A stretch of 45,070 bases of DNA from positions 1-45,070 of the forward strand of contig JBCCQQ010000052.1 in assembly GCA_039024555.1 (NCBI GenBank). Direction: 5' to 3'. Source of the stretch: Cyanobacteria bacterium P01_D01_bin.156 (GTDB lineage: Bacteria > Cyanobacteriota > Cyanobacteriia > Phormidesmidales > Phormidesmidaceae). The position numbers were made by a program, and so were the translations under genes. Each line of letters opens with the position of its first letter. The first letter of the stretch is position 1. Positions 1 through 45,070 of this stretch are shown piece by piece. The notes below the pieces were generated by a model. The model searched no databases and was not told the DNA's origin. It saw only the letters and a list, made by a program, of their open reading frames with translations.

Positions 1-75
1 AATCCAAAGGGGATGACGCGTACCTCTGGCTTTGCGGTAATCGGGAATCGTTTGTAACGCTTCTATCAGAGTCAT
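1..75 (-). CDS. ISAs1-family transposase, N-terminal 25 aa (runs off the window edge)
   Basis: Hand translation from the ATG at 75 gives MTLIEALQTIPDYRKARGTRHPLWI, matching the ISAs1/H-repeat N-terminal pattern 'IPDxR..xGxRHxL'. Not in the ORF track. Confidence 0.85.
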   Translation of the reverse strand, partial: MTLIEALQTIPDYRKARGTRHPLWI

Positions 76-140
76 CACTCAACAGTCGAGATAAGATAGC
101 TCTATTCTGCTTTTTATCCCGTCACATTGAATCAACCCTG
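1..140 (-). mobile_element. Left end of an ISAs1-family insertion sequence (continues beyond the window start)
   Basis: The minus strand reads CAGGGTTGATTCAATGTGAC from position 140, an ISAs1-like CAGGG terminus. It starts exactly where PhnE homology stops and is followed by a transposase start at 75. Confidence 0.8.
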
Positions 141-335
141 GGTCAGGAACCACACGCAGCAGAGTAACCAAACCGCGACTTAAGGAAAAGACCCATGGAG
201 AGGGAGTTGTATTCTTAGCAGCCAAAATCGATAGAGGCAAACTAAGGACGGCCCCAAAGATAGTTCCCACCAGGGCCATCTCAAATGTTTCCAGGGTGGC
301 GCGACCCATACTACCTAAGCGAGCCGGATCGGCTG
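141..335 (-). pseudogene. phnE: Phosphonate ABC permease PhnE fragment, interrupted by the IS and lacking its N-terminus
   Basis: LETFEMALVGTIFGAVLSLPLSILAAKN...LLRVVPD is the PhnE first TM segment. The tail of ORF 79..309 (PGLIQCDG...) is read-through into the IS end, and an in-frame TAG lies just upstream. Confidence 0.8.
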
Positions 336-473
336 AAACACCATGCTAATCTGTCATAGAATCACAATTAGAGTCTTGACAAAGTTCATTCATCTTTATT
401 ATTGCGATATTCAAAAGTAGCGCCCAAGTAGCTTTCAAAACTAGTCTTTCTTTACATAGCTAACGGTAAGAAT

Positions 474-1085
474 TTAGAGCACTAACAAATTACCTGTATC
501 GTTTCGAAGGTGATCAACTTCTTCTTGTAATCTTTGAATTACTGCTGTTTTATTTGACAACTTAAATGCTTCGGTAACAGAAAACTCACATTCTACAGCG
601 GTGTTTATGCGTCTATAGATTTTCTCGAAATCTGTCGACTTTTGGATTAGCCGAATAAGTAACTGCTCAAGGCAGATGATCCGATGCTGAAGTCGATTTA
701 AAGTTGCAGTCATTCCTGAATTGGCAAGTGCTCTTAAGCATTTTTTATCAGCTGTTGCAATAAAAAAATCTGATTCTTGCTCAGTTGCAGAAATAAGTAC
801 AGCTTCTCCTTGATCAATTCCAATGATACCTAATAAGTCTTGATACTCAAGGCTTGCAGGGCTTGCAGAAGCTTTTTCAGATTTGTTAGTGACTTGGCAA
901 GCTCGGTTACGAGTGGCCCTATCATATTGAGCCTGAATACTTGAGGCACGCTCAATGTATCTGGACGCAGTTGGCAATACCCTAATTGATGGATCGTCAA
1001 TGCCCCATGTCTTCATAGAAGGCCAGAAGAGATTATATGCGGAAAATTTGATAATGATGTCGTTATCAAGAAAGTAAACGACCAA
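474..1085 (-). CDS. Putative PIN-domain-like protein (candidate toxin/RNase)
   Basis: N-terminal beta-strand YFLDNDII, a central IDQGEAVL motif and FIATADKK match the acidic residue pattern of PIN domains. Starts 5 bp after the ImmA/IrrE gene ends. Confidence 0.6.
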   Translation of the reverse strand: MVVYFLDNDIIIKFSAYNLFWPSMKTWGIDDPSIRVLPTASRYIERASSIQAQYDRATRNRACQVTNKSEKASASPASLEYQDLLGIIGIDQGEAVLISATEQESDFFIATADKKCLRALANSGMTATLNRLQHRIICLEQLLIRLIQKSTDFEKIYRRINTAVECEFSVTEAFKLSNKTAVIQRLQEEVDHLRNDTGNLLVL

Positions 1086-1090
1086 AAGAC

Positions 1091-2101
1091 TTATACCCCT
1101 GTAACCAATCGCAAATACTCTTGACTGTCTCGATCCAGTTTTTCTGGGCTCAAATATTTACCTAAATAAGTGTTAATGAATTGAGGAGCATTAGCATTTT
1201 TTTCAAACTTTTTAAGTGCAGCCATGCCAGTGACCCAGTCTTGAGTTTGCCACGCATAGTTCAGACAGATTGTTCCCGGATCTACCTTGTATTGCCTGGA
1301 CAGTCTCCTAGCCTGATTGACTAAAGCACCACAGTGTTGCATCCGTTGCCACTTGTAGCCGCTAAACTGCCCAAGCAGAAGTGTGGAGGCAAATAAGTTC
1401 GCTTCTACTTCCTCATTATCTTGCTCTGCAGCAATATCTTCATCAACAAAGACTTGCCCAGTTGCATGCCCACACAAGATATGCCCTAGCTCATGCGCCA
1501 ATATAAAGGCGAGCCAAGCATCGTATTGCTTGGCTCGGCAAAGCACAACAACAGGCTGATCATCAAAATAAGCTACCAAACCATCTACTTTTTTGACGCC
1601 TTTAGGTAAATCAGAATAATGAACTACTGGAATACCGATAGAAGTACAAAAAGCTAGCAGGTTATCCAAACGCACGGTTGAATTATCTGTTAGTAATTGT
1701 TCTCGAATCTGAATTGCACTTAAAGTAGTAGTAGCAGTTAGCCTATAAGTCAAAGGTGTAGCATATTGGACAATTTCAGCCACTCGCAGTGCTAGTCCCT
1801 GAGCTACTTCAAGACTTTGACTATCAGTATTTTGTCTCTTCTTAAATTTGGTTTGGCTATGTCCCTTAAAAGTAATAGCTGACTCAGGCGAAAAAACAGA
1901 AGCTATGTCTAACCCTAGTCTTCTTGCGATATAGCCTGCTGCTTCAGCAACGACAGTAGAATCGTTTTCAAGTTCAGCATCCCACCAAGCAGGCAAAGCA
2001 TGAGCACGCACATACTTTTGCTGTAGGCCTCTCTGCTCAAGGCGTTGGAGGATATTTTGCATATTTAATTGTGTATGACCAGCAACCTGTTGGATATTCA
2101 C
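1091..2101 (-). CDS. ImmA/IrrE-family Zn metallopeptidase
   Basis: FILAHELGH (HExxH) plus the downstream EVEANLFA glutamate helix and the KVDGL..PVVVL strand typical of DUF955/IrrE. Confidence 0.85.
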   Translation of the reverse strand: MNIQQVAGHTQLNMQNILQRLEQRGLQQKYVRAHALPAWWDAELENDSTVVAEAAGYIARRLGLDIASVFSPESAITFKGHSQTKFKKRQNTDSQSLEVAQGLALRVAEIVQYATPLTYRLTATTTLSAIQIREQLLTDNSTVRLDNLLAFCTSIGIPVVHYSDLPKGVKKVDGLVAYFDDQPVVVLCRAKQYDAWLAFILAHELGHILCGHATGQVFVDEDIAAEQDNEEVEANLFASTLLLGQFSGYKWQRMQHCGALVNQARRLSRQYKVDPGTICLNYAWQTQDWVTGMAALKKFEKNANAPQFINTYLGKYLSPEKLDRDSQEYLRLVTGV

Positions 2102-2241
2102 AATTCTAAGGACGCAATATATTGGACAAATATACTACTTCATATTGTCATATCTGAACCATGTACGCCCAACCTTTTCCACAATCTTTATGCTCCTATC
2201 AAAGCAACCTTAACTAAACGGTTGACCTGACTTTTTAAAAC

Positions 2242-3753
2242 TTAAATGATTTCACTCTTCAAATGATCGTCTGACTCACTTTCTACGCTAGCTACCTGCC
2301 GGGGAAATCGATCTAGCGGTTCTACTGAGCCCAGTTCATCCCCAGCAGCGGCCCCTAACCCCTTAAACTTGCGAGCACTCACCAGCACACGGCTTTCCAA
2401 TGAGCCCACAGCCTTATTAAACGTATCCACCGTTGTTTCCAAGCCTCGCCGCATTTTTTGCATGTGGCCAGTAAACACCCGTGTGCGATCGTATAGCTCT
2501 CGCCCCAGCTCACTAATAATCTGAGCATTTTCTGTTACCGCATCCTGTTGCCAACCGTAGGCCACCGCCTTAAGCAAAGCAATTAGGGTGGTAGGCGTCG
2601 CTAAAATCACTCGCTGGGCAATGCCTACCTCAATTAAGCTGGGGTCCTGCTCCAGGGCCGCACTAAAGAAAATCTCGCCTGGTAAAAACAACACTACAAA
2701 CTCTGGACTGGGCTGAAATTGATCCCAATAGGATTTTTGTCCCAACTGTTGAATGTGACGACGCACGTGTTGCGCATGATCTTTTAATTTAGCCACCCGC
2801 TGGGCTTCATCGGTCAGATCTAGCGCTTCTAGATAAGCGGCTAGGGGAGCTTTAGCATCGACTATAATTTGTCGCTGCTGAGGCAGGTACACCACCATAT
2901 CCGGACGTATAGCCCCCTGTGTCACCTGCTGGCTAAAGTCGCAATGTTCTACCATGCCAGCGATTTCCACCACCCGCTTCAGCTGAATTTCCCCCCAGCG
3001 TCCTCGCACATTGGGTGCCCGCAAAGCTTTGGTTAGATTAGCGGTTTCTGTTTGTAGCTGCAGTTGTCCGGTGGCCAGCTGGGTGATCTGTTCCTTGAGT
3101 TGGCTATAGGCCGATAGCCGATGACGTTCAAGCTCCTGTAAATAGGTTTCCACTTTGATCAGGGAAGCGCGCAGGGGCTGTACCAGTTCATCAATGGCCT
3201 GCTGGCGCTGTTGTAGCTCCCCCCTAGACTGGGTGTGAAACTGTCCAAGCTTAGTCTGGGCCAGATTCAAAAACATCTCATTATTTGTTTGCAAGGCTTC
3301 TGCAGACAGCAGTTTAAAGGCATCGGCCATGCCCTCCCGCGTGTGCTGCAATAGGGTTATTTTTTCAGCGGTGGCCTGCTGTTGTTCTTGCAATTGGGTG
3401 CGTGCCTGGGCCAGTTGGGTCGTTAGCTGGTGGTAGTCCCCTTGCATATGTTGTAGCTGCTGCTGTAACTGCTCAGTTTGTAATGCTTTGGCCTCTGCGG
3501 CTGCCTGGTGGGCGGTGGCTGCAGTCACTGCCTGGTGCTGCTGAGCAAGGTTAGTCTGCAGACTATGAATTTCCTGACGCAAATCTTCCAGCTGACCATT
3601 CTTGTGGTGCAGCTGCTCGACCATCGTGGCTCGTTCTGCCACCAGATCATTTTTTGCCCGTTCCCGTACGGTTTGATAGCGGGAACGCCAAAGTAGCCAA
3701 GTGATCAAACTGCCCACACCTGTCCCTGCCAAAAAGGCTAACGGCCACTGCAT
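2242..3753 (-). CDS. rmuC: DNA recombination protein RmuC
   Basis: N-terminal TM, long coiled coil, then RGRWGEIQL, RPDMVVYLP..IIVDAK, PEFVVLFLPGE and ATPTTLIALL motifs. Confidence 0.95.
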   Translation of the reverse strand: MQWPLAFLAGTGVGSLITWLLWRSRYQTVRERAKNDLVAERATMVEQLHHKNGQLEDLRQEIHSLQTNLAQQHQAVTAATAHQAAAEAKALQTEQLQQQLQHMQGDYHQLTTQLAQARTQLQEQQQATAEKITLLQHTREGMADAFKLLSAEALQTNNEMFLNLAQTKLGQFHTQSRGELQQRQQAIDELVQPLRASLIKVETYLQELERHRLSAYSQLKEQITQLATGQLQLQTETANLTKALRAPNVRGRWGEIQLKRVVEIAGMVEHCDFSQQVTQGAIRPDMVVYLPQQRQIIVDAKAPLAAYLEALDLTDEAQRVAKLKDHAQHVRRHIQQLGQKSYWDQFQPSPEFVVLFLPGEIFFSAALEQDPSLIEVGIAQRVILATPTTLIALLKAVAYGWQQDAVTENAQIISELGRELYDRTRVFTGHMQKMRRGLETTVDTFNKAVGSLESRVLVSARKFKGLGAAAGDELGSVEPLDRFPRQVASVESESDDHLKSEII

Positions 3754-4184
3754 AAACTAAGTACATAATTACTATTGGACCATAGGGTAACATTCCGATT
3801 TTGAATTGCAAACTCCAATGCTATAGATTGCATTACAACGATTTTTTAAGCTAGGGCGATGGTGGATGGTAATCGCCCTAGCCGATATTTGCAGTCAACT
3901 CCGCTGAGTGGTTGACGATGTCCTAAAAAGGTTAAGGGTTTTGGAAAACCACGTTCGTTCTTTTCTAGGCTCCGGGAACATTCATAGAGCGTATGAATAA
4001 ACCTTTTTGGGTTGATGAGTTAATCACTCCTGCAGTTTCACAGCAAATCCTTAATGTTTTTCTTAGAAAAACTCAGGGTTTCAACATGTGTGTGGTTTAT
4101 GTTTTGATAGGAGCTGGTCTTTTAGACCTGTCCATGCATAACTCACCACGGCTAGCGACTAAATTATTAAGAGCCTTATAGGGA

Positions 4185-4793
4185 ATGACCGTTAAAAGCC
4201 CACCCGAAAAATTTGTCAGACCTCCAATACTGGATAAACTGCCTAATCCTGACCTCCAAAGCAATGAATGTCCTCGTCGGGCAAAAACGCAGTTGGATTT
4301 TATAATGTTGGCTATTGAGGCTCTAGAGCTCAATGCATCTCAGGCAATGCTGGCAACTATCCACGAGTTGGGCCTGCAGGATGTGCTTAAAAGTCGAGTG
4401 CATGTGTGGCGCTTACGCAGTACAAATCCCCTGAGAAAATTTAATCAGCGCCAGCCACTTACGTTGGAAGAAGCCAAGGCGTTGGTGCTGGTGGTGTGTC
4501 ATCTGTGCCGTAAGCTGACAAGCCTGATTCGTCAGCTGTTTTTGGGTTACCAGCAGCTCCAAGATCAGGATCTTTCCTTGGATCATCATTTTCGTTTGGC
4601 CAAATATCTCAAACGCTTTCGAGCGCACTTTCGGGCTCGTATGAATCCGAAACGGGCTATGGTGCTGACCTACAGCACCGATGAAAAATTGGACGAGCTG
4701 GCTCTTTCACTTTTGACTCAGCTTCTAGTGTGTACGGGTACTCGTGGTGAAGAACGCCTGTGGGCTAGCCTCTTTGATGGGGAGGTATCATGA
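4185..4793 (+). CDS. DUF3038 family cyanobacterial protein
   Basis: QLDFIMLAIEAL, WRLRSTNPLR and RLWASLFDG motifs; overlaps the next gene (ATGA). Confidence 0.85.
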   Translation: MTVKSPPEKFVRPPILDKLPNPDLQSNECPRRAKTQLDFIMLAIEALELNASQAMLATIHELGLQDVLKSRVHVWRLRSTNPLRKFNQRQPLTLEEAKALVLVVCHLCRKLTSLIRQLFLGYQQLQDQDLSLDHHFRLAKYLKRFRAHFRARMNPKRAMVLTYSTDEKLDELALSLLTQLLVCTGTRGEERLWASLFDGEVS

Positions 4794-6286
4794 CCATTCA
4801 ACGTCAGTATGTGCTGCCAAACTGCAGCTTATTGCTAGAGGGACTGAGCACCGACGCATCGAATGTGCTGTCGGTATTAGCCAATGCCGAGTTTAAAATT
4901 GTTGGCCTAGAGCAGCCTTTGACAGGGGGAACGGACTTCTTCAAAGCTGTCGCCAGTACTGTCAGTGCTTACTGTCAGCGCCTGCTAAGTGGTTTGGACC
5001 ACCCAGGTCATTTGATATCCCAGTCGGCCTTGGTTGCCATGGAGCCTGGTGAAGGCCAATACCACCGTCTGCTGGTCAAGCCTGAACTCCTGGATGCCGA
5101 GGCTACGGACGGCCATCCTCAGACGATTAATCTGTCTACGGTGCAGCTGTTTGATATGGCCGAGGCTATCGATCAGTTTTTTGCTGATAGTCAGACTCTG
5201 CCAGACTTTTCGGTACCTTTGGTCCCGTTGGCTCGCCGACATGTGCGATCGCAGGAGCCCATGGCTCAGCGAGCCCTTCCCCCCGTCCTCGGCATTGCCA
5301 CACTGGCAGTAGCCGGGTTGGGACTCTTCTTCTTGCCGGTGCCAGAGGTTTCAGAAGAGACCCTGACTCCACCTGCACCGTTAGAAGAATCGATTGAAAA
5401 CCCGCTGGAAACATCTCCTCCCAGTGATGAACCCTCTAGCGAAGTACCGGCTACGGATGCGATCGCAGAAGACCCCATTGAAGGGACCCTTCCCCCCCTT
5501 ACAGATGACCAACTAACGGCGTTACAGCAACAGGTACAGCAGCAAATTAGCGGAGCACTGCCCGCCGATGCAGCCTTTGAGCAGGCCCTAACGTATCAAG
5601 TATCTGTAGCAGAAAATGGTGATATTTTGGGCTACAACCCCACTGGCGACGAGGCCGTTGCCAATTTAGACAGTACGCCCTTACCTGCCCTTACCTACAT
5701 TCCTGTAGACCCCACCACAGTCAACCCAGTGGCGCAATTTGACGTCACCTTTGGTACCGATGGCACCGTCGATGTCGTCTCTCAAACGACACCAGGAATC
5801 GTAACGCCTGAAGCTCCAGTGACGCCTGAAGTGGTTACCCCCACCGAACCAGAGGAAGACAACGGCCAAGAGGAGGAGGACAGTCCTACAGACGACTCAT
5901 CGTCAGAGCAGTCGTCTGCTCCTGCGGAAACCTCTACAGGGGCAGCTGTTTCTCAAGGGACCGAGGGGCTATCAAGCGTTATAGACAATCAAATTCAGGA
6001 CCCAGACTTAGTATTTGAGCTGAATCAAGAGCTGCGGCGTGCCATTATTAACAATCGAGAACCAGACTGGGCAGCTCCAGAGGTGCGCTATCGGATTCGT
6101 CTCGATGAAAGCGGTCAGACGGTTGGCTACGAAGCGGTCAATGATGAGGCCCGGCAACAGGCCAATGCCTTAAAAATTCCCGACATGGTCAAAGCATCCA
6201 ATAGTGATAAACCTCAACTGGATTTTTTGGTAGTGATCGATGACGGCAATGTCGTACAGGTTAATCCTTGGGACGGTTGGCCTTAG
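4790..6286 (+). CDS. DUF4335 family membrane protein
   Basis: MTIQRQYVLPNCSLLLEG start, LSTVQLFD motif, single TM, then an acidic/Pro-rich C-terminus with two TonB-C-like 'Y.V/I...G.I..Y' modules. Confidence 0.85.
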   Translation: MTIQRQYVLPNCSLLLEGLSTDASNVLSVLANAEFKIVGLEQPLTGGTDFFKAVASTVSAYCQRLLSGLDHPGHLISQSALVAMEPGEGQYHRLLVKPELLDAEATDGHPQTINLSTVQLFDMAEAIDQFFADSQTLPDFSVPLVPLARRHVRSQEPMAQRALPPVLGIATLAVAGLGLFFLPVPEVSEETLTPPAPLEESIENPLETSPPSDEPSSEVPATDAIAEDPIEGTLPPLTDDQLTALQQQVQQQISGALPADAAFEQALTYQVSVAENGDILGYNPTGDEAVANLDSTPLPALTYIPVDPTTVNPVAQFDVTFGTDGTVDVVSQTTPGIVTPEAPVTPEVVTPTEPEEDNGQEEEDSPTDDSSSEQSSAPAETSTGAAVSQGTEGLSSVIDNQIQDPDLVFELNQELRRAIINNREPDWAAPEVRYRIRLDESGQTVGYEAVNDEARQQANALKIPDMVKASNSDKPQLDFLVVIDDGNVVQVNPWDGWP

Positions 6287-6425
6287 CATCGAGGAGCAAA
6301 ATGAACGGGTGATCAAAATCTTGGCAGGTATCCCCTCTCGCTCATAGATTGTTTCTAGAACGCTCCTAAATCTCGATTGTCGGTTAACATGTGACGCAGC
6401 CTAACGGTTTGATTAAAGCGTTCCT

Positions 6426-7424
6426 GTGTCTTCTAATCCCCATACATCTCCGATTTATTCTGCAACTGAGCTGTCGCCCACCATTAATGCGACGGCACCT
6501 GCTCCTGAGCCGAAACAACGCTGGCTTGGTCGGGGGGCCAATACATTGCTAGCACTGGGGCTTCTCATAAGTGGTGTGCCCCTAGCGTGGCTACTCGGTA
6601 TTGGTACGGCCAGGGTTATTTCTATGCCCGGAAATCGGGTCCCCTTGCAAGAAGTTTTACTGCGACGTACCAATCGCATTATTACAGAGGTCTATCGCTT
6701 GCCCAGCCGCTGGCGACCGGCTCCCCCTTTGGAAACTCGAATTGAGCCGATTCCCATTCCTACCCAGCCAGTGGAACCTCTGACTGCCCCTCCAGCCGCT
6801 TTGAATGATCGAGATCGCCAGCTCGCAGAGGAAGAACTAGCTGCCCTCCAACAGGAATTTGCCACCATTCAAAATCGTCTATTTGATTTAGAAACTCGGT
6901 TGAGCACAGCCCAGTCCACCGCTGCGGTAGAAAGTCGCCTTGCCAGATTAGAGCAACGTCTAAAACCATCTGATATCAATGTGGCAAAGCCCGGTAGTAG
7001 TACACCAGATAATGGGCAGATAGATCCTCCTAGTGCCCAACAGCCTGTTGTAACCCGAGCTCCTTTACTCGAAACCACCGAGTTCAAAATTACGTTGCCC
7101 AGTGATGCTCTCTTTGCTCCTGGAGAAGCGCGCTTATTGACGACCGCACCAGCATTGCTCAACAGCATATTTAAAGATCTGGAGCATCATCCCCAGGCCA
7201 CAGTTTTAATCGGTAGCTATACCGATGACCGCATGGAAACGTCCCAAAGCGTTAGCCTGGCATTTCAGCAGGCCAAGGCGATACGGGCCTATTTGGGTGG
7301 TAATCTACCTAGCCATCGCTGGGTAACCATCGGTTACGGTCAGTATCAGTCTTTAACGGATAACAGCACCCCCCAACTTCGTCAGCGCAATCGTCGCATC
7401 GAAATTGCTATTGATCGCCGTTAA
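6426..7424 (+). CDS. OmpA/MotB-like peptidoglycan-binding protein with TM and coiled coil
   Basis: ITLPSDALF...IGSYTD...GYG...NRRIEI C-terminal OmpA domain. Confidence 0.85.
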   Translation: MSSNPHTSPIYSATELSPTINATAPAPEPKQRWLGRGANTLLALGLLISGVPLAWLLGIGTARVISMPGNRVPLQEVLLRRTNRIITEVYRLPSRWRPAPPLETRIEPIPIPTQPVEPLTAPPAALNDRDRQLAEEELAALQQEFATIQNRLFDLETRLSTAQSTAAVESRLARLEQRLKPSDINVAKPGSSTPDNGQIDPPSAQQPVVTRAPLLETTEFKITLPSDALFAPGEARLLTTAPALLNSIFKDLEHHPQATVLIGSYTDDRMETSQSVSLAFQQAKAIRAYLGGNLPSHRWVTIGYGQYQSLTDNSTPQLRQRNRRIEIAIDRR

Positions 7425-7465
7425 CGGCATGCTATAGCCATTGCCTGCCCCATTGAGCTCCTGTT

Positions 7466-8464
7466 ATGAATGTTGTCTACTTTGGTACTCCTCAGTTTGC
7501 GGTACCTAGTTTGATTCGCCTGCTTGAGGATCCTGACTTTGAGGTAATTGCCGTTGTTACTCAACCTGATAAACGTCGGGGGCGGGGCGGTAAAGTTACC
7601 CCTTCTCCGGTGAAAGCGATCGCAACCGAAGCCGGTATCCCTATTTGGCAACCTGCAAAAATCAAAAAAGACCAAGCAACTCTGGATTTTCTCAATACCT
7701 GTCAGGCTGATGCCTTTGTAGTAGTGGCCTATGGGCAAATTCTCTCCCAAGAGATCCTAGATATGCCCAGGCTGGGGGCTATTAACGGTCATGGCTCGAT
7801 CTTGCCGACCTATCGCGGGGCGGCCCCTATCCAATGGAGTATTTACAACGGCGAAACCGAAACTGGTGTTACCACCATGCTGATGGATGCAGGCATGGAT
7901 ACAGGCCCCATGTTACTGGAAGAAATCATCCCCATCCACCTTTTGGATAATGCCTGGACCATCGCTGAACAGCTCTCTACACTCACCGCCGAGCTGCTAT
8001 TAAGCACCCTACATAAACTAGACGGACAAGCCATTCGTCCCATTCCACAAATCGAGGAACGGGCTACCTATGCACCACTCATCCAAAAGGCAGACTACAC
8101 CATCGACTGGCAAAAAGACGCCCTGGCCATTCACAATCAAATTCGTGGCTTTTACCCCAACTGCGTCACCCAGCTAAGGGGACAATCCCTCAAAATCAGT
8201 GAAACCATTCCTTTATTTGACGACGTTTGGTCTCAGCTACCTCCGGAGTTTCAGACTCTAAAAGATAGCTATATTTCTCTGGAGCATTCTGAGCCAGGCT
8301 GCATCGCTGCTATTTGGAAAAACCAGGGACCTGTGATTGCCACAGGCAACGGCTACTTACTGTTACGCCAGCTCCAGCCAGCAGGTAAAAAATCTCAGTC
8401 AGGCTGGGCCTTTGCCAATGGTAGTCGTTTAGACGTTGGCGAACGTTTGGGTAGCCCTGGGTAA
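7466..8464 (+). CDS. fmt: Methionyl-tRNA formyltransferase
   Basis: FGTPQFA, VVTQPDK, VVAYGQIL, NGHGSILP.YRGAAPIQW and MDAGMDTG motifs. Confidence 0.97.
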   Translation: MNVVYFGTPQFAVPSLIRLLEDPDFEVIAVVTQPDKRRGRGGKVTPSPVKAIATEAGIPIWQPAKIKKDQATLDFLNTCQADAFVVVAYGQILSQEILDMPRLGAINGHGSILPTYRGAAPIQWSIYNGETETGVTTMLMDAGMDTGPMLLEEIIPIHLLDNAWTIAEQLSTLTAELLLSTLHKLDGQAIRPIPQIEERATYAPLIQKADYTIDWQKDALAIHNQIRGFYPNCVTQLRGQSLKISETIPLFDDVWSQLPPEFQTLKDSYISLEHSEPGCIAAIWKNQGPVIATGNGYLLLRQLQPAGKKSQSGWAFANGSRLDVGERLGSPG

Positions 8465-8504
8465 ATCCATAACGATTTGTCTAAGCCGGGCGGCCGGTAC
8501 GGCA

Positions 8505-10613
8505 TCACTCCAATGAAGCGTCAAAGGCATGACGCGCAACATGTTTCCTCAACAAGTCGTGGGTAAAACGATAACGACCTCCGAATCGTTGCATGAAGCT
8601 TAGCTCCACAGCATGTTTTAGAAAGCGAGCGTAGTTCCATGGAATATGGCCATTTTTAGTCAACACAATACGCAAGGCAAGGTGTTGTAGAACCGATTGC
8701 AACCCGCCATTCAGCCACACATGCTTTATGTCAGTCGGTCCGATCAGCTCATACAGTAATCCAAGTTCTAGCCCAAGAAAAAAGCCCATATTCAGTCCAC
8801 CACTGAATCCGACAGACAGCCCCTCTCTCAGGTCGCCATACAGCCAACCATTCAGCCCAAAACCCAGCCCGAACAGCAGTCCACCACTTAGTCCAAAACT
8901 CAGTCCGAAAATTAAAATAACCGTGATGGAATTCTGTAAGGATCTCCAGATTCCCTGATTGGGAAAGATTTTTTCATCAATTAGCCCACGCCTCAGCCCG
9001 CTAATCAATCCAACTAGCAGGCCAACTAACAGGCCAAAACTCCCTCCAATAATCAATAAAAGCAGCAGCCCAGCAAGCAATCCAGCAAACAACCAAGCAA
9101 ACAAACCACACACTAGCCCCAAGGTTAGCCCCACAAATAGTCCCGCACGCAGTCCGAAACGCAGCCCCTTGTTTAGAGCCTTTGAGCAGGAAAACATAAG
9201 CGTTTCACTTAGCTGCCTAGCCGGTCTGAGTCCACTACTCAGACCAAACAGCAGGCCCAGCAGCAGCGCGCCATCCAGCCTAAAACACAGCCCAAAACAC
9301 AGCCCATATAGCGCTCCATAAATCAGCTGATAAAGATAAACCTCATTTGGGCTCAGCATGGAGGGCTGCAATCCTTCAATCGCAAACTCTGCTGCTCGCA
9401 TGCTCTCAAGCTGCTGTGCTAACCAGGCTAAGTAAACATAGGTTTGGCTGGCGTTAGGCTTTTTGTCAGATGAGTAAATATTGCCGCTGTCATCCTCCCT
9501 GATCTTTTGGACAATAAAGGCATCAAACAGCGCTGCTTCATCGGTAATGGTGTTGCTCTGATGAGTAACAGTCAGCATAGAGAGAAACAATGGTTTTTGA
9601 GCCAGTTCTTGCAGTCCTGAGTCTTCGCGAATACGTTCCCATAGGTAAGGGCAATTGAGCTGATGCAAAAAAGCTCGCACCTGTTCGAGGGGAAGTGGCA
9701 TTAGATAAACTCCGCCATTGAACCCATGTAGTTTGCCTCGACTAGCCTCATAGTCTTCGCAACGGCAGCAGATAACGAGCCCATGATGCGTCTTCTCTGA
9801 TAGAAATGCATTGATTTCATCAATGCATTTCTGCTGTTTCAGCAAACTCAACTCATCTAGACCATCGAGCAATGGCAGAACATCCTGCTGCCATTGCTGG
9901 CTAATTGAGGCAGGCATGCCGTAACGCTTTTCAAGGGTCTCAGTTAACCACTGCTCGATGGATTTGTTCTCGGTCCAGGTCGATAGCTCCAGAATCAAAG
10001 GAATAGGCAGACCATCATCCTGGGAGGCTCTTTCTACTAAATCCTTTGCCAGATGAAGAAGTGTGGTTGTTTTACCTGCCCCCGACGCTCCTAAAAGTAA
10101 AAGCCGCCCTTGAATATCCGGTCTTACAAAGACTTCTCCAAGTGCCTGAATCGATACCAACGGCATGGGAGATAGGGTTGGCGTTCGGAAAGACTGGAGA
10201 CATCGATTGAGTGAGGTAATTTCAATCGCAGCAGTTGCCGACATCTCTCGGGGTATATCCCCTCTAAAGTGGCCAACTTGCTGCCATTGGTCTTCTATGG
10301 GGAGGTCAAATTTAACGCGCTCATAGAGCGAGGTTTCTAGCCGACATTTGATTTCACACCGAATAATTTTCAGAAGTTGATGACGAACCTTGTGCTGGTC
10401 ACTTTCATCGGGGACTGAGCGCCGGAAAAAGTTTATCCCCAAGGGATTGCAATCCCTTGGGGATAAACGTCTCAATATAGTGACTGATATCACTACCGCA
10501 ACCATTGCAGCAACGGCGAGCGGCTTAGCCGCTTTGTCTAACAATTCTGCTATTGCAAATAGCCAAGATGCTGAATGAGTTTCAGCCAAAATGAGTAATA
10601 CCAGATTCAGCAT
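8505..10613 (-). CDS. NACHT NTPase with C-terminal Gly/Leu-rich multi-TM region
   Basis: Walker A GASGAGKTT, Walker B LLDGLDE, GLxFGL repeats, and PNQGIWRS / PWNYARFL / GGRYRFTH motifs of the cyanobacterial NACHT-TM family. Confidence 0.9.
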   Translation of the reverse strand: MLNLVLLILAETHSASWLFAIAELLDKAAKPLAVAAMVAVVISVTILRRLSPRDCNPLGINFFRRSVPDESDQHKVRHQLLKIIRCEIKCRLETSLYERVKFDLPIEDQWQQVGHFRGDIPREMSATAAIEITSLNRCLQSFRTPTLSPMPLVSIQALGEVFVRPDIQGRLLLLGASGAGKTTTLLHLAKDLVERASQDDGLPIPLILELSTWTENKSIEQWLTETLEKRYGMPASISQQWQQDVLPLLDGLDELSLLKQQKCIDEINAFLSEKTHHGLVICCRCEDYEASRGKLHGFNGGVYLMPLPLEQVRAFLHQLNCPYLWERIREDSGLQELAQKPLFLSMLTVTHQSNTITDEAALFDAFIVQKIREDDSGNIYSSDKKPNASQTYVYLAWLAQQLESMRAAEFAIEGLQPSMLSPNEVYLYQLIYGALYGLCFGLCFRLDGALLLGLLFGLSSGLRPARQLSETLMFSCSKALNKGLRFGLRAGLFVGLTLGLVCGLFAWLFAGLLAGLLLLLIIGGSFGLLVGLLVGLISGLRRGLIDEKIFPNQGIWRSLQNSITVILIFGLSFGLSGGLLFGLGFGLNGWLYGDLREGLSVGFSGGLNMGFFLGLELGLLYELIGPTDIKHVWLNGGLQSVLQHLALRIVLTKNGHIPWNYARFLKHAVELSFMQRFGGRYRFTHDLLRKHVARHAFDASLE

Positions 10614-10770
10614 CTACCGTCCTGCAATTACTCTCCCTATAGTCATAGGTCAACGGTCTAGTGGCAGCCGGAAAAAGTAGGGAAAGGTCTGCTTCTTCAC
10701 ACGACGCCAGATTGGTTATGCATCTCAGGCCCTGATGAAAATTTTGCTGTAAACCTATTTGGCCATTGTC

Positions 10771-11022
10771 TTACTCACATGCATTTCCTGCACTCATTTT
10801 GATCCAAACATTGGACCCTTTAGGACGCGTGACAACAAGATTTTCGATGCCGACATCTAACTCTGATAGCTGGTCTCTATAGCGATAAATAATGCCCCAG
10901 TGCTCCATCGAATCACAGTGCAGATAGAGAATACTTTCATCTGAGACAAAGCTAAAATAGCCGCCTTTTAAGAAGGGAAACTGGTAGGTCAGAAAATGGA
11001 TCAGGCCATCAAGGGGGGACAT
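10771..11022 (-). CDS. Small hypothetical protein
   Basis: 83-aa ORF with ATG start, protein-like composition and no overlap with neighbours. Confidence 0.5.
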   Translation of the reverse strand: MSPLDGLIHFLTYQFPFLKGGYFSFVSDESILYLHCDSMEHWGIIYRYRDQLSELDVGIENLVVTRPKGSNVWIKMSAGNACE

Positions 11023-11387
11023 ATAAACCTATTAAAAATTGCTCAGAGAAAAAAGACTAATACCCCTGCTACTGAGGGTGAAAAACCACTCATATAAAAA
11101 CAAAAAGGCTAGTCAGTAATCTTATTTTGTTAAAGGTATTGAGTAACATCTTCAGCAGCAATCGCTGTTAGCCACTCATGCTTCTTTAAGAAGCTAGCAC
11201 AGCCTCAGAGAGAGACCCACCCTTTAAGATTTGTTTAATATTGGACCAAGCAACCTTTGCTTATCTGATTAGAGCTGCACAATATGGGCGTCTTCTTGCA
11301 AGGCTGCGAATGGGTAATGACCAGATTCTAAGGTGTATCGCAAAAGCAAAAATCTTTATGGGGCGACCTTACTAGTCGTATCAGTCA

Positions 11388-11418
11388 AATAAAAAGCCCC
11401 AGACAGTATGTCCGGGGC
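11388..11418 (-). terminator. Intrinsic terminator downstream of sigB
   Basis: Stem GCCCCAGAC (11396-11404) / GTCCGGGGC (11410-11418), with an A-run on the plus strand that is the U-tract on the minus strand. Confidence 0.8.
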
Positions 11419-11460
11419 AATCTAAATAATCCAGCAAAAGTCTCAGTCTCTAGCAGCTCA

Positions 11461-12447
11461 TTAGCTAGCTGCTAAATAGCCTTGAAATGTAGCTTTACGA
11501 CGACGCAGATGCTTTAGGGCCTGTTGCTCTAGCTGACGTACACGTTCACGACTAATGCCCATCCGCTGGCCCACTTTGGCTAGAGACAGCTGGGTGCCAT
11601 CCGCAAGACCAAAGCGTAGATTAATCACCTCTTTTTGCTGAGGCGTTAGTTCAGTCAGCATATTGCGAATATCTTGCCGCAAAGACTGCTGCACGGTGTA
11701 ATCTTCTGGAGATACTGTATCATCCTCCAGGAGCTCCAGGAGCTCGGTATCCTGGTTATCCCCAATCCGTACATCCAAGGATACGGGCTGGCGAGCCATG
11801 GTTAGATACTCACGCACTTGCTCAGCGCTGAGTTCCAGCTCTTCACCAATTTCAGCTACTGAAGGACTCCGGCCTAGCTTCTGAGCTAGCACTCGCTGCT
11901 CTCGCTTGATCTTATTAAGCTTCTCAGTGATGTGAATAGGCAACCGAATAGTCCGAGACTGCTGGGCAATGGCTCGGGTAATAGCCTGACGAATCCACCA
12001 ATAAGCATAGGTGGAAAATTTGTAACCCTTCATCGGGTCAAACTTTTCCACACCGCGCTCTAAACCAAGCGTACCTTCTTGAATTAGATCCAAGAATTCC
12101 AAATTACGCTTCTGATATTTTTTGGCAACAGCCACCACTAACCGTAGATTGGCCTCAATCATTTTACGCTTAGCCCGCTGGCCATGACGTAAATCATGAT
12201 TCAATTCAGCCTCAGAAATACCTGCGGCTTCAGCCCATTCAGTTCGATCAGCATCGTGACCGAGCTCTTCATCCAATTTCTGTTTCATCTCTTGCAAAGC
12301 CATTAGCCGTTGCACCTGCTTACCCAAAACAATTTCATCCTCATGGGTAAGTAGAGGAACACGACCAATTTCTTGTAGGTATATACGTACCGTATCGGTG
12401 CTGTAGGTAACCTGGGAAGTTCGTTGGGGTGCTTTCAGCTTAGACAT
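11461..12447 (-). CDS. sigB: Group 2 RNA polymerase sigma factor, SigB-type (alternative GTG start at 12486)
   Basis: [58 protein letters not shown] and ITEKLNKIK...IGDNQDTEL, as in cyanobacterial SigB. Confidence 0.85.
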
Positions 12448-13316
12448 AGCTTGGGATGGACCTCCGCTGGAAAAAAATTGAACCACAGGCGATGGACTTT
12501 GCCTATAGTTGGAATTGCTAACGTGTACCGTTACCTATATACGTGGGACACAACAAAACCGGATTGCAATTGTGAATAATTACTTGGTAAATCCGCCTAC
12601 TAAAGCTGAAAAAACACCTGGCAGCCAAGTAACGGGTCTAAATCGGATTCGTTATGAGTTTGTATTTATCCTAGCAATTAGCCAGGATGAAAGGTATGAA
12701 CATCTCTCATAGAACACATCTCCATTGCCTATACATTAAGCTCATTAAATGAGAAATCCACATAGGCAAAGATTAGACCTGCCTGAGAGAATGAAGATTG
12801 ACGACAATCTCGATGAAAGTATTATGACTTAGACCCTCTAGTGCTTAGGTGGGGTTTCCCATTGGCAATAACCGAACTAAAACTTCAACAGATAATAGTT
12901 TTGCCATTCATGCTACTGAGACTTTTAGATTTCCCTAGTGAATCCATAGAAAAGCCTATGGGAAACGTGGATAGCTCAAGAGTTTAAACAAGCCTTAAGG
13001 GAGGATTCTGTAGCTATGACAACAACAATTGTCTCAACTTAAGACAATGAAATCCCCATCACCAACAGCAAATAGAGGCTGCAAATTCGTTGAGTCGACT
13101 AGTCAAGTAAGCTAAAAGTCTAGCTCAAAAAAAAGCTACTGGCAGATATTAACACATAATAGTTCGTGCGTACTAAATTTATACATTTTTAGACAGCACT
13201 TACAGAATGCAGAGATGAAAGGCAAGGTTGAGTAAACACATTATAGCTATTAGCGTTGATGTAAGCTGCCTGACTGTGACAGCTAAGCCAATCCGCAGGA
13301 GTGTCACATTTGTTTA

Positions 13317-13350
13317 GGTGGGATTGGGCAAAAGGCGGGATTGGGCAAAA
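13317..13350 (+). repeat. 17-bp tandem duplication
   Basis: GGTGGGATTGGGCAAAA / GGCGGGATTGGGCAAAA, one mismatch. Confidence 0.85.
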
Positions 13351-13570
13351 TTCGATGTTGCCAATGCTGTTATGGGGCCATGAGTTCTACCGAGGGAGGT
13401 TTCTAGAATGTTGTTGATTACAACGACTCGTAAGTAAACCTACTCAGTTTTGTAATCGGTTTGCCCTTAAAACCACCTAACTTTTCATAATCCCCTGAAA
13501 CACCATGTATCATTGGGCACCTTGAAGCTAATTGAGTACGGATTCTCTATTCAGCTGATCAAGGAACTAT

Positions 13571-13777
13571 ATGGCTTCAAAGCAAACGTCCAGGGGGTCA
13601 TCGCATGCCCCTAATCATCATAATGACTTGGATTTTTGGCAACAGTTAGAACATGATTTTCCGTTTCATGGAATCGATGAGGAAGAGCTGCGTCGTTACA
13701 CCACTCAGTGGACAACCTGTGCCAATGAACTTTTGGGTCCAGTACCTTCTCGGAGCAAAAAGCAGGCTCAACGCTAG
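13571..13777 (+). CDS. Small hypothetical protein (68 aa)
   Basis: AAGGA ribosome-binding site just before the ATG; convergent 4-bp overlap with the AGE gene stop. Confidence 0.55.
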
Positions 13778-14961
13778 CTCATGGCTTGGCAATGTTGCCA
13801 ACCAAGGTATAAAGCTCGGGGCACATGGAAACAGCCTTTCCATTTACCTCCCTTTAAGGGGAGTAGAACATCTCCCTGGCGATTGAGATAGCCAAACCAT
13901 TCTCCATAATTAGGATCGTTAAAGTGCGACCAGGCATAGTTGTGGACTGTACGATACCACTGCCAACAGTCCTCTCGTTGAGTTAAACGGTAACCCAGTA
14001 GCAGGGCGACCAAGGTCTCTAAATGCACCCACCAAAGCTTTTGGCTCCACTCTAATTGTTGGGGAGGATAGCCTTTACGATCTAAAAAGTAGAAAATACC
14101 ACCATACTTTTTATCCCACCCTCGTTCCAAAATAGCCAGGGTTGTATCAATCGCACGGTTGATGAGCGTCCTATCCTGACGACGCTGAGCAATATCCATC
14201 ATGAACCACATGGCTTCAATACCGTGACCAGGGTTTAGCAGACGTCCTTCAAAGCAGTCGATGGACGATCCATCCATGGCTAGGTGTTCAAAAACAAGGC
14301 CACTATCGGGGTCTAAAAATTCTTCCATGACAGCATAAACAGTGCTCTCTAAGACCATATCTAGCTGTTCAGCGGATAATAGCCAATCCATTTCTAGGGT
14401 GAGATTGGCCAAAATCATAGGCACTGCCAGGGATTTCATCGGTCGAGTCCCTGGATAGGTTTTGTTGTACTGCCCTTTAGGATTGTCTTGACGATGTAAA
14501 ACATTCTCATAGCTCTGAAGCGCAATCGCTTTAGCCTCGGCATCACCGCTAGCTTTGGCGTATTGGCTAAAAGCCATGGCTGCAAAACAATCGGAAAAGA
14601 CATTATATGGTTGCACTAGGGGATGTCCCTGCTGATCGAGGGCAAAGTACCAGTTGCCCCCATCATCTCGGCCATGATGAGCCAAAAATTCTGCCCCATG
14701 GCGAGCCATGTCTAGCCAGTCAGAGCGCTGGTCTAGACGGTTATACATCATGGAAAATGTCCACACTTGACGATTCTGTAGCCAGACAAATTTATCGGTG
14801 TCGTAAACAGTCCCCTGGACATCTAGACAGGTGAAATAGCCTCCATATTGATAATCTAATGAATGCTCTTGCCAGAAGGGCAGAACTGCTTCTAGCAGAG
14901 TGTCACGATACAAAGTTGTTAGAGCTGAAAAATCTCGATCAGACAAACGTTCAATCAGCAT
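13774..14961 (-). CDS. N-acylglucosamine 2-epimerase (AGE family)
   Basis: [37 protein letters not shown] and [13 protein letters not shown] motifs. Confidence 0.93.
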
Positions 14962-15314
14962 GAAAATAGCTAGAGAAAACAATCTATAGATACTAAGGGC
15001 TTGTTAAAAATTAGAATCCTGGCCTGGTGCATTTAAATCATGGTTTAGCAGGCTTTTCAGGCTTACACCGTGAAGTCGTTTCTTATCTTAAAGTCTGACT
15101 GTTCAGACACATAACTTAGTAAGCGCATTGAGTCGATCCATTTTTCTATGGGGCACTCTAGGGCAGTGAGGACGGAGAAAGGGGAACTTAACCCAGGATT
15201 TTTGCCGCTACTGATTTAGGGGATGATTGCTTGAAAGATCATGGCATTCATCAAAACAGCTAAAACTATTCCAAGAATCAGCAGTGCCGGATTTTTCTTA
15301 CTGGATAAAAAATT

Positions 15315-15527
15315 ATGTCGATGTCTGAGGGGCTGACAGAGCTCAAGTACCAAGAGAGTTTGCTATATCAAGAGGTAGCTACCACTGTGAGCGTTCACAG
15401 TGACATAATCAATAATGTCATTAGCCCCCAAGTAGGTTGTTTACTCGTTGCCATTCTCATCAGCCTTGTCATGGGCTGCTGTGCCCTAGTATTTATGCCT
15501 AGTCCACGTCATCACAATCAACGCTGA
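15315..15527 (+). CDS. Small single-TM hypothetical protein
   Basis: 70-aa ATG ORF with one hydrophobic segment (VGCLLVAILISLVMGCCALVFM). Confidence 0.4.
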   Translation: MSMSEGLTELKYQESLLYQEVATTVSVHSDIINNVISPQVGCLLVAILISLVMGCCALVFMPSPRHHNQR

Positions 15528-15658
15528 GATTTCTTGGTGTCAAGGGTCTATGCCCACGACTATTCCGCATTTAAGAAATTTTTTTACTTCTCGCCGCACA
15601 AAATTACCATTTAGCGCTAAGCTAAGCCCCAACCAGCGTGCATACCGATTAACGACCA

Positions 15659-16108
15659 TTGCCCCAACAGTCTGCAAAATCCCTAACCCCCTTGGCCCTT
15701 AAGCAAGCTGCCAATTGGCAGTGCAGCTCCTGTGGACGGATATGTCGTCACCAAGGAGAGTCCCCCGAGGACTTTGCCACACGCATGGGCTATGACGTTG
15801 AAGATATTACGGCCCACCCACGTCGCTGGATACTCCATGTCACTAAGTTATCTGCAGCTACTGATTCAAAACAGCGCGTGGCAATTCTCTGCGGTTCTTG
15901 TCATCGTACTTATCATAACTACCGTCGCTGTCAGCACCAGCAGCAGCAGTCTCGGCAGCAGCAAGAGAAACGAGGCCAGCTCACCCTAAGTGATATTCGC
16001 TTACCTCTAACGGGGCTACAGCTTTCCTTAAGTGAGTGGGGCACTCCCTACGAAATTGTGAATCCTCTGCCACCCCGTAAACGCGCAAGGCATCCAAAAG
16101 CTTCGTAA
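15659..16108 (+). CDS. Degenerate HNH-like Zn-ribbon protein
   Basis: LKQAANWQCSSCG and ILCGSCHRTYH bracket an HNH-like fold, but the usual HH/N core reads LHVTKL...DSKQR. Confidence 0.6.
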   Translation: MPQQSAKSLTPLALKQAANWQCSSCGRICRHQGESPEDFATRMGYDVEDITAHPRRWILHVTKLSAATDSKQRVAILCGSCHRTYHNYRRCQHQQQQSRQQQEKRGQLTLSDIRLPLTGLQLSLSEWGTPYEIVNPLPPRKRARHPKAS

Positions 16109-16193
16109 AAGGGTAGATACACACTTGTTAAACCATTTTTAACAACCCACAGATTATTTAGGGTTACCCTTAGTCGTCGCCCTGTTCACTGCT

Positions 16194-17225
16194 ATGGCTA
16201 GACGGACTCAGTTCAGCATTGCCTCTATGAACCTGTACAACATTAATCTCCCAGGTTTAAGGATTTACTCTGATTCAGACGGCTGGGATGACGACGCCTA
16301 CCGACAAAAGCTGGACTGGAATCGCCATATGATCCTCAAAAACGAAGCGGACGTTTGGGGATTTCAGGAGCTTTGGCATACAGAGGCTCTGCAGGATGTA
16401 TTTGACCACAGTGATTTAGACGAATATGAATTGCTGGTACCGGAAGGGCACAGCGGTCAACGGATTGTCTGTGCTGGGGCCGTTAGAAAAGACATTCTTG
16501 TCAGTGAACCTGACTGGATTGAGAACTTTCCGGAAAAGTTTATTTTGGAAAGCGGCGGCGACGATCCACAGACTTCGGACATTTCAGTTCAGGTCAACAG
16601 CTTTTCGCGACCGGTATTACATTTTCAAGTGCAGCCGCGATCGCAGTCTGCGCCAATCTCCGTCTACGTCGCCCACTTTAAGTCCAAAGCCCCCACCAAG
16701 ATCTACCGTGAAGGCTGGTACCGGGATGACAACGAATATTACAAACAGCATAGCGAAGCCCTAGGCTATGCCATATCCACCATCCGGCGCACGGCTGAAG
16801 CAACGGCTCTAAGAATGATTTTGACCGAGCAGATGAAAAATACTGACGACCCTGTTGTGGTGCTGGGGGACCTCAATGACGGCGAACGCAGTAATACCCT
16901 AAACATTCTGACCGGGCAGCCCAACTATATTTTGAGCGGACTGCAGATGGGGGGCAGCGATGTGGATATGTATGCCGTCAGTCGACTGCAGCATTACCGT
17001 AGCGCTCGCGATGTGTACTACACCCACATTCATCAAAACTTACGAGAGTCGTTAGACCATATCCTTGTCTCTCAAGAGTTTTACGACAACTCTCGAAAAC
17101 GGCTTTGGGCCTTTAAGGGGATGGATGTCACCAACGACCATCTCAATTGGGATAATCATAAGCAAGATGGTTCTTCAGACCATGGTGTGATCCGCGCCCA
17201 GTTTGAATATCGTCCTGTCAGTTAG
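16194..17225 (+). CDS. Endonuclease/exonuclease/phosphatase (EEP) family protein
   Basis: SMNLYN, GFQE, HFKSK, VLGDLND, LDHILVS and SDHG catalytic motifs. Confidence 0.92.
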   Translation: MARRTQFSIASMNLYNINLPGLRIYSDSDGWDDDAYRQKLDWNRHMILKNEADVWGFQELWHTEALQDVFDHSDLDEYELLVPEGHSGQRIVCAGAVRKDILVSEPDWIENFPEKFILESGGDDPQTSDISVQVNSFSRPVLHFQVQPRSQSAPISVYVAHFKSKAPTKIYREGWYRDDNEYYKQHSEALGYAISTIRRTAEATALRMILTEQMKNTDDPVVVLGDLNDGERSNTLNILTGQPNYILSGLQMGGSDVDMYAVSRLQHYRSARDVYYTHIHQNLRESLDHILVSQEFYDNSRKRLWAFKGMDVTNDHLNWDNHKQDGSSDHGVIRAQFEYRPVS

Positions 17226-17227
17226 TT

Positions 17228-17349
17228 TGAGGGTATGAGCAATCAACGGATACATTTGTTGATTGCTTGTCAGGTTAGCTATTGATGCTAAGGGGGCTTA
17301 GGAATAACCATTGTCCTAACTAACCTGACAGACATAACAGGTACCCTCA
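17228..17349. other. Nested multi-stem structured element
   Basis: Four compatible stems found by eye; see the finding at these coordinates. Confidence 0.5.
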
Positions 17350-17453
17350 TGGGTAAAGATACCTCAACTATCCTGATGTTTGACTAGGCTCTAGGTAAGC
17401 TTTGGGTATCCGATGGCACACGCCATCGTTACCGGTACCCATGTAGCCACACC

Positions 17454-18431
17454 ATGCATAGCCGCCATTGGTTTGTCCCCCTTGATCACCTCGATGCTGA
17501 AGCCGGGGCTGAGCTTATCCCTGCCGATGAAAAACCAAGGGAAATTGACCCTATGGCCCAGGAGGGCGATAGTTTCTTAATTACCCTAGAAACGGTGCTG
17601 ATCGCCCAAAAATATGACAGTAAAAGCGACAATGATTTGCTGGTGCGATCGCGACTCAAATACGGTAATGACCCTCTCCTAGAAGCCATTAACTTCTTCG
17701 CTAACGATGTGTCCCCCGGAGAGGCCCAAACCAATCTTCTGTGTGAACATATTTATACCCGTCAAACCTACACCAAGCTAGACCGGATTCATCTAACCCT
17801 AGAAGTGATGGAACTGCCGGGAGAAGTTAGCCTAAACTCTAAAATTGGTCGAGGTCTAACCATTGTCAAAAATACATTTGGAGTTGTTCTGAGTTCTCTT
17901 TTACCCTTTGGCGGTGTGGCCTTCAGCGTGATGGAAAAACTCAATAGTGTTAGAAGTAAAAAGCGGCAGATCTTTTTAAGCGCCCTTGACCTCTATGGGG
18001 ATGGGGGAGAAGGAGAAGCCCGATTGCGCTATGGGGCCTATGTCTTTTTTCAAGAACCCGTAGATGGTTCACAGTATCGACTACGTCAGCTCCAGCTCAC
18101 ACATTCAACAGCTGAAGCCAGTGAACGACCCATTCCCTACAATTATCTTGTTGTCAAAATCGTTCCTAATGCCATTCGGGTGGGCAGTGACGACGAGCTA
18201 CGACTCCATAATCAAGAGCTAGCAGCAGCACTAGCAACTAACGATGGTCAACTGGACAGCACGCTGCGGTATCCCAGCTTTAAAGACAAATCTATTCCCA
18301 ATGGCAACCTATTAAGACGTTTAGCTTTACTCTACCGACTACAAAAACGAATGAGAATAGAGGGTATTTTGGACGAAGCACAGGCTCAAGTTTATCAAAC
18401 GTTACAACAAGAATTAAAAGATTTTCTCTGA
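17454..18431 (+). CDS. Hypothetical protein
   Basis: 325-aa ORF with a central amphipathic/hydrophobic segment; no motif recognised. Confidence 0.75.
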   Translation: MHSRHWFVPLDHLDAEAGAELIPADEKPREIDPMAQEGDSFLITLETVLIAQKYDSKSDNDLLVRSRLKYGNDPLLEAINFFANDVSPGEAQTNLLCEHIYTRQTYTKLDRIHLTLEVMELPGEVSLNSKIGRGLTIVKNTFGVVLSSLLPFGGVAFSVMEKLNSVRSKKRQIFLSALDLYGDGGEGEARLRYGAYVFFQEPVDGSQYRLRQLQLTHSTAEASERPIPYNYLVVKIVPNAIRVGSDDELRLHNQELAAALATNDGQLDSTLRYPSFKDKSIPNGNLLRRLALLYRLQKRMRIEGILDEAQAQVYQTLQQELKDFL

Positions 18432-18551
18432 GGTCTGTTATTTGAAGAAATGCAACAACAAAAACCGATTTCTTTCGGATACTTTCATAAAGTCGATATG
18501 GCTCTTTCGATAGGCTAAAAAGGAAATCAGAAATCTCACGAGGTTGGTCCT

Positions 18552-19103
18552 ATGCTGCCTTTGACCCAGGTATCCGCGCACAATTCCCCAAAGACATCGT
18601 CCCAAGCCGCGCTCAATATTGATTACGATTTTCTAGTGATTGGGGCAGGTGATGAATCCTACGGGGATGCCGCCGTTGGTCCTCGGGTAGCTATGGCCGT
18701 TGCCGATTGGAAATTGCCCACGGTTAAGGCGATGGCTGTATCGCAGCTGATACCTGAACTCAGTGACAACTTAGTTAAGACCAACTATGTAATGTTTGTG
18801 GAAGCGTGCGATCGCAAAGCTGTCCGCACGATTCAAATCGCCCCAATTGTCACCTTTGAGCAACAGGTATCGTCGATGGCTTTTGCCGCTCAAAACTATG
18901 ATCCTTTGTCCCTACTGCATTTAACCCAGCGACGACACAACCGCCACCCCCAGGCTTGGCTGCTGCAGATTCCCATCGAATCCTGCGAAGCCAATTGCGA
19001 GCTATCGCCCAAAGCATACCAAGGGTGTGATCAAGCCCTACGAGCGATTCAACAGTTTCTGATCACCTACCGTCAGCCCTACCTATGTATGAAGTCTGCC
19101 TAG
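18552..19103 (+). CDS. Hydrogenase maturation protease-like protein (HoxW/HybD fold, divergent)
   Basis: LVIGAGDESYGDAAVG, QLIPEL, VMFVEA and ELSP resemble the 'LVIGYGNxLRGDDGVG...QLxPEL..VIFVDA' pattern. Confidence 0.75.
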   Translation: MLPLTQVSAHNSPKTSSQAALNIDYDFLVIGAGDESYGDAAVGPRVAMAVADWKLPTVKAMAVSQLIPELSDNLVKTNYVMFVEACDRKAVRTIQIAPIVTFEQQVSSMAFAAQNYDPLSLLHLTQRRHNRHPQAWLLQIPIESCEANCELSPKAYQGCDQALRAIQQFLITYRQPYLCMKSA

Positions 19104-19140
19104 GAATAGGCTGGAGCAGACTTCATACCCATAATTCAGC

Positions 19141-19581
19141 TTAAGCTCCAGATACCAAAATACCCCCGGCAACAATCAACACAGCCCCCATTACAAGCTG
19201 CAAGGAGTTTACCGTGGCTCCCTCAGCAAAAATAATCAGGGCCAGACTAGATGTGACCAATGTATTCATGTTGTACAGCGGCACCAGTTTGGCCAGTGGG
19301 GTTTGATAATTAATTAAGCCCAGTACTACACAACCCGTTCCTAATCCCCAAAACACTCCTTGCATTGAGGACGATGCTACAGCGCCTAGGGAAGGAATAT
19401 GGAGTGGCAGCAGCAGATTAAACAATAATCCGGTAATGCTAATGGCAATACCGATAATAAATAAATGCCCCCCTACCGACATCCCTGCATTGGTGCTGCT
19501 TTTGGCAAAGATGCTAGAAATGCCGTAAAGAAGAGCCGGTAGCAGACCGCCTACAATTAAACCTAACCAATTTGATGTCAT
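19141..19581 (-). CDS. EamA/DMT-superfamily small membrane protein
   Basis: Five hydrophobic segments; PLAKLVPLY and GAVLIVAGGILV are DMT-like. Confidence 0.7.
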   Translation of the reverse strand: MTSNWLGLIVGGLLPALLYGISSIFAKSSTNAGMSVGGHLFIIGIAISITGLLFNLLLPLHIPSLGAVASSSMQGVFWGLGTGCVVLGLINYQTPLAKLVPLYNMNTLVTSSLALIIFAEGATVNSLQLVMGAVLIVAGGILVSGA

Positions 19582-19751
19582 CTTGTTGACCTGTGTATGG
19601 GTGTTATCGATTTCATCCTTTCAATCGATAACAGTTGTTTTTAACAGTCTGGATACTATCGTAAGGTGTTAGCAGCATTCCATAGTTTGCTATACCTTCG
19701 GTCAGGCGTGTGCATAAAAATAGATCACCGTTACAAGGCTTGGCAATACCT

Positions 19752-19853
19752 GGTTCCCCTTGCCAAGGGGAACCGTCAGGGAGGGGGCTGGATCACTTGC
19801 CTCAATGACCGAAAACCCCTCCGCCTACGGCACCTCCCCTTGGTAAGGGGAGG
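19752..19853. repeat. Pair of REP-like palindromes (CCCCTT-NNN-AAGGGG type)
   Basis: GGTTCCCCTT-GCC-AAGGGGAACC at 19752-19774 and CCTCCCCTT-GGT-AAGGGGAGG at 19833-19853, the latter preceded by CCCCTCCGCCTACGGCA. Confidence 0.75.
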
Positions 19854-20399
19854 AAGTTGCTGAAAAGAATCCTACTGGGGATTTTATTTATGTGCAATCT
19901 CCTCAGGGTAGGGTACTGATCCTCAGAATGACCGTGTTTGTCATATCCAGACTCATCGCCGGTATTACTGGTCGCTTCACACACTAATACCAGTAACGAC
20001 AAATCTCTTCAATCACCAAGCAACAACTCACCTGAGCGATTAACAGTTGGTGCTTTTTTCTACCTATGCAAATAATGGGAAGGTGTACCAACATCTGAGC
20101 TTCACAATAGAATCTATCTAAAGTTGTTGTTATATTGTTTAAGATCTTGAAGAGGGCTGTTTTAGAACCAATATTCCGAGAAAATTCGCAAATACACCGA
20201 GTTATTTACACCATGGAAATGGGTCAGGCATCGATGATGTCACCGTAACTGTTGAAAGCACTTTCAGTGGATTCACATGAGATAAAGAGATACTTCAAAA
20301 AATCTTCTTTAAGTTGGGTGCTAGCACCATGGGGATCAAAGCATGTGTGCAGATACAAAAGAACAGTAAGACACATACCGATCCGAAATACCTATAAAA

Positions 20400-22052
20400 A
20401 TGGCTACACTCGATAAGCTTACAGCTTCAGAAATTGACAAAATATTACTTGATCTAATTAATAAAGAACGTCAGTATGAGGGGCTTTCTCCATTAATCCT
20501 TAATACAGAGCTAGATAAAGCAGCTCAGGATCATAGCGATTATTTAGCACAGCAGACTTGGGATGATGAGAGCAAAGATCCCCATGTAGGTGCTGATAAC
20601 TCTACTGTCAGCACCAGGGTCAATGATGCTAACTACGACTATCAAGTTGTTCGTGAAAATATTGCTTTTGGATATTACGACCCCAATATAGTTGTTCAAG
20701 ATTGGCTTAAAAGTCCAGGTCACAGAGAAAATCTTTTAAACCCTGATGTCATTCATCTTGGTATTGGTTACGAGTATCGAGAGAATGATCCTAATTACTA
20801 TTATGATTATCTAACTATTGTCTTAGCGAAGGGAGAATCAGAGGTAACTACTCCCCCTAACGATGATCATGCTTCATCCAGCGGCAACGATACTGACGAT
20901 GATTCATCCTCTGATAACAGTACAGGTGACAACTCAGGCTCTGATAACAATACTAACGATAATTCATCTTCCAGTAACACTGGAAATAACTCAGGCTCTA
21001 ATAACGATACCGGTAATGATTCAGGTTTCAACAACGACTCATCTGGCAACAACAATACCGATGATACCTCATCTGATGATGATGGGACTAACGACAATTC
21101 ATCCCCTAACAATGACTCATCTGGCGACAACGATACTTTAGACGATTCATCTGATAATAACGGTACAGACAATAGCTCATCTAATGATGACGGAGCTGAT
21201 AATACCGGCAATAATTCATCTTCTGATGATGATAGCGCTAATGACAACTCATCCTCTAACGATGACTCATCCACCGATGGTGATTCATCCAGTGATGGAG
21301 GCAATACCGGCAATAATTCATCCAATAATGACGATGGCGACAACTCATCCTCTAACAACGACGATGTTGGAGATGACTCTTCTAACAGTGACAATGCTGG
21401 AAATAACTCATCCTCTAATAACGGAACTAGCGATGGACAATCATCAGATAACAGTACAGATACAAACTCTGAAACACTGGTAGGTACCGAAAGTAATGAT
21501 GAAATTAGAGCTGGTAATGGCACTGTTCTAATTGCCGGTGGGTTAGGTGACGATAGAATCTATGGCAGCATCAATAACGATGTATTGCGAGGTGACCTAA
21601 ATGACCGTGATTCTGGTGTTGGCACTGAGGGCGGTAATGACTGGATCTCCGGCGGAGCAGGTGATGACTTTATTGGCGGCAAAGCTGGTAATGATATACT
21701 CCTAGGCGGCACCGGCGATGACCAGATTTGGGGTGACCATGGTGACGATATTCTACGGGGTGGCCTCGGTAACGATACGTTGACCGGTGATGACGACTCT
21801 GGCGGTAGTGGAGCTGACATCTTTATTTTGGCGGCTGGCGCTGGCGCAGACGTGATTACGGATTTTGAGGTTGGCACTGATAAGATTGGGCTTGCCGATG
21901 GTCTGATCTTCGATGATCTCTCCTTAGGTCAAAGCTCCGATGGAGCCACGATTTCTCTGGGTACAGAAGTACTGGCTACAGTTAATGGCGTATCAAGGGA
22001 TGAGTTGATCAGTATTAGGGCAATGTTTATTGCGGCACCAGACGTCACCTAA
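20400..22052 (+). CDS. CAP (SCP) domain protein with Ser/Asp/Asn linker and RTX Ca-binding repeats
   Basis: LINKER...AAQDHS...RENIA...WLKSPGHRENLL CAP motifs, GGxGxD nonapeptides, and a DVITDF...DKIGL type-I-secretion-like tail. Confidence 0.9.
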   Translation: MATLDKLTASEIDKILLDLINKERQYEGLSPLILNTELDKAAQDHSDYLAQQTWDDESKDPHVGADNSTVSTRVNDANYDYQVVRENIAFGYYDPNIVVQDWLKSPGHRENLLNPDVIHLGIGYEYRENDPNYYYDYLTIVLAKGESEVTTPPNDDHASSSGNDTDDDSSSDNSTGDNSGSDNNTNDNSSSSNTGNNSGSNNDTGNDSGFNNDSSGNNNTDDTSSDDDGTNDNSSPNNDSSGDNDTLDDSSDNNGTDNSSSNDDGADNTGNNSSSDDDSANDNSSSNDDSSTDGDSSSDGGNTGNNSSNNDDGDNSSSNNDDVGDDSSNSDNAGNNSSSNNGTSDGQSSDNSTDTNSETLVGTESNDEIRAGNGTVLIAGGLGDDRIYGSINNDVLRGDLNDRDSGVGTEGGNDWISGGAGDDFIGGKAGNDILLGGTGDDQIWGDHGDDILRGGLGNDTLTGDDDSGGSGADIFILAAGAGADVITDFEVGTDKIGLADGLIFDDLSLGQSSDGATISLGTEVLATVNGVSRDELISIRAMFIAAPDVT

Positions 22053-22077
22053 AAACCACAAGCGCAGATGGGCCAGC

Positions 22078-22872
22078 TCATCTGCGCTTTTTGGGTTCAA
22101 CCAGCTGCATGGCGGAATTGAAAAACTGTTGCTTGATGGCATGGGTCACCAAAATTGATGTAGATAAGCTGGCAAAGGCCAACATAAACATAATCAACAT
22201 TTGGTATAGAGCCGCGTTAAGCGGGTCTGCGCCCCCGAGAATCTGCCCTGTGATCATGCCCGGTAGGGTCACTAACCCCACTACCATCATGGAATTGATC
22301 ATGGGAATTAAACCAGCTTTGATGGCGTCTCGCCGATAGGTGGAAATGGCCTGGTTGGGTGTGGCGCCTAAACTTAAGTGGGTTTCAATATCAATACGAT
22401 TGTTGCGCAGGGCATTGACCAACCGTTCCCCTGTCAGTGAGGAGGCATTGAGGGCGTAGCCTAACACCATGCCCGTCAGGGGGATTAAGTATCTCGGTTC
22501 GTACCAAAGTTCTGGACGTACCACCGCTGTCATGGTGTAAACCATGGTCGCCGCTGTACTGGCGAGGATGGCCCCCCATAGCCACAGCACTAGCCCAGGA
22601 ATATCTTTACCGATGCGGTTACGGGCGGTAAGGGCGGCGATGGTGGCCATTACCAGCAGCACCAGGAGAATTAAACCTGGATTGCGTAGGGTAAACACAA
22701 TGGATAGAAAAATACCCACTGCCAACAGCTGGACTACCGTACGCAGCGTGGCCAAAGCTAGGGTACTAGCCAAACCTAAACGCTGCCATAGGGCAAGTCC
22801 AATAGTAAAGGCGGCCAGTCCCAAGGCCCAAATCATGCGAATGAGATCGAGCTCAATAGTAGTGGGAGGCAC
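22078..22872 (-). CDS. fetB: Iron-export ABC permease FetB (UPF0014)
   Basis: RTVVQL, RYLIPLTGM, LSLGAT and GLVTLPGMITGQILGG motifs; GTG start. Confidence 0.88.
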   Translation of the reverse strand: MPPTTIELDLIRMIWALGLAAFTIGLALWQRLGLASTLALATLRTVVQLLAVGIFLSIVFTLRNPGLILLVLLVMATIAALTARNRIGKDIPGLVLWLWGAILASTAATMVYTMTAVVRPELWYEPRYLIPLTGMVLGYALNASSLTGERLVNALRNNRIDIETHLSLGATPNQAISTYRRDAIKAGLIPMINSMMVVGLVTLPGMITGQILGGADPLNAALYQMLIMFMLAFASLSTSILVTHAIKQQFFNSAMQLVEPKKRR

Positions 22873-22879
22873 TTGTCAA

Positions 22880-23581
22880 CTACTCTCTCAAAACATAGCC
22901 CACACCGCGCACGGTCTGGATCAAACGCTTTTCGCCTTCGGCCTCTAGCTTTAAGCGCAAATAGCGAATGTACACTTCAATAATGTTGGAGTCCCCCATG
23001 AAGTCATAGCCCCAGACCTTTTCTAGGATTTGATCGCGAGTCAGCACCTGGCGAGGGTGGGCAATTAGATAATCTAACAGGTCAAATTCTTTGGCGGTTA
23101 ACTCCATTCCCCGGTCGCCACGAAAGACTTCGCGGGTTTTTCGATTTAACGACAGGGTCTCAAACTGTAGGGTTTCGGCCTCCTGGGGATCGTTGCGACG
23201 CAGATGAGCTCGCACCCGGGCCAATAGTTCTTCAATGCTGAAGGGTTTGACCACATAGTCATCGGCACCGGCATCCAGTCCGGCAACCCGATCGGATACA
23301 TCATCCTTGGCGGTGAGAAAGATAATGGGCATTTGGGCGCCGGTACTGCGCAGACGACGACAGACTTCTACCCCCGCTAGACCCGGCATCATCCAGTCCA
23401 GCAGAATTAAATCAGGAACAGTATCTCGGGCAGCCATCAGCCCGGACAGGCCGTCGTTAGCAATAGCAACCTCATAGCCTTCGTAGGAAAGCTCCATTTG
23501 CACAAATTTGGCAAGTTGGGTTTCATCCTCGATAACTAAAATTTTGGCAGCGGTCTCGGTCATGATGATGGACTCCGGCAA
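22880..23581 (-). CDS. OmpR-family response regulator
   Basis: IEDE, LDWMMP and KPF receiver residues, plus winged-helix LTAKEFDLL...IQTVRGVGY. The true start may be the ATG at 23563. Confidence 0.95.
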   Translation of the reverse strand: MPESIIMTETAAKILVIEDETQLAKFVQMELSYEGYEVAIANDGLSGLMAARDTVPDLILLDWMMPGLAGVEVCRRLRSTGAQMPIIFLTAKDDVSDRVAGLDAGADDYVVKPFSIEELLARVRAHLRRNDPQEAETLQFETLSLNRKTREVFRGDRGMELTAKEFDLLDYLIAHPRQVLTRDQILEKVWGYDFMGDSNIIEVYIRYLRLKLEAEGEKRLIQTVRGVGYVLRE

Positions 23582-23733
23582 TAACCTCGTAATTTTTTGC
23601 GTTGCTGATCCTGGGTATGACTTTAGTGTGCCAATCTTAGACCTTGAACGGTCTTAAAGATCATTTCATTCCCGTGATCAGAAACACCCTGTTTTTCACA
23701 TTTAGAGCTGGGGTAGTTCCTCAGAAAGCGCGG

Positions 23734-25131
23734 TTAAGACGGCAGACTGACGGTGAATATACTACCTTCACCGAGCTTAGACTGAACCTTAATTTTTCCC
23801 CGCATACCCTCTACTAGGGTTTTGACGATGGATAAACCAAGGCCTGTGCCGCCTGTGGCTCGACAACGGTCTTCATCCACACGATAAAAGGGTTCAAAAA
23901 TTTGGGTGAGGTCAGCCATGGGAATGCCTCGACCGCGATCGCATACCTGAATTACGGCCCATTCCCCTTCTTGACGCAGTTTCACGGTCACCACCGTATC
24001 GTCATCTGAATACTTGATGGCATTGTCAATCAAGTTAATCAGCACCTGCTTTAACCGATTGCGGTCGGCAAAAGCATCTAAACCGGACATTTCAATATCG
24101 GCCTGAACGCGATCGCTAGAGTAGCGACACATTTCAAGGGTGTCTAGAATAAAATCCTTCAGGGGTACCTGTTCCAAATGGAATCGCATATGGCCCCCAT
24201 CAGCGCGGGCCATGTCCAACAAATCCTGCAGCATCCGAATGGTCCGATCTGCTTCTGCTGCGGCAATTTCCAACCCTTCTCTCTGGGGCTCACTCAGGGT
24301 ATTGCCTCGTCGCAGGGTACTTTGCAGATAGCCATGTACCAGGGTAAGGGGAGTACGCAGCTCGTGGGACACATCACTGACAAACCGTCGCTGCTGGTTC
24401 CAGGCAGATGATAAACGCCCCAGCATCATGTTGAAGGCTTGGGCCAAGTCTCTCACTTCTGTCGGGGCTCGATCCAACTCCAAATGGGCATCTGCCAGGT
24501 TATCTGGACATACATTGGCCGCCAGCCTATTCATCTTACGAATAGGTCTAATGGACTGCCGTACATAGATGGCAATCACAACGGCTGACAGAGCGATCAC
24601 AAAAATGCTAGTCCACGTCAGGTCACGAGTCACGGTAGCAAAGCTCGCCTGGTTCTGGGTAATGTCGTCAATGACGAATAGATCTCCTAAAACCGTGCCA
24701 TCCACTTCCAAAGGAGAAATACACACAATCATCTGCCGGTCACCAATGGTGACGCTATCTAGCTGGGGCGAAGAGGGTAGCCGAATGACCTGCTCAGCCA
24801 GTCCACCTTTCTTCCAAGAGCCCATATCTAGGGTGTCAGATTTAGCAATAATGTCTCCCTCGGGAGAGCGAATCCAAATGGCGGTATCTGCCGTCGAGCG
24901 ATAGTTAATTACCTTCTCCAGGGCCTCTGTAGACGCCATGGCTTCATCCATCAGTTCTACATCTTGACCAAACCGATTGGCGATCTCCACGGCATTATCT
25001 TTATGCCCTTGAATCAGGATTTGCTGCATCCTAAAGTTGCTCCAGCCGGTCATTCCACCAAAGCCGAGAATAGATGCCAGCACCATGCCAGCGGTAAGGC
25101 GAAATTGAATAGAGCCGGGGTCAAATTTCAT
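23734..25131 (-). CDS. HAMP-domain sensor histidine kinase
   Basis: Two TMs, HAMP, H-box SHELRTPL, N-box NLIDNAIKY and G-boxes DRGRGI / GTGLGL. Start set at MKFDP. Confidence 0.93.
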   Translation of the reverse strand: MKFDPGSIQFRLTAGMVLASILGFGGMTGWSNFRMQQILIQGHKDNAVEIANRFGQDVELMDEAMASTEALEKVINYRSTADTAIWIRSPEGDIIAKSDTLDMGSWKKGGLAEQVIRLPSSPQLDSVTIGDRQMIVCISPLEVDGTVLGDLFVIDDITQNQASFATVTRDLTWTSIFVIALSAVVIAIYVRQSIRPIRKMNRLAANVCPDNLADAHLELDRAPTEVRDLAQAFNMMLGRLSSAWNQQRRFVSDVSHELRTPLTLVHGYLQSTLRRGNTLSEPQREGLEIAAAEADRTIRMLQDLLDMARADGGHMRFHLEQVPLKDFILDTLEMCRYSSDRVQADIEMSGLDAFADRNRLKQVLINLIDNAIKYSDDDTVVTVKLRQEGEWAVIQVCDRGRGIPMADLTQIFEPFYRVDEDRCRATGGTGLGLSIVKTLVEGMRGKIKVQSKLGEGSIFTVSLPS

Positions 25132-25200
25132 TAGAACAACACAGGTATTAACAGCACAGATCAGTCTTGTTTTTAGTTGATATGACTTTAACCAGGCAAG

Positions 25201-25218
25201 CTGAGAGAATCCTGATAA
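25201..25218 (-). promoter_or_regulatory. Possible OmpR-type tandem binding site upstream of the kinase
   Basis: CTGAGA (25201) and CTGATA (25212) form a direct repeat with 11-bp period, about 70 bp upstream of the start. Confidence 0.3.
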
Positions 25219-25366
25219 TATCCCCAAATAAACTTAATAGAACTGGTGGTGTTGCTGATTCTTGTGCTGTTTTTGCGCAAGCATGTTGAAGCACGTAGCG
25301 ATAAGTAGGTCAGTCAGCTGCATTACCTTGCCAAATTAGCCGTGGCACCGTAGCTGTGCGATTGCC

Positions 25367-27955
25367 TTAATTTACCGCACCAATCAACGTAAAAGCAGCC
25401 CAGGCAACGGGATCTTTATACTGTTTACGGATGGCTAGCATGGCCTGACGCAATGCTTGAGCATTGTCCAATCGCTGGCGCTGACGATAAAACTCCACCA
25501 TCAGCTGAGCTGTGGCTTCGTCAGGCACCTGCCATAGGGAAACCATAACATTATCGGCCCCAGCCGCTAGAAAGGAGCGGGATAGCCCAATGACGCCGTC
25601 GCCGGTAATTTGTCCTCGCCCAGTGTCACAGGCACTCAGTACCACCAGATCTGCCTGTAGGGTCTGGTCTAAGATTTCTGCGGCAGTGAGAAAGCCGTCC
25701 TGGCTATCATCAGGGACAAACGCTAGGGACCCCTGTAGTGGATTAGCTTCATTAAAAAAGCCGTGGGTGGCCAAATGAATCAACGATGCAGTGGCGAGCT
25801 GTTGTTTGACGACGGTTTCTGTTGCCACTTTTCCAATCAAGGCATGAGTACCAAGCACATTGGCAATACTGCTGGCTTCCGTCCCGGCATGGGGAAGCGC
25901 CTGAAGATTCTCGGGCATGGGAGTAGGATTGCCGACGACTAAGGGCTGACCAGTCGCTGATTGTTCTCCACCATCAGTCAGTGCTAAAACCTGAATAGCC
26001 GGAGCACTCAAAAGGGTGTGATGTTCAATGAGATAACTGCCATCCTCTTTCTGGAGGGCTGGAAATGGCACCAGGAACAGCTGCTCTTGAGGGATAAAGA
26101 CAACTCGCTGCTGGGGATCCGTCGGCAACAGATCTTCCACGGGGGTAATCAATAGGTTGTATAGATCTTGCCACTGGGAGGGCTGCCTGAAGACGGCGGC
26201 AAAGGCAGTGACTTGGTGAACTTCAGTGATGGGAACCACCGGGTTTGGCAGCATAAAGTCTGGATGGCTGAGGGTAACAGTCCCTGCACGGGGGTCAACG
26301 GCAGTGACTTCATAGGGAGCCCAATCCAGCGGTTCTCCTTCTCGTCGGACTTGATCGCCGGGTCTCGGTAGGCCTCGACTGTTGCCCCGAATCCCGTTAC
26401 GGGTACGGCTCGTTTCCACCAGCTTGGCAATGGAGGTGCCCTTCTCCTGCAGCGGTCTGAGATCCACCTCCCGAAAATCCACCTGTCCTGTAGGCTGAAC
26501 TACCCAAATGTAGAGACGTTCTGCTGTTCCCCTCTGTTTACCTTGGAACTTAAAACCATCGTCAGGCACCAGGGTATATTCCACTAGGGTGGCCTGTTGC
26601 TCCATTGCAACAGCACGGATTTGCTTAATATCAGGTGCCTGGGTCGTCTCAGCCAAGGTCTCTGTTTGTTCGGCCACCAGTTCAACAAAGGCCCTCGCTC
26701 GCCCCCGCTCGGCCACTTCCAATGCAGCTTCGGTATTGCCTCGGGCCACCAGAATTTGTTGCAATAAGTTATAGGTCAGCACCTGGGTGTCAAAGATAGA
26801 AATTTGACTCGTATCATCTAAACCAGGTCGAAGAGATTCTAAAATATTGACCGCTTCGTACAGTTTGGCTTCAGAGGCTGCCAGCTGACCTGATTTAAAT
26901 AGGGTATGACCAAGATTATTTAACGCGACGGCAATGGTTTGAGGATCGGCAGTTGAGCGGGCATTGTTCAGGCTCTGCTGGTGATGGTTTAGCGCCCGCT
27001 CATAGTCTCCTTGATCGGCATATAGACTCCCCAAACTACCCAGGGCTACACCAACCATATCTGGCTGTTGGTTAGCCTCGGCAATGGTTAATGCCTGTTG
27101 CAGCTGGTCAATGGCTAAGGATGGCTGTCCTTGTACATAATAAGCTGCTCCGAGGTTGTTGAGAGCGTAGGTTATTCCTTGGATATCGCCCCCAGATTTG
27201 AATAGCTCTAAGCTGGTGGTGTAGTGCTCAATCGCCCGTTCATAATTGCCCAGGCGAGCGTAGGTTGCCCCCAGGTTGACATGGGCAACAGCTATTAATT
27301 GGGGATCTGCTAATTGTTGTGCCAGCGCTAAACTCTGTTGGTGTAGCTCAGCCGTCCGTTCATAATTACCCAGACCTTCATGGGCATTGGCCAGTAGCCC
27401 TAACACCTGAGCTTCATTGTTCTGGGTTGTTGGTGTTTGGTTGTTGCGAATATCGGTTAGGGCCTTTTCATAGGTTTCGATGGCGGCTAGATAATTGCCT
27501 AGGGCGTTGTAGGCAATGCCAAGGTTGGCCTGGATGCGGGCGCGTAAATCTTCCTGATTGGTAGCAACAGTTAAGGCGCGCTGGGCCAGAGGAATTACCT
27601 GACGATGCTGGCCCAATTCTAGATGTACAAAAATAAGGAGTTCTAATACTCTTTGTTCACCTGATTTATTTTGGTCTTGGTGGTACTGCTCTAGAGCCGC
27701 TTGCCAGGGTGCGATCGCAGCATCTAGCTGATGATTACGATAGTGCGCCATTCCCTGCTCAAACCAATCCTCAGCAGAGAGATCGACTGCCGTTGGCCCA
27801 GGCGGTGCAGTTGCAGACAATGCAGTCCCAAATTGTCCGCCCAGGGGGAATCCAGCAACAACCCACAGCATTACCGCCAATGCCACAGCCAGATAACGTG
27901 ACCATTTGAATCGCTGCGTTCTACAACTGCCCCAATATTTTCTCAATTGCACCAT
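25367..27955 (-). CDS. Exported TPR-CHAT (caspase-like) protease
   Basis: Signal/TM N-terminus, multiple TPRs (ALNNLG), CHAT catalytic HLATHG and VLSACDTG, and C-terminal WAAF. Confidence 0.92.
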   Translation of the reverse strand: MVQLRKYWGSCRTQRFKWSRYLAVALAVMLWVVAGFPLGGQFGTALSATAPPGPTAVDLSAEDWFEQGMAHYRNHQLDAAIAPWQAALEQYHQDQNKSGEQRVLELLIFVHLELGQHRQVIPLAQRALTVATNQEDLRARIQANLGIAYNALGNYLAAIETYEKALTDIRNNQTPTTQNNEAQVLGLLANAHEGLGNYERTAELHQQSLALAQQLADPQLIAVAHVNLGATYARLGNYERAIEHYTTSLELFKSGGDIQGITYALNNLGAAYYVQGQPSLAIDQLQQALTIAEANQQPDMVGVALGSLGSLYADQGDYERALNHHQQSLNNARSTADPQTIAVALNNLGHTLFKSGQLAASEAKLYEAVNILESLRPGLDDTSQISIFDTQVLTYNLLQQILVARGNTEAALEVAERGRARAFVELVAEQTETLAETTQAPDIKQIRAVAMEQQATLVEYTLVPDDGFKFQGKQRGTAERLYIWVVQPTGQVDFREVDLRPLQEKGTSIAKLVETSRTRNGIRGNSRGLPRPGDQVRREGEPLDWAPYEVTAVDPRAGTVTLSHPDFMLPNPVVPITEVHQVTAFAAVFRQPSQWQDLYNLLITPVEDLLPTDPQQRVVFIPQEQLFLVPFPALQKEDGSYLIEHHTLLSAPAIQVLALTDGGEQSATGQPLVVGNPTPMPENLQALPHAGTEASSIANVLGTHALIGKVATETVVKQQLATASLIHLATHGFFNEANPLQGSLAFVPDDSQDGFLTAAEILDQTLQADLVVLSACDTGRGQITGDGVIGLSRSFLAAGADNVMVSLWQVPDEATAQLMVEFYRQRQRLDNAQALRQAMLAIRKQYKDPVAWAAFTLIGAVN

Positions 27956-27966
27956 GTCAAATGTTC

Positions 27967-30900
27967 CTAGGGCTGCTCTGGCACCGCATTAATATCGTCC
28001 TCAATTTGCAAAATATCATTGGTGGCTGGCGCTGCACACTCACCAGAACCGTCCTCTGAACGACTGGCAATTAGGCTCGATGTGGCAGGTTGGCAAATGG
28101 CGTCAGTATCAACCTCTGGATCATTGTCAGCCACCAGGGTTTCTGTTTCCCCAAGAGAATCTCCCGTTACAGGGTTATCCACCTCTGGAGACACAATTAC
28201 AGGTGGATCTGGCTCAATATTTGGCGGTAAGGGACGATTCAAAAACGTAGAATAGACCTGGCCATTGTTAATATCATTGCCGACAACAATCGCACCCACG
28301 GTCCCACTAATGGCAGAGGGAATGGTCTCATATACTGTAAAGTCCCCTGAACGATATAGAGTGATTGCCGCAGTTGCATCCAGCGGATCAAACCCAGCTA
28401 AATTGTTATCGTTATCCTCCAGCCCTGAGTTAATGGTGGGTCCAATGGCAAACTCATAGTCACCTGCACCCCCGTCAATGACGACATCTTCACTGTCAGG
28501 CAAGTCCATGCCCCCATGGCGGATAGCGATGTTAGATGTTTCACCATCGCCCGAGTAAGCGATTATGCTTGTAGGCACCTCCTGATCATTAATCACTAAA
28601 ACTGTCGCTTCAGAAATTTCTAACTCAGCTCGATCAAACCCCTGACTCACCAGGTAATCAATCACCTCCGGACTGTCCTTAATGGGGATGGTACCTTCTT
28701 CCACGCCACCGATGGTGCCTAAAAAGAAACTGTCTGTCTCCCCAACAGCTCGAAATCGTTCCGCTGCATTAATATCTACTCCGCCTACTCCAGCACGAAT
28801 GCTACCCACTTCGATATCTCCTTGGGTAGAAATTAGGCTAACTTTTCCCTCCGTTGCTTCATCGGAAAGATTGGTATCAGGGTTATAGCCTTGCAAGCGT
28901 CCCGTCTGGATCTCAGAACCACGGATGTCAATCTCACCACCATCACTCATCACTGATTGCACAGTCACTGATTCGGCGGCATTAATGCTAACATCGCCAC
29001 CTCGGGTGAAGGGAGGAGCAAAGTCGTCGACATCCACTTGGGCGGTGGAAGTGTTAATATCCCCGGTGGTGATTTGTCCGGTGGCACTGAGGATAACAGG
29101 TCCCCCTTCCCCCTGGACAACCCGAGTATCAATATCCCCTACTGAAATATTTCCTATGGTGGCAGCGCTGCTGGTAAAGGTGGTGCCGCCTACGCTTTCT
29201 CCTGGCTCATTTGAAGCGTTTTGGAGAGCATTGCCTGCCCGTAAAATCAACGCTGACGAACTATTTAGTTGCGGAATATCAGGATCTGCCCCCGCCAATG
29301 TTGGATTAGGACCAACAATAGTGATATCTCCACCGCTAATACTACCTTGAGTCTCCACCTTAAGAGCTAGACCTATGTAATCACCAAAGCTGATATCTCC
29401 CGTGCTGCTAATGAGTGTATCGGTGGATGTACCACTTAGATCACCAGGGTTATCAGTCAAATCCAAGGCAAGAAAATCATTGCCAGCATTAAACGTAGCA
29501 TCAGCCACAATCACACCGTCGCTTCTTAAAGTCAAATCTCCTACTATTGTCCTTAACTCCGATCCAGGATTGTTATTGGCCTGCACTCGTAAAAGCTCTG
29601 TTCCCTGTAAAACTAGCTCGTTGCCAGCACTCATAGTCAAGGCATCATCAAGTGAATCGTTAACAAAAGTAGTGCCGTCTGCTAGCAACTCAATATCATT
29701 CGTAGCCATCCAGCTGCCGCTTTCAACGGTGATATCTTCCGGTGTCGTAATTGAGATGCTACCCCCAGCCGTAATCGTAGCGTTTCGACTGCGAATATCA
29801 TTTTGACTAGCAATTGAAATATCTCCCCCCGTATCAATCTGGCCAAATAAATTGGCAAATGAGGGCAAATCTTGAGCCGTAATCACAATACCCATGGTCG
29901 TATTAATTGACCGAAAGAAATCAATGGCGTTACCTTGAAGCGTTAAGCTCGATAACATAAAATTGTTACCCACTGCGCTATCCAGGTTAATATTTCCATC
30001 CCCAGCTATTAGCTCCAGGCTAACTAATCCTAGGGAACCATCAATACTATTAGAAAAACCACCGAATCCAATATTAATATCTCCCGGCTGTCCAACACCA
30101 GTATTAAAGGTGGCGTTAGCGGGCAACAAAATATTATCAGTTAACTCAATATCACCACCGTCAGTAAAAAGATTACCTAAGGTCAGCGTATTGGCATCAA
30201 TAATTAAGTTTCTACCGTTGGTGGCAATGGTATCAGAACCATCCATAATAAACTCGTTGCCCGCATCAAACTCAATGGTGCTATCGCCTGCCTGAAAGGT
30301 GAGTTCGTTATCGGGTAAATCATCCAGGGTAATATTGTTGCTGGCTTGAAGAATCACATTGGTATCACCGCTGAGTCCCTCTAATTCTGACTCAAAAAGA
30401 GTAACAGTGGCTCCTGGAAAATCAGTCTCTAAAATTTGTCCCAAAAGCCCACTAACATCACCCTCAAATGTCATATTAGAACTATCGCCATCGCCATCAC
30501 CAGTGCCAGCGGCAATCACGATATTGAGAGGATCTAATAATAGGGTCCCCATTTCACCAGCGGTAGCATTAGTATCCACATTGCCACGGAAAATCAGCTG
30601 ATCTTTACCAGAGATTTCTACAAACCCACCATCGCCCAATTGATCTCCACCACGGGCACTCACGCTGCCGTAGAAGCTTGTCAAACCATCAGCCCAGGCC
30701 ACGGCCAGACCACCATCCCCTGTATCTGCGCTACTGACATCCAGGTTAGACCCAGCATCGATGTAAGTAATCTGCGCATTTGGAATGGCATCATTCCCCT
30801 GGTAGCCTCCACCAACCCGGATGGTGCCCCCTTGATCTATGCCTGATGCGTCCAGGTTAGCGTTAAGAAGTGCAGTGCGATCGCCAATAACATTAATCTC

Positions 30901-31851
30901 TCCCCCTGACTGACCGCCGACATCCAAGTTACCGGCAACGGCGGTGGTACCAGCCCCATTTGGAAGAGTCACCCCCTGGAGTGAGACGGTGCCATCGGGG
31001 GCAATGGCTAGCTCACTGCTTTCGTTAATCGCGCCCCCGGTGAGTAATTCCGGTAGTGACAAGGCAGACAGGCCCTGCTCCGGGGCGAGGGGGATAAGTT
31101 CCATGGTCAACACTCCATCGGCAGCCCCTAGGGTAACCACCTGCTGTCCGTTCACGGATGCCAACGTTACCCACCCACCTGGGGCAGACACACTCCCCGT
31201 ATTCACCACGTTGCCCGCCAACAGAGTTAGGCTTTGATGCTGATCAACGGCAAGCTCTCCCAGGTTAACCACGCTGCCTGCCTGCAGAGCGCTGAACGAA
31301 AACTGGTTAGGGTCACCGGTCAACAAACCGTAGTCACTGGTTCCCACAGAATCCCACCAGCTGTCGCCAAAGCCTACACGATCCGCTGTTGTTGCCGTAA
31401 AGCTGCCGTTTAAGTCCAGCCTGGCATTTTCACCAAACAAAATTCCAGACGGATTGAGTAAAAACAGATTGGCATCGCTGTTGCTTACTTGCAAAATGCC
31501 ATCGATATAGGAGGCATTTCCCCCCTGTACTCGGCCTAGAATATTTTGCACCTGGGGGTTGGCAACAAAGTTGGCAGTCTGCTGCTCTGTTAAACCAAAC
31601 TGTTCAAAGCTGTGGAATAGGTTGCCACCATCCCCAGAGGTTTGTCCTCCAGTAATCTCAATTTGATGGCCAGTGGATGTTACAACCGTACTGGCCTCAG
31701 CCGGGGTAATGGCCTGTGCCACCAGAACATCGGGTTGAGCACCGTTGCTAAAGCGTGGTTGAGCTGAAGCAGCTGGAACAGCTACGGGGGGTAGGGCCGC
31801 GGACGGAGCATTTTCCGGAATGGTCACTGCAAGGAGGGCAACTGGCAGCAT
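27967..31851 (-). CDS. Filamentous haemagglutinin N-terminal domain (TpsA-like) exoprotein
   Basis: NLFHSFEQF, NLFLLNPSGILFG, GGFVEISG and GTLLLDP motifs, beta-helix-type repeats, and a C-terminal Cys pair. Confidence 0.9.
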   Translation of the reverse strand: MLPVALLAVTIPENAPSAALPPVAVPAASAQPRFSNGAQPDVLVAQAITPAEASTVVTSTGHQIEITGGQTSGDGGNLFHSFEQFGLTEQQTANFVANPQVQNILGRVQGGNASYIDGILQVSNSDANLFLLNPSGILFGENARLDLNGSFTATTADRVGFGDSWWDSVGTSDYGLLTGDPNQFSFSALQAGSVVNLGELAVDQHQSLTLLAGNVVNTGSVSAPGGWVTLASVNGQQVVTLGAADGVLTMELIPLAPEQGLSALSLPELLTGGAINESSELAIAPDGTVSLQGVTLPNGAGTTAVAGNLDVGGQSGGEINVIGDRTALLNANLDASGIDQGGTIRVGGGYQGNDAIPNAQITYIDAGSNLDVSSADTGDGGLAVAWADGLTSFYGSVSARGGDQLGDGGFVEISGKDQLIFRGNVDTNATAGEMGTLLLDPLNIVIAAGTGDGDGDSSNMTFEGDVSGLLGQILETDFPGATVTLFESELEGLSGDTNVILQASNNITLDDLPDNELTFQAGDSTIEFDAGNEFIMDGSDTIATNGRNLIIDANTLTLGNLFTDGGDIELTDNILLPANATFNTGVGQPGDINIGFGGFSNSIDGSLGLVSLELIAGDGNINLDSAVGNNFMLSSLTLQGNAIDFFRSINTTMGIVITAQDLPSFANLFGQIDTGGDISIASQNDIRSRNATITAGGSISITTPEDITVESGSWMATNDIELLADGTTFVNDSLDDALTMSAGNELVLQGTELLRVQANNNPGSELRTIVGDLTLRSDGVIVADATFNAGNDFLALDLTDNPGDLSGTSTDTLISSTGDISFGDYIGLALKVETQGSISGGDITIVGPNPTLAGADPDIPQLNSSSALILRAGNALQNASNEPGESVGGTTFTSSAATIGNISVGDIDTRVVQGEGGPVILSATGQITTGDINTSTAQVDVDDFAPPFTRGGDVSINAAESVTVQSVMSDGGEIDIRGSEIQTGRLQGYNPDTNLSDEATEGKVSLISTQGDIEVGSIRAGVGGVDINAAERFRAVGETDSFFLGTIGGVEEGTIPIKDSPEVIDYLVSQGFDRAELEISEATVLVINDQEVPTSIIAYSGDGETSNIAIRHGGMDLPDSEDVVIDGGAGDYEFAIGPTINSGLEDNDNNLAGFDPLDATAAITLYRSGDFTVYETIPSAISGTVGAIVVGNDINNGQVYSTFLNRPLPPNIEPDPPVIVSPEVDNPVTGDSLGETETLVADNDPEVDTDAICQPATSSLIASRSEDGSGECAAPATNDILQIEDDINAVPEQP

Positions 31852-31899
31852 GGGGAACTCCTTTGGTTAATTTTTTGCTTTAAAGGGCTGAAACGGGGG

Positions 31900-32643
31900 C
31901 TATTGAGTAGAAGACCGATTTGCTGATAAACAATCAACACTTAAACAACAGTCAACTAAGGTGGCTTCCATGAGATTATTTAGCTGGACCATGGGATGGG
32001 CCAGGACCGTTTGCCATGCCTCAGTCCACTGCTCTGACTGCTGTTGTAGCAACAGGGAGTGAACCATGTCGTACCACAGACCGTTGGTGGCAAGCAGGTC
32101 AGGTTTCTCTGCATCAGGGGTATCGGCTAGAGCCGTCTGCAGCTCATCACTGGCCCTACGGCGAAAAATGATGCCATCGGCCTGGCGGCTACCTGTGTAG
32201 GTAATGTTGGCGGTGCTAAATTGTTCGCACTCTAGACTAATTTGCCAGCGGTAATATTGGTTGACCTGCAACGCTGGGGCAGTCTCCGGCAGGGTGTAAA
32301 AACTAATGCCCGGTCCATCGACCTGCTCAAAGGTAACCTGATGCAAAATCTGTTGCGATCGCTCATCCCTAAGCTCAAAGGTAAGATTTGTTACGGGGTC
32401 AGATACGTAAATACCAAAGCTAGGGCGTGCCTGCAGGGTTTCTCCCCAGTTGGTTTGGGTGGGCTGTACTGCCGTTAGGTTGCCACAGGGGCCCGTACGG
32501 CTACCGGCATCCCACGTACTGGAGGGGGCACCCCGATTCGGTGGGTTGTACTGCAGGGCCAATCCCGGCAGGGATAGCACCGTACCCATAGCGGCTACTG
32601 AGCTAATGAATGCCTTTAGAAATGAATACGATAGTCGAGACAT
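31900..32643 (-). CDS. DUF928 family exported protein
   Basis: Signal peptide, PP.RGAP...AGSR.C, YYRW, GLWYD and W..L..VQL motifs. Confidence 0.88.
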   Translation of the reverse strand: MSRLSYSFLKAFISSVAAMGTVLSLPGLALQYNPPNRGAPSSTWDAGSRTGPCGNLTAVQPTQTNWGETLQARPSFGIYVSDPVTNLTFELRDERSQQILHQVTFEQVDGPGISFYTLPETAPALQVNQYYRWQISLECEQFSTANITYTGSRQADGIIFRRRASDELQTALADTPDAEKPDLLATNGLWYDMVHSLLLQQQSEQWTEAWQTVLAHPMVQLNNLMEATLVDCCLSVDCLSANRSSTQ

Positions 32644-32696
32644 GGGGCAGATTCCCTCTTCGTATAAGTTGTAACTACATTAGCTTCAGTAACAGG

Positions 32697-35012
32697 TCAG
32701 GAATTACCAGAGGGGCGATCTTTTCTAGTAACGCCAGGCAAAGCTACAGCCGTACCACTGCCGCTTAATAACGCCAGGGTGCCAGGCACTAGTGGCACCC
32801 ACCAGCCCATGGCAAATAGCCACCAGCTAACGCCATACAACGCCAAGGTGGTTAGACCTAAACTGAGCAGCCACAGTGGCCACGTTCGGCGTTTAACTGT
32901 TAGTCCACAGCCTATCAAAGCACCCCCAGCAATCCATAGCCAATCGGCCCAAACGGGGGTACTTTTTAACAAAGCACCGTTGTCTAGGGCCGCAGCTAAA
33001 AGATAGTTAATGGTTTGGGCATGGATATCAATGCCAGGAATCTTGGTTTGGGACCAGGCTTTAGCCCCTAGGGGCGTAACAAAATAATCGGTGGGATTCG
33101 AATCAGGGGCGCTCATTCCCATGACAACAGCGTAATTTTCCAATGTTTCCCAATTGGTTTCACCTCTTAATAGCTCAGAGAGGGTAATGCGCTGTTCTGG
33201 CTGGACACCGCCGTAGCGCAACAACAGTTGAAAGCCTCGGGCATCAATGCCCTGATAGCCGCCGCTGCCAGTTTCTAGGGGGGTAAGGGTGGCGTCCCCC
33301 AAACGCAGTAGCCGATCGCTCACGGTTTCCAACTGAATCCCATCGGCATCCAAATAGTGGAGGGTGGTCAGCATGGCCAGCGAGGTACGGCTGGTGCAGG
33401 GGTTGGTCGTATCAGGCTGGGCAAACAACAGCTGTCGCCGCAGCACACCGTCTGGATCCACCACCACATTGCTAAACCCCACCTGGGTTTCCGGTAGCTC
33501 CGGTGGTGGGGCAATTCCCCCCTGGTTACCGCCACCTTGGCCAAAACTGCACAGGGCGACCACATTATTGTCTTGAAAGGCTTCCCCTAGAAGAGTATTG
33601 GGCGCAGCCTCTGGACGAAAAATATCCAAACCAATTACCCGTGGATTATAGGGACGTAGCTGGTTGATGGCCATGGCCAGCACCTCATCCGGTAATGGAT
33701 AGCCATAGGTGTTGACATCTTCTCGTGTTGCTTCAACAACCAGTACCCGCTGGTTTACTTGGGCAGGCTGCTGTCGCATCAGCTGATCGTAGGCTGCCAG
33801 TTCTGAACGCTGCAGCACCCCGGTCCAACGCAGGATGCCGAGACTGGCGGTGACAATGGCCCCAAGGGTGAGTAACTGTTTAATGGGTAAACCACCCACC
33901 AAAGGTCTGTTGGAAGAACCACCTTGGGGCGCAACGGTTAACTGAGACCAGCGTTTGGGTAGGGATGGGTTGACTTGAAAGATAATGGGTAACCAGCTGG
34001 CACAGGGGAACTGGTCTTCGATGCCTTGTAACCGTTCTCGGGCCTGACGGGTAGACGAGTACAGCGAGCTACCCGCCCCATAGGCATCTAAAAAATATTT
34101 TAAGAAGGTTTGGGCCACCCGGTCAGGCACCGGTTCTCGCATCAACACCATTTGCGGTAGCCCGATGGGGGCCAAGACATTGGCCAGACCCAGACCATCA
34201 CAGGCATTAAAAATAGCTAACTGCAGCCCCTGACGTACCGCCTCACGTAGACCATATTTAAGCTCCTCCAGAGTGAGACTTTCCTTTGGATTAATAAAGA
34301 TTCGACCGGCACCGGCTTCGGTACGGCCATGGCCCGCAAAAAAGAGCAGATCCCAGGGTTGTTCCCACAGCTGATCCGTAATCTGTTGGCGCTGGGGTTC
34401 GACTAAAAAGGTCACCTCAGCGCCGGGAATAGCGTCCAATAGCTGACGGTCGGCGGTGACATCTATCCCACTGCTGTCCCCTAAAATCGCCAAAATTTTA
34501 ACAACGCTGGATTGTTGCCCAGGGGGAACATCCAACCGCTTTAGGGTGGGCGTTCCCAACGCAACTTCCAGTTGGGGATAGCGGTCGATCAGATCCCACA
34601 CATGCCAGGGTAGGTGTTGGAGATGAGAATTGGTGGTCCGAATAACCAAACGGACAGTATCGGTGGAATTGAGCTCTTCCCGCAGGGGGCGATCGATGGT
34701 GGAAAACGTAGGCGATAACAGCCACGCTTTGAACTGTTCCCCGAGGGCTTTAGCCGCCTGCTGACAGGACTCCACCGTATGGAGGGACCCCACATAGGTA
34801 ATCTCCAGGGGCTGAATTCGGGATGGGCTATCCATCAAGCGGTAGCTGTCCTGCCACGTTTGCAGCTGTTGCAACAGTCCTGGGTTGGGAGGTAGAGAGC
34901 CGATGGCTTCTAAATCTGGACGGGCACCCTCTGCACCAATTTCCAAAAGCACATGGAAACCGTTGTTTTCCAGATCGCCTTCAAGCTTTAGGGTGACGAG
35001 TTTCTCAGTCAT
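32697..35012 (-). CDS. CHAT-CHASE2 membrane protein (cytoplasmic caspase-like domain, extracytoplasmic CHASE2 sensor)
   Basis: KLVTLKL start, FFAGHG and IFNACDG dyad, SWLP, then a TM, CHASE2 (ELAAYDQLMR, VIGLDIFR, DPDGVLRR, PGIDIHA) and three C-terminal TMs. Confidence 0.9.
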   Translation of the reverse strand: MTEKLVTLKLEGDLENNGFHVLLEIGAEGARPDLEAIGSLPPNPGLLQQLQTWQDSYRLMDSPSRIQPLEITYVGSLHTVESCQQAAKALGEQFKAWLLSPTFSTIDRPLREELNSTDTVRLVIRTTNSHLQHLPWHVWDLIDRYPQLEVALGTPTLKRLDVPPGQQSSVVKILAILGDSSGIDVTADRQLLDAIPGAEVTFLVEPQRQQITDQLWEQPWDLLFFAGHGRTEAGAGRIFINPKESLTLEELKYGLREAVRQGLQLAIFNACDGLGLANVLAPIGLPQMVLMREPVPDRVAQTFLKYFLDAYGAGSSLYSSTRQARERLQGIEDQFPCASWLPIIFQVNPSLPKRWSQLTVAPQGGSSNRPLVGGLPIKQLLTLGAIVTASLGILRWTGVLQRSELAAYDQLMRQQPAQVNQRVLVVEATREDVNTYGYPLPDEVLAMAINQLRPYNPRVIGLDIFRPEAAPNTLLGEAFQDNNVVALCSFGQGGGNQGGIAPPPELPETQVGFSNVVVDPDGVLRRQLLFAQPDTTNPCTSRTSLAMLTTLHYLDADGIQLETVSDRLLRLGDATLTPLETGSGGYQGIDARGFQLLLRYGGVQPEQRITLSELLRGETNWETLENYAVVMGMSAPDSNPTDYFVTPLGAKAWSQTKIPGIDIHAQTINYLLAAALDNGALLKSTPVWADWLWIAGGALIGCGLTVKRRTWPLWLLSLGLTTLALYGVSWWLFAMGWWVPLVPGTLALLSGSGTAVALPGVTRKDRPSGNS

Positions 35013-35016
35013 GGCA

Positions 35017-35931
35017 TTAAATCACGAACCTTTCGGCAAAGCTGGTGTCCTGGAGGGTCAGCCGAAGGCTAAATTCTTCGCCGGGGTGACCGGTAAATTT
35101 TAGCTGAATGGCCTCTGTGGCTCGGGCTTCCGCCTGCATCACTTCTTGGTTATTGCTGTCTAAAACACCGAGCTTTAGCTGGGGCGGCAGGTACGATTCT
35201 GTCTCAGCGCCATGCACATGCACCTGAATTTCTGTTTGAGTATCCGACAGAGGCAACAGACCCACCGTCAGGGTAATCTCCTGGTTGTTTAAGCTAATGC
35301 GCTTGCTGCGAGTAATTAGGTCTTCATTGACGGCAGCAGCCTGGTTTCTAAAAGCCAGGGTCCTGGGGATGGCCATGCTATCCAACACTTGCCAACCCTC
35401 ATCAGCCAGGTTCTGTAACCAACGGCTGAGTTGAGTCATTTGTTCTCCCGCCTGTTGAAGTACGGTGGGTATCAACAACTCTGAAAGAATATCCAAGGAC
35501 TGCAGCTGATCAAGGGCTATTTGAGTCGCAGGTTGGGTAACAACGCCAAGGAGGGTGGCGGTGCGTAAACTATCATCCAGGTGCACAACAACATAGCCCA
35601 GACGATCCTGGTGCAGCTCAGGGGCGATCGCAACCTCGCTGACTTCCCCTACCACAGGCAAACACTCTAGCTGACCATAGCCTTTAACGGCTAGGGCAGC
35701 TGTTCCCAACAACATCTGCTGCACCGGATTCAGACCATCGCTGGCGGCCAGATCGGGCTCGTATCCCAAACATTCGAGATAAAAGCGAGTGGCATAGATG
35801 GCCAGGGTATTGAGATACACCTGTTTTGCTTTTTGAGGTGACGGCTGATGTTTTCGAAATTGTTCCGCCTGGTGGTGAGGCTCTAGGGAAAGGGGAACGG
35901 TAACGTTGGAAAGAGTCGAAGGGATAGTCAT
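35017..35931 (-). CDS. DUF1822 family protein (candidate anti-sigma)
   Basis: KAKQVYLNTLA, LECLPV, DRLGYVVV, LSRWLQ..GWQ, YLPP.LKL and GEEFS motifs. Start set at MTIPS, because the longer ORF overlaps the sigma gene. Confidence 0.88.
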   Translation of the reverse strand: MTIPSTLSNVTVPLSLEPHHQAEQFRKHQPSPQKAKQVYLNTLAIYATRFYLECLGYEPDLAASDGLNPVQQMLLGTAALAVKGYGQLECLPVVGEVSEVAIAPELHQDRLGYVVVHLDDSLRTATLLGVVTQPATQIALDQLQSLDILSELLIPTVLQQAGEQMTQLSRWLQNLADEGWQVLDSMAIPRTLAFRNQAAAVNEDLITRSKRISLNNQEITLTVGLLPLSDTQTEIQVHVHGAETESYLPPQLKLGVLDSNNQEVMQAEARATEAIQLKFTGHPGEEFSLRLTLQDTSFAERFVI

Positions 35932-35989
35932 GGCCGGGTTGCCTTTGCTGCACAGCGGTTTGGGAAGAAAAAAGGGGAAAAGGGGAACG

Positions 35990-36901
35990 CTACAAAAGGG
36001 TTTGAAACTGGTCGGAAAATTTGTCGCAACAGCGTTGAAAGAAACTGCTGAGGGTGGGAATCTTAATTCCCAACTGGGTGGAAATCTCTTCCCAGCTTTG
36101 GTCAGCAAATCGAGCTAGGGCAATCGCCTGAAAGCTGGCATCGGGACGTTTACGAATGTGGGTAGATTGGAACACCCCCTCTGGATCGGCGGCGATATAA
36201 TCTCGCACATCCTTGGCCAGAGAAGATTGGGGTTCCGGCTGGGACAACCGTTCAAGATCGTTGAGGTTGGGCAGTTCCTGAGTGTCGCGATCGCTAAACT
36301 GACGACGACATTCAATCACCATGCGGTCCAAGCGAAAATTGACCCAGTTCATAAACTTTTGGGCCTGCCCCCGGTTGGGGTCATAGGTGTCAATTTTCTG
36401 ACAGACGTACACCAGGGTACGGTTGACAGCTTCCTCGTAGAGTAGGGGATAAAACGAGGGGGAGAATTTTGCCCGATGGGGATGGGCCAGCCGTCCACAG
36501 GCACGAATTGCTTCCACCAGCTGCAGTAGGGCATGCTGTCGCAGACCGCTGGGGTTTGGCTGGCTTTGGGCCTCTAGGGCCAGACCCTTGAGCAACGGGT
36601 CAGTGAGGGCGGTTTGGGTGGCCTGGGTACGGAGTCCATAGCCCCAGCTGGGGTCAGGCTGCAATAGTCCTTTTTCAAAACAGTCTTGCAAAAGATCCTT
36701 CAGGGTTTGCCGGATGCGATCGCAAATGTCTTTATAGATCCCTGCCAGGGGCTGACCTCTGGGGGGACGGCCTACTTTTCGCGATCGCATCATCATATCC
36801 ACTAGCTCAGAGAACGTGTCAGCGTCCCCATCCGACTGCCCCTGAAGCATCAGAATAAGCTGCTTAAAACGCGATTCCATAGGCCAAAGTAATACCAGCA
36901 T
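35990..36901 (-). CDS. Sigma-70-like factor (cyanobacterial HetZ/ECF-like clade)
   Basis: Region-2-like YEEAV...KIDTYDPNRG..FMNWVNF, region-4 HTH SWEEIS..LGIKIPTLSSFFQR, and a GAGGAGG RBS at 36911-36917. Confidence 0.82.
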   Translation of the reverse strand: MLVLLWPMESRFKQLILMLQGQSDGDADTFSELVDMMMRSRKVGRPPRGQPLAGIYKDICDRIRQTLKDLLQDCFEKGLLQPDPSWGYGLRTQATQTALTDPLLKGLALEAQSQPNPSGLRQHALLQLVEAIRACGRLAHPHRAKFSPSFYPLLYEEAVNRTLVYVCQKIDTYDPNRGQAQKFMNWVNFRLDRMVIECRRQFSDRDTQELPNLNDLERLSQPEPQSSLAKDVRDYIAADPEGVFQSTHIRKRPDASFQAIALARFADQSWEEISTQLGIKIPTLSSFFQRCCDKFSDQFQTLL

Positions 36902-36940
36902 TCATACAAACCTCCTCAAGATTATCGATCTGTTTCCTGA

Positions 36941-36973
36941 TAACTCGTATGAATCGATCACTTTTTATGCAAA
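36941..36973 (-). promoter_or_regulatory. Shared bipartite promoter motif, copy 1 (upstream of the sigma operon)
   Basis: Minus strand: TTTGCATAAAA-AGTGATCGATTCATA-CGAGTTA. Confidence 0.7.
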
Positions 36974-37186
36974 AGTCAACAATTTAGGTGGACTCAATCT
37001 TTCATAAGAAACGAATACTTGCTTGTGCAAGGGAAACCCCAATTTGCCTAATTGACATAACGTTGATACTTCCGAAAAGAAGAAAAGCCCTGAGCGTCCC
37101 TTTTCTCAATGTCGATTCTAACCTTCCAAGTAGGGACCGTACTATTTAACCAAGCATTCACCAAAAATCTCAAAAAAAAGATCCAG

Positions 37187-37220
37187 CATTTGCATAAAAG
37201 TCAGTTTTCTTCCACGAGTA
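37187..37220 (+). promoter_or_regulatory. Shared bipartite promoter motif, copy 2 (upstream of the RTX metalloprotease)
   Basis: CATTTGCATAAAA-GTCAGTTTTCTTCCA-CGAGTA. Confidence 0.72.
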
Positions 37221-37310
37221 GCCATCGAAAGGACAACAAACCAACAACGTCCTTCTATGGTTCATCTCTTTAGGAACTAATCCCCCAACCCTTTCTGGAG
37301 ACTTTTAACA

Positions 37311-39950
37311 ATGCTTGCTAGCTACATCAAAGCACTGCTACACAAGAACGGTATTCACTGGAACAACGGTGGCAACGTCGGCGATAAAGACGATATGGGT
37401 AATGGTGCCACAGTCACCTATAACTTCTTCAGTTCCCGTCCATCTGGCTTTAGCCGCGACCACTACAAAAACTTCTCGGCCTTCTCCGCAACCCAAAAGG
37501 CTCAAATCCGCCAAGCCCTAGACCACTACGAAGATGTCGCCAATATCCAATTCCAAGAACTTAGCAGCGGTGGCACCCTGCGCTTTGGCTATGCTGACAC
37601 CTTTTTCGACTTTGATGGTGACGGAGACTTTGAACCGGCAGGGGGTCTAGCCACCCGTCCCCATTCATCTGGTGCCAGCATTGTTATCGACAAAGATGCA
37701 ACTAACTTTAGCCCAGGCTCCTGGGGCTATTTTGTGTGGCTACACGAACTAGGACACGCCGTTGGCGGTCTCAATGATGTCACCATGGGGCGTAATCCTG
37801 ACGATCAGTATGCCGCCTCCAGTGAACAACGCAACAAAGGGATGGACGGCCAAATTCTTAGCGAGTGGCAAGACAGTCGACAGTACACCGTCATGTCCTA
37901 TATTGGCCACCCCGATATGCCCGGTGTTAGACCCCGCACCCTAGGTCTGTACGATATTGCCGCCATTCAAACTCTCTATGGTGCCAACTGGAGCCACAAT
38001 GCGGGCCACAACAACTACACCTGGAGCCACAACGAAACCTTTATCGAAACCATTTGGGATGGAGGGGGCAACGATACCATTAATGCCTCTAACCAAACCC
38101 GTCGCTCCATTATCGACCTGCGGGCAGGGCGCTTCAGCTCCATTGGCTCCCTTAACGGCAGCAGCAATGCTGTCAACAATTTAGCCATTGCCTACGGAGC
38201 TACCATTGAAAATGCCTTTGGCGGCACGGGTAATGACAGAATTACCGGTAACAACGTTAGAAATATCCTGTTTGGCAACGCTGGTAACGACTTTATCAGC
38301 GGTGGCGGCGGGGATGACTTTATGGACGGCGGCACAGGTATCGATACTGTGGACTACCGTCACTGGGACGGCGGCGGTGTTTATAACTTGCAGACAGAAA
38401 TCGCCAGTTTCTCCGGTTACTACAGCGAAGAGATCCGCAACTTTGAAAATATCTACACAGGCGATGGTGCGGACATTGTTATCGGTACGAACGGTGCCAA
38501 CCGCATCTACACAGGCAAGGGCAATGACTTTATCTCGGCCCTCGGCGGCAACGACTATGTCTCTGCTGGTGCTGGCGCTGACAGCATTTACGGCGGTGCT
38601 GGTAACGACTTTATTATCGGCGGCAGCGGTGACGACTACATGAACGGTGGGTCCGGTGTCGATACCGTGGACTATCGTCACTGGGATGGTGGCGGTACCT
38701 ACAACCTACAGACAGAGGTGGCCAGCTTCTCCGGTTACTACAACGAAGACATCATCAACTTTGAAAACATCCACACTGGTGACGGTGCGGATATTGTTAT
38801 CGGTACGAACGATGCCAACCGCATCTACACCAACGATGGCAACGACTTTATCTCGGCCCTCGGCGGCAACGACTATGTCTCTGCGGGTGCTGGTGCGGAT
38901 ATTGTTTACGGTGGTGCGGGTAATGACTTTATTATCGGCGGCAGCGGTGACGACTACATGAACGGTGGGTCTGGCGTTGACACCGTGGACTATCGTCACT
39001 GGGATGGTGGCGGTACCTACAACCTACAAACAGAGGTGGCAAGTTTCTCCGGTTACTACAACGAAGACATCATCAACTTTGAAAACATCTACACAGGCGA
39101 CGGTGCGGATGTTGTTATCGGCACTAATGGGGTTAACCGCATCTACACAGGCGATGGTAATGACTTTATTTCGGCCCTGGGCGGCAACGACTACATCTCT
39201 GCGGGCGCTGACAATGACACAGTCTATGCCGGTGCTGGTGATGACATTGTCTATGCCGGGTCTGGTAATGACCGTGTCGTAGGTGGCAGCGGTGATGACT
39301 TTATGGATGGTGGTTCCGGCATCGACACCGTGGACTATCGCCACTGGAATGGTGGTGGCACCTACAACTTAACGTCTGAAGTTGCTAGCTTTGCTGGATT
39401 CTACGACGAAACTATTCGCAACTTCGAGAACATTTACACCGGTTCTGGTCTCGATAACATTGTGGGCACCTCTGGCAACAACGAAATTAATGCTGGTGCT
39501 GGGGATGACATTATCGATGCTGGTAACGGCAATGATGTCATCATCGGTGGCTCGGGTAGCGACATGATTGTCGGTGGTTTAGGTAACGATATTATCAACG
39601 GCACTAGTTATGCATACCAGGGTACAGGAGAACGTGACATCCTCACTAGCAGCAGCTATGGCGATAGTGACACCTTTGTTCTAGGTGAGAGTGGTCGCGT
39701 GTTCTACAACGACCATGGCGAAGCTGACCATGCTGTTATCCAGGACTTTGATGTTCATGATTTCTTTGGTGATGTTGCAGACAGGATTCAGCTATTAGGT
39801 AGTGCGGCCTCCTACAGTCTTTCTAATGTTTCTGTTAGCGGTGTTGCCGGAGCAGGTATTCACTTTGCTGGCGACCTGATCGGTATTGTTCAAGGGGTGA
39901 ATTCTTCTAGCTTGAACCTGGCAAGTACGAATCAGTTTACTTACGTCTAG
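37311..39950 (+). CDS. Serralysin-like (M10) RTX metalloprotease
   Basis: HELGHAVG, Met-turn YTVMSY, DIAAIQTLYG, TIWDGGGNDT, IENAFGG and many GGxGxD repeats. Confidence 0.92.
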   Translation: MLASYIKALLHKNGIHWNNGGNVGDKDDMGNGATVTYNFFSSRPSGFSRDHYKNFSAFSATQKAQIRQALDHYEDVANIQFQELSSGGTLRFGYADTFFDFDGDGDFEPAGGLATRPHSSGASIVIDKDATNFSPGSWGYFVWLHELGHAVGGLNDVTMGRNPDDQYAASSEQRNKGMDGQILSEWQDSRQYTVMSYIGHPDMPGVRPRTLGLYDIAAIQTLYGANWSHNAGHNNYTWSHNETFIETIWDGGGNDTINASNQTRRSIIDLRAGRFSSIGSLNGSSNAVNNLAIAYGATIENAFGGTGNDRITGNNVRNILFGNAGNDFISGGGGDDFMDGGTGIDTVDYRHWDGGGVYNLQTEIASFSGYYSEEIRNFENIYTGDGADIVIGTNGANRIYTGKGNDFISALGGNDYVSAGAGADSIYGGAGNDFIIGGSGDDYMNGGSGVDTVDYRHWDGGGTYNLQTEVASFSGYYNEDIINFENIHTGDGADIVIGTNDANRIYTNDGNDFISALGGNDYVSAGAGADIVYGGAGNDFIIGGSGDDYMNGGSGVDTVDYRHWDGGGTYNLQTEVASFSGYYNEDIINFENIYTGDGADVVIGTNGVNRIYTGDGNDFISALGGNDYISAGADNDTVYAGAGDDIVYAGSGNDRVVGGSGDDFMDGGSGIDTVDYRHWNGGGTYNLTSEVASFAGFYDETIRNFENIYTGSGLDNIVGTSGNNEINAGAGDDIIDAGNGNDVIIGGSGSDMIVGGLGNDIINGTSYAYQGTGERDILTSSSYGDSDTFVLGESGRVFYNDHGEADHAVIQDFDVHDFFGDVADRIQLLGSAASYSLSNVSVSGVAGAGIHFAGDLIGIVQGVNSSSLNLASTNQFTYV
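38290..39470 (+). repeat. Four internal ~318-bp (106-aa) repeats in the RTX protease
   Basis: The DYRHW anchor (GACTA(C/T)CG(T/C)CACTGG) starts at 38352, 38670, 38988 and 39333, giving spacings of 318, 318 and 345. Confidence 0.9.
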
Positions 39951-40007
39951 GTAGTCCGAACGGTGTGTTGAGGTAGGGCGGGTATCGACACAAAACGGAG
40001 GGGTTTT

Positions 40008-40098
40008 CTAGGAAAGTAGAGTTAGGAATTCGGAGTTAGGAAGTCAGAATGCCCACCCTTTCCGAATTCCGAATTCCGAATCCTGAATTCACTTCTAG
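40008..40098. repeat. STRR-like heptamer repeats in inverted arrangement
   Basis: GAGTTAG GAATTCG GAGTTAG GAAGTCA faces TTCCGAA TTCCGAA TTCCGAA TCCTGAA. Confidence 0.75.
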
Positions 40099-40179
40099 CC
40101 AAGGTTTTCGGCTTAAATTGATACCCGGCAGGGCCACTTGGATAACCGAGTGGCCTTTTCTTATGAAAAAGAAATCATT

Positions 40180-40213
40180 CATTTGCATAAAAGTGGGTTC
40201 CACCGCATGAGTA
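40180..40213 (+). promoter_or_regulatory. Shared bipartite promoter motif, copy 3 (upstream of the candidate sRNA)
   Basis: CATTTGCATAAAA-GTGGGTTCCACCGCA-TGAGTA. Confidence 0.7.
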
Positions 40214-40301
40214 TTTATTGAAAGGAGCAATCACACTGTTCTTTCACCAATAAACAAGCGTTGACTGTATCGCCGATCGGGTTTCCGGTCGGCTTTTTTT
40301 T
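40214..40301 (+). ncRNA. Candidate small RNA (or attenuated leader of the NACHT gene)
   Basis: Motif copy 3, then a 5' hairpin, a short single-stranded linker and a strong terminator; no ATG-initiated ORF inside. Confidence 0.55.
40272..40301 (+). terminator. Intrinsic terminator
   Basis: GCCGATCGG-GTTT-CCGGTCGGC followed by a T-run. Confidence 0.85.
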
Positions 40302-40385
40302 ATGTGCCTAATTTCTGGAATCACCTTAGCGCAACGTGCCATATTTGCTGGCAATGACTACACTGGATGCGAAATAAATGCACCC

Positions 40386-42560
40386 ATGGCAATGCTTGGC
40401 GATTTTATCAATGGCATAGTAGGTCCCATTTTTGATGCTACCTGGAGTTCTCTGAAGGCTCAGTACCATCAGGGGTTAGAGGAAACGGATCTGAAGCAGG
40501 AGCAGATCAAAGCTCACAAAGCCATTGCAGCCGCATCAGAGGCGTACTACCAAAACTATCGAGAGCGTCACTGCAAAGTTAAAGTCCTACGGCGCTATGG
40601 CTCAGGCAAAGATATGGGGCTGGACACCATCTATACAGCAGTCAAGTTTCTGAGCGATGCGGACCGCAGATATTTTTCCACTGACCATATGGAGGAACTG
40701 TATCGACAGGCGGGGAACCGGCGGTTTCGAGTGGGCTCGAATGAACGGCAGGACGGGCTAAAGGTTGCCAACGCAGAACAGTATTTAATGGTGCTAGGCG
40801 GTCCGGGGGTAGGCAAAAGCACATTTCTGCGAAAGCTGGGGTTGGAATCGCTGAAGGGGGCGATGAAACATGAGCAGATGCCGGTTTTTATCGAGCTAAA
40901 GTCTTTTAAGTCAAAAGAGATGAGCCTGGAGCAGGCAATTGTTCGAGAGTTGGAAATTAGCGGGTTTCCCTATGCGGACAGTTTGGTGAAGTCCATGCTG
41001 GCAGAGGGTAGACTGCTGGTTTTATTAGATGGGTTAGATGAAGTACCGTCTAGCCAGGTGGATAATGTTATTGAACAAATTCAAAACTTTTGCGATCAGC
41101 ATCGAAAAAATCGATTTGTGGCATCCTGCCGGGTAGCGGCCTATAAAGGAGGGTTTAATCGGTTTACTGATGTCACCATGGCAGAGTTTGACAATGATCA
41201 GATTCGAGAATTTGTTGAAAGCTGGTTTAGTTCAAAGTTAGACAAAGAATCGGGCACAGCGGATACCTTTTGGAAGCTGATCAACCAGTCAGAAAATGCC
41301 TCTGCAAAAGACCTAGCGCAAACTCCTTTATTACTAACGTTTCTGTGTTTAGTTTACGATTCTTCCCAGGCGCTGCCTACGGTTCGCAGCACGCTATATG
41401 GTGATGCACTGGATATTTTACTCAAGAAGTGGGCCGCTGAAAAACGGATTAGACGAGATTCGATTTACCAAGGCTTCCATGCGGATTTAGAAAAAGTTTT
41501 GCTTTCAGAAATCGCCCACGACAGTTTTCAAAAAGATCAGCTATTCTTTTCAGAATCTGAGATTACCGAGCGAATTACAACATTTCTAGCCGATACGCTG
41601 GATGCCCCATCACACCTAGACGGTGCTAAGGTGCTCAACGCCATTGAGGTACAGCAGGGAATTTTGGTGGAACGTGCAGCCGGTGTATACTCTTTTTCTC
41701 ATCTAACGCTGCAGGAATATCTTACGGCTCGGTACATCAGCAAGAAGAATCTAATGCAGACGCTGGTGGAAAATCATCTAACCGATGAACGGTGGCGAGA
41801 GATATTTTTGTTAGTGTCGGGGCTACTGGAAGAGCAAGCCCAAGATCTTTGGTTATTAATGGAGCAACAGGCAAATGGGTATCTGGACTTACCCAAACTA
41901 CAGGGACTATTACAGTGGCTAGTGGACCTAAGTAATAAGTCAGACTCCAGCAACCAACAACTTGCTTCAAGAAGCTGGCTATTGGCATCGGCCATCGCTA
42001 TCGCCATGACCATCGACATCGACATCGTCATCGCCAGCGGCAGCGCCACCGCCACCGTCAGCCGCAGCGCCAGAGCCATCGCCAGAGCCATCGCCAGCGC
42101 CAGAGCCATCGCCATCGACAGCGCCATCGCCAGCGCCATCGCCATCGACAGCGCCATCGCCAGCGCCATCGACATGGACATCGCCATCGACATCGCCAGC
42201 GCCAGCGCCATCGACATGGACATCGCCATCGACATCGCCAGCGCCAGCGCCAGCGCCAATATTGATTACAATGCGCTGGCTACCGAGTTAGAAGCCTTAC
42301 AAAAACAAATTCCCAGCGGCAACGCCACTGCGCAAAAATGGCAAAACTTTGCCGATCAGCTCATAGAGACATATCTCAGCTTCTTCAAATTAGACAAATC
42401 ACTCATCATGTTTTCTCTAGAAGAAGCCCAAGCTTTAGAGAACTATCTCTACTCAGTCAAACTAATCATCGACTGTAAAAACGCGGCGGTGCGGGTATCT
42501 CGTCAAGAATGGGAAGCAATTGAATCCAGGTTGTTGACGCCGCAGCAACCGCCGACATAG
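40386..42560 (+). CDS. NACHT NTPase with hexamer-repeat region and C-terminal helical (NCH2-like) domain
   Basis: GGPGVGKST, LLDGLDE, TPLLL, FSHLTLQEY, RWREIFLL and LIIDCK..AVRVS..W..IE.RLL motifs. Start set at MAMLG, because the ATG at 40302 abuts the terminator. Confidence 0.9.
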   Translation: MAMLGDFINGIVGPIFDATWSSLKAQYHQGLEETDLKQEQIKAHKAIAAASEAYYQNYRERHCKVKVLRRYGSGKDMGLDTIYTAVKFLSDADRRYFSTDHMEELYRQAGNRRFRVGSNERQDGLKVANAEQYLMVLGGPGVGKSTFLRKLGLESLKGAMKHEQMPVFIELKSFKSKEMSLEQAIVRELEISGFPYADSLVKSMLAEGRLLVLLDGLDEVPSSQVDNVIEQIQNFCDQHRKNRFVASCRVAAYKGGFNRFTDVTMAEFDNDQIREFVESWFSSKLDKESGTADTFWKLINQSENASAKDLAQTPLLLTFLCLVYDSSQALPTVRSTLYGDALDILLKKWAAEKRIRRDSIYQGFHADLEKVLLSEIAHDSFQKDQLFFSESEITERITTFLADTLDAPSHLDGAKVLNAIEVQQGILVERAAGVYSFSHLTLQEYLTARYISKKNLMQTLVENHLTDERWREIFLLVSGLLEEQAQDLWLLMEQQANGYLDLPKLQGLLQWLVDLSNKSDSSNQQLASRSWLLASAIAIAMTIDIDIVIASGSATATVSRSARAIARAIASARAIAIDSAIASAIAIDSAIASAIDMDIAIDIASASAIDMDIAIDIASASASANIDYNALATELEALQKQIPSGNATAQKWQNFADQLIETYLSFFKLDKSLIMFSLEEAQALENYLYSVKLIIDCKNAAVRVSRQEWEAIESRLLTPQQPPT
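41988..42258 (+). repeat. Degenerate 6-bp tandem array (GCCATC/GCCAGC/GACATC) encoding Ala-Ile/Ser/Asp dipeptides
   Basis: Read directly from the sequence; includes higher-order 24-bp and 36-bp duplications. Confidence 0.9.
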
Positions 42561-42899
42561 TCTTTGCAACAATTTGGACTAGCGTTTGGTACCCACGCCG
42601 GGTTAGAAATCCCGCGCTAATAAATTTTGTCCACTCAAGGGACACGTTGATCACGAGGCTTGATCAATTAAGGATTGTGGATTTAATAATGTACCAATTT
42701 CTTCTCTCCTAGAAGCATCTTTCAATAAGGAGTGCTGCAGGGCAGATAATCCACTCTCAGGGGGGGACCGTAGACAGAGTGGGTTTCGAAAGCCTTGAAG
42801 AGCGGTCAACTCCACATATGTATCCCACAGTAGGAGCATCGATTCGAGTCAGTACTTTAGAATCCTAAAGGCTTCTGGATTAACCAAGGAATAATTACG

Positions 42900-43562
42900 A
42901 TGCTACGCAGATTGGTGGCCGAATGGCTAGGAACATTTGCTTTGTTAGCAACTGTTGTCGGCTCCGGCATCATGGCTGAGCAGCTGGCGGGTGGCAATGT
43001 TGCGATCGCACTACTGGGCAACACAATCCCCACAGGTGCCATCCTCGTGGTACTGATCTTAGTCTTTGAATCCATCTCTGGGGCACATTTTAATCCTGCC
43101 GTCACGTTGGTTTTTGCCCTGCGTAGAAAAATCTCCATCAGAGAATCGTGGCTGTTCGTAGTAGCTCAAGTGCTCGGCGGCATTGCCGGTGTATTGGTCG
43201 CCCATATCATGTTTGGCAATCCATTAATCGATCCCTCAACCACTATGCGCACAGGGCTGGGCCAATGGATGGGTGAATTTGTCGCCACCTTCGGGCTAAT
43301 CGGCACAATCCTAGGCTGCGTTAAAGCCCGCCCTGAAGCTATACCCTATGCCGTCGGCCTTTACATCACCGCCGCCTACTGGTTTACCTCGTCCACATCC
43401 TTTGCAAACCCAGCTGTAACCATTGCCCGTGGCTTTTCCGATACCTTCGCCGGCATTCATCCGGCCAACGTAGCACCATTTATAGCCGTACAGCTAGTCG
43501 CTGCAGTGCTGGCTAATAGTTTCTTTCATTGGCTGTTGAATGAGAATAACTCTAAGAGATAG
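42900..43562 (+). CDS. MIP/aquaporin family channel (subtype often found in ars operons)
   Basis: SGAHFNPAVT and YWFTSSTSFANPAVT NPA boxes; six TMs. Confidence 0.92.
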   Translation: MLRRLVAEWLGTFALLATVVGSGIMAEQLAGGNVAIALLGNTIPTGAILVVLILVFESISGAHFNPAVTLVFALRRKISIRESWLFVVAQVLGGIAGVLVAHIMFGNPLIDPSTTMRTGLGQWMGEFVATFGLIGTILGCVKARPEAIPYAVGLYITAAYWFTSSTSFANPAVTIARGFSDTFAGIHPANVAPFIAVQLVAAVLANSFFHWLLNENNSKR

Positions 43563-43668
43563 CCGCCTCGTTTCTTTATCCGTAACTGCTCTGGTCGCTA
43601 TTGGACAGTGCTAGTAAGCTAGAACGGTACGCTCGGTCCGTCTACATGCGGCTCATCTGACCCAATAG

Positions 43669-44925
43669 ATGTCCTCGGTTTTACCCATCGATACCCATCG
43701 ATATCAGTCTGGCGACTATACCCTGGAGGTCACCGCCCATCCGTCCCCGCTGTCCCAGTGGAGCGATAGACCGGTCGTACGCCAGCTCCGCTTTAACCTA
43801 TGGGTAGAACACCCCGAACGAAAGCGATTGGCCACGGGCAATCAACACCAGCTTGTTACCCTCAGCGATACGGTTGAGTCCTACGTGCAGGCAAACCTAA
43901 CTCAGCAAGCTTGGCCCAATACCCACCGTCTCAGCCTGCTCAATAAAGAAATAGAACTCAGCACCCTGCAGCTTTTTAACCTGGCTGAAGTGCTCAATGC
44001 CTACGGTCAAACCCACATCACCCTACCCGCTGCACCCAAGCAACGCCGTCCCATCCGCTGGTGGACTGGTTCAGCAGCAGCATCGTTGCTGGTGGCCGTT
44101 GGGGTAACGACCATTTACTTCCAAAATCGGCCCGCCGCCTGGAATGAAGCGGTTACCTCCCAGGCCCCAGAAGTTGCTGTGGATGACTCTTTGGATGATT
44201 TAGCAGATGTTCCTGAAGCAGCTCCTATTCCCGAAGTTAGTTCTGCTCCCGCTGCGGGAGCAGAACCGGATAGTGTCAGTGCCGACGAGCAACCAGCCGT
44301 TGCCAGCCCCTCACAGCCTCCTACCCCCTCGGAGAAAACTCAACCAGAATTTGCCCAGCCGTCTTTACCATCTGAATTAGAAATCAACCGCCCACCGTTT
44401 GAAACTGGTAATCAGACTGAACTCCGTTCCCCTGCTGCCATCAATGAAGAACCGTTAGCCGATATTGCGAAACCACCAGCCGCTGCTGTGCCCCAACCGG
44501 CTCAACAGCCGGAAATTGCTTCAGCACCTATTGCTGCTCCACCGGCTGATCAAGGGGCAGGAGATGCTATGGAAGAAACGACAGCGATACAACCGGAGCT
44601 GAGCAGGTCCGAACCGACACCAAGCAGTATAGAACCGAGGGTTGAGAGAGCAAGACAGCCTGATGATTCGCTGTCTGAAGCCAGTGGTGATGTGTTGAGT
44701 GCGATCGCAACCCAGCTTGCGCCCTATCAGCCCATGAATGCAACCTACCCGCTGGTATATCGCCTCCAGATTGCCGCAGATGGCACCATTACTAACCTGG
44801 AGGCTATTGATGAGGCACCTGCGATCGCGCTCACGACCATTACCCCAGCCCCTGGACGGTCCCTGAGCGTAGAACTAACCTATACCGGTGCTGCTCGACC
44901 TATGGTGAGAGAAGTATTTGAGTGA
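43669..44925 (+). CDS. Second DUF4335-type membrane protein
   Basis: RY...TLEV...SPLSQW..LRF and LSTLQLFNL motifs, single TM, Pro/Ala/Glu-rich linker and a C-terminal YRLQIAADG module. Confidence 0.75.
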   Translation: MSSVLPIDTHRYQSGDYTLEVTAHPSPLSQWSDRPVVRQLRFNLWVEHPERKRLATGNQHQLVTLSDTVESYVQANLTQQAWPNTHRLSLLNKEIELSTLQLFNLAEVLNAYGQTHITLPAAPKQRRPIRWWTGSAAASLLVAVGVTTIYFQNRPAAWNEAVTSQAPEVAVDDSLDDLADVPEAAPIPEVSSAPAAGAEPDSVSADEQPAVASPSQPPTPSEKTQPEFAQPSLPSELEINRPPFETGNQTELRSPAAINEEPLADIAKPPAAAVPQPAQQPEIASAPIAAPPADQGAGDAMEETTAIQPELSRSEPTPSSIEPRVERARQPDDSLSEASGDVLSAIATQLAPYQPMNATYPLVYRLQIAADGTITNLEAIDEAPAIALTTITPAPGRSLSVELTYTGAARPMVREVFE

Positions 44926-45070
44926 GATCGGGAGAGTGATCTGAATTTTGTGTAAACGCTTGTTTGCTTAAAGAGAAAAGCGTTCTGGGAAGAGAATAGC
45001 AAAATGTGACAAGGCAGCACGCCAATCTTTAATCGGTCGATTCCATTTTTTCGCGATATTATTCATCGCT

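Follow-up and report, generated by a model that had tools for sequence, protein, structure and literature searches.

A two-box motif predicted to be a promoter read by a divergent ECF-like sigma protein in a cyanobacterial DUF1822/CHAT-CHASE2 gene cluster

Results

The gene cluster and three copies of a two-box motif

The window analyzed here is a 45,070-nucleotide stretch of contig JBCCQQ010000052.1 from Cyanobacteria bacterium P01_D01_bin.156. It encodes a caspase-like (CHAT) protein with a C-terminal sensor beside a sigma-like gene and a DUF1822 gene, all on one strand, and a divergently oriented serralysin/RTX protease gene (Table 1). Three further genes follow on the same strand with short gaps and, judged from spacing only, are possibly co-transcribed with the sigma-like gene. 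The sigma-like gene had originally been placed at 35990-36901; the locus holds, but the likely start codon is at 36880.

Table 1 Features of the window discussed in the text
Feature	Position	Strand	Description
TPR-CHAT gene	25367-27955	-	Short gaps; possibly same operon
TPS-domain protein gene	27967-31851	-	Short gaps; possibly same operon
DUF928 gene	31900-32643	-	Short gaps; possibly same operon
CHAT (caspase-like protease) fused to CHASE2 sensor	32697..35012	-	Pfam CHASE2 5.1e-49, CHAT 3e-15; putative gate
DUF1822 gene	35017..35931	-	Pfam 2.1e-47; predicted to bind the sigma-like protein (anti-sigma-like)
Sigma-like gene	35990..36880	-	296 aa from likely start; ORF extends to 36901
Motif copy 1	36943..36973	-	TTTGCATAAAA, 15 nt, CGAGT; predicted autoregulatory promoter of the sigma operon
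Motif copy 2	37189..37219	+	Predicted promoter of the serralysin/RTX protease gene
Hairpin in 5' leader of RTX protease mRNA	37221..37262	+	GAAAGGAC, A/C-rich loop, GTCCTTC
Serralysin-type M10 metalloprotease with RTX calcium-binding repeats	37311..39950	+	Pfam, NCBIfam; predicted regulon member
Motif copy 3	40182..40212	+	Predicted to drive a short terminated unit
Short unit after copy 3	40213..40302	+	5' hairpin and intrinsic terminator 40272-40293, then T8
OmpR-type regulator	22880-23581		Cluster gene; candidate alternative reader of the motif

A pattern scan of both strands of the window gave three copies of TGCATAAAA-N15-YGAGT, reproducing the coordinates, strands and 15-nt spacers of the original prediction. 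Every copy consists of TTTGCATAAAA, 15 nt and C/T-GAGT. All three spacers end in A, as had also been pointed out, and this is a local trait of the window copies (family-wide, 43% of sites have A at this position and 35% have C). The claim that each copy points at a transcription unit was likewise borne out. Copy 1 lies 62 nt upstream of the likely ATG of the sigma-like gene and copy 2 lies 91 nt upstream of the RTX protease ATG, whereas copy 3 is followed only by an 85-nt stretch that closes with a strong terminator.

The motif is rare in its own genome. The whole assembly (6,618,991 bases in 149 contigs) contains exactly three matches, which are the window copies, and none to a reversed control pattern. 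All three are at most 3.3 kb from the sigma-like gene. When GCATAAAA-Nk-YGAGT was scanned against the same genome, three matches were found at k=15 and 0-2 at each other k from 8 to 23. An independent weight matrix, trained on 48 sites of other genomes only with the window excluded, ranked the window sites first, second and third among 13.2 million positions with scores of 45.3, 39.9 and 32.3, the reversed-matrix maximum being 18.5.

The boxes and their spacing are conserved next to sigma-like genes

The motif was compared at 80 loci fetched around homologues of the sigma-like gene (1.28 Mb). Both boxes, about 15 nt apart, recur next to the homologues across cyanobacteria. In these loci GCATAAAA-Nk-YGAGT matched 45 times at k=15, six times at k=16, three times at k=14, five times at k=11 and at no other k from 8 to 23, whereas the reversed control gave 0-1 matches per k. 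The boxes are constant and the spacers vary between targets. In L005-L018 the site orthologous to copy 1 sits 70-107 nt upstream of the sigma homologue, and sites orthologous to copy 2 face RTX genes in L004, L008, L012, L014, L015, L085, L094 and L095. Among sites with no more than one mismatch, only 3 of 59 lie inside ORFs of at least 150 aa, compared with 74% of 16,000 random positions, and 41 of 59 face the start of such an ORF within 400 nt, compared with 12.5% at random. Note that the pattern itself selected the core columns of the site sets, so that independent evidence comes only from the flanks, the spacing, the placement and the co-occurrence. No site scoring above 14 was found within -3000 to +2500 in 22 of the 80 loci; about nine of these 22 have weaker candidates with a 16-nt spacer.

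The genomes of 40 relatives gave 30 exact matches in 16 genomes, with 1-3 per genome (four for the reversed control), counts that are not independent because the genomes are related. Seventeen of the 30 matches are within 2 kb of an orthologue of the sigma-like gene. Within the genus, all 13 genomes that have the orthologue (complete in 12 of them and truncated at a contig end in one) carry the motif, with no more than one mismatch, ahead of it, and all six genomes without an exact match also lack the orthologue. Two genomes, G006 (91% complete) and G013 (75% complete), have exact matches, yet the orthologue was not found in them. Eight of the 30 matches fall outside all three of these settings: within 2 kb of an orthologue, ahead of an RTX gene, or in the motif cluster of G006; two of the eight are one orthologous site of G008 and G010, which in L091 precedes a 628-aa signal-peptide protein. 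The link to the motif is just as tight for other proteins of the cluster, so the reader cannot be named from co-occurrence alone.

These comparisons bear on a reading that we find hardly credible, in which the copies play no part in regulation and either are left over from a duplicated or mobile sequence or cluster by chance. Copies 2 and 3 do share extra bases (CATT before the first box and GAAAGGA after the second). Moreover, copy 3 and its unit have no orthologue and no clear product, and the unit looks as if a promoter and a recurring terminator had been duplicated locally. However, the flanks and spacers of the window copies are otherwise unrelated to each other, and none of 100 dinucleotide shuffles of the window contained any motif match. 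The conservation of the boxes across cyanobacterial genera while the spacers drift, together with sites that avoid coding sequence and face genes, also argues for function.

The sigma-like protein has a predicted ECF fold

The protein is laid out as an N-terminal extension of about 96 aa, a sigma2-like region (97-208), a linker and a sigma4-like region (225-303). It falls short of the curated ECF sigma HMMs (TIGR02937, or Pfam Sigma70_r2 plus Sigma70_r4/r4_2). TIGR02937 gave 16.5 bits against a cut-off of 42.9, the Pfam search gave no match at E 0.01 or better, and Sigma70_r4_2 gave E 0.033 (14.3 bits against 25.7). Among 20 homologues, Sigma70_r2 weakly matched eight (best 1.7e-5) and Sigma70_r4_2 matched 13 (best 2.3e-4), with the domains in the right order. 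By structure comparison the AF2 model (pLDDT 84.7) resembles ECF sigma domain 2 and may resemble domain 4; the matches include 1or7 and 5wur, structures of the classical E. coli sigmaE-RseA and B. subtilis SigW-RsiW pairs. In this predicted model the sigma2-like domain has the sigma2 fold and superposes on -10-binding sigma2 domains at 2.3-2.6 Å over nearly the full length of those domains; the model also shows the N-terminal extension (1-96) to be helical and one short strand at 252-256. Because the curated cut-offs were failed, the sigma label rests on fold and context.

It is quite unlikely that the protein instead reads the motif as an ordinary DNA-binding activator or repressor, in which the sigma2-like part no longer binds the polymerase core and the N-terminal extension has another role. 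Such a regulator would fit the extremely divergent sequence with no curated family match, the extra 96-residue region and the lack of similarity (probability 0.2) when the profile of the protein was compared with that of a bona fide ECF factor from this genome. Against it stand the superposition on -10-binding sigma2 domains, the placement of the second box at the expected position of a -10 element and the lack of any other visible promoter. Moreover, sigma-HetZ is a highly aberrant cyanobacterial ECF relative and yet a true sigma factor (PMC13342950).

The first box shifts with the predicted recognition helix

Covariation of the motif with sigma regions 2 and 4 had been proposed as a check of the original prediction, and the first box was found to shift with the predicted recognition helix. 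In loci where the helix reads FFQK for FFQR the TTGCAT site is absent (7/7), and the first boxes are TC[G/A]CAT, TTACAT, TGGCAT or TTCCAT. In the FFGRTC loci TGCAG is present in 3/3. As each change of helix and box probably represents one clade, the parallel changes amount to about three events. Upstream of the four other DUF1822 genes of the genome no site was found (0/4 above score 5). At least two of these four genes are preceded by a sigma-type gene.

The helix data also bear on a reading that we consider unlikely, namely that the motif is a real promoter or operator read by another factor (another sigma factor, or a transcription factor that is encoded in the cluster or elsewhere, such as the OmpR-type regulator), with the sigma-like gene only one target among several. 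Another reader would fit the co-occurrence data, which cannot separate the sigma-like gene from other cluster genes, and the score of the protein, which is below curated sigma thresholds with its DNA binding only predicted. However, two unlike boxes that are separated by a fixed gap of 15 (±1) nt, are directional and sit 40-110 nt before starts suit a sigma factor rather than a dimeric or tandem-repeat binder. The variation of the first box in parallel with the helix and the six genus genomes that lack both exact motif and orthologue point to the sigma-like protein itself. Finally, a promoter scan found no sigma70-type consensus promoter in either intergenic region, and hence no separate promoter that an activator could assist. 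We favor the sigma-like protein as the reader.

Proposed promoter anatomy and predicted start sites

Sequence comparison places a putative bipartite promoter of fixed spacing ahead of the sigma-like gene's own operon. Two features that were not used for picking sites are seen across the site set. A tract rich in A/T lies 8-14 nt ahead of the first box, and purines are conserved at 8-10 nt beyond GAGT. The -35 box would be CATAAA, putatively read by the C-terminal helix-turn-helix (residues 281-294, PTLSSFFQRCC), and the -10 box would be YGAG, 16 nt downstream. From the conserved purines and the open-complex geometry of sigma-HetZ (start at the ninth base) we predict transcription starts 8-10 nt after GAGT, near 36934 (minus strand), 37228 (plus) and 40221 (plus), in place of the 5-8 nt downstream of YGAGT that had been proposed.

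Predicted targets include exported proteins at linked and unlinked sites

Besides the sigma operon itself, the sites face genes for exported proteins, among which RTX proteins predominate. Scanning of 37 ORFs downstream of motif sites showed 13 with RTX repeats, some with a serralysin domain; the remaining ORFs include PPC, Laminin_B plus PEP-CTERM, CBM_4_9, Peptidase_S74 and DUF1822 proteins. A small secreted family also lies behind the motif (eight aligned proteins of about 128-138 aa from homologue loci). In the own genome, the matrix trained without the window found four further sites above the control maximum, each 38-75 nt upstream of a signal-peptide ORF; one of these ORFs shares 41% identity (E 3e-22) with the small secreted family. 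Given these weaker sites, the regulon probably exceeds the three units of the window.

Two predicted transcripts carry 5' hairpins. The stem of the hairpin in the RTX protease leader is kept in 6/6 related leaders, and the outer stem varies between leaders in a paired way. The unit after copy 3 folds at -25 kcal/mol (z -3.3), matched no Rfam family at threshold and is a candidate small RNA or terminated leader.

The sigma-like protein is predicted to bind its DUF1822 neighbor

A model of the complex of the sigma-like and DUF1822 proteins gave an ipSAE of 0.88 (best control, 0.00). Scores this high were seen for 116 of 157 solved complexes and for 2 of 215 mismatched pairs, although the calibration is rough here, as our own alignments were used. 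The model runs share at least 73% of contacts, with partner pLDDT of at least 78. Residues 8-150 of DUF1822 contact sigma residues 117-168, 198-233 and 261-303 in the model, so that both sigma domains are touched. The two proteins are accordingly predicted to bind one another. The NCBIfam model CAS_III-E_sigma matched another protein in this analysis.

Discussion

With a probability of about three in four, the three TTGCATAAAA-N15-YGAGT copies are promoters that the adjacent, divergent ECF-like sigma protein reads. Comparative data give good support for assigning the motif to the neighboring sigma-like gene as its cognate promoter, and the original view of it as the recognition sequence of that protein finds support in conservation, spacing, placement, co-occurrence, helix changes and fold.

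If so, the factor would transcribe its own operon (the sigma, DUF1822 and CHAT-CHASE2 genes and probably those for DUF928, TPS and TPR-CHAT), the divergently oriented gene for the serralysin/RTX protease and a short RNA that ends at a terminator. A handful of unlinked genes that encode signal-peptide proteins are probably read as well. The DUF1822 protein may cover the sigma2 and sigma4 surfaces of the factor and so keep it inactive until an outside signal leads the membrane CHAT-CHASE2 protease to release it, and release would give positive feedback through copy 1. We infer, rather than observe, that the protein binds RNA polymerase and the boxes, as well as the start sites, the anti-sigma role and proteolytic release.

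A broader scheme, which we hold tentatively and at slightly less than even odds, is that of a self-contained caspase-gated sigma switch. In this scheme CHAT-CHASE2 would sense the outside signal and free a cryptic ECF-like factor from its DUF1822 keeper. The factor would then use a private code, CATAAA-N16-YGAG, with 3-7 sites per genome to activate itself along with a dedicated group of small secreted proteins and exported RTX proteases; in this genome a small RNA would be added. The switch and the sigma-HetZ/PatU/HetF circuit, which decides heterocyst fate, would be sisters in their logic and perhaps in their ancestry, and the sequence of any cyanobacterial genome would reveal the whole regulon of the switch.

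The promoter code would name the outputs of the cassette (exported RTX proteases and small secreted proteins) and predict start positions, and the motif would mark the few exported-protein genes switched on by the sigma-like factor. Being short and highly specific, the code is a direct handle on the cassette that permits simple tests. In the published literature we found neither the motif nor an experiment on the sigma-like/DUF1822/caspase cassette.

Classical ECF factors often act on their own promoters, in which a -35 box rich in A is followed after about 16 nt by a -10 box that begins with CG or TG, and the motif here reads likewise. The E. coli sigmaE-RseA and B. subtilis SigW-RsiW pairs further resemble the present pair in having sigma2 and sigma4 domains, a co-transcribed partner and a small regulon (all predicted here, with the partner lying against both domains). 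They differ in that curated cut-offs are unmet here and a 96-residue N-terminal extension is present. Moreover, the classical anti-sigma is a membrane protein with an anti-sigma domain that is removed by site-1 and site-2 proteases, whereas here the partner is a soluble DUF1822 protein and the protease is presumed to be caspase-like. The same logic is found in the type III-E CRISPR Craspase (TPR-CHAT), in which a CHAT protease cuts Csx30, a protein that holds an RpoE-like sigma factor. The likeness is one of logic; there are no CRISPR components here, and the sensor is a membrane CHASE2 domain.

The cassette of a sigma-like gene, DUF1822 and a caspase-like sensor is widespread in cyanobacteria and was predicted on paper in 2021, when EACC2-caspase/sigma/DUF1822 neighborhoods were catalogued (PMC8195603). 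The passages of that paper on the cassette describe the same elements, namely a sigma-like gene and DUF1822 next to a caspase/CHAT protein whose C-terminal sensor varies (CHASE2 is mentioned), and make the same proposal of proteolysis feeding into a sigma factor. In these neighborhoods the caspase protein starts with an alpha+beta domain, EACC2; searches of four HMM libraries returned no EACC2 model for the 771-aa CHAT-CHASE2 protein of the window. Those passages contain no promoter, regulon or experiment; the motif, the targets and the modeled sigma-DUF1822 contact are added here.

The closest tested parallel is sigma-HetZ of Anabaena sp. PCC 7120 (Hu et al., PNAS 2026; PMC13342950). This ECF-type factor reads a -35 box spanning -35 to -30 and a -10 box spanning -13 to -10, with a 16-nt gap, is inhibited by PatU3 and controls 546 promoters; HetF, a CHAT protease, cleaves PatU3 (Xing et al., PNAS 2022; PMC9457339). 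Both are cyanobacterial ECF-type factors too divergent for easy recognition, with a co-transcribed inhibitor that contacts sigma4 and added regions and whose operon is activated by the factor (both predicted here). Both systems have a CHAT protease, inhibitor cleavage having been shown for HetF and PatU3 only. Both also have a -35 hexamer and a short -10 box starting T/Y-G, with a 16-nt gap if the present motif is read as CATAAA-N16-YGAG.

There are also differences. The sigma-HetZ boxes are TCCGGA and TGnA, whereas those here are CATAAA(A) and YGAG(T). Three insertions (i1, i2 and i3) are described in sigma-HetZ, the second of which holds a beta-hairpin for unwinding the -10 element, whereas the only addition seen in the present model is the extension at the N-terminus; a profile search gave no HetZ match. 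The CHAT proteins are not the same, since the window CHAT scores 17 bits against the NCBIfam HetF model (cut-off 1200). Developmental genes are the targets of sigma-HetZ, whereas exported RTX and protease genes are the targets predicted here, in numbers that are in single digits per genome as opposed to 546 promoters. If the present reading is true, this would be a second circuit like that of sigma-HetZ with its own code and a tiny regulon, and would suggest that protease-gated cryptic sigma factors serve cyanobacteria as a general signaling device that extends beyond heterocyst development.

The probable promoter motif and its copies

Comparison within and between genomes makes the two-box motif a likely ECF-style autoregulated promoter of a cryptic sigma factor family. 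The three copies of the original prediction were recovered at exactly the positions it gave. An exact scan of the 6,618,991-base assembly, of which the window is contig C52, returned only these three matches, all in the window. The reversed control pattern gave no match in the same assembly, and no match was obtained in 100 dinucleotide shuffles of the window. When the spacer was varied in the looser pattern GCATAAAA-Nk-YGAGT, k=15 gave three matches in this genome and every other length from 8 to 23 gave zero to two. Outside the boxes the three have little in common, so they do not represent a repeated element. A matrix built from 48 non-redundant sites, all from other genomes, ranked the window sites first to third in their own genome (scores 45.3, 39.9, and 32.3). 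No paper describing the motif was found, including searches for TGCATAAAA in a cyanobacterial context and of the supplements checked, one of which was covered in part.

Coordinates of the motif copies and neighboring features in the window
Feature	Coordinates	Strand	Remark
TPR-CHAT protein	25367-27955	minus	
TPS-domain protein	27967-31851	minus	
DUF928	31900-32643	minus	
CHAT-CHASE2 protein	32697-35012	minus	
DUF1822	35017-35931	minus	from likely start
303-codon ORF (sigma-like)	35990-36901	minus	without Pfam hit
Motif copy 1, TTTGCATAAAA + 15 nt + (C/T)GAGT	36973-36943	minus	
Motif copy 2, TTTGCATAAAA + 15 nt + (C/T)GAGT	37189-37219	plus	
Serralysin-type M10 protease with RTX repeats	37311-39950	plus	downstream of copy 2
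Terminator of RTX protease gene	40130-40157	plus	
Motif copy 3, TTTGCATAAAA + 15 nt + (C/T)GAGT	40182-40212	plus	

The six minus-strand genes of 25367-36901 are separated by short gaps. Alignment with homologues moved the likely start of the sigma-like ORF from 36901, the position first proposed, to 36880. Neither intergenic region contains a sigma70-type consensus promoter; three consensus matches were found, all within the RTX gene and at chance frequency.

Conservation beside homologues of the sigma-like gene

A search with the sigma-like gene gave 307 homologues at a threshold of E 0.001. Among the 120 matches listed all names were cyanobacterial, mostly hypothetical proteins with some annotated as 'sigma24 family'. 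The surroundings of homologues were retrieved as 80 loci, together 1.28 Mb. In loci L005-L018 (69-91% identity) the motif lies 70-107 nt upstream of the homologue, often with a second divergent copy 230-740 nt away. In loci of 55-65% identity it is on the homologue's strand, 350-1,900 nt upstream, where it precedes either an RTX gene or an additional small gene. More distant loci have the first-box variants TCGCATAAAAC, TTGCAGAAAAC, and TTGCGTAAAA with a constant second box. Across the 80 loci the boxes were 15 nt apart in 45 cases, 16 nt in six, 14 nt in three, and 11 nt in five, with no case at any other spacing within 8-23 nt, and the reversed control gave zero or one match per spacing. The boxes are constant and the spacers freely variable between targets. 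Sites with at most one mismatch fell inside ORFs of at least 150 aa in three of 59 cases, versus 74% of 16,000 random positions, and 41 of the 59 faced the start of such an ORF within 400 nt, versus 12.5% at random. Outside the columns used for selection, the matrix also carried information. The first box is preceded by an A/T-rich tract at a distance of 8-14 nt and by a T immediately next to it, and GAGT is followed by an A two bases on and by purines 8-10 nt on.

At the sigma-facing promoter (36944-36958 and 36918-36928, minus strand) the spacer retains ATCGA(A/T)T in L005-L018 (homologues of 69-91% identity), and some 20 nt past GAGT the sequence CGATAAT is found repeatedly at sigma-facing sites; RTX-facing spacers vary without constraint. 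The autoregulatory promoter may overlap the binding site of a second regulator. In one distant group (L036, L054, L061, L066, and L081) a variant site ending in CAGAGT lies between the sigma homologue and DUF1822, at +970 to +1070 counted from the sigma start, and there DUF1822 may have its own factor-dependent promoter.

Whole genomes of relatives

The exact motif was matched 30 times in 16 of 40 relatives (one to three matches each), and the reversed control four times. An orthologue of the sigma-like gene (83-91% identity) was found in 12 genomes of the genus plus one in which it is truncated by a contig end, and all 13 carry the motif directly upstream of it, either exactly or with a single mismatch. 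Seventeen of the 30 exact matches are at most 2 kb from the orthologue, and three more, on other contigs, precede RTX genes (L085, L094, and L095). The six genus genomes having no exact match all lack the orthologue (G001, G004, G011, G012, G014, and G019; 65-99% complete). Two genomes, G006 (91% complete) and G013 (75% complete), have exact matches, and no orthologue was found in them. Eight matches are more than 2 kb from any orthologue, do not precede an RTX gene, and do not belong to the motif cluster of G006; two of these are one orthologous site in G008 and G010, which in locus L091 is 78 nt upstream of a 628-aa signal-peptide protein. A search of plasmid records returned only paralogues of the sigma-like protein (32-38% identity).

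Genes faced by the sites

A downstream ORF was assigned to 73 sites and, with sigma homologues and ORFs of less than 100 aa left out, 37 ORFs were scanned. RTX repeats were present in 13, four of which also have serralysin-type metalloprotease domains. The other families faced were PPC, Laminin_B with PEP-CTERM, CBM_4_9 (two), Peptidase_S74, DUF1822, an ABC exporter that includes a C39 peptidase domain, and DAP epimerase (two, both distant from the site). No family was detected in 15 of the 37. Seven of these 15, plus one ORF of 128 aa, were placed in an alignment of eight ORFs of about 128-138 aa that share an N-terminal hydrophobic stretch; six are similar and two share just 23-24% identity with the first.

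In the window's own genome four weaker sites, TTGCGTAAAA or TTGCATAAT[T/G], 15 nt, YGAGT, scored above the reversed-matrix maximum of 18.5 (contig positions C25:47921, C50:41743, C2:242410, and C46:34679, all minus strand). ORFs with signal-peptide-like beginnings start 38-75 nt downstream of all four, and these genes are probable further regulon members. The C46 ORF is 41% identical to the small secreted family (E 3e-22), and thus motif-bearing genes at unlinked loci of different genomes come from the same families.

A conserved hairpin (37221-37262, plus strand) opens the mRNA leader of the RTX protease gene. It is composed of GAAAGGAC, a loop of 14-21 nt rich in A and C, and GTCCTT(T)C, and is also seen in L004, L008, L011, L013, L085, and L094. 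The outer stem varies pairwise among relatives (GCCAT/ATGGT, GCTAC/CTAGT, and CCAC/CTGG), and the hairpin has a possible role in stability or translation. The RTX region (38260-39400, plus strand) contains, on reading of its sequence, internal repeats of some 300 nt that are nearly identical, the mark of a recent repeat-block expansion. Short GAATTCCGAATTCC-like repeats stand in a row 3' of the gene (39990-40095, plus strand). An Rfam scan of 36700-40500 gave only sub-threshold rows, a Moco riboswitch (21.8 bits versus 36) overlapping these short repeats and Hrs13 (20.9 versus 52), both taken as chance.

The third copy

Downstream of copy 3 is a unit of 85 nt that folds as a 5' hairpin plus a strong terminator (40272-40293, then eight T). 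The same Rfam scan assigned it to no family, and no orthologue of the unit was found in the relatives, where its promoter and terminator pieces alone recur. We take it as a candidate small RNA or terminated leader that may have arisen by local duplication of the RTX promoter. The next gene (40302-42560, plus strand), encoding a NACHT STAND NTPase, was rejected as a conserved target of copy 3 because its closest orthologues are in genomes without the system: the best (71, 66, and 64% identity) come from G004, G012, and G019, where both the sigma-like orthologue and the motif are absent. As the orthologue matches begin around residue 28-30, its true start is probably 40386 rather than the ATG abutting the terminator. 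The gene is one of a large set of paralogues, for which its own genome gave 10 matches.

Identity of the sigma-like protein

By curated models the sigma-like protein is not a sigma factor. It had no Pfam match at E 0.01 or better, and TIGR02937 gave 16.5 bits, below the cut-off of 42.9. Among 20 homologues Sigma70_r2 matched eight and Sigma70_r4_2 matched 13, weakly and in the correct order. Paralogues at 28-41% identity likewise lack curated Pfam hits, a sequence search of solved structures using the family profile gave no match at E 10 or better, and the profile had no similarity (probability 0.2) to a genuine ECF factor of 409 aa encoded elsewhere in the genome. Its modeled fold, on the other hand, points to a sigma factor. 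The AlphaFold model (pLDDT 84.7) had ECF factors as the top seven Foldseek rows, with nothing at E 0.001 or better, and in VIA-align sigma factors made up 50 of 50 among the matches listed. Residues 1-96 form an extra helical region.

Genomic context also supports the sigma identity. The genome has five DUF1822 genes. One follows the gene of the 409-aa protein, which passes TIGR02937 (95.8 bits) and has long insertions, about 140 extra residues scattered over the match (C10:8605-9666 and C10:9732-10961, locus L122); this pair may be HetZ/PatU-like. Another follows a 225-aa paralogue of the sigma-like protein (hhalign probability 98.5). About 90 nt upstream of this paralogue (start 44732 on C10) is TCCGGA, 16 nt, TGAC, a near match to the published sigma-HetZ pattern TCCGGA-N16-TGnA that may be due to chance. 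None of the four regions upstream of the other DUF1822 genes had a matrix site above score 5, and therefore the motif is private to this sigma-like/DUF1822 pair.

The first box shifts alongside the predicted recognition helix of the protein (residues 281-294). The helix reads PTLSSFFQRCC in many loci having the first box TTGCAT. All seven FFQK loci lack a TTGCAT site and have TC(G/A)CAT, TTACAT, TGGCAT, or TTCCAT instead, the box is TGCAG in the three FFGRTC loci, and three loci with SVFY have TTGCAG or TTGTAG. As each group is probably one clade, these parallel changes count as about three events. They are suggestive of a tie between the protein and the first box.

The predicted DUF1822 partner and comparison with known systems

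A model of the sigma-like protein in complex with DUF1822, made from our own family alignments, scored 0.88 and the best control 0.00. Among 157 solved complexes 116 score this high, as do two of 215 mismatched pairs, a rough guide here as our own alignments were used. Contact agreement between runs was at least 73% and the pLDDT of the partner at least 78. The modeled contacts join DUF1822 residues 8-150 to residues 117-168, 198-233, and 261-303 of the sigma-like protein, and the model supports binding of the two. DUF1822 and PF08852 are absent from the available part of the supplement of the ECF re-classification paper (PMC7826278), and DUF1822 is unmentioned in the PMC13342950 supplements.

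The regulon of the factor would comprise its own operon, the RTX protease gene, the short unit, and the weaker sites. DUF1822 would hold the factor until an outside trigger of the CHAT-CHASE2 protein, by analogy with the cutting of PatU3 by HetF (PMC9457339) and with a 2021 proposal on this cassette type (Kaur et al. 2021, PMC8195603). The neighborhood of EACC2-caspase, sigma, and DUF1822 described in that proposal is the cassette of the window.

In the motif CATAAA would occupy -35 to -30 and YGAG -13 to -10. The solved sigma-HetZ open complex (PMC13342950) has TCCGGA and TGnA with a 16-nt gap, the same register and gap as in the CATAAA/YGAG reading. By this analogy we predict that transcription starts 8-10 nt past GAGT, near 36934 (minus strand), 37228, and 40221 (both plus strand), because the sigma-HetZ register gives the ninth base and purines are conserved at 8-10 nt. 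All three window copies have GAAA at 8-11 nt past GAGT (or AAA at 8-10), at 36935-36933, 37227-37230, and 40220-40223. Like anti-sigma factors, the modeled DUF1822 touches both sigma domains, including the recognition helix. The logic of the window's system is common to classical ECF pairs, and its nearest tested counterpart is sigma-HetZ/PatU3/HetF.
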